Source: Euglena gracilis (Eukaryota). From it: a DNA stretch of 64,000 bases. The first letter of the stretch is position 1; each line of letters begins with the position of its first letter. Both the position numbers and the translations under genes were made by a program. This document shows, one piece after another, positions 1 through 64,000 of this stretch. The notes beneath the pieces are model-generated. The model made no database searches. It was not told the DNA's origin and was given only the letters and a program-made list of their open reading frames with translations. Location: contig CP154954.1 in NCBI GenBank assembly GCA_039621445.1, forward strand, positions 29,211,411 through 29,275,410, read 5' to 3'.

Positions 1-124
1 CCATAATACCAGGTGTTGGAGGAGACGGTGTGGTCGTTGGGGTTGAACCCCTTCAGAGGCCAGAGCCGGTGGGCGTTGCAGGGCCAAGTGATGTCGCTTC
101 TTTATTCCTCCGTTGGTTTATCCT

Positions 125-288
125 CCGTTGGTGGTTCATTTGCTTTAAAGCGCGCGTCACGTTGTTTGTGGGCGCAAATGCGCAAATGAACCACTTGTGA
201 ATTTGTGCAATTTCTGCAGGTAGTTCATTTGCGCATTTGCGCCCACCAACAGCATGACGCGTGCTTTAACGCACGTGAACCATCAACC
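125..288. repeat. Imperfect ~160-bp palindrome
   Basis: GTGGGCGCAAATGCGCAAATGAAC is inverted as GTTCATTTGCGCATTTGCGCCCAC, with arms extending outward. Confidence 0.8.
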
Positions 289-539
289 ATTTACCGGCGT
301 TTGACGGTTGTGCTTTGTCACACCATTTATCGACCATTCAGAACCCATGAACAAATTGTGTTGGTGCGCGCATTTGCGCGCACAAACACATTTTTGTTTG
401 TGCACGCTTTAGTGACAATGAACTGGCACCGTCAACAAACAGTGTGACAAACCCACCGATTTATGTTCCTTGACGGCCTGCTGGTTCGCGCAGACACAGC
501 CCCATTGTCATTGTTTATCAACGGTGTCAGCTCATGGGT

Positions 540-677
540 GTTAAAGCTCATCCCTTGTAGGACAAATTTGCGTTTATGGGCGCAAATGCGCGCACAAACA
601 AAATTATGTTGGTGCGCGCATTTGCGCCCATAAAAAAAATAAACAGAACTTTGTCCTTCAAGGGATGGGCTTTAACT
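540..677. repeat. Imperfect ~140-bp palindrome related to 125-288
   Basis: GTTAAAGCTCATCCCTTG.AGGACAAA / TTTGTCCTTCAAGGGATGGGCTTTAAC arms around a GCGCAAATGCGC core. Confidence 0.8.
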
Positions 678-2210
678 TCCAGGTTCTTTGAACAACAAAC
701 ATGGTTTTGCAGATCCCGGGCATAAGTTGGGTGGGAGACACTTGTCCTCTTCATTCCGCTCCCTGTGGACCCTATTTCTTCCCCTCTGTGCATCCCATGC
801 CAACACGCCCGACACTTACCTTCCTTACCTGATGCCCTTCCCACCACTAGGTATCACGACCCACGTTAGTTAACAAACCACAGAAAACACACGCTGGACG
901 TGCCCGCAAACTCTGGACGTGCCGCAAAGCAGTCCAGCAAACAAACACCCAGGATGCACACTGCCGGCAGTTTGTTGAGCACACCCAAGGACACAGCCGA
1001 AAGGAGCAAGAAGGGCAGTAAGGTCCCGTTCCTTGTTCCGCTTTTTTTTTTTGCGATTTTTTTCACCTCCCGGGGGAACGGTCCCGGGGTTTCGACGTGT
1101 GGAGCCCATTTTCCGTTAACCCCCCAAAACACCATGTGCCAAAAGCCGAGGTCCCACCAAAAAATGCTTGCCAAGCCCCGGAGGGTCACTAATTGACTGG
1201 GATTGACGGACGGAACAAGTCATAAACAATTTTTTTTTCAGCATCTCCTTTCTGTTCGGGCCGTGTCGCCGTGTTTATCTTATTCGGGAGAAGGGCCTCT
1301 GCAACCAGCACCACCAAGTGTTGGGGGTTCGAATCCACAACCTTCCAAGCAAACCTAATTTCTCTCATTTTTTTGCACTCTTCTCTCCTTGTGCGCCGGT
1401 TTTCAAACCCCCCTGACCTTCACAGTCCGGAATCTAAAAATTCGAAATTTCCGCAAATCTGAATTTTTTTGCGCAAATGCCGCAAATCAACTAAAAAAGC
1501 TTAAGTGCAATCCGGCCGCTAAGCACCGGAACTTTTTGGGACAAAGACCCTGGTGCGATTGCCCTCAATCCCCCCAAGCCCTCCCCCTGTTGTGGGTTCC
1601 GGCGGCTGTAACACCCCTTTTGCACTTCAACACCAGGGATCACACTCTTATGACCCGCCAGAAATTTTTTTCGACTTTTTCACAACGGGGGGTGGGGGGG
1701 GGGGGTGGGGGGGGGGGGGTGTAGAAGTCCACCCTCTGGATGCATAGCAAGGCAACTCTTCGGGCAACATGTGCCCGGGGCAGAGCCGGAAAAAAAAAAA
1801 AGCAACAGAAATGGCCATTGTTGACATACAAATAACACCCAGCCTGTGTGCAGCACCATCTAGGGAACACAGTTGAGGCTTCAAAAACGAGGGACTCGCA
1901 ACGGGGGGTTTTGGCCCTTTTTGGGAAAATTCACGTGCCCCGGCGTTCAAACCCAGGGTTTTGAACCTTTTTTAAAATGGTGCACAGGAGAAACACCAAG
2001 ATTGGGCCTGTTCCCAGGGTCCCAACATCGGCAAACGATGCACACGCCAATGTGGAGGGTCTCCGTGGAACCAGAGGGTCAAAAGGGTGGGTTCTACCGC
2101 CGGGTTTCAAAAAGATTGGAAATTTGCGCATAAGTGCAAGCTGAAAATCAAAGCATTAAGTGGGAGTTTGGCCACCTAAGACCCAGGCCAAAGGGCAGAG
2201 GTATCCCAAA

Positions 2211-2694
2211 CAGGCAGTTTTTTAAGGTGGTGCCGACCCCACCCGGGGGGGGGGGGGGGCGTGCCTGGGCCAGGCTGTTTTTTACCAACCCCGGGGGGGG
2301 GGGGGTCCGGAGTGCCTTGGGGTGCCTGCCCAGGCAGGCACTACCCCCCCCCCCCGAGGGGTCGGATCGGGAGTGCCTTGGAGTGCCTGCCCAGACAGGC
2401 ACCCCCCCCGGGGATGGGGTCGGCACCCGACTAAAATACGGCCTGGCCCTGGGCAGGCACTCCCGATCCGACCCCCCCCCGGGGGCACACAACCAAAAGT
2501 GACCTACCACAGACCCTGGCGCCAAATGCGCCGGGGAGCCAAAAATGGCTTATTTTGAAAGGAATGTGCCTGGGCGCAGGCAGAAATCCGACCCCCCCCG
2601 GGGGGGTGTGCCTGGAGTGTGTGGAGTGCCTGCCTGGGCAAGGCACTCCGGACCCCCCCTCCCCCTCCCCCCCGGGTTGGCAAAAAAAAGCCTG
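2211..2694. mobile_element. hAT-type MITE
   Basis: CAGGC..TTTTT / AAAAAGCCTG ends; perfect 8-bp TSD ATCCCAAA (2203-2210, 2695-2702). Confidence 0.88.
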
Positions 2695-3365
2695 ATCCCA
2701 AACGGTTTCGCATCTTCTGGATGTCCGAAAAAAAGCGCATTTTAGGTGTATCACAGGTACACCACAGGGTGTACGCTTGGCAACTCTCCACCCTCCCTCC
2801 TTGCATGCAAATTTAACAACACTGGCCCCGGCGCGCGGTGCATGAGTTCCATGTCTTGGTGTCTCCCCTTGATGTAGGGGTGGGGGGAATAGGGCGCCTG
2901 GGAATATACTCGATACCTACCAAGCGGGAGTGGGGCAGTGCTCCCATGATGTTGGACACAGGACCAGCAGCCCCTATCCGCTTCTGCACATCAAAGTGGC
3001 GTGGCTCTTTTCATTGGAATTCTGGGATTCCCTGGGTTGAATATGAATAACTCGCAACGTTGAAATGCAAGCATTCAAGATTTGGAAGGTGAAGAGGAGG
3101 AGGATCCACTTCCCCCTTAGCACCATGACCTTGCCCAGCACGCACAAAATGGAGAATTGATATCTGACACCTTTTCATGTGCAACAATAAAATGTACAAT
3201 TTACAGTTCATGGCAACAATACAAAGTCCAACAATAAAACATTTGGCTTTCGTCAAGTAAGTAAAATTCGCACCAAACCATCAAGCACTTTGAATTCACC
3301 ACCAGAGCAACACGCTGATGACCCTTCAGGCCAAGAGGCTCCTTTTCAAGACCCGGGGGGAGGGG

Positions 3366-3793
3366 CAGGGATGGATGGGAAGCCTTGGGGGGGGTCCGCC
3401 GCCCCCCCCCCCCACACGGGGGGGTTGGACCCCCCCGCCTCGAAACTGAAGGGGCCCGGGGTAATTTTTGGTTTCATGGAACGGCAAAGGACCAAGAAAA
3501 ATTTTTGGGCTGGAAACGGGCCAAAACTGGTCAAAAATCCCTTATTTTTCGTATAAATCCAAAAATGGTAAGTTTTTGAAAATTCTTGAACACTTTTTAT
3601 GTGGAAAAACCAAAAAAAAATCGTGGGACATGCTCAAAAATGGAAAAAGGCATCTTTTGCTCATTTGGCGGCGCACAGCGCCGGAAGAAAATTTTTCGCT
3701 ATTTTTGGAACCTGGCAAAGGGGGGCGGGTGGGGGGTCCGGACCTGCCACCTGCCTCAAAACCGAAAACCGAAGGGCTTCCCATCCATCCCTG
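3366..3793. mobile_element. hAT-type MITE
   Basis: TIR CAGGGATGGATGGGAAGCC / GGCTTCCCATCCATCCCTG; 8-bp TSD GGGAGGGG/GGGAAGGG with one mismatch. Confidence 0.82.
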
Positions 3794-6700
3794 GGGAAGG
3801 GAGGCTGCCCTCTAAAGTTCGGGCCATCTGAAGGCATTTTCAAAAATATATTTCTGGCGCTTTGCACGAGAACCCATACCCAATCCCCCAGGCATGCGCG
3901 CTCTGGGGGGGGGAATTAAAAAAAAAGGCTGGTCCCATATGGTGCAAATGCAGGCATGAACAAAACAGCATATGAGTTTAACTGCCATCCATTGTGCGAC
4001 GATGTGTGTCAAACAGAAATGCCCTTTTCTCGTTAAGGGCCTGTATCTATGTCCATGTCAATGGAGATATATTGTCTTTATGTGTATGTGGTTTAATTTG
4101 ACGGCAGGTGGGCCCCACGGGGCAGTCCCACTGATTAAAATTTAACCCAGGTGCTTGTAAATGGGGGGAGGGTCCCGAATGGTTGCAGTGTTGTTGCCGC
4201 CCTGGTGGCAAACTGCGTCCGCGTCCCAGTGCCTTCCCCGTCACAATTTGCAGGGGTGTACAGCAAACACCTATACAGTCAACCGATGCCCAGAAACTCT
4301 TTTTGAGGCGTAATACTTAGAACTTTCTGGAGGGTGAAATACAAAACGTCTGCACCAATAGACCAAAAGAAACCTCGGTGAACAAAAAAAATCAGTATTT
4401 TATGCCATGTTTTTTTCTACACTTGTGACCTCTGTCACTTGTAGAAGAACAAAAAATGACTTGAAAGAAAGATTGGGTCATATAAAATTTAAATCTCACA
4501 GGACGAACTGGACCATTTCGGGGGGGAGGGGGTAAATTTTCCAAAGGAGGTATACCTCCCTTGGCCAATGCCCATCTTAGATCACACCGCCCAGGGGGTT
4601 GCAAATGGTGGAGGGGCAAACCTGAAAGAGTCACGCCCTTCAAACAATGTCAGGAGAGAATGGACAGGCTGGGTCCATCCCTGCAGCGTAACACACCAGA
4701 GGGGGGAGGTAAGATGTAAACAGCAATATAAACACGAAGGGGACAGGAGCCCTGACATCCCTTGCCCTCCACCTCAGCAGAGCAAACCATCAATCCTCTT
4801 ACCACAGCAATATGATTAGCCATGATAAGTTCTATGATATGTGCAACTGCAACACCCCGCAGTGAGGATATTGAACGGGGATGGTGCCTTGAAAGCCAGT
4901 GAGAAGCAAAATGTGTGTATGTGTGTGTGGGTGTGTGGGCAGGCGGGCATGGGTGTGTGCGTGGGCGTGTGAGTGGGTGCGTGCATGCATATGTATTTGG
5001 AAATGTTCAGTGAAAAAAACCTGTAAACAAACAGGGGGTTTCTTAAGAACCTGGGGGGGGGGTCCAGCAGGCTGGAAAAAGGTGCTGGCTAGAACCCCTG
5101 GGGGGAGGTTGGCCGGGGGGGGGGGGGTCGGACAGCTGGCAGGCCGAAATTTTTTCGGTCCAGCGGCTTTGCCAGGCTGCCCCTAACTTTATGTAAGGGG
5201 ACCCTGGGCTCAAGAAAACCTCGGGTAACAAATCTTCAGAAAAGGAATGCCCTGAAATGGAAAAGGATTTCTAGCAAATGGTTTGCAATTTGCCAAGGAA
5301 TAAAGCCCCCCAAAACAAGTTGTTGAGAAAAAGACAGTGACCTCCCCGAATATAAGAAACCAGGTTTTGTGTAGTGCTGAGCCCTTTGCGTGCCTGATGA
5401 TGCCATGGCGCAACAGATGTTTGAAGCCTCTGGCTACCAGGGCGGATCTTCAGCCCGACCTGGCGGCCGGAGGCCCGGCCCCGGCGCGACCGGTGGCCCA
5501 GCCCGGCCCGGCTCAGGCGCACAACTGGCCCTGGCAGTTTATGCGGGGCGATGGAGGGTCCCAAGGGGCTTTATTTTACGTCCCCGGTGATTTCCTTTGA
5601 TTCCCGAACATTTTGGAGATATTTTGAATTTCGATTTTTTTGAACCTGAAATGGCCCGAAAATGGCCAAAACGGGCAGCATTTGGAGCAGGAGTCCAACT
5701 GGCCCTGGCGGCTATACAGGGCGATTGAGGGTCCCAGGGACTTTATTTTAGGTTCCCAATCCACTTTGGAGATATTTTGAAAATCTCGATTCATTTTACC
5801 TGAAATGGCCCGAAAACAGCCAGCCAAAACAGTACAAAATGGCCAAAATTGGCGGGAAAATGGCCGCAACTTGGGCTTGGTGGGGAGTTCGTGAAAAAGT
5901 AAAGCATTGTTGGATAGGGCATTCCAAGGGCTTTATTTTTGGTCTCCGGACATTTCCTTTCATTTTGCTTCATTGTCGGAATATTTTAAAAAAAAATCGA
6001 TTTTTAAAAAACACCATTCTGCCCAACTTTTCTCCGGCGGTAACCTTTGCTCTGACTCTGAAGAGATAAGAGCTCAGCGACCCCCTCTATCATCAACACC
6101 TAAAATATGAGCAACCCTTTGGCCGATTTTCGGCGGACAGCCAAATAAAAACAACCCCTGATTGGACGATGTGAAGGAATTTTCAATGGCATAAAACGGC
6201 CGAAATCAGGGAATTCAAAATATAAGCAACCCCTGGAGCCGATTATCGGAAACCCAAATATAAGCAACCAGTTTCTTGTATTGGGGGGGGGGGGTAATGG
6301 GACAGCTGAATGGGAGAGCATTAAGAACTGCAGCCTTCAGGCGGGGTGTGGGTCATGCGTGTACTTCTCCAGGCAGAAATCTTGGACCGGTCAGGGAACA
6401 GGCAGTGGGCAGGACATAGACCCGCAGGGAGTGCGCCTTTTGCACGCAGGCCATGCTGCAGCCCTGCGCAGGGTGGGGATTGGGTTGAGGGAGGCGCAGC
6501 CCAAGTAGCAAACATGGGGGTCCCAGGGATGGTGCCGGGGACAATCCCCCCCAAAGAAGCAAGAGAGGGAGGGAGGGGACAGGGCGGCAAACAAACACCT
6601 CTTTTCATTAGAATCCAGAATCCTTGAGTCCAAATGATGGAGAATTTGATGTTGGAAACTATCCCTCAACTCGCCTGGAACCGCAAAAAAAAGGGAGGAA

Positions 6701-9700
6701 AATCCAGCCCATCCGCCGCTGTGCACCTGGCTCCCAATTTCACGACCTTCACCCTGTGCAGTGTCCTGCAATCAATCGAGCCACTCACCAGCCTGCGGGA
6801 AGGTAAACAGCATGTTTGGCACAGCTCAACCCATTCCGCCCAAACAATTCCGCACAGCAGAGGGGGGGGGGCAAAAGGAAGGGACTGCCATTGGGGGGCA
6901 GGGACAGCCAGCCAACATCGGCCCGGGCGGCAAACCCTTCTTTGGGTCCGCGCAAGGCAAGGGTGGGGATCCCTTGGGAGGGATATTGACTCGGCAGAGG
7001 GGGAGAGGGAAATCCATCCAGGCAGCCGGCTGGCCCCCGCCGTTCGGTCGCCCACTGGTGCTACCAGCCCCATAACTGGAGAGGGCTGGCATGTTTTTTT
7101 GGGGGGGCTGCTTTGTACCAACCCTGGGCAAGAACCTCCAGAAACTTGGTACTTTGGTGGTGTTGTCAGGATTTGTCAGGATTTGTCGGGATTTGCCAGA
7201 ATCCGCCCCTCCAGAGGGCCAAAAAAAGTGTTGTCGGGATTCGTCGGGGTTTGTCGAGATTTGTCGCTGGAGACCCCGGAGTTGGGGATTGTAGGGGTGC
7301 CCTGGATATAGACAGCCCCATGCGTTGGCAGGGGGGGGGGGAGAACGTTGCCTGAAAAGGGGGGCATTCCTGGGCTTCTGTAGAATTTGTGCCGAAGTGG
7401 CTCACTTCGCTGGGGGGTGTCCTCATAGAACCCATAGGGAGGAAACCTTATGAATTCCTGCGGTTTCTTATCAGTTTTGGGAGGGATTCTGAGACAAAAG
7501 TGGGCACTGTCCAGCCTGTATTGCATGGGATACGTTGAATAAGGGTTGCAGAGAGGCCGGGTGGAGGCTCGGACCCCCCTATGGTCAAATGGGAGAGATG
7601 TCCACCTGAACCGCACCTTAATGTGATGCCCCTGTTTGTCACCCCTTTGGTTGGTGACGGGGGGGGCGACAGTTGGGAGGTTACTATTACTACTGCTCCC
7701 CCCTTTATGTTGTCACTTTCTGCAGCGCACTTTTGCACGCAGTTAGCTTGCAGGGGGGGGGGGCAATTTGAAAGGGGGTGACAAAAGAGGGGGGTCTGGT
7801 TGACGGAGGGGACGTTCACGTGAGAGCATCTTTCTCTTTCTCTTTCCGTCCACTGGCTCCCACCCACCCTCGTGTGTGGCAGGGCCATCGGGAGGGGCAG
7901 CACCATGCGGGCGGGCAGGCTCCATCCAGCAACGCTTCTGGTGGCCCCGGGGGGTGTTTAGCCAACGAGGGGGATAGCCCAGCAGGGGTCCTGGCCCAGC
8001 TGAGACCTGCCCCCCCCCTCCCAAAGCATCTGCATGCGAACGTAAAGTGGGGGGGGGCAGCCCGGTGAAGTGGGGGGGATGGCTTCCGAATACAAAATTG
8101 ACAAATTTGCTGACCACCTTTCAGGGCAGACAAAAAAATACGGTAGACAGTTTGGGGGAAATAAAGTAAACCCAAAATCAATTTTCCAGAATCAACGTAA
8201 TATTCTTTTACTGTAATTCTTGTGCACAATAATTTCTGTCCACCTTGTGTCATGAGTCCATATGACGCTGCCCCAACCTTGGCACACCTTAATATCCGAA
8301 CAAAAAGTGGCAGAGAAACGACGCCAAACATGTTTTCTTTGGGCTTTTCCCATTACAAGACATTCGGTTTCCTTCTCCAGTTGAGCAAAACACATCCTTG
8401 GTCCAACAGACATGACTCTTGTGCATTCTCCTTGTAATTATTGGACGAGAGAGGAATTTCCTGGTGTAGACTGTCTAAACTACCATCTCCCAATGCCCAG
8501 CTTAAACATGAAATTGGCTCATATTGTTTTGGCAAATGTTTTGCCCAAAAAAATCCGACCAGAGTAATCTTGTCTAGCAAATGACAAAGACATAAGCAAT
8601 AAAAAACGTCTGGGCAAATAAATGCCCCTATAACCAGCCCATTCACTTGCTGATGGGATAAAGTATGCCTCCATTGTTTTTATAATATAAATCCTTCGAC
8701 GCTGTGGTAAATGACTGAGACTGGAATTCGACCACAAACGTTTGATCAGGACTCCAGACCAAATCTTTTTGTTCTGAGGGAACGCCATTCATTCAACACT
8801 CCACTGATACGAACACTCAATGGCCCAAAATGAAAACCTCCCGCTTTTTTCTACCTTGGGAATCAACGTGCACGCTTTGAATTTGGGCGAGGGAGTGAAT
8901 CTGTGTGTCGCCCAAATGGATTTTTCCACACGTCAGTTGACTGTGCCTTCTGGGGTGCAAAACAAGCTGGGCCTGGCACTGGAATGTTGGGATTTGGGTC
9001 AGAAGAGAGGATGTCTGGGCAGAGAGGAGGAAGGGAGGCTGGAGGGGGGGGGGGGGGGCGGGGGCGCAGTGCCCGAGATGCATTTTTGAATGGATCCGAA
9101 ATCAACACACCAATTGGGGAAAATTGGCGAAAAATGGGAAAAAATTGTTGGTGCACAATTTTTTCTCCCCTGGGTATCCTGGTGGGGTCCAACCCCACTG
9201 GGACTGGGTACCTTCTTCCATCGAACTCAGCCAGTTGTTTGATGTGTGGAAGAGATCTTCGAAAGATAATTTAGCAACATTGCATGTGTCGTTAAACATT
9301 ACTCAAACAAAGCACCCAAAAAAATAATATCACCACGGGACCTGATTTTGGTAGCCCAATGTGATATCCCCCCCCCCCACACTGATGTCAAGAAAAACAT
9401 GTGCTTTGTGATGGTTGGAATAATAATATTTTTGTAAAAAGATTTTCATGATTTCAGCCACGTTCTAGTTGGAAAGCAAAAATGCGCCTTTCTGAGACAT
9501 AAAAATTGCACCAAAGATGGAATTTGACAAAAATATATAAACCCGACCCCCCACTTATAACCCCCCCCATCCTATAACCCCCCTTCCACTTATAACCCCC
9601 CCCCTCGGGCCCAACCACTAAACCGTGGCTTATAACCCCCCCCCCCCCGGGAAGACATGAGAAGGCAAAGAGATCCGCCAAGGCTGTAACCCCCCCACTT

Positions 9701-10379
9701 ATAACCCCCCCCTTGGGGCCAACCACTAAACAGGATCCTATAACCCCCGGGGGGGTTATAAGTGAGGGGGGGGGGGGGTTACAACCGATTTCAAGGTCAA
9801 ATTCTGCCACAGAAAAAGACAAAAATTATTTAATAATATCCCCCCAAACAATATCCCCCCCTGGGGATGGACTCCACATAATGTTTCAGGGGGAATATCA
9901 TTTGGGGGGTTATCTCCAAAAAAAGCAAAAAAAGGCGAAAAATCTCTCCCATTTTTCACATCCCAAAGAAATGCAAACCACAAAAACAAATGAAATATTG
10001 CCTTCCTGGCGCAACCAATTCCGACAAGCACCGGTGGGGGAGCGGTGGCAGAGAGCGGTGGCCAGCAACTGCGGCGCCACCATCGCGGCCTCAATATGCG
10101 GCACGGCGCGGCCTCCGCTTGCCCCGCCAAGCCCTGAGGCGGGAGGCAGGCGGGTAGGTAGGCGGGGGGGGGGGGTGGAGGGCAGCGTGGAAAACTGTCA
10201 ACTGGCTTTGTAATTGTCAACTTGCCTTGGCACACTGCGCAGTGTTGGGCACATATACGATCCATTGAAGCCTCTCTGCGCCTGGGCGAAAATGGCTGGG
10301 TTCAGGCAAAAACAAGAATAATCCAGCACACAGACACACAAGCCCACGGACACATGCTTAGGTGTCAAATGAGGTCATG

Positions 10380-10588
10380 CATGCCAATACATACACACAC
10401 ATGCACACAGATAGACCTTCCCATACATCAATCACCTGCAAACACAAGCACATACACACATACAGACACAAGCACATCCATGCATGCATGCACGCAAACA
10501 TGCACACGCACGCACGCACGCACACACGCACGCATGCATGCAGACACACACACACACACACACACAGGCGTGCGGACACCCACACCCA

Positions 10589-10620
<32 letters not shown>
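10380..10620. repeat. (CA)n/(CACG)n microsatellite
   Basis: Direct reading. Confidence 0.95.
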
Positions 10621-10621
<1 letters not shown>

Positions 10622-12414
10622 CAGTTGTCCGAATTATTGTCCTTGTTGATGTCATTGAAAACACCAGAGGGCATAGGGGGACCGCCCCAGTCCTCTGGGT
10701 TGCCTTGGGTAGGTGGCTGTGCCTGTTGTGGGTTACCCTTGTACAGTGCCTGGGGACCCTCGTTGCCAATATCAGCAGGGCCCGGCAGGACACCTGCAGA
10801 GGGGGGGAGGGGGATGAGTGTCTTGGCAACCGGGAATTTTGTTGCTGATGGGGTGCACATCCGACGACCAATGATTTGACAAACTGCGAGATGTTCCGAT
10901 ATTTATAATTGTACATGAGTGCAATACTGGGCAACAGTCTGTAGGAACTGCAACCATCGACAATGGGTTGTGGGTAGGGCGTGGTGATGTTTCTGCACTG
11001 CAGCATCAACGTTGTGTGGCACTGTGGGACAAGAATCTTATAAAAACTAAAATGACTTTTTGAAAGAAGAACCACCCGTGAAAATGATTGCAATATGGGG
11101 TGACTTTGGTCATTTTACCTGTCTTTTTTTGGCCAAAATTGAGTGGTGTTTCCACCCACATCTCAACATGTCTATGACAATGGCCACATCATCTGTACAA
11201 AAAAAAAAGCTGCTAAATGCAGCAAAAAAGTGGTCCAAAATAGCCACAGATGGACAAAAACGCCAGAAGCAGCCAAAACAGTGAAAAATGGGCCAAAAAA
11301 AAAGGTGGCTGAAAACGGGCCAAAGGTTGACCTTAATTGCCAAATGCAACCCAAATGGCCGAAGGTGGCAAAAAGTGGCCTAAAATGGCCAAAAAGTGGC
11401 TCAGAACAGCCAAAAGTGGCCGATTTGTAAGAAACCAGCAAAAAAAAAGAACCAGAAAATAGGGTTCGGTAAAAATTTGTGAAAATTTCACAAATGGGAA
11501 TGGTTCTTCTCACACAGTGTACGTGATGCGCCACGTGGTGCGCCACACGGTGAACGCGGTGTCACACGCGGTGCGCACGGTGTGGGGGCATTCCCTGTGC
11601 AGGAGTGCCTGGTGGGGACGTTGACCTCTCCCCAGGGTTTTTTATAAAAGGGGGTGGGACGGGTGGGTTTGGAACCCCCCCTGGTCAAATGGGTGGGGTG
11701 GGACCACGGCCAAAAAGGCCAAATTTTCACCCCGGCGCTTTTTGTGCAGGACCTTTGGAACTTTTGGGGTAAAGATTTGTAAAAAAAAATTCCAAAAAAA
11801 TTTCAGCGCAAAGAGAGGACTGGCAGCACACCAGAACAGAATCATGAGGAGGCATCTTTTTCCCTGAACTAAAATGTGTTGCGTGGTGCCTTGATGGGGG
11901 ATGTGATTGTGGTGCGATGGGAAACGGTGTGCTGTGGTGGCTGCTGTACTACAGGGGACGGTGCAGGAAAAAACTGTGCTCCGATGTCGGAAGCTGTTCA
12001 GGATGTGTTGTGAATATTTGCTGGTGCCTAGTCATATATAGGGGTGAGCCAGACCTGATGACAATGGGGAAAATGTTGAAACGAGGGGGAAATTGGAGGT
12101 TGTAGCAGATTTTCAAAACCCAGGGTTACACTTCAATATATTGCTTCTAATTGTAAACTGTGCGGGACTAGCATTGACGAGAGTGGTGAGGGGGGGGGAA
12201 CACGAAATTGGCATGTTCAACAATCTGGAAAAAAGTGGATGCGGCCCAGCCACAATCAAACGACAGAGCCAGAACAGCAACAAGATAAGAGTCCAGGAGG
12301 TGTCAGAGCGCAAGAGAACCAAGAGAACCAGATTGACCATAACCACCCCCCCCAGATGGGAGGATCAGGTCAGGGTGCCTTGGGGCACCCTGGTCTGACC
12401 TTGGGGCACCCAGG

Positions 12415-12652
12415 TTATCCACACTTGAAATCCAGCCTGTCTAAAGACGAAGCCCCTAACGAGGAGAGCCACCACGACCGACAGGGGTTGGGACAGGGCG
12501 GGCATTGGGACAGCGTCAAGCAGCGACAGGAGCAGGGCGAGGCTGAGGGGTACACACCCTGCACTCGGTCCCACAGTGAGCCGCCCCCTTTGCCCGGCTT
12601 TCGGCTGGGGAACCCCGGCGGGTTCGAGTAGTCCTCCGCCGCTGACACCTCC
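12415..12652 (-). CDS. Probable last exon (EVSAAEDYSNPPGFPSRKPG...)
   Basis: CCAG acceptor, GC-rich coding-like island on the same strand. Confidence 0.4.
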
Positions 12653-15600
12653 CTGGCAGGCCCGAGGCCGCCTCATTCCCCAATGCCACACCCCAGAGCC
12701 AGAAGGGGGGGGGGGCAATGACAATTTGAAGGAGTCCGGACCCTCCCACCTTCCGGGGTTGAACTCTGGTAGAAAAGCACTATGCTATTCAAATTTTGAT
12801 TTATCCAGCCTGGATTTAATTTTGGAAGCGTTTCTTATCCCCCTGTGGCCCTGCAGTAATCCTGAGTGCATTTCTTGCAGTTCCCCTATTTTTCTGCAGT
12901 TTCTGTATTGTGAGCCTTTTCAAGGTCAACAGAGAAATTACCTCCCACCAATATTGACCACAAAAAATGCGATTTTGGGTACTTTTGGGGCAAAAATCTG
13001 TCAGATTTCAAAAAAATGGGGTCCCAGTTCCCGGCTCCAGGGGGGGGCAAAGGCTGCTAGCGACGCCCCAGTTTCGCTCAATGATTTCTGTGATATATTT
13101 TATTCATTTGCTTTGAATGCCAAATCCTTATTTACAAAGAAACATGAGAGGAAAATGCATCAGATGAAATCGACAAATCTGAAAAAGGAACGCTTGAAAG
13201 CATGCATTTTCATTTCAACGTGCAAAGCAGTTTTCATATTCTTTAAAACGTTCCCACAAAGTTGCAACTGGTGTGCTGAATGGTGGAGGACACGGTTTAA
13301 TGTAAGGAGGGGGCCTGGCTGTAGGTGAGGGGTGCCTCCCAGGGGTTATTTTTTTTAAGACCTTTAAAAAAGCCTTAAGTTTTTTGGCCAAAACGCCTTA
13401 AAAACGTTCAAGAACCTTAAAAGAAAATCATTTGGCAAATTTTTTGAAATTCAAGCAGAAAATGAGCTTGCAAAATCTGGGCAAAACAAGCCAACTCCAG
13501 GGGAAAAAAGAATTTCTGGCATCGCTGGAACATTCTCTACCCACCCAAACTCGAAAAAACGAGGTTTACGAATTTTTCGTTTTTGGATGGATTTTGGACG
13601 TTTGATGCCGGGTGGACTTCCCTTGGAAAACAGACGCCTTAAAATTTTGAAAAATGCCTTTGGGAACCTTAAAACCCTTAAAACCCGCCTTAAAAAACCT
13701 TGAAAATCTGAAAATTTACGCCTTAAAGCCAGGGCGGTCCTTAAGCAAAAAAAATTCTGTCCCAATACACTTCAACCGAAAAATAAGGATTTTGGTCGGG
13801 GAACTTTTTTGAAAATTACTTTGAAAAATGAACCCAAAATACATCGTTTTTTGATGGAAAACCACATTTTCACCAAAAAAAAAAATCTCCAAAATTTTAG
13901 GGTTGAAAATTGTTAGTTATTAGGAGGGGGATCAAAAAAATGCAGGTCAAAAAATAGGACCAAATTTTGGAGCATTCGAATTTTACTGAGAGTTTTTCTC
14001 TTTGGGAATTTTTTGGATTTTCAATGGCATTTTTTTGCTTCAAAAACCTCTCAAAGTCAAAATTTTGAGAAATGTTGAAATTTTGGAAGGTGTGAAAAAA
14101 AAATGGGGTTTGCGGGGTTTTGGGGGGGGGATCCCCATTTCGGGTCCCAAAATAGGTCAAAAAATTTTGGGGTACAAAAATTGGTGCTCCCGGAAATACG
14201 GGAAGAGGTGGGGGGGGGGGGCAGGGTTGTATGGGAATCTCCGAGGGGGGGGGACCCCTTCTGAAACTGGGGGGGGGGGGGACCCCCCCCATCTCCAGTT
14301 TTCGGTCGCCGAAAATTTCGGCCGCTTTTTGGGGGGTCAAAAGGTCAATTTTTCTGAAATTTCTCAAAAATGGTGGAGAATCAAAAGAAATGACTAATAC
14401 CTAAATTGAAGCCCTTAAAAAGCACTATCTAACAGTATATTGATTTTCTGACAACTCTCCACCTGTCCCGATTTATGGTCATTTTTGGCCATTTTGCCAA
14501 AATTTCATGTTTAGCCTCAAAAAAAGTCCTAAAGTGCACTCCCAGCGCGATTTTTTTTTTGCCTCCGCAGAGGAGGAGGGGGGGACCCCCTTCCGAAACT
14601 GGGGGGGGTGGGGGGACCCCCCCCCTACCACCTTACCCCCCTTCCAAAAATCCAAAATCCGCTGGTACTTTCGGCCAATTGGCCTGACTGTTTGTCACTT
14701 TTTTGGCCACCATTTTGCCAAGAGTTAACCGAAATGACCCAAAATTGCCAAAAATTTGGCCAAAGAAGTTTGACCAAATTTTGGCCAACTTTGACCGTCT
14801 TTTGTTGCAACATGTAAAATGTACAACTCACCAACATACAACATTGACTGTTTGATGTTTCAGTGAATGCAGTGTAGTTTCCTATTCAGATTGTTCAGTG
14901 GTATTCTTCTTCTGTTGTAGTGATCTGTTCAAAAATTATTTTGTTGGGTTGAGGAAGCAGAAAACCGCTTCTTTGCATTCTTCTGTTTTTTTTTTTCACA
15001 GGGTTTCCCCCATCATCTCCAAATGACCCAGTACTTTCGGCCAGACCTCTTCCAGGAACCTCAAAAAAAAGCCCTTTTTTTGGAAGCGGTTTTCCGCTTC
15101 CTCTTCCGTTTACAGAGCGTCAAAATTTTTGGGCAATTTACACAATGTGCAAGGGAGGGGGTTGATCAATGACTAAGTGATTGTTTGGGCTCGTTGCCAA
15201 CTTCCAGGGGAAGAGGGGAGAGGTGTGTATGGTCTTTTTCGGGGCAGGCCAGGGCAGAACGGGAAGGCCTGGTGGGGGGGGTCGACCCCCCCCCAACCGG
15301 GAGGTGGGGGGGGTCGACCCTGTTTTTTGAAAAATGAGCCCAAAATACATGATTTTTTGATGGAAAACCACATTTTTTCACAAAAAATTTTAACAATTTC
15401 AGGGTTAAATTTGGTATTTTTTAGGAGGGGGGGTGGAAAATAACGAAGGTCAAAAAAAGTGGACCAAATTTTGGCACAGTCAGAATTTTACTGACAATTT
15501 TTCTCTTGGAAGTTTTTTTGGATTTTCAATGGCTTTTTTTTGCTTCTAAAAACTCTCAAAATGAATTGTTGAGAAAATTTTGAATCTTTGGAAGGTGGGG

Positions 15601-18600
15601 AAAAAATGGGGTTTTGAGGGGTTTTTGGGGGGACCTCCCAAAATGGGTCAAAAAAAAAACACCCGGCGCCAAAAGCGCCGGAAAAATTTTTTCGGGTCCA
15701 AAAATTGGTGCTGGGGGGGGGGCGGTCCTCAAGGGGGCGGTCCTTAACTAAAAAAAAAAAATCCCGTCCCTTATGGACCGCCCTGCTTAAAGCAATACCC
15801 CCTGGTGCCTCCCTCCCTTCCTTGACTGGGGGTCCAGACCGAAAGTTTGGGCTTGCTGGGAAAAGGCTGCTGACCCCCCCCTCCCCCAGCTGGAACTGGA
15901 CCTGAACCAGGGTCGAACTGGGTACAAAAAAATCGAACCTGCAAAAATGCCCTCCAAAAAAAACCTATTTTGACCCAAAATATGCCCCGGCCAGCCAAAT
16001 TCTGACTTATTTTGCCCATATTTTCGCCATTTTTTTGCACTCCGAAATCAGAGATTCCGTTACCTTCCAGCAGGGGGGGGGGTATGCAACTTGGCCCTTC
16101 GAATTATGCAAGTCAAAAAAATGCAAAAAATGCAAAAAAAATGCAACTTGCATAAAACCCCTGAGAAAAGGCCGGAATATAATAGAGTTTTTCTGCCTAA
16201 AATCCGTAAACACCTGTCAATGGTTCACAAAGAAGACCTCCTGGAAGACAATGGCAAGCACTGAAGCTTTGAAAATCAACATGAATGGCACCTGCACGTT
16301 CAGTCTAAGCAAATCGTCCCTCCAGGTCACCATTGAACATCAATAAAAATGACAAAAACAAACTCGGAAAACATTCACTCCTCTGCAAAGCTGCCTTTTA
16401 ATAGGGTGAAAGTATCAAAGACGCCAGGCAACTGCAGAGGGACCAGAGACAAAACATGACATGGCGACCAACTACAAAAAAAATTTCCAGGCAAAAAATT
16501 TTACGCAAAAAAAATGCAAAAAAAATGCAAAAAAAGCAAATTTCGGGAAAACCTGATTATGCAAAAAAAAGCAAATCATGCAAGTTGCATATTCCCCCCC
16601 CTGCTGCCAGCCGCCCAAAAGGCAGCTTGAAAAAAAAAGCGTCCAGGGGAGGAGGGGCTGGAAAAAGTTGCTGGCTGGAGATAAAACTGCTGATGGCTGG
16701 ACCCCGCTCCCAAGGTGCAGGGTGGGGTCCTCTTCCGCTTAAACAATGGCCTGCCTATGTACATCCCCAAACTGATATTCTTTCCTTTTTCGTTCGCAAA
16801 ATCCCCTGCAGAGGTTTTGGAATATGTGAAAATTTCTACTGGACATGTGGGGTACCCCCTACCAGAGCAAAGCACGCCCATCAGGTCCTGGCTGGTGTCA
16901 TCTGTATGATCAGCGGCTGGGTCCACTTCACCCCTGTGGCAGAGAAGGCCAAATAACGGAGGCGTTTGTGTTACGCAAAATGTTTGCTGTACCCACTTTG
17001 ATAGTTTGCTGTTGTGTTCAGGGATTTTTTTCCTCTGGCATTAGCCAAAGAAAATCCCAGTGGTTTCAAAACCTGTTGTAAACAGGATGCTGAAAGATTA
17101 CCTAAGGTTCTCTGCCCATTTTGGCAGTATTTTTGAGGGTCGATTTTTCTGGCAAAGTATAATTTTGGCCAGACACCCTCGGGCAGGGCCGTAAGCGAGC
17201 GTTGGTTTTGCACGGGGGAGGGGAGGGGGCGGTCCGACCACCCCGGGCTGGGGGGGGGGGGTCAACCCTCTGGAGCCAGAAAAACTTTCTTCTTTTCTGC
17301 TTTCCACCAGAAAAGAATAGCCAAAATTCATATGATTTGATAAATAATTTGCAATTCATTTTCACAAGTTTCTCAAAAATGCCATTTTTGACAATTTTTT
17401 TTAAAAAACTTTTTAAATAATTTCTGGAGCTTTGCACAGAAAATTTTTGAGGTAAAGCCCATTTCAGCTCCCCCCCCCCCCCGAGTCCGCAGCCTGGCTG
17501 GTAGCTGCTGGAAAAAAGGTTTTGGCTGGCTGGACCTCCATCGAGGGGGTAAGGTAAGGTAAGGTAAGGTGAGGAAAGGTAAGGTAAGGTAAGGTAAGGT
17601 AAGGTAAAGTAAGGTAAGGTAAGGTAAGGTCAAGAAACACCTGCAAGCGAGGCATCTGCACACCGGAGCTGCAGCCCATTGTTCAGGCACATCAGGCTTT
17701 GCTTCGCGTTGCCTGTTGTTGCGTTCAGGTTCATGATGCGGGAGAACGCCTGCACCGCCGCCATGTCCTGCGCTGGTACGTTCGGCGGGGTGGCCAGCTG
17801 GCCGCTGCTGCCACCACCGCTGCTGCTGCTCTCGGCGGGGGGCGGCCGCTGGGTGGGCTGGGTTCAAGGCCGTTCGTCCAGGTCCAGGTATCTCAGCCAC
17901 AATGACGGAAACCAGCAGCAACGACGGGAGCCAGGAAACTGTCCGCATGACAAGTTGGCGAGTGTGGGGGGTTGAAATGTACGTGTAATGTAGTGCCATG
18001 TATTGTAATGTAATGAAATGCGATATGATGTGATATGATGCTATGTAATGAATGTAATGTAATGCAATGCAATGCAATGCAATGCAATGCAATGCAATGC
18101 AATGCAATGCAATGCAATGCAACATAACGTAATGCAATGTAATGCAATGTTAGGTTCCGAGTAGGGGTGGGGAGCGAACTTGGGCATATTTGACACAAGC
18201 TACCGCCTTATTCACAGAGGGCATTTCCATTGTAAAAAAAAAAATCAAACACCCTGATTTCAATGGGGTAAATATCACAGGGGGCTGATGTCAAAGACCC
18301 TCCCCAAACCTTCATTAGGGAGGGGTTCAGAATCTTCAATGGGCATCACATTGGACATCGTATGGGCCTTTCCCACCTTCGGACCATACAATTTTTTTAC
18401 CGACCCCGGGGGGGAGGGGGGTCACTCCACTTTTTGAAAAACCAGTCAGTCACTTTTTTCAGGAAACCAGTCAGTCACTACCCCCCCCGGGGGGGGGGGG
18501 TCGGCCACTCTGGAATCCAAAGGAAATTTGACCCAAAACATGCAAAAAAGGCCCAAAAAAATTTTCCGGCGCCTTCGGCGCCGGGTCACTTTAGTAATTT

Positions 18601-21600
18601 TTTGCCGACCCCCCCTCCCCAGGCGACCCCCCCTCCGAAAAAACCAGTCACCCACCCCGGGGGGGGGGGGGGTCGGCCAGTGCTTAAAAAATTGTCTGCT
18701 TCGGACCTTTTTGTCTGGGGGACGGACAGCCTTGGAGGCCATTGGTATTCATTCCACCGAGGGGGCTCCGGCTGGGGGAGTGGCTGCAAGGAGTGAACAT
18801 TTGAAAGAGATGGAAGTGGCGCCATCTCACCATAAAATTTTGGTTAAAGCAAAATACCAGGGAAGGGAGCAGGGCGTTTTTCATCGACCCCCCCCCCCCG
18901 GAGGTCAAGCTCAGAGGCTGGAAAATTATGGCTGGCTGGAAAAAGGCTGCTGGCTGATCCCCCCCTCCGCCGGGTCCCGGGCGGGAACTGGGCCCGACCT
19001 GGGGTCGAACCGGGTACCAAAAAAATCGGAATCGCAAAAAAATGTCCAAAAAAACTGCCAATTATGCAAGAAAAATGCGATTTTTGACCATATTTGCCAT
19101 GACCAGCCCTCTTCCGACCCATTTTCGCCCATTTTGACCCATTTTTTTTGCCCATTTTTGACCCACTTTTGCCCGTTTTGCACCCAATGGCGAAAAATCA
19201 GTTGCCATCCAGCTGCAGAGGGCGGCTGGAAACAAATAAACCTCGTTGAGCGGGGGAGGGGGGTCCGGGGCTGGAAACAGGCTGCTGGCTGGAAAAAGGC
19301 TGCTGGCTGGACCGGGGGGGGGGGTCAAACTTTCTCAAGCTACGCCCTGGAAGGGAAGGAGGAATTAGAAGAGTGGCTAGAGTGGGGGAAAATGCCAAAC
19401 CTGGTCAGGTCGATTACTGAGCCAGGCAAGTACACAAGAAATGCCTGAGTGGATTCATTCTTTGGACCTCGTGGTTAAATGAGAGCAATGTGGGCGGGCC
19501 GAGACAAGCGCGAGGGAGGCGGGTCTGAAGGGAACCTCCGACTAGGGCAGTCACTTGAAGGGATCGACCTGATCTTCCTCTTCGTTGTCCATGCGGTTCG
19601 CGACGCGGCGGTCCTTCTCCGCCCGGCTCTCGGCGTACTTCACCTCGATGGGGCGGTCCATGCCGGGCAGCTGCAGCATGTTGAGGCCCTGGATGGCTGC
19701 TGTGGCCTCCGCGGTGGAGGAGTAACGCACCATGCCGCTGCCGATGTTGCCCCCTGAACACCGGGGGGGGGGGGGGGGAAACCAGAAAGCTCAAAATAAG
19801 CAAAACAAGAGGAAAAAAAGTGAAAAAAAAAAAAACATGCACATACGTTTAATGCAATTGCAAAAATGCAAAAAAAAAATGCAAAATGAGAGGTCAAAAA
19901 TACACAAAATGAATGCAAAACCACACATTTTCCAATACGAAAATAATAAATGATAATGACAATGATAAAATATGCAAAAATTGTTAGCTTGAACACCACT
20001 CCTCCAGCTGAGCACGCATGGCATGGACCAGGGAAATGTATCTCCAGCCATTGCAGGTCAGAAATGATATTTACAACTCTGTGCAGAGGAAGGAAGGGGA
20101 AACAAATTGGAGATTCAAAAAAACCACCAGATGGAAGGAATGGAGAATGCTGCAGCTCTGGTGCAAGACTGCTCATGGGCTCGGTGGCTCTTGGTTTCAC
20201 TTTCGCTTTGGTGTTACCGCATCTCCAAAACCCCTGCCCTAGCCCACCTCCCCACTAAATACTCCCAGATCTCACCGAATTCAAACAAATCACCCCTACT
20301 CTTTAATCCCTGAAACTTGGTTGAGAATCTTCCACCAACCCATTGCAGGAAATGGGAAGAATTTAAATCAACGCCTCTTTATTCGGCTGAGTGATCAGAC
20401 ACGTGAATCTTCAAGCAAGCAAGGCACCTGTCTCAACATCGTCAAGTCCGTCGCGGGCGAAGCGGCGGCGACGCGGAGGCTCCGCGTACGAGTCGCGGTG
20501 ACGTAGAGGTCGGACGGGCACTGGCCTTGTGGTCCGCAGCTTCACCCGAATGAACCGGCCCGCAGGGTGGCGGGGGCCATGCTGAGGGGCAGACAACTGC
20601 CCCCCCCCCCGAGAAGCGGGTTTGGTAGGGTGCGAACCGGGTGAGGGTGCGGGGGCAGGGGGGTGGGGTGGTTAGCTTAGGGGACCCTCCTAAAGAACAG
20701 TCCGAAAGCAAAGCCCACTGGTGTATCTGATTCTGACCAGAGGGGGAGGCACGGGGTTCCCCCCGACGACCGGGGGACCTGACCTGGATTCGGGCCTGCC
20801 CCCTTCAACACCCCAATGGGGAAAGGACAGTGACGGGCCCCTGGCTCGAATCATTCCGTTCATCGCCATCGCCCGCCCAGCGGATGGGGGGGAAAGGCCA
20901 GGGAGGATCACAACGCAGGGGGGGGATTGATATCGGAGGCCTTCGGAAAAATTGCGGAAAAAAAGGGAAAAATTGCGGAAAATTGCGAAAAATTGCGGAA
21001 AAAACGGACACATCTGACTGAGGAAGAAACAAAATTGTGAGTTCAGACCGCAACACGTCGCACGCGAGCACAAATCAACAGGCCAGCGCACAATAACCAG
21101 GGCCCCTTTGCAGAACAGTGGGAAACAGGGGAAAAACCAAAACAAAAAAAACTTGCCATGCTGAACAACAAACACATAGAACTTGCCACTTGATCTTTGA
21201 AAAATTCCTGCCTAAATGGAAAAAACCTTGCGGAAAAAAAATGGGATTTCTGCGGAAATGGGGAGGAAAATTGCCGTTGATCGAAATTGCGGAAATTGGG
21301 TCCTGCCCCTTCAATTGGGAAACAATGTGGGGAAATGCGGAATTGCGGATCGACCATCATTCCGTTCATCGCCGTCACCGCAGCCTGGGCCATCCCTGGG
21401 AGGGGGCCAAAGGATCACAACGTTGGGAAAAACCGTGATCCCACTGCACCACACGGAGGGGGGAAACACAACGATGTCATCACATTAGTCTTTCCATCAC
21501 TTTTTTTCACCAAGGGGTTAATAATGTCCCCATCGACGGAGGTACCAGGTTATTTTTTAAGGCGTCTTAAAAAATTAAACCTTTAACAGTCTTGGAAGCC

Positions 21601-24600
21601 TTAAAAAAGAACATTAAAAGATTGTTTTTCTACGGGGGTCGTAAACGTTGGGTGTCAAAATAAGTGGAGGGGGCACACCAGCAAAACAATTTTGTCCGGA
21701 TATCTTCCAACTACATTTCCTGTGTTCTCATTATTACCATGTGAAATTACAATTTGAGGGGAGTTTCCCACAAGAGTGTCTGCTCCAAACCCCCCAGGAA
21801 CTAATTGTCAAGGTCCTTGGTGCCCCCTTTCCAGAGTCAAAATTGAAAATGCACTGTGAAATACCCAGAGAAGTGGGTGTAAAGACGCTTGGTTGATGAA
21901 TTCATCTCGCTGGTGCTCTGCTAGCTTTGCCAACGATTTCTGATTGATTGTGCTTGCCATACTCTCAAGAAACAGTGGAATTACACATTCTTGTTGGTCG
22001 TTTTTGTGGCAGTTCTTCCCACCAAGAAAGGGTGGTGCATACTTGGTTGAATCAGTGATCAACACATAAATCACACGTGACGAGGAACGCTGCACCAGGC
22101 TTGATCCAACTGCCACGGAGGAGGGGGTTTAGAAATGCTCTGCTAGGCATAACCCCCACCCCCTGGGGGCAAATGTCGGCACACAGGGTCCACGGGTCCA
22201 AAAAAAAAGGGGGTACTCCTTTTCAAGGCCTGGCACCTTCACCTTGCTCAGGGGTCAGAGTCTGAGTCTTGAGTCCCTTCGTCCCTGAGTCGCTTGTCCA
22301 GAGAGGTATCCCCGGGACTGGGCACTCTCACACACACATTGCACACCCACACACACACACACACCACTCACACACGCACACATGCATTCACACACGCAAT
22401 GGACCTGATGTTGTGTATTGCACAAAGCCGATACCATCATGCCATTGTTGACTCAGTTCAGGGTGGAATTCCACTTCAAAAAATAATCAGACGTCTCCGG
22501 ACCCCCCACCCTCAAATGGGCTCAGCTATCCACCCATGTAAATAAAAAATGGCGCAAAAGTGGTGCATTTTTCTGGCAAGTTGTTAAAGACATTTCCGGC
22601 TTCGTCGGGTGTACGCTTTGGCCACTTCTGGCCGAGCCCACCTTGGAGTGGGGGGGGGGGGGGTGGCAGTCACCGTGGTCAGCAATGGGATGGCTAGGGC
22701 TCTGGCCCTGCTTCCGGGCCACTCGGCAGCTCATCACCGTGCCGTGGGCAGAGAAGAGTTCCTTCAGCCCCTCCTTCGTGATGCGGTCGGGCAGGTTGGA
22801 GATGTAGAGGTTGGTCCCAGTGTTGAGCTCCTGGAGGCGGTACCCGGCCGCTGATATCTGGGCCTGAGGGCCCAGAACGGGAAGCCCAACGGGGTAGGGT
22901 GCGGTGTATGGCACTGCAGGGGCAACTGGCAGTGGAGGCGGGCTGTAAACCGGGCCACTTGCTACGACGGGAGGTGGCGCTGCTGCAGCCAGTAGAGTGT
23001 CTCATGAAAAAAAAATGGCATCAGGATGGCAAATTCCAAGTTTGCAACGTTGATCACCAGTGCACTTTTTATAACTTCTTAATTATTACACATGTTATCA
23101 TTCTATTTTTATTCACAATTACACATAAAGCTAAATTGTTCGGTTTAAACATGATTAAACATATTGCTTCTGAAAACCTGCTCCCATGCATTCCCCATGC
23201 ATTGTAACATGCAACCTATCACCCCCCTGGACCGACCATCAAACTTCCCCCCCCCCCCAACAGATGTGCACCATCGCACCCCCACCCTCCTCCAATTAAT
23301 CGATCCGAAAACGTGCACAAAAAGGAGAACATTGATGCGCAACCCAAAAAGGTAATTCCAATTGAAGCCGGTACCACAAAATCATTCTGGTCGGTTTTGA
23401 AGTACTAAATGGGGCACAATACTTGGCCAAATCACAAGAAATTGACAAGGGGATGTCATGAAAAAATATTTAAAACAGATTGCGTGGTTTGTGATTTTGA
23501 CAAATTCACAATAAATGTGCCGAGGAGGTCAAAATTTGGTTCCTAAAAAAAAGTGCGCATCCGTGCACTTATTGGGAGGGGGTTACTGATAACACCAGAG
23601 GGGGAAACAACGCGAACATGAAAAATGTGCAAGACACACATGCAGCACTGGAAAAAAACAGGTGAGCAACAATGGGCAGGAGGGAATACCACACAAACAA
23701 CGCAACGACAGATTCCAGAAATCAACAAAACCAAAATGCAGAAGACAATGTAAAAAGTTAGCTGGAGGACAGTTTTCCAGAAGCAAATTATCCAAGGTAG
23801 GTAAAACAGCAACAGGAACAACAACATAGAAATATTTTCTGCCAGAATACAACTGAACCCACCTTGATAAACTCCCTCCGTTCATTATTTATTTATTATT
23901 TTAATAATTCAACAGAACTTAAGGATCCTCGGGATAGCTCCGCATTGCGCCACCGCTCTTTACCACATTAATGCCATTTGGGACCCGTTTCTGAAAGACT
24001 TTCACTGCAGTTTCCGATTATTATTGAAGGAAGCGTACCATGTATTTTCTAACAATCAGTTGTGAATGGTCCTTCTCAAACACCAAGTCAGAAATCTCTT
24101 TTTTTTTTCACTGTGGAACACCCCATGAGGCGGTTTAATTTCTTTCCACCATCAATAATGGCTAGATTAACAATGTTCAGGGGGGGGGGATGCGCTGGAC
24201 GGCCCTCGGAAAAAAAATGCGCAAAAAATGCGCAAAAAAAAACGCGCAAAAAAATGCGCTGAGTTTGTGACATTCCTAAGGGACTTAGAAAAGGACTTAG
24301 AAAAATTTCCAACAGTAAACCCAAAATTAAACCAAAATCACCAAAAAGAGCTGAAATGAAGGCATTTTGGCCAAAAAATGCATGACCAAGGCGTCACTCT
24401 CCGTTCACCATAACCAACAATGTCAGCCATGGTTGCCCCTTACTTGTGACCAGGGGAGTGGGATTCCCGCCTTGGTTACGTGTCAATGTGGGGTCTCTGA
24501 AACCCCTGGTGTCCTCATCGTCATTGGATGAGTACTCACACCTCATCACCCAAGGGTTTTCTCTTGACGCGGGTCCCTTGGGTGGAAAAAAGTGCAAAAA

Positions 24601-27600
24601 TGGGTTCGTTGGTTACAGAAATGGGTCAGTTGAACGTGGGCAAAATTCGGTGAGCAATGTGATTTGGGTGGAAAATGTGCAAAAATGGCAAAATGTGCAA
24701 AATTGGGCAAAAAATGCGCAAAAAAAATGCGCAAAAATGGAAAATATGCAAAATTGGGCAAAAAAATGCTCCAAAAAATGCGCAAAAAATGGAAAATGTG
24801 CAAAAACGGGGGGGGGGGAATGTGCAAAAAAAAATGCGCAAAAATGTGCATTTTTGAAAAATTGACAAAAATGCGCAAAAAAAATGCGCAAAAATGCGGA
24901 AAAATGCGCAACGCATTTCCCCCCCTGCAATGTTAATAATATTAATATTTTAATTTCTGTCAGCCAGGCAAAATTCTCTGAACACCTGGAACAACTTTTG
25001 GTTTTTTTTAAAAAAATGCTGTTGCAACCACAGCTTGGGATAAACCTGCTGGGGCAAACATGTAGCCAAGAGACTCGTCGTCCCTCTCAGGAGCAACATG
25101 CTCTTCCTGGAGGGCTCCCGACCAAAGGGGGCGGTGGGGAGCGCCTGGAAGTTAACTTGCTTGGAAATATGAGTCACTCTGTGGTTGGAAGGACAGGCAC
25201 TGTCGGAGCTGGGATGGAGAAAAGATTGGGGCTGGGCATTGATTGACCATCAACCGCACACGGATAATGACTTCATCAGAGGGAAGCGTTTCACAGTCGC
25301 GGAGAAAGCCCAAGTGAACTGATACAAAAAGAAAAGAGCAGAAACGTTGTTTTGGAGTGAATTTTTCCGGAATGGGGAAATGGGTAAATGAACGTCCACC
25401 CGGGAACGATGGGAGGGGGCTGGGGCTGGGGAGGGACCCCGCTGAACAGGGTTCCCATCGGCCCAGGCGTTGCAGGGATGGGAGGGACCACAATGGGGGC
25501 CACGGGGCCGGGCCCAAAGAGAGGCGGGCTGGCGGGCAGCAGGCTGGGGGGTGCAAGGTGGAGCGGTCCTGACAAGCCCACTGCCGGAGGTAATGGGGTC
25601 AAGGACTGGCTTGCAACCGTGAAGATGTGGTCCAAAAGTTCTGGAGTGTGAGTATTGAAAGATCAAAAAACCACAACACAGGCCTGATAAACGCTAGAAA
25701 CTGGCATTGTTCCACTCATGAACGTCATCCACTGGGTGGGTCAGTTAAAGCATTTTTGACCCACCCTCGGGATCCCCCACGCAAGGAACAGGGCCAGGGT
25801 TCGATATAAGGACAGGTGGGGGGGGTCCGACCCCCCCCCCCTGCGGGCCAGGAGGGGGGGGGGTGGGGGGACACCCCCCCCCACCTACCGACTTTCAGCC
25901 CGGCGCGAAGCGCCGGGCCGAAAATTTTTGACCCCCCAAAATGACCAAAAGTGCCATTTTGGGCACTTTTTGGGCAAAAATGTGCCAAAAATGCAAAATA
26001 TTTTCGGCGCAAAGCGCCGGAGGAAAAAATTGACCCTTTTGGGGGGGGGTCCCGGGAACCCCCCCCCGAGGGTCGGTCCGGGCCCCCCTGGCAGGTGGGG
26101 GGGGGGGTGGTCCGGAGTCAGGCTTTTGCTTAAGGACCCCCGGGGGGGGGGGGGGATACTGGCTAGCCAATCGGCTAGACACTGGAAATAGTGGACTAGC
26201 TAGACCCCCCCTCCCCCCGGGGGGGGGGGGTCCGGGGGTCCCCCGGACTGGAAAAAAATTTTTCCTCCGGCGCTGCGCGCCGGAGGAAAAATGAGGTTTT
26301 TAACAGGTTTTTGGCTGATTTTGTTCCAAAAATTCCCAAAAATGGCCAAAACGGGCATTTTTGGGGGTCCCAAAAAAATTTTCGGCGCTTCGCGCCGGTC
26401 ACTGGAAAAAAAATTTCCACTAGCTAGCCCTGCTAGAAAACCCACTAGCCAAATTTGGACTAGCTGCAGTCCAGCCCCCCCCCCCGGGGGGGTACTGCAA
26501 TCCCTTAAGCAAAAGCCTGGTCCGGACCCCCCCTGCGGGCCAGGAGGGGGGGGGGGTGGGGGACACCCCCCACCTAAACCATGTACGCCCTCCTTATATC
26601 AAACCCTGTTGGGTCAACTGCCCCCCACATCCAATACGCCAAGGCGGGGTTGGTATGAGCCCCATATGAACCCTACAAACCCCGAGGACAATGAAAAGAA
26701 AAGCAGGCAATGATACTCCTTCGCTGCTGGGTTCAACTGGTCCCATTTACAATTCAACCTTGGCTTGCAGAATTCACAATAACTAAAACATTTTCGAGCT
26801 GAAGTTTTTAAGGTGTCCTGATTTCAGAAGGCTTCAAACGAATTTTTAAGGAACAAGAGGGACCGGTGGGGTGAGTGTTTGGTTATCTTTTTGGTATCAT
26901 TCAGCATTGGTATGCTGGGGGAACAAAACACCTTGTAATTCGCAGCATGGTTTTGCTGGAGACCAAAGAGCACTTCACCCATTTCGGCTCCTTCTAGACA
27001 TCAAAAGCTCAAACCGACTGCCCTTATTGGCGATCACCACGAGAATCAGGGAATGGAGGGAATGAATGTATGTATGTGAATTTGGTGATGACAATCCATG
27101 TTTGGGGGAGTTAAGGTAAACTGAGCAGGCTGGCCAGCTATTTGTCCACCTGGGGGCATCGGCATAGCAAATCTGACTCAACGAGGAGGGATTTTTGAAG
27201 ATTAAAAGGCTGTGATTCAAAACAAAAGCATTTTGACCCATTTTTTGAAGAAAAAAACCGTTCGGAGTTTAAAAAAAAAACTGGTGAGATCCCATACCCA
27301 TGCAAACCTGCGAAATAATCCATTTTTTCCAAACACAAAAAGAAATGCATGGATGGATTACTAGTTAAGGTAATGCACGTCATCGGGAACCTGAAGCTGA
27401 GACAAATGCCAAGCGGACTCAAATGAAAAGTGCCAGGAGAGCCCAAAGGGCCGGCACCTGGATTCCAACCTTCCGCGGCGGCTGCAGGGGCATTTGGAAT
27501 CCCAATAGACGGCGGAAGCGGTGGACCACTGGGCGGGAAGCCTCCACCTGCCGGAGGGGTGGGAGAGAGGGTGGAGGGGGCGTACACAGTGATGCTGCGC

Positions 27601-27638
27601 CCGTTGGAGTACAACGTCATGGGTGTGAGAACCTGCAT
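12415..27638 (-). CDS. Multi-exon gene for a Pro-rich RRM RNA-binding protein (CELF/Bruno/FCA/ELAV-like); local disruptions
   Basis: Inferred exons: 27638-27434, 25640-~25400, 23000-22674, 22109-22077, 21395-21355, 20581-20428, 19753-19555, 17891-17664, possibly 16933-16863, and 12652-12415. Most junction phases are consistent; the 25400-to-23000 junction and the last junction are not resolved. Two RRMs. Confidence 0.75.
13340..15804. mobile_element. 2.46-kb composite non-autonomous hAT-type element in an RRM gene intron
   Basis: CAGGGGTTATT...AATACCCCCTG ends; perfect TSD GTGCCTCC (13332-13339, 15805-15812); internal duplication (~13810-14170 and ~15325-15660). Confidence 0.85.
17548..17630. 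repeat. (GTAAG)n microsatellite
   Basis: Direct reading. Confidence 0.95.
17664..17891 (-). CDS. RRM gene C-terminal-region exon (YLDLDE...QDMAAVQAFSRIMNL...LQLR), one in-frame TGA
   Basis: Phase 2 matches the upstream donor; GC-rich codon usage; TGA at 17864-17866. Confidence 0.55.
17985..18150. repeat. (AATGC)n/(AATGT)n microsatellite
   Basis: Direct reading. Confidence 0.95.
18385..18698. mobile_element. hAT-type MITE
   Basis: CATACAATTTTTT / AAAAAATTGTCTG ends; perfect TSD CTTCGGAC. Confidence 0.85.
18870..19349. mobile_element. hAT-type MITE
   Basis: CAGGGCGT / ACGCCCTG ends; TSD GAAGGGAG/GAAGGGAA. Confidence 0.75.
19555..19753 (-). CDS. RRM2 C-half exon
   Basis: GNIGSGMVRYSSTAEATAAIQGLNMLQLPGMDRPIEVKYAE is a CELF/FCA-like RRM. 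TTCAG acceptor, AA|GTGACT donor. Confidence 0.88.
20428..20581 (-). CDS. Exon with RRM1 beta4 and degenerate RRM2 N-half
   Basis: GRFIRVKL...DVETG is open in one frame, but the RNP2-like SDLYVT lies in another frame. CAG/GT ends are in phase. Confidence 0.55.
21355..21395 (-). CDS. RRM1 helix-2 micro-exon (MAQAAVTAMNGMM)
   Basis: CAG acceptor and GT donor. The A..A...MNG motif is typical of RRM helix 2, and phases match both neighbours (33-nt exon 22109-22077 upstream). Confidence 0.7.
22674..23000 (-). CDS. RRM gene exon with RRM1 N-half
   Basis: TNLYISNLPDRITKEGLKELFSAHGTVMSCRV (RNP2 and helix 1). Donor G|GTGACT. Confidence 0.85.
25400..25640 (-). CDS. RRM gene Pro-rich exon (ELLDHIFTVASQ...PPPIVPG)
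   Basis: CTCCAG acceptor, open Pro-rich frame, GT donor near 25399. Confidence 0.6.
25795..26608. mobile_element. MITE with nested MITE (26119-26519)
   Basis: Outer TIR CAGGGTT.GATATAAGGA / TCCTTATATCAAACCCTG; inner TIR CAGGCTTTTGCTTAAGG / CCTTAAGCAAAAGCCTG. TSDs imperfect or absent. Confidence 0.75.
27434..27638 (-). CDS. RRM gene first coding exon (MQVLTPMTLYSNGRSITVYAP..., Pro/Gly-rich)
   Basis: Pyrimidine tract and CAG acceptor just before exon start 27648, ATG at 27638. Phase-1 GC donor matches the next exon. Confidence 0.6.
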
Positions 27639-29892
27639 GGTTGTGAACCTGAAAAGAGGACGCGGGAGAAAAATAAAAGGCAGTGGTGTACAGGAAGGCC
27701 TGCCTAATTTGAAACCATTGCTTTTGAGGGGGTAGGGGGGTAAGCCTTTGGACCACCCCCTCCCCGGGTCCAAAAAGAACCTCTGATTGGTCTGTCCCCA
27801 AAACATTGTTGAAAGGCATGCTCTGAAACAAAACGCAAAACTTGAAATTTCATGATTAATTTTTGAACTATTTCTGTCCAGTCCCTTGCCATCACCGCCC
27901 AAGGCTGGAGAAGGTCTTCTCAGCATCTTGGCACCATCTGGGACCAAGGGAGATCAGGCAGTAGACTTTGGTCATTTTGGACCCTCCCCTCCCCCCTATG
28001 GTGAAATTCACCGTTTGAAACTTCACCGGGTGTGACACTTCTAAAGCCTTATTTGGTTGCATATGGTTGACTTTTTCATCCCGATGCCTATAAGCTCAAC
28101 AGTGGACGTGGCTATGGCTTGCCTCCCCCCACTGTCCAAACGGGCTGCCGGCACGCCGGCCGCGACACCATCGCCTGTATATACCTATGTACACACCGTC
28201 AAGCCAATGTCCTGTGGCATCTCAACCGTCTTGCAAATTGTTTCCAGGACCCTCCACGGTTTGTTTTAAAGTGAAGAAGTGGCAGGCAGAGCTTTATTTA
28301 TTTCCTCGGGAATGAAATGAATAATGTTGATGAGAAGTATATTCACTCCATATCATCATTGCTGCTGCCGGTGGTGGTGGTGGTAGCAACGTCGGCGTGT
28401 GTGCAGCAGTTCCCCGGGGGGGGGGGGGTCCAGCAGCAGTTCGTTTCCAGCCACAAGCCTTTTCTCCAGCCGGAGGCTGGACCCCCCCCCAGGGGTCCTT
28501 AAGAAATCCCCTGACCCCGCCAGAGGCAGTTTTTTTTTCTATTCAATTCAATTCAATTCAATTCAATTCAATTTTTTGGACCCCAAAATTGACCCCCCAA
28601 AAGAGGGTCCCCCGAGCTGCCCCCCCCCCTGTCCCCCCCAGGGGGTGGGTTTGTGGGTGATTATGCTCTTGGAGGTCAGACAGGGGGGGGGTCTCGGACT
28701 CCTCCCAGTGAAATTCACCGGATATTCACCGGAGGGGGGAGGGGGGGTACCCTTGGCTATTTTTCACCGGTGAAGTTCACCAGTGAACTTCACCGCTTTG
28801 ATCATCATCATCAAAGCAGTTAGGGGGGAAATTTTAATAGAAGAAATTTTGCTCTTTCTCCTCTCAAAATAGTCATTTTGAGGTTGATGGCTCATGGATT
28901 TCCATCAAAATTTCTGAAAACTAATCCAAAAATGCCATTTTCGGTTATTTTTGACCATTTTTGGCCAAAAAAAGTGCTCTTGTCCTGTCATCCCCTCGCC
29001 GTTTTGCATGGATTTTCATGCAAAATGCCATTTTCCGAGCATATGGGGTGTTTTATGACTCTTTTTGTGGCACTTTTGGTACTAGAGGTGACATAGAGGA
29101 GGTAGAGGTAGAGGTGGTTGACATAGAGGTGGAGGCCTTTGAACTCTACCTCTACCTCTATGCAGCCCTGATGTACCATCCCTTTCCTCCAGAGGTTCGG
29201 CAGCCACCCCCCCCCTTGGTGGTCGGAACCCCTCGACACGGCAAATTGGGGACCCCCCCTCCCCTCGGCACGGCATGCCAAACCATACCAATGTCCCTTT
29301 CTTTTCCTCACAGGGCTGTGGATGCGGCAAGCAGTTCATCCACCGATGTTCAACCAGCACCTTGGAAACGTGTGATGTTTGACCTCTCCCATCCTTCCCT
29401 CCCCTTTCATTCGTCACAGGGGCAGTGACAGCAGCAGCAAACAGTGAAGTGGAAATGGACATTGAAGGTGTTATCGAGGGAGTGGACGGGGTCCAGTTTG
29501 TGGATGCAGAAGATGACAGCAACGCAGTGGAAGATGTGGGTGAAGTTGCTGAGTGTACAGACGTCATTGACAAGGCTGCAGAGGAGGCTGCAGCCAGTTC
29601 AGAAAGACTGATGGGAGGTGACTTTTGCTGCCACCCCAGGTATTTCTTTTAAGTTTCGGGAAGCCCCCCGGGAGTTCTGGATTTCTGGACATTCTGGTCT
29701 GCCCACAGCACTGGCAGTGGAGCAGGCCCAGCAGCTTGAGCTTGGTCAGAGGGTTTTATGAGGAAGCTTGGTCTGTTTGTTTGCCTGGGGTTGCTGAAAT
29801 TTACACAGTTGTGTCATTTGTAGTTATTTTGCTGACTATCGATCCTCTGCCTTGGACAATCGTACAAATTGTGGCCCCGTCATTTATTTTGC

Positions 29893-30450
29893 CAGCGCCC
29901 CGTTTTGGGCCGCCAACCCATTGACTTTGGGTCAAAAAACCGGGTCAAAAAAGTCAAAAAAAAATCGAAAATTTTTTTTGCCCAAAACGATGTTTTTTGG
30001 CCTCCCGGACCCGGAAAAACTGATTTTGAGCCGAAAATGAGCGTTTTTCGACCCGTCAGCGCCCCGTTTTGGGCCGCCAACCCATTGACTATGGGTCAAA
30101 ACCGGGTCAAAAAAGTCGAAAAAATCGAAAAAAAATTTTGCCCAAAACGATGTTTTTGGGCCTCCCGGACCCGCAAAAACTGTTTTTGAGCCGAAAATGA
30201 GCGGTTTTCGACCCACCAGCGCGCCGTTTTGGGCCGCCAACCCATTGACTTTGGGTCAAAACCGGGTCAAAAAAGTCGAAAAAAATCGAAATTTTTTTTT
30301 GCCCAAAACGATGTTTTTTGGCCTCCCGGACCCTGTCTTTGAGCCAAAAATGAGCGATTTTTGACCCCTTGGCCTCCCGATTCGGGCACAAAACCCTTGC
30401 ATTTCAGTCAAAAGAGCTCCACGGAGTGGCTGGTATATATGGGGGGGTCG
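29893..30450. repeat. ~160-bp tandem repeat (3 units); related copy at ~31850-32190
   Basis: CAGCGCCCCGTTTTGGGCCGCCAACCCATTGACT recurs near 29893, 30057, 30217 and 31951. Confidence 0.9.
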
Positions 30451-30882
30451 CTGAGCTCTTATCCCTTTATGGGCAAGAGCGAAGCTTACCCCTGGGGGAA
30501 AACCCCCCCCGAACCCCCCCCCTCGGGGCTACCTCGGGGGGGGTTATAGGTCCCGGAACTGTTGGTGAAAAACCGACCCCCCAAAATGACCCCGAAACCC
30601 CCCCCAAATTGACAATTTTTGGCAAATTTGGTCAAAAATGGCACTTTTGATGATGGTAGGTGTCAAAAAAAAATGCCCAGAAAACAGTTTTTGGGTGGTT
30701 TGCGGCCGAAAAAAATCGTCCCCGGCGGCTTTCATTTTTCTTCCCTGAAGGGGGGGGTTTATAGGTCCCGGTTTGGTTGGTCGGCCCGAGGGGGGGGGGG
30801 GTTATAGGTGGGGGGGGAGTTTATAGGTGGGGGGGGTTTATAATTGGGGGGGGGGGTTACAGTGGATCAGCCGGGGCCTGAC

Positions 30883-31200
30883 CTCCTCCTTCTCCCGCCT
30901 CTCCCTTTCCTCCCTTTCCCGCCTGTCCCTTTCCTCCGCCGCCTGCCGCTCCTTCTCTTCCCGCTCCTCCCGTTCCCGCTCCCTCTCCCCCTCCTGCTCC
31001 CTCGCCCTCTCCACCTCAATCCGCCTCTCTTCCTCCCTTTCCCTCTCCTCTCGGCGCCTCTCCTCCTCCCGGGCCCTCCGCTGCTGCTCCTCCTGTTCCC
31101 TCTCCCTCTCCCTCTCCCTCTCCCTCTCCCTCTGCTCTTCCCGCCGCCGCTCCGCCTCCCTCTCCGGCTCCGGCGGCGGCTCGGGAACCGGCAGATTATC
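30883..31200 (-). other. Glu/Arg-rich (ER/K single-helix-like) coding-like segment, possible orphan exon
   Basis: Open frame PVPEPPPEPEREAERRREEQRERE...EKEE followed by a GT donor-like site. No partner exons found. Confidence 0.35.
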
Positions 31201-32522
31201 ACCATGATCCCGGCCCCGTTCCCGGAATTTTTTTTTTTCAGTCGCGAGCGACTGGATTCCTAGTTTCCGAATCACCTGGGTTTGACCCCCAACTCCCCGC
31301 CAGGCCCGAGTTATTCATGCGCGAAGGGGTCCAAACTGGGTAGGATTGGCCAACCCCCCTTTTTAAGCCCCCCCCCCTTTGGACTCTGCCATTTCGGCCA
31401 AAAAAATGTCAATTTTCAAAATATCTCCAAAATGAAGCAAAATCAAAGGAAATGTCAGGTGACCTAATTTGAAGCCCTTGGAACGCCCCATCTGCCGGTA
31501 TTTAGATTTCCCTGGCAACTCCCCGCCTGGCCCGAGAAACGGCCGTTTTCGGCCCGGATGGCCGTTTTGTACACTTTTCCCTCTGTTCGACTTAGCCGTT
31601 TTCGGGGGGTGGGGTCAAAAATTGATGTTTTCAAAATTTCTCGAAAATGATGCAAAATCAAAGGAAATGTCCGGAGACCTAAATTGAAGCCCTTGGAACG
31701 CTCTATCTACTGGGGTTTTGGTTTCCCCGCAGCTCACCGCCTAGCCCGAGATACGGCCATTTTTCAGCCAATTTACGCCATTTTGTACACTTTTCCCTCT
31801 GTTTGACTTTTTCGATCAAAAAGTCGAACAAATCGTTTTCGGCCAAAAAAGTCGAAAAAATCGAAATTTTTTTGCCCAAAACGATGTTTTTTGGACTCCC
31901 GGACCCGGAAAACCTGATTTTGAGCCGAAAATGAGCGTTTTTCGACCCGCCAGCACCCCGTTTTGGGCCGCCAACCCATTGACTTTGGGCCAAACCCGGG
32001 TCAAAAAAGTCGAAAAAAATCGAAAAAAAATTTTTGGCCTGAAATGATGTTTTTTGGCCTCCCGGACCCGGAAAAACTGTCTTTGAGCCGAAAATGAGCG
32101 ATTTTTGACCCCTTGGCCTCCCGTTCCGGGCACAAAACACTTGCATTTCAGTCAAAAGAGCTCCACGGGGTGGCTGGTATATATGGGGGGGGGGGTCAAT
32201 GAAGGGGTGGGGGCGCGCTTATTAAGAGCTCAGCAGTATTCAAAACCTGGTTCAATTGGGGGGGGCGTCAATTAGGGGGGGGTACCATCAATTAGGGGGT
32301 GCTTCAGCACAGAATCCCCCCGGGCAGTCAATTAGGGGGGGGGTCGAAAATTTTTTACATGGGGCATTTGGTCAATTATGGGGGGTCAATTAGGGGGGGG
32401 GGAGGTGGTACCATGAAAAGTGCCAAGGAAAGTCCCAAGTGGGTGCCAGGCCCCCTGGGTGAATTGATGGCCCCAGCCAGTGGCAGGGCCTGCAGGCGCA
32501 AGGGGTCAGCCACCAGGGGGTT

Positions 32523-33635
32523 GTGGGGGTTGTGAGGCCCACACCCTCAACACAAACTGAACACTGCCAGCCGAAAAACATGCCTATCAACCACGTGGCG
32601 GCTGTCCAGCATGCCGGGATCAGGCATGGCATGTGCCTGCCGGACATCATCAAGATTGCATGGGCTGAAGGAGTCAACACCAACCTGATGGATTATTATT
32701 CACGCTTTGATGCAGAGTGTGGATGTTCGTGGTGTGACAGTCGTGCAGCGGCAGCTGCTGCTGGCAGGCTCAGGGCCCATGGCAGGGTGGCCTCTGATGC
32801 CAGAGATGTGCATGCTGTGGAAGGATCTGGTGGAATGACGGCGTGGTGCATGACAGACCGTGCAATGACGGAATTGGACATTACAGACCGTGCAATGACG
32901 AAGTTGGGCATTACAGACCATGCAATGACGGAATTGGGCATTACAAACCATGCAATGACGGTTTGGGGCATGGGGGCCAAGGGCATGTCCAAGATGGTGA
33001 TGCAGGAATCGAGATGCTGGATGTTACAGATGGACATGTCAGACATGGACATGACAGACAGGGAGATGGAGATGTCCAGAAGTCAAGAGGAAGGAGAAGG
33101 AAGGAGCGCAGGCAGAAGGCGAAGGAGGCCCCGAGGGGCCGAGTCCGAAGCCCTGCCTGGGATGGTGTGGGCTGGGTCCCCCCTTGCAAGCCTGGGCCAC
33201 GTGGCGGGTGTGCAGCATGCCAGGATCAGGCGTGGCATGTGCCTACAGGACATCATCAAGATGGCATGGGCTGAAGGAGTCAACACCAACCTGATGGATT
33301 ATTATTCAAGTTTTGATGCAGAGTGTGGATGTTCGTGGTGTGCCAGTCGTGCAGCGGCAGCTGCTGCTGGCAGGCTCAGGGCCCATGGCAGGGTCTCTGA
33401 TGCCAGAGATGTGCATGCTGTGGAAGGATCTGGTGGAATGACGGCGTGGTGCATGACAGACCGTGCAATGACGAAGTTGGGCATTACAGACCATGCAATG
33501 ACGGTTTGGGGCATGGGGGCCCAGGACATGTCCAAGATGGTGATGCAGGAATCGAGATGCTGGATGTTACAGATGGACATGTCAGACATGGACATGACAG
33601 ACAGGGAGATTGGTTGGTTATCACGGATATTGTGA
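32523..33635 (+). other. 370-codon ORF of unknown function built from a ~600-bp tandem duplication with 30-bp inner repeats
   Basis: 32591-33070 is duplicated at 33197-33610; the inner unit CA(T/G)TACAGACCRTGCAATGACG occurs 4x, then 2x. Confidence 0.35.
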
Positions 33636-33994
33636 TTCGGTTTGGCGGCTCGGCTCGGATGTTGTGTGGCTGACTTTGGGTTTGGAGATTGGAATTCCTG
33701 GTTGGATTTGTTGAGGGCTTTTGCAGGCCTTGCTTTTGTGGAGGATTCATTTGTGTTGGAAAAACCTGGGATTTTGATTTTTTCCCAAAAAAGAAAACCG
33801 AGTTCGGATTTTGCAGACTTCGGTTTGGATTTTGAGAACTGTGATTTTCATGGAACATTCGAACTCGGGGGGAGCGGTGGACCCTCCTCAGTTCAGGCCC
33901 AGGTGTGTGGGCCATTTTCTGAGAGCCACGTGTTGCGGCTGAGGGGCCAAACGGATGCCCTGTGATTTTTTGTTCATTTTTTCGGTGGGCCAAA

Positions 33995-34060
33995 GGCAAC
34001 GGTTACGCTCCCGTGCTGGAGTGCCACATTACCTGCAAGTTCACCACCATCCATACAAAG
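33995..34060 (+). pseudogene. tef1: Second short EF-1alpha fragment (GNGYAPVLECHITCKFTTIHTK)
   Basis: Matches the EF-1alpha GNGYAPVLDCH..HIACKF motif. The downstream flank (GGAACAATCAGGA...GAATTCCCA) is shared with the 49.28-kb copy. Confidence 0.8.
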
Positions 34061-36540
34061 TGACTTGGGCCATGCGTGGGGAACAATCAGGACTCAAGAT
34101 TTGCCAAGCGAATTCCCACAGGTGTTTTTGGTTGCCCTCCCATGGGGGGTGTTTCGGGTCACGGGGGGGTCACGGGGGGGGGTCACGGGGGGGGGTCACG
34201 GGGGAACACCACGTTTTTGGTAGCAAAATTAGGAATCACCGAGCCTGAATTTTTACTAAATGAAAGTCTGGGCACCAGACTTCTTTTCAACTCAAAAGCC
34301 ACCTGGGAAAGTGGCAACCAGTTTCCAAAGTTTTTGGAAAGCGACCTCAGACGGCCCGATTTGGGGGGGGGTCCCTGGTGACCGCAAGGGTTTTTAAAAC
34401 AAAGCCTAATAGGCACCACCACACCGGGCTCTGTGGGATGCTGACATCCCAAGGCAGGCCCAGCCAAACTCAGACTCAACAAATTGGGTGTTTCTCCCTC
34501 ATTTCTGTGTGTAGTGGTGAAACACTGCCCCCTGATCACGGACACCGTGCACTGATTGAGCCCTAACCGTACACAAAACAAGATATAACACATACACCAT
34601 GCACTAACCAAGCCCCCGTACAAACTGTACGGGGGCTTCATAATTGCACTCTTCATACCAAGATCCAGATGATTTGACACCACCCAAAACCTGGAAATTG
34701 GCAAATTTGCCTCAAAATGAGCGCACACACAGTAAGTTCACCTCCTATCTGGGTTGTCTGGGGGTTTGGTTTTTTTTCGTTTTTCACAGACTGCAGACAA
34801 GGACCTCTTGGAAGGTGATGTCTAGAAAACTTGACGATTCAAATGATGATACATCCCTGCTGCCGGCGGCAGCAGTCTGCTCAATTTGCAGCCTTCGTCC
34901 TCACAGATTACTGAAGTAGCATGCAGCCCTTTCTTTGCCGTGACATTCGCATCGAATTTTGTCGGTATGTCGCTTTCCAAGTACCAAACACATGGCATAC
35001 AATCTTCGGAGAATTTTGTTTTTGTTTTTATACATTTAAGCTGGAGGATTATATTTTTTTGTTTCATGTTTGGGGGGGAACAGTGATGCTTTTGCGCTGC
35101 AGGTTATCGATGTATGGATGGTGGTGATGGTGGTGCAGGGGGTGAATATGCGGAGGGCAAATTTAGCACTTTTTTTTGGGAAAATTATCCACAAATTAGG
35201 AATCCCCACACCCAAAATTAGGATTTTGACACCAAATTAGGGATCACCGAGCCAAAATGTGAAAAATTTACGCCTCAAGAAGGAATCTGCCTGAGAATTT
35301 TATCAAATGAGGCATCACCGGCCAAAAATTTTCCATACAAAATTTCGCCAAAAACGGTCCTTGTTCGGGTCACGGGGGGGTCACGGGGGGAACACCCCCC
35401 CAGATAGTCCCGTTTCCGCCCCCCCCCCCCCCCCGAATCCCGTTTTTGTCCCAGTTCTGCACTCAAGATCTGACACCACAGCAATGAAGTGGCTTTCCGG
35501 GTCCTACCTCAAAACAAAGCACATTGCCGATTTTTCAGGCATTGAGGCACTCAATTGACATCCCACAATGCCCCAGAACGCTCCCAATGTCCGCAGCCAT
35601 GCCAACGCCCCCACGATAATGTCGCGTGTTTCTGCTTCCATGAAGCAGAATTCCGCTTCATCGACGCCAGTACTTAACTTTTTGATGGTATCCTTGTTGG
35701 GTAAGTTCTCTATACAGCAGGTCTGCTTGAGAACTTTCGATAGCAATCTGTCCAATTTCAACTGCCACGCTTCGTGGATTGAGCCGGGGCCAAGGCTCAC
35801 AATGTGGCTGAGGTGTCTAAAGATCAATCCGCCTTTAGGTGTATTTTTTTTTTCGATCCTCAATCAATTTTTGTGGACCACAAAATTTTTTGTGGACACC
35901 ACAAAAATTTTTTGTGGTTCACCTGTGGACACCAAAAAAAAAAATTGTGGTTCACCTGTGGACACTAGAAAAAAAAATTTGTGGTTCACACGTCTTTTGT
36001 GAACCAACTAAATGAATGTCTGGGAGTTATGGACCGAAGTTGAGATTTAAACTACTGAGCGAACTGCAGTTACTTCCCACGAGCATTTCTGTTTTCAGTG
36101 TTCATGGGACAAAATTTTTGCACCATGCACATTGGATAATTTTGGGAAAAATGTTTCCGCACTTCCGTCCGGAATTTTTTCTTCTTTTTTTTCCAAATTT
36201 GAGGGACCTCCTTCCGTCCGGAATATTTTCTTCTTTTTTTCAAATTTGAGGGACCTCCTTCCAGTTTTAAGACCCCGGGGGACCCAGGGTGACGCGGGAC
36301 CAACTCGGGGGCGCAAAACCGGGCCATTTTCAAGGTAATTTTTAAAGTTTTCGGCGATTCGACCCGACAAGGTATTCCTGGCGCCATCCCCCCCCCCCCG
36401 GCCTTCTTCCTTCCGCCGGATGGGAATCCCTCGCAGTTGAGAGCGAAGTAAGGGGCGAAACAGATTTTTCTGCGCAAGACAAAGAAAACGGAATTAAACC
36501 GACGAGGCTTTGACCAAAAACGGAATTAAACCGCACGCTT

Positions 36541-37290
36541 TTACGAACCCCCCCTTCTATTTGCCCCCCCCCCTAATTGGCCAGAGCCCAGGTGGCCAAT
36601 TAGGGGGGGGGGTACTCATTTCAAGGGAAAATGTCTTTATTCGGGTGTTTTAGGGGGTTCGCGACTGTAAAGGACGGGGTCCAGGTGGCCAATTAGGGGG
36701 GGGGGTTAGGGGTAACCCCCCCCCTAATTGTCCCCCCCCTAATTGGCCAGAAGGGGGGTCCAGGCCACCCGGAGGGCGGCCAAATAGAGGGGGGGGGGTT
36801 GGTATTGCAACATGGAAGGGATTTTGTTAACGTGACCCCCCCCCCTATTTGTCCCCCCCCTAATTGGCCAGAGCCCAGTTGGCCAATTAGGGGGGGGGGT
36901 TACTCATTGCAAGGGAAAATGCCTTTATTCGGGTGTTTACGGGGGTTCGCGGCTATGAAGGACGGGGTCCAGGTGGCCAATTAGGGGGGGGGGGTAACCC
37001 CCCCCCCTACCACCTCCCCCCCCCCTAATTGACCGTGGGACCTCTCCACGGGACCCCCTTTGGTCAATTGGGGGGGGGTTCAATTAGGGGGGGGTTGGTC
37101 AATTAGGGGGGGTACCGTCAATTAGGGGGTGCTTCGGCATGGAATCCCCCCGGGTAGTCAATTAGGGGGGGGGTTGAAAAAAATTTGGTCAATTAGGGGG
37201 GGGGTCAATTAGGGAGGGAGGTGGTAATTGTCCCCCGGGTCCGGGCCGCCCGGAGGGCGGCCAAATAGGGGGGGGGGTGTTGGTATTTGA
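36541..37290. repeat. Cluster of CCCCTAATTGGCC/GGCCAATTAGGGG MITE-like repeats; other copies at 32250-32410, 48266-48460 and 49847-49950
   Basis: Near-identical CTCATTTCAAGGGAAAATGTCTTTATTCGGGTG core near 36614, 36903 and 48364. Confidence 0.85.
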
Positions 37291-38106
37291 GGGGGGGGCC
37301 GAGCCCCCCCCCCCCGCCTATGCCAAAGTGAGCCACAAAAACGACCTAACCCCGGAGCATGTTGCCAACATAGAAGGGATTTTGTTATTTGAGGGGGGGG
37401 GTGCGGGGGGCGGAGCCCCCCCCCCGCCTATGGAGGCTAGGCATAGCGGGGGGGGGGGGGGGGCTGAGGGGGGGGCGGGCGAGGCGGGCGGCCGCGCGGG
37501 GGGGGGGGGAGGGGGGGGGGGGAGGGGGGGTCCGAGGGCGGCCGCGCGGGCGGCGCGCATCCTAAAATCGGTCATTTTCGGGTCCAAAAAGTGGTCATTT
37601 TTTGTCATTTTTGGGCCATTTTGGACCAAAAAAAGTGCTTTTTTGGCCGCCCGCGGAGCGCGCGGCCCCCAAATTTCCCATTTTAGGTCCGAAAATGGTC
37701 ATTTTTGGTCATTTTTGGGCCTCAAAAGTCGCGATTTTTTCACAAATTTTTTTTCTTGGCTATGCTAGGCACAGTGGGGGGAGGGGGGGTCCAGGGGGGG
37801 GGGTAGATCTGGCCTGGAGGGGGGTTGTGGGCCGACCCCAGGGTCGGCCCAATACGACCCTAGGGTCGCTAGGGTCGCTAAAGTCGCTCTAGGGTCGTGG
37901 GCCGACCCTAGGGTCGCCCATCCTAGGGTCGTGGGCCGACCGTGGGGTCGACCCTAGGGTCGGCCCACCCCACGACCTCGACCCCCCTATTTGACAATTG
38001 AAAAAAAAATTCATATAAAAATCATTATTTTTTCCCCCTCTTCCTTCCCTGCCATGTACATAATTGTACCTTTTGTTCATAGTTCCATCCTTATTCAGAG
38101 AAAAAA

Positions 38107-41100
38107 TGGCATCCACGCACACTGCATATGTCGCGTTGACTTGCTCTGAGTCAGATATTCGGCGGTTTGGATGCAATTGTGGGACACCAAAGGGGCTGCA
38201 CTATGTGTGCAAAGCTTGTAACGGTGGCTACATCGCACCGAGACCAACGAAATTGGTCAGACACTTTGAGGCCCAAACATGTCTCTGTTGATCCCTTTAA
38301 AGACCTTAACTCAGAAAATGTGGCAAATGTTTAATTTGCATGTTTGCGTGTGAGCAGTTAATCCGTTAAAAAAAGGGTCCAAAAATCCAGCGATGAATTA
38401 TAAAAATAAGGATAATACATGCAGGTATTTTGTACGAAACAAACAGCCTTGACACCTTTGCCACAATAACATCTGGGGAGATATGCCGTCACCGGAAGAA
38501 CACAGTGAGGAGCTCAGCCCGAGTTGAAACGATGCCTACGAGGTCCGTGGGTAACGTTCCTCGGGTGGACAGTCTGCCCAGAGGTCAGGAGGACAATGTT
38601 TTGGTGGAGGAGGTGGAAGAGCAGCAGCAAGAACATCATGGGAGCCCCTTGGTGTCGGACCCCGGGACAGCGTTCTTTGAGGATGAGGCTCTGAGTGGTG
38701 GCAATGCGGGGGTTGAGATTTGCAACGCCTCGCCTGCCGAAGAGGAATTGCTGCCAAGTCGTGCAGACCCGGTGACGGTGGCGACTGCTGGACCAAGTGG
38801 CAGTCGGCTACGGCGCAAACAACCCATGGTGTGCACGTGGATGCTGGAGGGGCAAGAGTGGAAGCCATTGGGCAACGTGCGGGGCCAGGTTGGAGATTGC
38901 TCGTGGCAGCGCTGTGGGTACTATGACGGGAAGTGCCTCACAGTCTCCGGCGTAGAGGACATCCGGGTACAGCGGTACCGGTGCACAACGCACATCTCGA
39001 ATGTGCACATCAAACCAAACATGTTTGATCCAATTTTCAAGGTGGCAACCAGCGTGTAGTGCACGGGCTTCATTTCCCACCGACAAACAATCTGCTTGCT
39101 TTCCACATCGCTCTGGGTTTTTTTTTCACTCTTTTGAAAACATTTTCGAAGCCTATGGTTCCCAAAATAAATTTGAAACACAGCAGTTTGACATTGGCTT
39201 ATTTTTTTAAAAAAAAATCTGGGTCTTTTTTCACTCTTTTGAAAACATTTTCGAAGCCTATGGTTCCCAAAATAAATTTGAAACACAGTAGTTTGACATT
39301 GGCTTATTTTTTTAAAAAAAATGTTTGTGACTGTTCCTTTTGGATTAATTGAGGGCACTGCTTGCTTGTAGCAGCACAGGCTACAGGTGCAACTCCCTCC
39401 ATTTTTGTGGTGCACATTGGCCGTATATATGCCACGTTTGATTTCGTTCAACTACTGATGAACCTGTATTCCACAACACTGGGCAGGGCGGTGGATCTAC
39501 GGCGCACGATTCTGTTGATCTGGCAGTCCTCCCTTGATCGAGAACTCCTGTCTGGCACCCCGGGATCCCGACTCACAACGCTTCCAGATTTCTTCGACCA
39601 AAGCCTTCCGTCCATAGTGGGCACATAATGTGCAGTGAATTCTAGTCGTATGGGCAGGGGAGGGGGACGGGATGATGCGGGGGGGTGGGGGGGGGTGATG
39701 GTGTGGAACTACTGTGAGCCGCCTACTATGCTGTTGGTGGAGAAGTATTTGCGCAAGTGGGTCTATCAAACCTGGAGCCTGATGCGCTCATTTGAGGCTC
39801 CTTGGCCCGTGGATATTCGTGCACAGGAGGGTCGCATCCTCCACTTCGATTTCACCTACCGCGCCACTCAAGGTAGATGAACACGCTCGTTACATTTTTT
39901 TGGGAAATTAAAATGGCAACAAACAATTCTCATGCCCGGCTTTGTTCATAACCGGGCGTGGAATTAGTGTCTACCTTGCCGCCGTAGGGGGTATTTGGGT
40001 GTATCCCCGGTGTGACGACGACGATGCTGACGAAGAAAATGTCGCCGCACAGCAGCAGAAGACAGCACAGCGGGCAGAGCTGAGCTATGTGCTTGGATCT
40101 GTCTTTGGCTCCACCGGCGTGGTTTTGGCGTCACAGATTTGTTGCACTGAAAAGTCCGACAACATCCGGACAGTCTTCACGGCGGCGTTCCAACGCACAG
40201 CGGTTGCACCTCAACAGATCTGGGTTGACGACGTGGGCAAGTGGGCCAACATGCTCTATAGCCTTGTCACCACCCACTTTGGGCCTGGGCTGTATGCAAA
40301 ACTGGCCAAGACTGGAGGCATTTCAAAGTGCTTCTGCTGCAGCACCTGGATCGCCGCCACCCCTTGTTTGCCGACTTGCGGAGAGAAGTTGAACAACTGC
40401 TTCCTCGGATGAAGGGGAATTTGGAGAAGATTTGCGCCGGGCATTGCAAGGCTTGTACGACAAGTACACGGGGCAGGGTGGACATGCACAAGTCCTCCTC
40501 GCCACCGGTTCCAAAATGCTTCACGCACTCACATTCAGTGTCTGCGCTTCAATGGGGGCTGCCATGAAGGGCCACAGCTTCGACGTCGACATGTCCACAT
40601 TGACCACAAAGAACGCCCAACACCTCTTCAACGAACAAGCTGACAGCTACTACTCCAGCAAATTGTCTGACCCAGCGTCTTACTTCGATGCTGTGGTGGA
40701 GGTCAGAAACTGTCCGCCTGAGTACTCAGTGGGGACCAACATTGCGGAGTCTTTCCACTCCCGACTCAAGGCGGATCAAGAGCTCATCGGATTGAAAAAC
40801 TACAACACCGCGGAACTGCGAATCGAACTTGGAATCCGAAGATACAACCATGGCATCTTGTCCTCGGACTACGTGGTCCAACCCGGGAAAAGCCGCAGAC
40901 GCCTGACCGATGTTGACGCCTCCATGGCGTTGGTCGTGGAGGACTTTCAGCAGCGTTGTACTGGGAGTGCAAGAGACCACTATACCCACGTCTTGTGGGG
41001 ATGGCACGACACAGAAATTCCAGGAAATAGGGCAGCAGCAGAAGCAGGACCGGTGTTCGGGGGGGGGGGGGCAGCAATAAAACCCTACCTCCACCTTGCA

Positions 41101-41860
41101 TCCACCCTGCCTCCCTGCCGAAAACCTCCCTGTGGGATTTGAAGGACCGCGGGTTCCAGGTCCTCCTGCGTGGCACCCGTCTGACTGAGGCTGAACAGCA
41201 GAAGGTCCAGGAAGCGCTCATCTCCCTGTCGGAGGACGGCGCGGAGCAGATGGGCTGCTACCGACTAGTGGCAAACTGGATTGCTGTGCAGCACCTTGGT
41301 GGCACCCGGAAGGCCCGCCTGGTCGCCAGGTACATCCGCGAACTTCTGAAGACAGTCCACGCCAAAGCGGTCGAGGAGGCTCGCACGACACATCCCGTTC
41401 CACAAGGTCTGGTCCTCACCCAGGCAGATTTGGTGGCGGGCAGTGATCACTCGGATGATGACGGCTCGGATATTGAGAGGGCCTCAGACACCTCACACAC
41501 ATACCACCGTTACACCCCACTCTCTCACCCCAGGGTTTTAAATGTCTGATGATGCCCCCGTCGGTTGTGAGCTACTGCAGCTGCTAGGCGGGAAACCTTA
41601 CATTTTCCCAACCAAACTACGAAAACGGTTGCGGGAAGATGTTGATCCCCCTCTATCTCGAAAAAGACCAAGCTATTGGAGTCAGGGATGTCAGATTTCA
41701 GATGTCGTCTTTCTGGGTTTTGCACTCGGCCCCCTTTACATTCCTGCATTGGATCAGTTGGAACAAGAACGGTTGGATGCTGCCACTGAGGCGGCGCGTT
41801 CAGCTGTGACCCACTGGGCTTTTTGTTCCTTCTCCAAAGCTCAGGCGCGGTTTTCATGGG
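38107..41860 (+). pseudogene. Intron-containing, frameshifted DDE transposase
   Basis: ILHFDFTY (D, 39848), QIWVDD (D, 40227), GQDWRH (DxxH, 40310), GTNIAESFHSRLK (E, 40747). N-terminal Cys/His clusters (CKAC...H; RYRCTTH). GT-AG intron ~39873-39987; frameshifts near 40290 and 40430. Confidence 0.8.
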
Positions 41861-42575
41861 GGGGGGGGCATTTTGTGCTGTTTTCCATGCATCGTTTTTC
41901 ATTGGTTTTGTTATTCTGACCACAGGCAGTTGCATAGCCCACATGCAAGTTTTCACTGTTCTGCGGTATTGCACAGCATGTTAAACTTTGTCCCTTGTGT
42001 TAAAAAAAAAGGAGCCCCTACAAGCCAACGTCCCTACCGCCGTCGCACGGGGGAGCATCATCTTCTTCTTCTCCATCGGTGCCAGAGGCGGTCCAGGGGG
42101 TGACTTGGCCACTGTCCTGTTACCATACATCTCTTTAAGGACCCCGGGGGGGGGGTTGCTGGGCTAGGGCTAGAAATTTGGGCTAGCTAGAAATTTGGGC
42201 TGGCTAGCCCGCCCCCCCCCCCAGGGGGGGGGCTGGACCCCGGCTGGACCCGAACGAAAAAAATCGGAAAAATGCCCAAAAATGACCTGCAAAACACAGT
42301 TTTGAAAAAATGATGAATCTGAACCCCCCAAAAATGCCCCAAACGCCCCCCAAACCCCATTTTTGGCCACTTTTGAACACATTTTTTCAAAAATTTTCGG
42401 CGCTTCGCGCCGAAAAATTTTGGGCTGGACCCCCAAAAAAGGGGCTGGCTAGCTGGGCTAGCAGCACCCCCCCAGGGGGGGGGTGCTGCTGCGGCTGGGC
42501 TGGGCCCAAATCGGGGCTGGCTGCAGCAGCCCCCCCCCGGGGGTTCGCAAAACCTTAGAGAGATGTATGCCTGTT

Positions 42576-43039
42576 ACGCAAACGGTTGGGCAGCACAAGG
42601 GGTTTTGTTATTTTGGGGTCATCAAACAGTTGGCTACGGGAGGGAATCTGCACGCAAAACGGTTGGGCAGCACAAGGGGTTTTGTTATTTTGGGGCCATC
42701 GAACAGTTGGCTACGGGAGGGAGTCTGCACGCAAAACGGTTGGGCAGCACAAGGGATGTTGCTATTTGGGGTCATCGAACAGTTGGTTGCGGGAGGGAAT
42801 CTGCACGCAAAACGGTTGGGCAGCACAAGGGGTTTTGTTATTTTGGGGCCATCGAACAGTTGGCTACGGGAGGGAATCTGCACGCAAAACGATTGGGCAG
42901 CACAAGGGGTTTTGTTATTTTGGGGCCATCGAACAGTTGGCTACGGGAGGGAATCTGCACGCAAAACGGTTGGGCAGCACAAGGGGTTTTGTTATTTTGG
43001 GGCCATCGAACAGTTGGCTCCGGCAGGGAATCTGCACAA
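42576..43039. repeat. Tandem repeat, ~6 x 77 bp
   Basis: Unit ACGCAAAACGGTTGGGCAGCACAAGGGGTTTTGTTATTTTGGGGCCATCGAACAGTTGGCTACGGGAGGGAATCTGC recurs near 42651, 42728, 42804, 42881, 42958. Confidence 0.95.
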
Positions 43040-43832
43040 ATGAATGTTTTGTTATATTTTGGGCCAGGCGTCATTCCACTGTCAACTTTATTGAACTAAA
43101 ATTCTTGAATTGCCAATTGCCAATCAGCATGGTGTCGGGGATCCCACGTGCCGGGCCGGTTGACAGTGTCTCTGACCCCGCGGCTTGGGCAGCAATCTCT
43201 CTGTTGCCCTTTTCCGCACGGCACACGCGTGCTTTCCTTTTCTCTGCCCGCCGCGGTCGGCCCACACGGTGAGCCGCACAGCACCAAGTCGCTGCTCATG
43301 TGCGCCTTTGCTCCTTGCGATTTTTACGTCCAAGTCCAGCATCCTACAGTTCCAACCTTCAATTGTTGTTCATCAGAACAAAAAAAAATTCCCCAGTTTT
43401 TTCTGTGGGGGGGCGAGGTCGTGGGGTGGGCCGACCCTAGGGTCGGCCCACGACCCTAGCACCGACGACCCTAGGGTAGGCCCACCCCACGTCCTGGGGG
43501 GGGGTCGACCCTAGCGACCCTAGCGACCCTAGGGTCGTATTGGGCCGACCCTAGGGTCGGCCCACAACCCCCCCTCCCCAGGCCAGATCCGGGAGCCAGG
43601 GGGGGGGGGGCGAGCGGCTGCGCGGGCGGCCGCGCAGGGGCTGCGCAGGGGGGGGGGATGGGGGGGGTCCCGGACCCCCCCGAGCGGCGCGCCTAGCCTC
43701 CTATGCCAAAGTGAGCCACAAAACGACTTAGCCCGTTGCCAACACAGAAAGGATTTTGTTATCTGAGGCTCGGATGGGGGAGTTTTCAGCCTGTCGTGAT
43801 GCAGAATGCTTGCATTTCTAAAGGATTTTCAT

Positions 43833-45400
43833 GTACCCCCCCCCCTATTGTCCCCCCCCTTATTGTCCCTGGGCCCCGGCAGACGGGGGATTTTTTTTGG
43901 CCCGCCCAATGAAGTTCCTTTGGTACCCCCTTATTGTCCCCCCCCTTGTTGTCCGGTCGGGCCTCCCGGGGAGAGGTCGGTGGGACAATAAGGGGGGGTG
44001 GTAATCTCTGTTTCATCATTGGGTTTTTACCCCTCCAGACCCCATCAAGGGCCCACCGACCCCCACCGACCAAAGATTTCCATCTGAGGGTGTTTATGTT
44101 GGTGTAAGGCACTTATTTGGACCCATCCGGACCATTTCTGGGTGGTTTGGACCCGCCACATACCATTTTTATAACCACCGACTAGCCACCAACTAGTTTG
44201 CAAACAATTTTCTTCAAGGGGGGGGGGGCTTAAAAGTCGGCGAGACTAGCCCGTAACCACATTAGAGTGGGTGGTCGGCCGACTAATCCGCCGACCACCC
44301 ACTCCCCCCCCCCCACCGTCTCACCGACTTGCTGCCGACCAGGCCTAGTCGGCCGACCAGTTGGGTGGTCGGCACCCCCCCCCCAAGTCTACCGCCTAGA
44401 GCCCCACGGCGTGCCGACCCCCCGATGATTGATTGATGCAAAAGACATATTTTGGGAGGCAGTGGAAGTTGCACCATGCAAAAGTGGAGTTGACGACCCA
44501 GCACTTCCAAGAACGAAGAAAGTCCAAGGAGGGGCGACCATCGTGAAAGAGCGTTTCCAAGCAAAGTATGTCTCCTACATTCAGTAATTTGTCGGAATGC
44601 ACACAGGCCCCCCCCTGGGCCCACCTCCTGCTGAACACGTTTTCAGGCTGAAATCTGGGCTCAGCCACAATTTGTGCGTAGAAAGTGATTCCTCCTTTAA
44701 GTAAAACGCTTTGTCCTAGCGATGTTTTTGTTCTTGCGAAATTTTTGGCAAATGTATGTTTTGGAATGGAGGTGGAAAAGCAAACCACATTTTGGCCACC
44801 AAAAACTTCTTGGTTCATGGTCATACTTGTAGTTAGTGCGACCGGAAAAAATGTTTCCGTGCGCTGTGACCACCGCGGAAAAACATTTTTTTGTAACCGG
44901 CAGCGCACCGCAAAATGGGGGTGTTCCCCCCGCGTCCCCCCCCCCCCGCCTCCCCCCCCCCGCGTCCCCCCCGCGTCCCGGATTTGGCCGTGCATGTTTT
45001 TTGGTCGACCAAAGGAAAATTACACACAAAATTAGGTGACGCCAAAGAAAACGTGTGGAGGTGGTTGGGCCACGGCTCCCCCTGCCCCCCCCCCCCCCTG
45101 TCCCGAACCACCCCCAATTTTTTCTGTGCGCCGCGAATGCCGGGCACTGGTTTGTTTGTGCGCTGCGACCGCCGCGGAAATGTTTGAAGTTTGTCCGCAA
45201 CCACCGCCGCAATTGTCTTTTTAAATTGTGTCCCATATATACCCCCCCCATATTGTCCCAACCACCTTCCCACCCAATGGACAATATGGGGGAGGGACAA
45301 TATGGGGGTACCAAAGGAAATTTCATTGGCCGAGCCAAAAAAAACCCCCGTCGGCCGGGCCGAGGGACAATATGGGGGGGACAATATGGGGGGGGGGTAC
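43833..45400. mobile_element. 1.57-kb element with ~160-bp TIRs (TATTGTCCC subrepeats), possibly TA-flanked
   Basis: 43833-43990 is an imperfect reverse complement of 45240-45400; GTA|CCCC...GGGG|TAC ends. Confidence 0.7.
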
Positions 45401-46439
45401 TTCCTTTCGGCCCCTTCCCCTGCCTGGCCTCTTTGATACTTTCTCGACCATGGCCGAGAAGGGTATTTGGCGGCAGGGAGTGAACTTTTGTGCAAGCGTC
45501 CTTGTTTGTTTCACAGATCAGGTTTCACCATGTCAAGCGAGACCAATGTTGACCATGTCAAGTGAGAAAATGTTGGGTGTTGTGTTGCTGCCAATACGTT
45601 CTTGAGCTCTGGGCAGAATTTTTTTTGTGCCGCAACCACGGCGGAAAATTTTCTCCTTGCGCCGCGACAACTGCGGCAATGAATTTTGCTTGTGCTGCGA
45701 CAACCGCTGCCAAAAATCTTTCTGTGCGCCACGACCACCGCGGATTTTTTTTTGCGAGGCGGCATGAGCGCTGCAGCGCACTAACAAGTATGTTCATGGT
45801 GACAGGAGAACTTCACAAAGCTGCTACCATTCTATGGGGATGATTTGAAATCGATCAACAGATGCTTCGCCCAAGCCACACTTCAAAATGGTGGGGGGGT
45901 GTCGTGAAGGGGGATTTGGAAGCTGGGTACAGGTACCCTCACCCCCCCCCCATTTGGCCAATGGCCGGGCGAAGTTTGTGATGACATCATCCAAAGAATA
46001 TATCAGGAAAGACCCACTCCGAGGGGGGGCACAGACTTTGTCCGAAGGACAATGTCCGTGCCCCCCCTCCCGGACTCAGGACAAAGTCCGTGTATGGGGG
46101 GGTCTTGCTATAAGTCCGTGTACTGCCCCCCCTCCGACTCAGGACATGGTCGGTGTATCCTAATGAGGAACATCAGTATCGCTCAGGGTACATTTGTCTT
46201 GGTCTTCACAACTCCATGTTGCCCGCACAAGTCGTGAACGTCACTGAGGCTGCCTTGAGATCTTTGCCAACACCCGCAGAGTTGTTGGTAGGGTTGAAGG
46301 TTCGGCACGTCTGACGAGGACCCTGGCCACCAGGGGGGGGGTCCCCATCAACAAGTTTGCGAACCGCGAGGCTTGTCACCACTGATTTGGATGACTACAT
46401 GGAAGCGTTTGCAAAGTGGGTGCTTTCGGTACACACTTT

Positions 46440-46914
46440 GGAGGCTAGGCGCGCCGCTCGGGGGGGTCCCGGCCCCCCCCTCCCCCCCCCCCCCCGCGCG
46501 GCCCCTGCGCGGCCGCCCGCGCGGCCGCTCGCCCCCCCCCTGGACCCCCCCTCCCCCCCTGTGCCTAGCATAGCCAAGAAAAAAAAAATTGGTGAAAAAC
46601 TCGCGATTTTTTGAGGCCCAAAAATGACCAAAAATGACCATTTTCGGACACAAAATGGCAAATTTGGGGGCCGCGCGCTCTGCGCGCAGCCAAAAAAGCA
46701 CTTTTTTGGTCAAAAATGGCCCAAAAATGGCGAAAAATGACCACTTTTTGGACCCGAAGATCACCGATTTTAGGATGCGTTCCGCCCGCCCGCGCGCCCG
46801 CGGCCGCCCCTCGGACCCTCGTACCCCCCCCCCCCCCCCCCCCCCCGCACGGCCGCCACCGCGCCGAATCGCCCCCCCCCAGCCCCCCCCCCCCCCCCGC
46901 TGTGCCTAGCCTCC
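46440..46914. mobile_element. Intact 475-bp copy of the same MITE, inverted, TSD TTT
   Basis: TTT|GGAGGCTAGGC...GCCTAGCCTCC|TTT. The interior is the reverse complement of 37432-37800 plus 43596-43701. Confidence 0.88.
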
Positions 46915-48810
46915 TTTGCATGACACGGAAGCTGAGAAGATTACGACAAAGGCACAAAGGCAGCCTCTGTGTCTACCGCGGTTGTGATGGGGAGCCCACC
47001 CAACTCCTTCCCCCGCGGCCTCACCACTGCGGACCACATGGATGGCAAGCCCTGTGTGCGTTGCCTTTTGCCTCTTGGCAAGCGCGGCTTGTTGCGCCCC
47101 ATAGTGGGCACGCTTGTTTTTTTTTGACGTTGTTTTTTTATTTTTTTTATTTCTAACAATGTTGTTTTAAAACAAAAAAAAACGCCTACTAGGTTTTGCA
47201 AAGAAAATTTTTTGAATGTGTATTTTCGGTCATTTTTGGCAACTTTTGGGTCAAGTTTGCCAAAAACTACCTCCGTAAAAAAATGGAAAAAGTCATAAAA
47301 TTGCATTTTTTGCTTTTTTGGATGTTTTCGACCATTTTTTGGCACTTTTTGAAGGATTCTACTACAAAAAAGGGGTGGCGGACGCCGGTTCTGTCCAAAA
47401 CCCGGCGTTCCGGACGCCGGGTTTTGGACAGAACCGGCGTCCGGAAAACCTGTGGGGGGGGGACGCCAGTTCTGTCCTGAACCCGGCGTCTCAAACGCCG
47501 GTTTAAAGTATGGTTTGGGTGTTTCATAACAATTTTTCTCAATAATGCACACAACGCTCATTTTTAGCGATCGTGTATTCCAAAATTTGACATCCTAATT
47601 TGTGAAATCCCACACCAATCGAAATTTCTCCCCATGAGCTTTCATTTGGTACCCTCAGAAATCAGCCACACTGCACAGCGCCCTGAAAATCGCCGATCGC
47701 ATGTTTCGACCCTTTTCGCAAATTCCAAATTCCACTGTTCACCTGCCATGTTGCCCCTTGATCGATAGCCCTTCTTAAGGGCTTTCAGCAGATGGCCTTG
47801 GATTTCAGCCGTGCTGCATGGTATTCTATTTCAGAAATTCCCCAAATTTGACCAAATGGAAATGGTTGTACCACAAAATACCCCAAATTTTGGTCAAATA
47901 CCCCCCCTAAACTGCTCAGATTTGATTGCCACATGCTAAAACCATTTGGGACACTTTTTGGCACTTTTTATTTTGGGTTCCACTGGACGACGTCTTCCCG
48001 CCCGAACCGGCGTTCTGGACGCCGGTTCGGGCGTTAAGCCACAGCCCCAATACACGGTTTCAGGGACAAAGTCCTCACCCCCCCCCCCCGGACTTTGTCA
48101 CCTCCGAGTCCGTCGTAGGGTACGCCGACTTTGTCCTTAAAACGTTCCAATCAAATTGACCAATAAAATTTGCTAGATGCCCCCCCTATTAGTCACCCCC
48201 CCCCCGAGTTAGTCACCCCCCCCCCGTTAGTCCCCCTTGGCCAAAATCCCCTCCCAAGGGGGTGACTACCAACCCCCCCCCTTCTATTTGTCCCCCCCCT
48301 CTATTTGTCCCCCCCCCCTAATTGGCCAGAGCCCAGGTGGCCAACTAGGGGGGGGGGTGGTTACTCATTTCAAGGGAAAATGTCTTTATTCGGGTGTTTT
48401 AGGGGGTTCGCGACTGTAAAGGACGGGGTCCAGGTGGCCAATTAGGGGGGGGGGTTAGGGTGGTTCAAATCGTTAAAACTGCTCTGAAAGAAAGATAAAA
48501 TCTGTGAAACCTTTCCTTTCATTTTCCGTACATGAAAGTTAGGAAACACCCTTACACGCGAAAATCCTAAATGCGATCCGTGGTAGGACCTACCTTGGCC
48601 TCGAATTCCTAAACCCGCTGTGTTGTAATGCCGGTCGGGAGGTGTGGGCCCACCTTGGCCCAAAGCACACAGGTCCCGGAAGGAGAAATATCGAAACTGT
48701 TTGGATTGTGGAGAGAGGGTCAGCGTCACATGCAGGCGTGCAGGCCGTTGCTCTGAACCACAATCCATCGAGCAGAGGCCTGCCTGCAACACGGTGACTG
48801 CAGTATTTGA

Positions 48811-49280
48811 GGTATTGGAACCTGTTGGTCGTATTGAGACTGGTGTCTTGAACCCTGGTGATGAGTAACTTTCACACCCAACAGCCTGACCACTGAAGGC
48901 AAGTCTGAGGAGATGCACCACAAGGCTCTGGTGAGCGAGGCTATCCCTGGCGACAACCTTGGCTTCAACGTGAAGTCTGTCAAGAATATTCGCCATGGTT
49001 ATGTGGCCTCGAACGCCAAGAACGATCCCGCCAAGGAGGCTGCTGACTTCACTGCCCAGGTAAGCCTCTCTTCAATGTTTTTCTGTCTGGCTTCATTGTT
49101 TCTTGTCTGGCTTCGTAAATGTTTCCGGTGGGTTCCATCTTGTGCAACAGTGGGACAAATCGGCCATTTTGTTCCTCTTCACATTCCTGTTTCTTCAGGT
49201 CATCATTCTGAACCGTCAGATTGGCAACGGTCATGCCCCTGTGCTGCACTGCCACATTGCCTACAAGTTCACCACCATCA
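48811..49280 (+). pseudogene. tef1: EF-1alpha pseudogene fragment with retained intron 49060-49198
   Basis: [68 protein letters not shown]. Contains a stop, frameshifts and deletions; GTAAG...TTCAG intron. Confidence 0.92.
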
Positions 49281-50833
49281 GGAACAATCAGGATTTGCTG
49301 ATGGAATTCCCAGAGGCGTTTTGTTCCCCTCCCAGAATGTCCCGTTTCAGCCCCCCCCCCAAACCAAGTCCCGTTTTTGGTTGGATGTCCTGTTCCCACG
49401 GAAACAGACATTCAGTTAGTGTGTTCACCAAAAAAAAATATTTGCGTATCATGTGTATCACAAAAAAAAATTTGTGTATCACCTATGTTCACCAAAAAAA
49501 AAATTGTGTTCACCAATGTTCACCAAAAAAAAAATTTGTGTTCACCTGTGTTCGCCAAAAGATCGTCCGAGTTTAAGTAAAGTACACCAACTTTTAGAAA
49601 TGTTTACATTCACAAAAGTTTGACGTTTCAGTTCACAAAAAATATTTTCACCTGCGTTCACCAAAAAAAAAATTTGTGTTCACGTGTGTTCACCAAAAAA
49701 AAATTGTGTATCACCTGTGTTCACCAAAAAAAATTTGTGTTCACAATCGGATTTGTGAACACACTGAATGAATGTCTGCACGGAAAGCCCCATTTTTGCC
49801 CCCCAACCTCGTTTTTTTCCCTCCCAGACTACCCCTAACTCCCCCCGGGGGGTTAGGGGTAACCCCCCCCTAATTGTCCCCCCCCAAATGGCCAAAAGGG
49901 GGGTCCAGGCCGCCCGGAGGGCGGCCAAATAGAGGGGGGGGGTTGGTAATCACTTTTTATTTTGTACCTTGCGCTTTTAACCTCCCCCTGTATAAAACTA
50001 TGTTTTTCTGATGCTATGGAAGTGAGGGGGTCGACGAAAGCAATTCAGGGCGCACGCTCAAAAGTCCTGACCCCGCAAGCTTTGTGCGTGGGCTGTGATG
50101 GCGTGGTTGTGCCACGCTCGGGCGTGAGCGACGGTCACGCGCTGCAAACACCCCAACAGGATGTTTTTGAGAATCAACACGCAGGAGTAGGCCTTTTGGC
50201 CCCAGGGTAAGTGGTCAGTGGCAGTGAGCTGAGGGGAATGTAAGTATAGCTTCTCTCTGACGCCCTCGTGTGGTGTTGAAACCGTGTTTAGGCCGATTTC
50301 GAGACTTTAAAAGTTTTAAATCTTCGCCAAAACACGGTTTCAAACCAAGAACAGTGTTTTGGGCCAAGGTTTTAGGGGGGCCTGGGGGCGACCACGGCGC
50401 CTTCAGCGCCGCGGTCCCCGCCCCCAGGCTCCCCCTAGCACTTGGCCCAAACACAGTTCTTGTCACATGTCGACTGTCGGGGGGCGTCCGACAGTCAAAA
50501 TGGCAGGGCGGAAGCTTTTGAAAACACGGAATTTTTCATTCCGCGCAGAACGCGCGATCTATAGGAAAAGCCTAATTTGAGGTTCCAATTCAGCACAATT
50601 TGCTTCCGCAGACTTTTGTGGGTTTCTTTGTTGCATACAATTGAGAATTGAAGTCCTCAAGAATTATTTCATTGAAGAATTGTCATTTTTGAGAATTTCA
50701 AGTTCAAAGGTCAGGTCCCACCTTTCCTCATTCACGGTGTGTCATTGTTGCCTTTTGACCACCATTTCAGTGAACAAAACACCACCCTTATCCATTCTCA
50801 ATGTTTTGCATGCCGGAAGAAAGGGGGAGTGAA

Positions 50834-53800
50834 ATGGCCTCATGGGGATCAAAGTTTGGAGAAGCATTTTCATTGGAGCGGAATTTTGATTTTGTACAAG
50901 ATTTCCACGAAAAAGCTAATTCGATCCTACGCACCCCCCTCTGGTCGGGGGGTATACCAGTGGGCGAAACGGGGGGTGGCCTGAGCCCTCCACCACCCGG
51001 AAAAACACTGGGCCCTGGCCAGGGAACGGCAGCCCCAGGGGTGGGTGACGGGCAGGAGTCAGCCGGCCAGGGGGCTGGGGTTTTCTGTCCGACACCCGCA
51101 GGGGGGGCCCGGGGTAGACATGGTACGCAGAGGAGTTTTTGCCAACCCTGTTGACAAAAAAAATTTCAGCCCAGAAAATACGGACAATTTTGATGGCACA
51201 GCCAGCATTAATCTTGCTGAAGATTTAAACATGATTACAGAGACAGGTTCTGCTAGTCATACCAACAGAATCTGTGGAAATGTTGGAAGTTGCAGCCCTC
51301 AGCTAAACATGGTTAGCAAAGGCAGCTTCGCCAGCTCTGTTGGTGAAGAATTTTCGAAATCGGCAAACCTGAATTCTTCTGAATCTGTGGAAATCAGCAA
51401 TTTTCAATCACAGTCTGGTTCTGATACGTGTTCAGAAATTTCAAACTCAGACTTTTTCAGGTGGGAACCCAGAAAATGTGTTTGGCATTAACATGATAAC
51501 GGCCAGTCCCCATGAATCACAGGGGGGGATGAAAATCAGCTGGTGCAATGGACGGGTTCACCCCCCCAGTATCAAAGCGACAGTGAAATTGACAGTGACA
51601 GGGGGTCTGGACTCAGCCAGTTTGAAGAAACATAACAACTTTTGGTGGCTGCAGGTTGGATACCCCCCAGGTTTCAGATTTTTGGTCCAAATCAGTTTCC
51701 AAATTTTGGAGCCGAAATACCCCAGATTGAGGGGGTAACTCCAATTTTATTGTTGGAAGACAGGGGGACAGCCAGCCACAGCGAAATAACTGTCGATGGA
51801 CAGACATTTTTTTCAGAATCAACCAGAATGTATTCTGAATCAAAATTTTCTGGGGTGCAATCTGCAAATCTGGGCTGTGGTGCATCATCATCATCGGGGG
51901 TGTTAAATCTGGCAGCATCAAAAACCCAAGTGGAGGAGGACGAAGAAATGGAACCCCAGCCACCTGATTTAGGAGTGGAGGGGGCTGACATTTCAGATTG
52001 GGACGCATGGGATAATTGGGCCCAGGGGGTGGACTGCCAATTAGCTGAGCTGAACCGAAGTTTAACTTACTGGGAAAGTATTATACCCCCCCAGGTGGTT
52101 GTGGAAAATCGGCTGGAAGGTTTTGAGCGAGAATTGGGTGAAAAAAATTCTCGAGCAAAGGCTGAACTTTTACAGTTTATTCAGCAAAATGTGGAACAGC
52201 GAAACACTGAAATTTGCAGCCAGTTTGAACAGCAAAAACAGAAAACTCAGGAGGAAATTCAGCAGTCAGTCAGCCATTTTATTTTCTCTTGTTTGAGTTT
52301 TGAGCAAATTGCAGAGTGAAACATCTGAGGCTTTTCAAAAAAAAAAAAATGAAAAGTTCTTTCTTGAAGACTCTTTCATTTGAAAAGGGCCGGTCCATCA
52401 TGTCCACTATGTGTCCAAGATTCACGGCAGAGCACCACCGTGCCCCCCCCCTCTGCTACAAGCGCAGGGTCCAAATAAAAGCGCACCCCCCCAAGGTTGA
52501 CTTGTTTTTTTTTGAAACAAAAAAAAACATGTTTTTTTTAAAAAAATATGTTTTTTTAAAAAAAACAAAAAAACGTCATGGAGGGTTTGGGGGAAAAATT
52601 TTTTGCAATGTTTTTTTTGGGAAAAAGTGCATTTTTTATCTCTACAACATTCATTTTTTTGGGTTGAAAGCATGATTTTTCGCACCAGAAAACACAGATT
52701 TGGAAATACTTTCACACATTTGAAAAAAAAAAACTTCACAGGGGGTGTTCCCCCCATGACCCCCCTCCCCCAACCCGACCTAAGACCCGTTTCGGCCATT
52801 TTTTTTCTGAAAAACTTGGCCGGTGATGCCTAATTTGACAAAATATTCTGGTAGATTTCCTGATTTTCGTTTGGGGGATTCCTATTTTGGAGCTTTTTCC
52901 CAAAAATTCGTTTTCGGTGATTTCTAATCTGGCCACCGAAAATGTGACCCCCCCCCTCGTGACCCCCCGTGACCCCCCCCCCCTCGTGACCCGAACGACC
53001 CGCGAAAAATTTTCTTCAAAAAATGGTCATTTCGCAAGGAAAAAGGTCAATTTTTGCTTTTTCAAAAAAAACATGTTTTTTTTGCGTTTTTTTTTAAAAA
53101 AAACGTCAACCCTGCCCCCCCCCCCCCCCGCCGCCGCCGAAGGCGGCGGTCCGCTACAAGCGCACCCGTGCTTCTATTAGGGGGGGGGTACCAGTCTTCT
53201 TAGCAAATTGCTCATTGGGGGAGGGGGGCTCATCACAGTGCCAGCAAGGGGGGAATGCGGTGGAAAATATTGCCAACTGCCACAAACAACTTTTGTCAAT
53301 CGAAATTGAAAGACAGGTTGAAGGAAAATCCCAGATTTTTGAGAAATCTGTGAAAGATTACTTGGATGGGCAGTTGAGCGAAATTTTGAAAAGGGAAAAG
53401 GAAAATGAAGCCAGATTTTCAGGTCTTTTTGACCAAGTTGGGATTTGTTCTCGGGCTGTGGGAGAAAACAAATTGGAGTTGCAAAAAGAAATTTCTGCGC
53501 TTCAGAATGCAAACCGTGAGCTGTGCTCTGGGGTAAACCAACGATTCACAGAAATTGCTGCTGGGCTGAAAACTGTTGGGGAGGAGTCTAAGACAAATTT
53601 TGGAACACTAATAAGTGAAATGCAGCAGCGATTTCAGACAGTGAATCAGGAGAGCAAAGCTCTGGGGGACAGATTGGCTGGGATCGAGAAATTTCTGGGC
53701 AGCCAGGAGGTAGGTGCCTTGGGACAAAGTTGTTGAAATGATGGGGAAAACAGAAGAAACGATACAAATTCAGGTTCGGAGGGAAATGGCAGCTCAGGTC

Positions 53801-54262
53801 AGAAAAATGATGGAAATCATGATGACCCAAATGATGGAGGAAAAAATGAGACAAGTGCAAAAAGAAGAACATTTTGACAAGCTGCGAAATGACATGGAAA
53901 ATTGTATGAAACAGCAGTTTTGTGCGATTTTGGGCAAAATTCAAACAGATTTTTCAAAGGAAAAAAGCCATAGGGAGGTTGTCCAAAATCTGTGCAACAA
54001 TTTTGAGGCAAGGTTGAAGGCCATTGAAGGGAGGGTGCAACAAATTTTGACTGAAACGGCCCAGCCCAAGGCATCTGCGGTTACACAGCCCAAGCCAGTT
54101 TTTAAGCCGAATTCTGGTTTTGTTGGAATTAAGGGAGTGAAGCCGGTTCAGCCAATTGAAATCTGGGATCTTAATCTGGGATTAGAAGGGGGCCCAGATT
54201 TAGGGGATGGATCATTGATGGTGGGCCAGGTGAGTATCAATGCCATAGGGGGGGGCATATGA
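50834..54262 (+). pseudogene. Long N-terminal region of the retrotransposon ORF1 (Ser/acidic low-complexity, then coiled coil), fragmented
   Basis: Chain of same-strand ORF pieces (50834 MASWGSKF..., 51045-51491, 51642-52271, 53197-53736, 53714-54262) joined by frameshifts, several at homopolymers. Q/E/K heptad-like segments such as LELQKEISALQNANRELCSGVNQRF. Removing 52272-53196 restores the frame (QQSV|FLANCS). Confidence 0.65.
52272..53191. mobile_element. Non-coding insertion (composite MITE-like) in ORF1
   Basis: Abrupt switch to homopolymer-rich repeat sequence. CAGTC occurs on both sides (52267-52271, 53192-53196), and excision restores the reading frame. Confidence 0.7.
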
Positions 54263-54272
54263 ACGGTCACCA

Positions 54273-55637
54273 ATGCTCACTGTTGCGTCTGCAGCTACAC
54301 AACATATTTTGCGAAATGTCGCTGTCCCAAAATTTTCAGGTCATTCAAGTGATTGGCTAAACTTCAAGGGTGAGTGGGTGAGATTTATTCGAAAATTCAA
54401 TCAAGTTTCAGAAGCGGATAAATTGGGCCTCCTGGAACTTTGTTTGGATGACTTGGGGAAAAAACAGCTCAATTTGCATTTGGATGAAATGGGGGAGGCA
54501 CTAACTTTCAATGAAGTGTGGGCCAAGTTGGATGCCTGGCACTCGAGAAATGAAGAGTTTGGGGCCAGAAAAAATTTTCGGGATCTCACGTTGTGTCATC
54601 AAGGGAGGGTTACAAGTCGTGATTGGGAAAATTTCAAAGTTGACTTCAAGTTGTGTCGACAAAAAATCAAGGATGCCAGTGAGGGGGAGGTGAAAAGATT
54701 ACTCATCGAAAAAATGCCTCCTTTTATTGTGCATTGGATTACTGATGAGGAAGAACGGATCAAAACCAGCCAACCAACCGTTCGAATGAACTATCCACAG
54801 CCAACCACCACAGCCGTTATGGAAAATTTTGTGATGATTTTCGCTGGGAAGAAACCCACAAGAGTCACAAAATTGAGCGAGACGGATTTCGAAATTGTGT
54901 TGCCGAATGTGCAAAGTTGTGAAACACTCAAAAGTTACAATGGGAAAGAATTTAATGATTCCAATGTTTTGGTTCGGGTTCGAGAAAATGAACCAAATTT
55001 GAGTGTTGAAGACATTTTCCGTCTCGTGACTTCAAAATTGGCACTCAGAGATCGGCAAGACTTAATGCTAAACCCCAATCACAGCCAAACCTCATACAGA
55101 CGTTCTCGATCGGTGGGGGCGGAGAACAAAGGGGGGAAATCCAACAGTCGGGAGGGTTCACCCTCAAAGAAACGTTCTTTTTCTGGAAAGCAGGTGGCAT
55201 CTCCAACATCTTTTACACCCAAGTCCACAAGTTCCGACTTGCCCAATGTTTCAAATGGTTCTGTTCCGATTTCCTCTGAAAGTCATACTCAAAATCTTAC
55301 ACAAAATGCAGAACCTCCAAAATCTGTGCCAAATGCCAATGGTGGAGTTTGGGTTCAAGCACCACCAAGATCGTCTCCATGGCCAACTTGGCAACCCCAA
55401 AATCAAAACCAAAACTCTTGGAAAGGCCAAAGTTTCAAGGGTGCTCAAAATTATCAAGGCCAAGGACGATATGGGGGAAGGGGGTCCAGCCAATCGAATG
55501 GAAATTGGAATCAACAATCTTCCCAAAAAGGAAAGGGCAAAGGCAAAGGCCAAGGGAAAGATTCTTCCAAAGGCAACGGTTGGAAGGGAGGGGGGTACAA
55601 TGCAAACCGAAATGTTGCACCCCCAGTCCGTCTTTAG
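54273..55637 (+). CDS. gag: Gag-like protein: capsid-like region, RRM-like insert, G/K/Q/N-rich basic tail
   Basis: VPKFSGHSSDWLNFKGEW...DKLGLLELCL resembles retrotransposon Gag N-termini. It lies directly upstream of pol, and the tail (KGKGKGKGQGK, GRYGGRG) has no CCHC knuckle. Confidence 0.75.
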   Translation: MLTVASAATQHILRNVAVPKFSGHSSDWLNFKGEWVRFIRKFNQVSEADKLGLLELCLDDLGKKQLNLHLDEMGEALTFNEVWAKLDAWHSRNEEFGARKNFRDLTLCHQGRVTSRDWENFKVDFKLCRQKIKDASEGEVKRLLIEKMPPFIVHWITDEEERIKTSQPTVRMNYPQPTTTAVMENFVMIFAGKKPTRVTKLSETDFEIVLPNVQSCETLKSYNGKEFNDSNVLVRVRENEPNLSVEDIFRLVTSKLALRDRQDLMLNPNHSQTSYRRSRSVGAENKGGKSNSREGSPSKKRSFSGKQVASPTSFTPKSTSSDLPNVSNGSVPISSESHTQNLTQNAEPPKSVPNANGGVWVQAPPRSSPWPTWQPQNQNQNSWKGQSFKGAQNYQGQGRYGGRGSSQSNGNWNQQSSQKGKGKGKGQGKDSSKGNGWKGGGYNANRNVAPPVRL

Positions 55638-56072
55638 GGACGCCGGGGTCATGTTTTTGAGGGGTTTACATCCTCGGGCATCAAAAACCCCCACAATATT
55701 TTGCATAACCCAACCACATCTCCATGTGGAGAATGTTACCATGTTGGAGAATGTGTGTCTCTATCTTCCAGTCCCTCTATCTCAGGTTCAAAGTCAACCA
55801 ATCAAGAGTTTGCAATGCCGAAGACAGGCAATGGTGCAACTGAAGACAATTCAATGAATTCATCATCAACAATTGACTCAAGAAGGCAAGTGGCCTCGAG
55901 CCAATGGCAGCCCGTGTCGAGGAAGGGCAAGCCGGGCAAACCGTGGACTCGACCCAAACCGTGGACCAGGTGTGCAAGCCAGGAGAGTGCACGGCCCAGT
56001 TTCAACAATTATTATGGTTGTTTGAGTGGAAGAGGATCCATCAAAGGTGTGGGAAGCAGGAGAATTCCCAAG

Positions 56073-56670
56073 GCGTTGGATTTGTTTTCGGGAAAAGGAT
56101 CTGTGGGGAGGTGTTTGGAGGAAAACGGATACCAGGTGGTATCTTTGGATGTCAACCCAAAATTTCACCCAACCCATATAACGGATATTTTGGAGTGGGA
56201 TTATCGCAAATACCCCCAGGGATATTTTGAAGTTATTGCGGCCGGTGTGCCATGCACGGAGTATAGCCTTGCAAAAACGATAGGGGGTAGGGACATGCAA
56301 ACGGCAGATCGCCTTGTCGAAAAAACTTTGGAGATCGTGGAATATTTTCAACCCAAATTGTGGTGGATTGAAAATCCCCGTACGGGATATTTACCCAAAC
56401 GGCAATGTGTTCGAAATTTGAATTTCATTGATGTTGATTATTGCCAATTTTCTGATTGGGGATACCAAAAACCAACCCGTATTTGGGGGAGTGAGAATCT
56501 CTTAAGTTTGAAGGACAAAGTTTGTGATGGAAAAACCTGCCCCAACATGGTGTTGAAGGAGGGGGGCAGGTGGGCACACAAGGAGCAATTGGGTGGGAGG
56601 CATATGCACACGAGCACACATCAAAAATGGAGAATGCCTCAAAATTTGATTGAATATCTTCTTTCGGCCC
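56073..56670 (+). CDS. DNA (cytosine-5)-methyltransferase domain within pol
   Basis: Motif I ALDLFSGKGS (FxGxG); II VSLDV; III TDILEWD; IV AGVPCTEYS with catalytic PC at 56250-56255; VI WWIENP at 56370-56378; VIII-like YCQFSDWGYQKPTRIW; X-like WRMPQNLIEYL. No stops or frameshifts. Confidence 0.9.
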
Positions 56671-56707
56671 TTGATTTTAAGGAGGAGAAATTTTCTTTCA
56701 AAAGAGA

Positions 56708-57100
56708 GGACTGTGCCGTGAGAAACTCTTTTGTGAAATTGATTGAGGAGAAATTTCAAAGGAGAGCCGAAATGGATTGTTTTGCTTTAATCAAAAATTC
56801 TCAATGTGCTTCTTTTTTGACGAAGGAGGAAAATGCCTTGAGCGTTGATTGGGGGAAGGGGGGCACGGTGTGGTTGAATCCCCCATGGTCGTTATTGCAT
56901 AAGGTGGCAAAAAAGTTGCAAAAAACCCCGTGTGATGCAATTTGCATTGTTCCCGATTGGCAAAGGGGATGGGTGAGACAACTTGTGCGAAAGGCGACAC
57001 AAAAATTGTATTTTCAGCCTGGAACAAAGCTTTTCGAAGTGGATGGGAAACCCATGGGAGGTGTGAAGGGGGGAGTTTGGGCCTTGTTGATAGAGGGTAA
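56708..57100 (+). CDS. Dam/DIRS-type amino (N6-adenine-like) DNA methyltransferase domain within pol
   Basis: MDCFA...N...F....ENALSVDW....VWLNPPWSLL..V..KL.....AICIVPDW...W matches the layout of phage Dam-like and DIRS1 MTase domains. Catalytic NPPW at 56877-56888. Confidence 0.85.
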
Positions 57101-57209
57101 CAAGCCCCCCACTAGCACTAACACGTCTAAAGAACCAAAGGTTGTGCGTTTGAAGTCACGTATGGTGAAGAAAATGTACTCACCCGCAGGGGTGAGCAAA
57201 TTTTCAAAG

Positions 57210-57600
57210 GGTCGGCAACTTTTGATTCGCACAAAGGTGATTTTGGTCAACGGGGAGGAACGGGATATGGATATTTTGGTGGATACGGGGGCGGAAGCAA
57301 ACCTCATAAGGCAAGGATTCGTAAGTCACCTAATGCACTCGGCTGAAAATCCCCTTAAGTTTGAAACGGCTAATGGCCAAGTTTTAAGTGGGGGGACAAG
57401 GTGCACTAAGGTGAGAATGAAGTTGCTTGGGGAGGAGAATAATGGGACACCACCCGAATGTTTTGAGTATGAAGTGGAATTTTACGAAGCAAACATAAAA
57501 GTGGATGCCATTTTGTCATTCCCATGGCTTGCCCAAGCAAAACTTGGAGTTTTTCCACATCACCGAGCTTTGGTTTTGGAAACCCCCGAGCTCACATTTT
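57210..57600 (+). CDS. Retropepsin-like aspartic protease
   Basis: ILVDTGAEANLI (DTG at 57282-57290), flap-like ETANG, and DAILSFPWL (ILG.PWL equivalent). The frame runs into an insertion at 57601. Confidence 0.9.
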
Positions 57601-59405
57601 GGAGCTGGGGTATCTGGCTGGCCGCGGCTAGCCGCGGCTGGCTGGCTGGCAAAAAAAAGGAGGAGGTCTGGCAAGCCATGGCCAGCCACGGCTGGCTGGG
57701 GGACTTAGAGGAGGAGGAGGAGGTCTGGCTGGATTCAGTTTTGATGATCTGAAAGAGGAGGAGGCTGGCTGGCAGCGATGGGCGGCGCTGGCGCCAAAAA
57801 TTTTTTCGCGACACGGGCAATTCTTGATTCTGAGTGGTTTCTGCACAAAATGTCAGACTGCAGTGCGAAGTGATTTCACCTGGGCAGAGTAGCTCCTTTG
57901 ATACATCTATGATTCCCTACGTCTGGTGCTGCTCCACTTCCCCCCATTCGCTTCTGGTCATTATTCTACTGTACCTGGTGGCTCCTGGTCCCAGCCCATG
58001 GATTTAGGCGACGCATCTTATTCTTTCCGCACCTGGGACCTCTCACAGGTGTCACAGTATTTTCAGCCCGACAACGTGTCCGTGCCAGTCCACAAGCCCA
58101 CTGTGTCAGTTTGTGCTGTGGCTATTGACCCCTGGCCTGTCCCTGTGGGTCCCCACCGGTGGCCACCGGCAGCTGTGGACCCCACCCAGCTTTTGGATCT
58201 ATTGACCTCTGTCGACATTCATCTGGTGGCCCCCCATGGCCCACGTGCAGATTTAATTGTCACTGCATTTTGTTTTCTTCTTCCCATGGTTCTATGCTTT
58301 GGCCTGCAATTGTTGTTTTTTCGGTTTGGCCCCTTCCCGTGACCCCCCCATTCTGGTACTTTTGACCCTGATTTTGAAATTACCCCCCCCCCCTAGATGT
58401 ATGACCACCCCTCATTTATGACCACCCCCCGGTCACTTGTTGAACACCACTTTACCAATGATCGCCACCTCATTTATGCCTCCCCCCGGTCACAGGTTGC
58501 AGGTTATGGGGGTGTTTTGAACCCCCCGGTCACTGGTTGCAGGAAGTTGGTCATACGGCTAGGGGGGGGGGGTAGTAGGTTGGACCTCTGGCTGACAGTG
58601 GGTTATTTGAAACACTACCCAAGGCCCAGTGCGGTGCCTACCCCCACGGGGGGGGGGGGGGGCAGGTGACCTGAAATGGACGTTGTCAATTTTTTTTGTT
58701 TTGTCCCTTCCAGACCAGCACCAACCCCGATTTTGATCAATAAGCAAAAGCTTGAGCCCGATTTTTTTTTAAAAAAAGGGCGGCTTGGCCCAGGCTTACC
58801 GCGGAAAAAGAAGAGTGCATCCGGCTGCTTCAATTTTACCGCAGCCTGAGTGAAAAAAGTGGGAAATTTTCCGCGTAAGATTCCTAAATTGGGCTCCCAA
58901 AGGTCGTCTGCTCTGTCCTCCACGTGTGCCTTCCCGTTTGCGTCCCACACTGCCCTTACCGAACAGTGCGTATTTGATTTTGTGCAATCTTTTTTCAACC
59001 TCGGGGGCGTGGGGGGGGGCGGAGAGGAACGGGGGGGGCTAAACACAGGGGGAGAAGGACTGGGGGGGTTTGACGGCTGGGTGTGCGGGCGCGGCGGGGG
59101 GGGGGGGGGAGCGGCCTGGGGGGGGCATGCGAGGTCATGCACTAAAGAGGAGGAGGCCCAAGCCACGGCCAGCCGCGGCTAGCCGTGGCTGGTGGCTGGT
59201 AGAAAAGAGGAGGAGGAGGTCTGGCTGGTGGCTGGTCAAAAAAAGAGGAGGAGGAGGTCTGGCCGGTATCTGGCTGGCCGTGGGGACCGCAGCTCCTTTT
59301 GCTCGGTGTGCGTGATTTCAGAAAACGGCGTCATTCAAACACTTCCAAAATTTTGCCCCAAGAGGGGGGCACGGCCCATTTGCACAAATTCGGTTTCCAA
59401 CTACC
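57601..59405. mobile_element. 1.8-kb insertion between protease and RT
   Basis: Ends GGAGCTGG...CCAACTACC (imperfect TIR), flanked by TTT/TTT. Internal GGCTGG/GAGGAG repeats at both ends. Pol-like sequence resumes at LSGFDQ. Confidence 0.75.
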
Positions 59406-61975
59406 TTTGAGTGGGTTTGATCAAAGAAGTCGCTTTTTGGATGACCGAACCCTGAAATTTTTGCACAAAAATTTGAACGTGTCCGAAGCAACCCCCCAAC
59501 CGATCCGACGGATGATAATTGCAAGGGAGGGGGGGGGATGCAAATAATGAAGAGGAGGAAGATAAGGATGAAGGCAAGTTAAGGCTATTAAGGGAGGAAA
59601 TTCAACAAAAGTATGAAGGAACGGTTTTTAGGTCAACGGTATTCCCGGACCCACCCGTAAGGGGACCCTATGGGTATGCTTTTATACCTTTGAAGGAAGG
59701 AGCAACACCAACTCGACAAAAACCATTCTTTATGCACGGCGAACGAAAAGAAGCTTTGGAAAAAATCACTCAAGATTGGATCGATATGAAATTCATCGAG
59801 CCAGCCACAACAAAAAATTCAGAATGGCTCGCACAAACTTTCCCCATGCCCAAAAAGTCTCCCGATTTTCCTTGGAGGGGGGTTGTTGACATGAGGGGAC
59901 CCAATAGCCAAACCCGTAGGTGCAACTACCCTCTTCCGAAAATCGAGGATATCCTGGTGAAGCATGGTGGCAACCAAATGTTCTCCATTTTGGACTTAAA
60001 ACAAGCATTCCACCAACAACCGCTTCACCCGGATAGCCGGCCAATAACTTGCTCCTTCACACCAAAGGGTCTCTACCAATGGAGGGTCAATGTAATGGGG
60101 TTAACTAATGCCTCACCACAATTTCAACAAGTGATGGATGAGAGGCTAGCACCCGTAAGGGACATAGCAACCCCATACATAGATGATATTTTGGTAGGGA
60201 CAACCGTTGGGGAGGGGGAAGACCTCCTAGAGGCGCACAAACGGGATTTGTGCCGAGTTTTGGATTTGTTGGCGAAAGAATTTTTTGTGGTGGACCCAAA
60301 AAAGGCAAAATTGTTCATCAAGGAAGTGGAATTTTGTGGCCAAATTTTGGGTCATGGTGCCCGATGGCCAGCACCGGGCAAACTTCGTGCCATTGAGAAA
60401 TGGGAGGTTCCCACAACCATAACGGCATTAAGAGCTTTCCTTGGTTTTACCAACTACTACAACGCATACATCCATATGTATGCTCAAATTGCCGCACCGT
60501 TGCAAGACAAATTGAAGGTGCCTAGGGATGTTGGTAAAAAGGGAAGCAAAAAAAGAGTTGAATTTGGGGAGGGGGATCTCCAAGCGTTTGAGGAGTTGAA
60601 GAAGCGTTTGTGTTCGGGTTTAATCCTTCAACGTGTAGACCCCGATAAACCCTTCGTATTAAGGGTAGATGCAAGTGGGTACGCCGTGGGGGCTACACTA
60701 GAACAACTTAAGGAAGGAGATGGTAAGCCCACACCCCAAGACGTGATGGATAAGAAAACGGTGCCTATTGCCTTCATGTCCCGAAAACTTACCGTGGGGC
60801 AAAGGAAATGGACCTCCCGTGAGTTGGAGACTTATGCCATAATTTTGGCTCTCCAAAAATGGGAAAGTTGGATCGGTCTTCAACCCGTTTTGGTGTTGAC
60901 TGACCACCAAAGTTTGGAGGCATGGTCAAAAGAGGTGCTCGATACCCCCAGTGGTCCGGTGGGTAGGAGGGCACGATGGCACCAGATTTTTTCAAAATAT
61001 GATTTGACGGTGGGGTACATACCGGGTAAAGAAAACACAATTGCCGACACTTTGAGTCGGTGGGCTTACCCGGCCTCACAAGCATTAAGGGACGTAAGCA
61101 AACACGGTTCAGCCGAGGATAAGGAAGAAATGGAGGAACTCATAAGAGAGGAAAGGGAAGACGAAAGAAATTGTTTGTGGATTAGAGTGAAAAATCAGCC
61201 CAACAACCGTAACACGTGGATTAGAGGGGTGATAACCCGTAGCGGGAAATTGGTGGAACCAAAAGATTCCATGGATAGCATGCAAGAGAGGGGAACCGAG
61301 AGTGTAGTAAATCCGGGAGGCATAGACACCACCGTTGACACACACTCACAAGGGCCCAGGTCAAAGGGGAAAAAGGACAAAAAGTTGAGAGTCACTTTTT
61401 GGGATGGAATGGACCCCGCGGGTAATTTGGTGAGCGACCCAAAACTTTCATCCAATGAGTTACCGAGGGGGGGAACGTGCACGGGAGAAGGTGAGGCCAC
61501 ACCAACTCCAAGTGTAACCCCCAAGGGAACGAAATCGGTTTGGGAGCAAGATTGGGTGGTTGCATACACTTTGTGTCCCACGTGGAAAAAGATTTGGCAA
61601 GCAACACAAGAAAATGGTGAGTGGCCTAAGGGGGTGAAAGTCCACAAAAACCAAATGTTTCGAGGGGAGAAGTTGTGCATTCCGCTAAGTTTTCAAGAAA
61701 TGATCATCCTTGAAAACCACAAATTCCTTGGACACGTTGGTCCTGAAAAGGTGTGGAGGCACGTCAATTTGAGGTATGCATGGGCTGATGAAAAAAAGGC
61801 GAAAATTTTCACGGACAGTTGTAGCAAAAATTGCACAACATGCCAAGCGAGCTCGAGGGGGGAGACATTGAAAGGACCCTTTGACTCAACACCCATACCA
61901 CCCGCACCCATGGTAAGTGTGGCTATCGATCTTTTCAAAATGCCGAAGGTGTTGTACGAGGGGGGGGGAGTATAA
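59406..61975 (+). CDS. pol: Reverse transcriptase, RNase H and integrase zinc-binding domain
   Basis: RT: WRGVVDMRGPN, LDLKQAFHQ, MGLTNASPQFQ, YIDD at 60176-60187. RNase H: VDASGYAVG, ELETYAI, TDHQSL, NTIADTLSR. Integrase HKFLGH...CTTC and first D (AIDLF). Frameshift at the G-run near 59530. Confidence 0.95.
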
Positions 61976-62729
61976 CACAATGGCTGTTTGCGTGGACCGA
62001 CATTCCGGTTGGATTGTAGCCATACCGTGTTTTGATAAAGGATTAACGGGTGCAAAAATGGCCAAGGAAATGCTTAAGTCCCAATGGAAACCCTTTGGAG
62101 TCCCGTCAATAATTTCAAGTGACCAAGGGAGCCATTTTGTCAACACATGGTGGCAAACCATGTGTTCGCTCATGGGAATTCGGCAAGCATTTTCCCAAGC
62201 TTACCACCACCAAGCAAATGGGAGGGTGGAGAGAGCCGGCCAACAAATTATGGAAATCCTCCGAAAGTTGTTTGTGGAGGAAAAAATGAATTGGGTGGAA
62301 GCACTTCCCCAAGTTTTGGATCGCATTCATGACACCAAGGGGGAGAGTGGTTTTAGTCCTCACGAAATTTTGTTTGGAAGGGATAGACCCATTGGTGGAA
62401 TACCCTATCAAACACCGAAGGAGTGTGAGGACGCTCAAAGTTTCTTTCGCCGAATAAAGGAGGTGGATGAGAAAGTTGCTAAGATTCTCAACCACTCACA
62501 TTGGGTGCAAGCGAGTTGGGTCAACCAAGGGAGGAGGGAGTTGGTACCCTTAAAATTGGGAACCCAAGTGTGGTATAGGAGACCCGAAGGATCCGGAGAA
62601 AAATTGGATTCCAGATGGATTGGACCTGGGATTATTAAAGCCCGGGAGGGGGAGAGGAGTTATATTATTGAAATTAAACCCGGGATGGAAATGAAGGTTC
62701 ATCGTAGTTTCCTTAAGGAATACAAATAG
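61917..62729 (+). CDS. Integrase DDE core and GPY/F-like region
   Basis: VCVDRHSGW, SSDQGSHF, YHHQANGRVER, GFSPHEILFG, RWIGPG. Joined to the upstream ORF by a frameshift at the G-run near 61960. Confidence 0.93.
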   Translation: MWLSIFSKCRRCCTRGGEYNTMAVCVDRHSGWIVAIPCFDKGLTGAKMAKEMLKSQWKPFGVPSIISSDQGSHFVNTWWQTMCSLMGIRQAFSQAYHHQANGRVERAGQQIMEILRKLFVEEKMNWVEALPQVLDRIHDTKGESGFSPHEILFGRDRPIGGIPYQTPKECEDAQSFFRRIKEVDEKVAKILNHSHWVQASWVNQGRRELVPLKLGTQVWYRRPEGSGEKLDSRWIGPGIIKAREGERSYIIEIKPGMEMKVHRSFLKEYK

Positions 62730-63017
62730 CCTGAAGTTCTTGGTGAGGGGGTGCCTTTGTTCTTTTTCAAGAGGACCGAAAAAGAAGAGGAAGCAATGCC
62801 TGATGAGTGGGAGGTGGAAAAAATTCTGAACCACCGAAAGAAGGGGGGAACCTGGGAATTCCTCACGAGATGGGTTGGTTACAACGAGGGGGAGGAAACC
62901 TGGGAGCCGGTGGGGAATTTCATACACCGATTTAGTGAGGAGTTGGTGAGGTATTGCACGAAGAAAAACCTAGGGGTCGATTTGATGTCCGAATTGAAAA
63001 AATCTTTGAAACCCTAG
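62730..63017 (+). CDS. Integrase C-terminal chromodomain
   Basis: EWEVEKILNHR....WEFLTRWVGYNEGEETWEPVGNF is a canonical chromodomain with cage aromatics. In frame with integrase, after a single TAG at 62727-62729. Confidence 0.92.
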   Translation, partial: PEVLGEGVPLFFFKRTEKEEEAMPDEWEVEKILNHRKKGGTWEFLTRWVGYNEGEETWEPVGNFIHRFSEELVRYCTKKNLGVDLMSELKKSLKP

Positions 63018-64000
63018 TGAGCCGAAAGTTGAAGGCTCGGTTCATTTTGCTTTTTTTTTAATCGGGGAGCCCAAATGTTTGAGGCTCTTGCTTTGAATTG
63101 GGCCAAGTGCTGTTTCGGCAAGTTATTTGTGTGCTTGTGCATTGCTTATGTGCATCATACCTTTTGTTTTTGACTCCATGATTCTCATATGTTTTGATTT
63201 TTCGAGCATGCGATGAATTTGATTTCTCTCTCTCTCTCTCCTTCTCTCTCCATGCATATTTTGTTCTTGCTCTTCTCTTTCGCTTTGCTCTCACAGGTTT
63301 TGAGGACTTGGAGGCTCCAAGCACACCCAAGGGAGCCCCAAGGGAAAAGTGCGAGCGCACCACCGCAGGAAGGAGGCGAGCATCCTACGCAAGCAAGGAG
63401 ACGAGACAAGGAGACGAGACAAGGAGACGAGACAAGGAGATGAGATGAGGAGACGAGACGAGGAGATGAAGCCTTTTTACCCAATCAACCGAATACACCA
63501 CCACCCAACTTGTCCATAGCCCAGCCCCGTTGGGGCTTGCCTCACTATAAACGGCCCCATCACCCGCTACCCGAGCCCCGAACCCCACTGCCTATATTCC
63601 TCACCCCAACCTGACCTCACCTTCCCATACCGTGAATGGAAAGGGGGACCGAAGGATTTGGATTTTTTTTACCAAGGTCGAGCCATAGCCCCTGTGTAGG
63701 AGAGCGGCCCAGAATGTTTGGAGTTTTGATGATTTGTTTGGATTCCGAGCCATTGGTGGATGTTGCAAGGGGGAAGAAGCCTCACCTTCACCGTGGATGC
63801 GCGGGGGGGGGGGGGGGGCTGAATTTTCTCCGATTTTTGGGTGAGCTCCCTCCAAACGGGTTTCGGTCGAGGGGGGGGGGCGCCCATTCCCATGCCCGTG
63901 TCCAAAGGATTGTGGAATGGAGACCGCCTGATTTTTCAGTTGATGTATGATACACCACCGGACGACCGGAAGAGGTGCTTGCAGACTTGCCGAGCAGTCT

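What the first reader, a model, noticed from the sequence alone, without database searches (positions are those of the whole stretch)
55638..57600. Gypsy chromovirus encoding two DNA methyltransferases of different classes (C5 and NPPW amino-type) in tandem at the pol N-terminus
Seen: one uninterrupted frame carries a C5-MTase (FSGKG, PC, ENP, KPTRIW), then a Dam/DIRS-type MTase (DCFA, NPPW), then the protease. RT, RNase H, DDE integrase and a chromodomain follow downstream. Established: C5-MTases inside retrotransposons were reported for dinoflagellates and charophytes (de Mendoza et al. 2018), and Dam-like domains are typical of tyrosine-recombinase DIRS elements, where they follow RT/RNase H. 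I know of no described DDE-integrase Gypsy element with both classes ahead of the protease, nor one in euglenids. Inference: the element may write both 5mC and 6mA (or 4mC) on its cDNA or insertion site while the chromodomain reads chromatin, forming a self-contained epigenetic writer/reader system.
Basis: partly seen in the sequence, partly recalled or inferred. Interest (0 to 1): 0.93.

Follow-up and report, generated by a model that had tools for sequence, protein, structure and literature searches.

The report
Decayed dual-methyltransferase chromovirus (EpiLTR-type)
This is a broken copy of a Gypsy-type retrotransposon that encodes both a cytosine-C5 and a Dam-like adenine DNA methyltransferase plus a chromodomain, an unusual design that was described for Euglena in a 2026 preprint.

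Summary
ORF 55638-57752 (704 aa) carries a C5-MTase domain (Pfam PF00145, 27.5 bits), a Dam-like domain (PF05869, 47.7 bits) and an aspartic protease. RT, RNase H, DDE integrase and a chromodomain (PF00385, 37.1 bits) lie downstream. Both MTase domains fold with high confidence. Their best structural matches are DNMT3 for one, and PCIF1, T4 Dam and EcoDam for the other.

The architecture belongs to a lineage and is not a chimera. Three metagenome-derived single ORFs (P0224-P0226) read C5-DAM-PR-RT-RH-INT-Chromo. On a C5 tree the window sits in a 9-row clade made only of C5-DAM(-PR) proteins.

This copy is defective. It has a private 1,699-nt repeat insertion between PR and RT, several frameshifts and an in-frame TAG before the chromodomain. 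No LTR pair was found.

The novelty claim fails. bioRxiv 10.64898/2026.05.21.726589 (May 2026) describes "EpiLTRs", LTR elements with DAM, DNMT and a chromodomain, in Euglena gracilis and Cymbomonas.

One result goes beyond that preprint's main text: relatives show C5, DAM and PR in all six orders, in lineage-coherent clades. Enzymatic activity remains untested.

The parts
53098..54262 (+). Probable upstream part of gag. Two ORFs (53098-53736 in frame 1, 53714-54262 in frame 2) are out of frame with each other and with gag in this copy.
   Evidence: ORFs. Contigs of other copies lack 4 nt at 53708 and 1 nt at 54248, which would put all three pieces in one frame (table 4). Pfam gives only weak hits below cut-off.
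54249..55637 (+). gag-like ORF (462 aa, frame 3), ending in TAG at 55635-55637 in the same frame as pol.
   Evidence: No Pfam family. Called gag from its position and its basic, Gly-rich C-terminus, which is inference.
55638..57752 (+). Open 704-aa N-terminal pol ORF: leader, C5-MTase, Dam-like MTase, protease. Its last ~50 codons run into the inserted repeat.
   Evidence: tblastn of P0001 aa 124-627 matches 56067-57599 at 61% identity.
56070..56672 (+). C5 cytosine DNA methyltransferase domain (aa ~145-345) with a short target-recognition region.
   Evidence: PF00145, 27.5 bits. AF2 pLDDT 94.9. Foldseek best match DNMT3B 6u90_A, E 2.3e-10, TMq 0.57. Profile against PDB gives DNMT1, E 2.3e-5. 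The catalytic Cys and the ENP Glu are invariant in 65 sequences.
56685..57122 (+). Dam-like (DIRS-type) N6-adenine methyltransferase domain (aa ~350-495) with DCFA and NPPW motifs, about 5 residues after the C5 domain.
   Evidence: PF05869, 47.7 bits. AF2 pLDDT 89.8. VIA-align: PCIF1 Z 10.8, T4 Dam 1q0s Z 9.6 (rmsd 2.4 over 104 residues), EcoDam 2ore Z 9.3. An NPP[WFYC]-type motif is present in 37 of 42 related DAM domains.
57135..57597 (+). Retropepsin-like aspartic protease (DTGA active-site motif).
   Evidence: PF13975 and PF13650 hits below cut-off. phmmer matches to the PR of relatives, e.g. P0001 at 2e-51.
57598..59296 (.). 1,699-nt insertion private to this copy. It is a very high-copy repeat with G/C homopolymer runs and ~110-nt imperfect terminal direct repeats. 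It is not an intron.
   Evidence: The joint 57597->59297 is present in the DNA run X1 (2 contigs) as well as in X15, X16 and X20 (table 5). Terminal repeats 57621-57732 and 59144-59263. Depth peaks at 58138-58504 (table 2). 1699 mod 3 = 1, which carries frame 3 into frame 1.
59297..59529 (+). PR-RT linker of pol, in frame 1 in this copy.
   Evidence: P0001 aa 622-705 aligns to 59284-59529, E 6e-11. Other copies lack 1 nt at 59529 (X1, 6 contigs), which would continue into frame 2.
59519..61975 (+). RT (about 59870-60346), RNase H (about 60575-61000) and integrase zinc-binding domain (about 61679-61852), in frame 2.
   Evidence: RVT_1 67.4 bits, RT_RNaseH 83.3 bits, Integrase_H2C2 23 bits, the last below its cut-off of 25.5.
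61917..62729 (+). DDE integrase core and C-terminal part, in frame 3, ending in an in-frame TAG at 62727-62729.
   Evidence: rve PF00665, 46.5 bits. Frame change near 61960: other copies lack 1 nt there (X1 5 contigs, X15, X16). P0050 and P0093 align straight through the stop.
62808..62939 (+). Chromodomain at the C-terminus of pol. pol ends at TAG 63015-63017.
   Evidence: PF00385, E 2.9e-9, 37.1 bits, cut-off 25.1. Translation.

Best explanation
Window ~53.1-63.0 kb holds a decayed copy of a Ty3/Gypsy chromovirus of the dual-methyltransferase ('EpiLTR') kind. In intact relatives one pol ORF reads C5-MTase, Dam-like MTase, protease, RT, RNase H, DDE integrase, chromodomain. This much is shown: both MTase domains are real, keep their catalytic motifs, fold as a DNMT-like domain and a Dam/N6-adenine-MTase-like Rossmann domain, and are inherited as a lineage trait under protein-level constraint. 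The rest is inferred. The two domains lie about 5 residues apart, so they are probably made as one bifunctional C5-DAM protein at the N-terminus of Gag-Pol and released by the element's protease. This protein would mark the element's own cDNA or new insertion with 5mC and 6mA, while the integrase chromodomain steers integration to marked chromatin. New copies would then match or exploit the host's methylome. This copy cannot do that. A 1,699-nt repeat splits PR from RT, frames shift near 59529 and 61960 and in gag, and a TAG cuts off the chromodomain.
For: Pfam domains above cut-off for C5, Dam, RT, RNase H, rve and Chromo. AF2 pLDDT 94.9 and 89.8. Foldseek: 294 PDB matches with E <= 0.001 for the C5 model, led by DNMT3B, DNMT3A and DNMT3C. 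VIA-align for the DAM model: PCIF1 Z 10.8, ErmE 9.7, T4 Dam 9.6, EcoDam 9.3. Family support: 82 proteins with E <= 0.001 among 2,163 candidates of 387-1232 aa, and 31 among 1,931 candidates of 1233-3520 aa. P0224, P0225 and P0226 are single ORFs with C5-DAM-PR-RT-RH-INT-CHR and 62-63% identity over the MTase region. In the C5 tree of 138 rows the window lies in a 9-row clade (SH-aLRT 96) holding only C5-DAM or C5-DAM-PR proteins. Catalytic residues are kept: the PC Cys and the ENP Glu are invariant in 65 aligned sequences of 38-61% identity; PC occurs in 176 of 181 C5 domains and ENx in 174 of 181; an NPP[WFYC]-type motif occurs in 37 of 42 DAM domains. Decay of this copy: the joint skipping 57598-59296 is present in a DNA run and three others, and single-base differences at the frame changes are seen in other copies. 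Literature: the EpiLTR description and higher 6mA on DAM-LTRs in E. gracilis.
Against: No enzymatic activity is shown for either domain. The preprint reports that eukaryotic DAMs expressed in dam- E. coli did not raise 6mA. The DAM model's best structural match is an RNA cap adenosine methyltransferase, and only 5 Foldseek matches reach E <= 0.001. No LTR pair was found in the window, so the element's ends are undefined. dN/dS could not be computed: the 6 metagenome loci fetched are only 26-53% identical. The protease and Integrase_H2C2 Pfam scores are below cut-off. Some single-base frameshifts lie in homopolymer runs and could be assembly errors. The host organism is coded, so a euglenid origin is unverified.
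Confidence: 0.85

Rival explanations
1. The juxtaposition is an accident: a nested insertion, an assembly chimera or a one-off capture in this copy only.
For: The genome is repeat-rich and this very copy carries a nested 1.7-kb insertion. The preprint itself warns of nested insertions and assembly artefacts among Euglena DAM-LTRs.
Against: The same order appears in uninterrupted single ORFs from independent metagenome contigs: P0001-P0003 and P0224-P0227. The window's C5 and DAM domains each fall in clades made of C5-DAM(-PR) proteins. The C5 and DAM domains lie about 5 residues apart in one frame.
Confidence: 0.03
2. The domains are active but do not write dsDNA marks. The Dam-like domain, and perhaps the C5 domain, would modify the element's RNA or the RNA:DNA replication intermediate, for example to evade sensing or editing.
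For: The best structural matches of the DAM model are PCIF1 (RNA cap m6Am), Erm and KsgA/DIMT1 rRNA adenine methyltransferases, ranked with T4 Dam and EcoDam. The E. coli dsDNA assay in the preprint was negative, and its authors raise a DNA-RNA hybrid substrate.
Against: By sequence the domain matches the DNA Dam family PF05869 above cut-off. T4 Dam aligns with the lowest rmsd (2.4 A). According to the preprint, DAM-LTR insertions carry more 6mA in genomic DNA. The C5 domain matches DNA DNMT1 and DNMT3, not RNA m5C enzymes.
Confidence: 0.15
3. The MTase domains are catalytically inert passengers or structural/binding modules, for example SAM or DNA binders that tether the preintegration complex.
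For: No activity has been shown for any DIRS-type or LTR-type DAM. The C5 domain is short (~200 aa) with a reduced target-recognition region.
Against: Catalytic residues, not just the fold, are kept across sequences of 38-61% identity: Cys and Glu are invariant in 65, and the NPP motif is present in 37 of 42. That is hard to explain without catalysis.
Confidence: 0.1
4. The 704-codon MTase-protease ORF, still open, is a host-domesticated gene and not a transposon remnant.
For: It is the longest intact frame in an otherwise broken element.
Against: It follows gag in the same frame behind a stop and runs into an inserted repeat. It still includes the protease. The whole region has repeat-level depth in a DNA run. 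2.1 kb without a lesion is unremarkable given about 6 lesions over roughly 10 kb.
Confidence: 0.02

Closest known systems
Euglena gracilis EpiLTRs (DAM-LTR subset with DNMT and chromodomain); Fernandez-Moreno et al., bioRxiv 10.64898/2026.05.21.726589
   Same: An LTR/Ty3-type pol with a PF05869-type DAM domain carrying the Asn-Pro-Pro pocket, a C5 DNMT domain and a chromodomain in one element. The DAM domain is short, a beta-sheet flanked by helices (paper text).
   Different: The preprint's main text gives no domain order for the Euglena elements and mentions neither the protease nor metagenomic relatives. Its figures and supplements were not seen. I could not verify that the window is E. gracilis or that its DNMT is sister to DNMT4. 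This copy is defective.
Cymbomonas tetramitiformis EpiLTR (same preprint)
   Same: A chromovirus with both DAM and DNMT. The preprint says its DNMT groups with the Euglena one.
   Different: There the DNMT is appended to the 3' end of pol; here both MTases precede the protease. Two relatives found here, P0253 and P0254, do have C5 after the integrase.
KnitGypsy-Dnmt3 of Klebsormidium nitens, and SymbioLINE-Dnmt and SymbioDIRS-Dnmt3 of Symbiodinium (de Mendoza et al. 2018, PMC5890265)
   Same: Retrotransposon pol or ORF1 encoding a C5 DNMT with conserved catalytic residues (passages read).
   Different: Those elements carry a DNMT only, with no Dam-like domain. According to the 2026 preprint, their DNMT (DNMT3 or a lineage-specific type) is a separate acquisition.
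DIRS retrotransposons with a Dam-like 'MT' domain (Goodwin and Poulter 2004, cited in PMC5890265)
   Same: The same Dam-like PF05869-type domain with an NPP motif.
   Different: DIRS elements use a tyrosine recombinase. This element has a DDE integrase (rve, 46.5 bits) plus a protease and a chromodomain.

Membership tests
EpiLTR (dual-methyltransferase LTR retrotransposon, 2026 preprint) | DAM (PF05869-type) domain with an Asn-Pro-Pro catalytic triplet | tested here: met
   PF05869, 47.7 bits against a cut-off of 28.1. NPPW is in the translation. The fold is ranked with T4 Dam and EcoDam.
EpiLTR (dual-methyltransferase LTR retrotransposon, 2026 preprint) | C5 DNMT domain in the same element | tested here: met
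   PF00145, 27.5 bits against a cut-off of 22. DNMT3-like fold, E 2.3e-10. The catalytic Cys and Glu are present.
EpiLTR (dual-methyltransferase LTR retrotransposon, 2026 preprint) | Chromodomain in the same element | tested here: met
   PF00385, 37.1 bits. In this copy it lies behind an in-frame TAG. It is contiguous with pol in P0224-P0226.
EpiLTR (dual-methyltransferase LTR retrotransposon, 2026 preprint) | DNMT module sister to the DNMT4 clade | not tested
   No DNMT4 reference sequences were available. PDB sequence and fold searches return DNMT1 and DNMT3 only, which does not address this feature.
EpiLTR (dual-methyltransferase LTR retrotransposon, 2026 preprint) | Host is Euglena gracilis (or Cymbomonas) | not testable with these tools
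   No genome is held. Organism names are coded. No Rfam marker was found.
Chromovirus (Ty3/Gypsy LTR retrotransposon with chromodomain) | pol order PR-RT-RNase H-DDE integrase with a C-terminal chromodomain | tested here: met
Chromovirus (Ty3/Gypsy LTR retrotransposon with chromodomain) | Flanking long terminal repeats | tested here: inconclusive
   No direct-repeat pair links 63000-64000 to 44000-54300. The window ends 983 nt after pol and the 5' side is disrupted by repeats.
DIRS retrotransposons | Tyrosine recombinase in place of a DDE integrase | tested here: not met
   Pfam on the element's main ORFs gives rve and Integrase_H2C2 and no phage-integrase family.

The most novel reading that the evidence does not exclude
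The window's element is one branch of a large C5-MTase-bearing chromovirus superfamily, mostly sampled from the environment. In it the three N-terminal modules (C5-MTase, Dam-like MTase, protease) occur in all six linear orders ahead of RT. Further variants place C5 between RNase H and integrase, or after integrase. Each order forms its own clade. That would mean repeated capture or shuffling of independently folding epigenetic modules within one pol ORF. The 2026 preprint's main text does not state this degree of modular permutation.
Probability: 0.5. Interest if true: 0.55.

Novelty: already known. Interest (0 to 1): 0.35.

Why it matters
Retrotransposons that carry their own 5mC writer, 6mA writer and chromatin reader would show that mobile elements can bring their own epigenetic toolkit instead of only suffering host silencing. 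That idea is now in print as a preprint, so this window adds one defective example. It also adds evidence from metagenome-derived proteins that the design is widespread, under protein-level constraint, and rearranged many times.

Tried and rejected
- **Whole-genome copy survey:** no genome is held.
- **LTR search:** The repeat finder at two stringencies and blastn of 63000-64000 against 44000-54300 found only G/C homopolymer matches.
- **Other copies in the window:** none by tblastn.
- **Intron hypothesis for 57598-59296:** rejected, because the joined form also stands in a DNA run.
- **Programmed readthrough structure after the gag TAG:** the fold of 55626-55725 is no better than shuffles, z = -0.5.
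- **dN/dS:** the metagenome scan gave 6 loci at 26-53% identity, too distant. I did not use these loci further.
- **phmmer of the whole ORF against PDB:** only chance-level hits, E ~0.5.
- **Rfam on the window:** 0 matches.
- **Pfam on ten other long ORFs of the window:** 0 families.
- **DAM tree against C5 tree:** the DAM tree places the window clade next to the PR-DAM-C5 clade (SH-aLRT 94), while the C5 tree does not. The separating C5 branches score only 80-91, so I make no claim of domain exchange.
- **X20 cover:** contigs from the leaf-litter metatranscriptome X20 cover parts of the element at 95-99% identity. This does not show transcription, because DNA can be present in such libraries.
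Full report
**1. Observation**

A stop-to-stop ORF runs from 55638 to 57752 on the + strand (704 aa). Pfam finds three domains in it:
- DNA_methylase PF00145 at aa 175-248, E 2.6e-6, 27.5 bits (cut-off 22).
- Dam PF05869 at aa 366-424, E 1.8e-12, 47.7 bits (cut-off 28.1).
- A retropepsin-like protease at aa 537-594, 23.4 bits, below its cut-off.

Downstream, ORF 59519-61975 carries RVT_1 (67.4 bits), RT_RNaseH (83.3 bits) and Integrase_H2C2 (23 bits, below cut-off). ORF 61917-62729 carries rve (46.5 bits). Pfam did not find the chromodomain in that ORF. It lies just behind an in-frame TAG (62727-62729), at about 62808-62939: PF00385, E 2.9e-9, 37.1 bits. A 462-aa gag-like ORF (54249-55637) precedes pol in the same frame and ends in TAG.

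**2. State of this copy**

Relatives align to the window in pieces. P0001 aa 124-627 matches 56067-57599 (frame 3). Its aa 622-705 match 59284-59529 (frame 1). Its aa 721-1007 match 59588-60448 (frame 2, 85% identity).

I laid contigs of four public runs on 53000-64000 at 90% likeness or more. A joint from 57597 to 59297, skipping 1,699 nt, appears in all four runs, including the DNA run X1 (2 contigs). Copies without this stretch therefore exist as DNA. The stretch is an insertion private to this copy and not an intron. Its length (1699 mod 3 = 1) accounts for the shift from frame 3 to frame 1.

The inserted piece has the highest depth in the region. It also has G/C homopolymer runs and imperfect terminal direct repeats of about 110 nt.

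Other copies lack one base at 59529 (X1, 6 contigs) and one at 61960 (X1 5 contigs, X15, X16), which is where this copy changes frame. They also lack 1 nt at 54248 and 4 nt at 53708. That would join the ORFs at 53098-54262 to gag. Some of these single-base differences lie in homopolymer runs and could be assembly errors.

No LTR pair was found. The window ends 983 nt after pol. No second copy lies in the window.

**3. Are the methyltransferase domains real?**

- **C5 domain.** AlphaFold2 on an alignment of the window's C5 region with 64 relatives gives mean pLDDT 94.9. Foldseek against the PDB returns DNMT3B, DNMT3A and DNMT3C catalytic domains first (6u90_A, E 2.3e-10, TMq 0.57), then M.HaeIII, with 294 matches at E <= 0.001. 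A profile of the alignment finds DNMT1 by sequence (E 2.3e-5).
- **Dam-like domain.** The model from 29 sequences has pLDDT 89.8. Foldseek gives only 5 matches at E <= 0.001, led by the cap-specific adenosine methyltransferase PCIF1 and by KsgA. The wider VIA-align search ranks PCIF1 (Z 10.8), ErmE (9.7), T4 Dam (9.6, rmsd 2.4 over 104 residues) and EcoDam (9.3) at the top. The fold is that of N6-adenine methyltransferases, but fold alone does not say whether the substrate is DNA or RNA.
- **Catalytic residues.** Across the 65 aligned C5 sequences (38-61% identical to the window), the PC cysteine, the ENP glutamate and a Thr of the KPTRIW motif are invariant. The motif's Arg, two further Cys and a His in the short target-recognition region are nearly invariant. 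In a wider census, PC is present in 176 of 181 C5 domains and ENx in 174 of 181. An NPP[WFYC]-type motif is present in 37 of 42 DAM domains: 22 NPPW, 10 NPPF, 4 NPPY, 1 NPPC and 5 with none.

**4. Is the architecture a family trait?**

A word-indexed search with residues 140-480 found 82 proteins (E <= 0.001) among 2,163 candidates of 387-1232 aa. Many are pre-annotated with PF00145, PF05869, RT, RNase H, rve and Chromo. An exhaustive HMMER search with all 704 residues found 3,819 representatives at E <= 0.001 and 271 at E <= 1e-30. That query includes the protease, so not all of these are MTase hits. A search for longer proteins found 31.

I mapped domains with phmmer, using the window's own domain segments as queries:
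- 42 of the 223 proteins first fetched carry both C5 and DAM.
- 15 of the 31 long proteins carry both.
- P0224, P0225 and P0226 are single ORFs of 1,763-1,911 aa that read C5-DAM-PR-RT-RH-INT-Chromo, with 62-63% identity to the window over the MTase region.

I built a quick maximum-likelihood tree of 138 C5 domains, leaving out segments shorter than 170 aa. The window falls in a 9-row clade (SH-aLRT 96) that holds only C5-DAM or C5-DAM-PR proteins. In a tree of 33 DAM domains it again groups with C5-DAM-PR proteins. This rules out a one-off chimera.

dN/dS could not be computed. The only DNA loci retrieved are 26-53% identical.

**5. Module order in relatives**

Relatives show the three N-terminal modules in all six orders. 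Domain E-values are 5e-6 or better, and Pfam gives partial independent support.

| Module order | Examples |
|---|---|
| C5-DAM-PR | window, P0001, P0224-P0227 |
| PR-DAM-C5 | P0010, P0229, P0230, P0232 |
| C5-PR-DAM | P0041, P0241, P0245 |
| DAM-C5-PR | P0023, P0026, P0233 |
| DAM-PR-C5 | P0040, P0085, P0243 |
| PR-C5-DAM | P0090 only (622 aa) |

Other forms lack DAM or place C5 elsewhere:
- C5-PR-RT-RH-INT-Chromo without DAM (8 of the 31 long proteins).
- PR-C5-RT without DAM.
- C5 between RNase H and integrase (P0050, P0250).
- C5 after integrase (P0253, P0254).

Architecture labels cluster on the C5 tree: 60 changes against a shuffled mean of 77.5, reached in 0 of 200 shuffles. These proteins are gene calls on unnamed metagenome contigs, so their hosts and LTRs are unknown.

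**6. Comparison with what is known**

Five literature searches found one paper that describes this design: Fernandez-Moreno et al., bioRxiv 10.64898/2026.05.21.726589, 22 May 2026. I read the abstract, all of Results, and passages of the Discussion and Methods. I could not see its figures or supplements.

The preprint reports the following:
- DAM domains occur in non-DIRS LTR retrotransposons in several lineages.
- 'EpiLTRs' carry DAM, DNMT and a chromodomain in Cymbomonas tetramitiformis (DNMT at the 3' end of pol) and in Euglena gracilis ('structurally distinct configuration').
- The EpiLTR DNMT is sister to DNMT4.
- DAM-LTRs carry more 6mA in E. gracilis.
- Eukaryotic DAMs did not raise 6mA in dam- E. 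coli.

Its main text does not give the Euglena domain order, and it does not mention the protease or metagenomes. De Mendoza et al. 2018 (PMC5890265, passages read) covers DNMT-only elements.

The finding is a correct rediscovery.

**7. Mechanism**

Shown: the domains, their folds, conservation of catalytic residues, lineage inheritance, and the decay of this copy.

Inferred:
- The C5 and DAM domains, about 5 residues apart, act as one bifunctional protein cleaved from Gag-Pol.
- They mark the element's cDNA or new insertions.
- The chromodomain steers integration, as I recall for chromoviruses; I did not test this here.
- pol is expressed by readthrough of the gag TAG. This is weak: no significant structure follows the stop, and P0093 fuses gag and pol without a stop.

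The main open alternative is an RNA or hybrid substrate.

**8. Verdict**

The element is a defective member of an already described kind. CpG observed/expected is 0.6 across the element and the rest of the window alike. The host could not be named.

Noticed in passing
window 57598-59296: The inserted 1.7-kb piece belongs to a very abundant repeat: the depth peak in DNA run X1 lies at 58138-58504. It has long G/C homopolymer runs, ~110-nt imperfect terminal direct repeats and 3 nt shared at the joint. Similar G/C-run and 'TAATTG'-type repeats recur elsewhere in the window, for example at 32258-32350, 36718-36797, 37088-37180 and 49863-49942.
   Followed up: partly
window 55934 -> 63294: Contigs of runs X15 and X16 (guessed to be RNA), but not of DNA run X1, join 55934 to 63294. 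They skip 7,359 nt, which is all of pol from just upstream of the C5 domain, with 5 other letters in between. Depth over gag and the 3' region is also higher than over pol in these runs. This could be a gag-only spliced or deleted form. The sides of the joint are short, 18 and 35 nt.
   Followed up: no
window 55635-55637: gag and pol are in the same frame, separated by a single TAG followed by GGA. This could be readthrough expression or a mutation of this copy. The downstream fold is not better than shuffles. P0093 has gag and pol fused without a stop.
   Followed up: partly
alignment A1 (C5 domain; window aa positions within 56037-56690): One invariant Cys (position 136 of the window segment) plus two Cys and one His that are nearly invariant (positions 163, 168 and 181) lie in and just before the short target-recognition region of the C5 domain. 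They may form a zinc site. I did not check this on the model.
   Followed up: no
proteins P0253, P0254 (JGI metagenomes): Two ~2,200-aa polyproteins carry the related C5 domain after the integrase (RT-RH-INT-C5). This resembles the Cymbomonas arrangement described in the preprint.
   Followed up: no
window 42503-43078: A tandem array of about six overlapping copies with a 77-nt period. There are also repeat clusters at 29970-33610.
   Followed up: no
window 1-52000: Ten ORFs of 220 aa or more outside the element gave no Pfam family at E <= 0.001, and Rfam found no RNA family in the whole window. The window looks largely repeat-derived or non-coding.
   Followed up: partly
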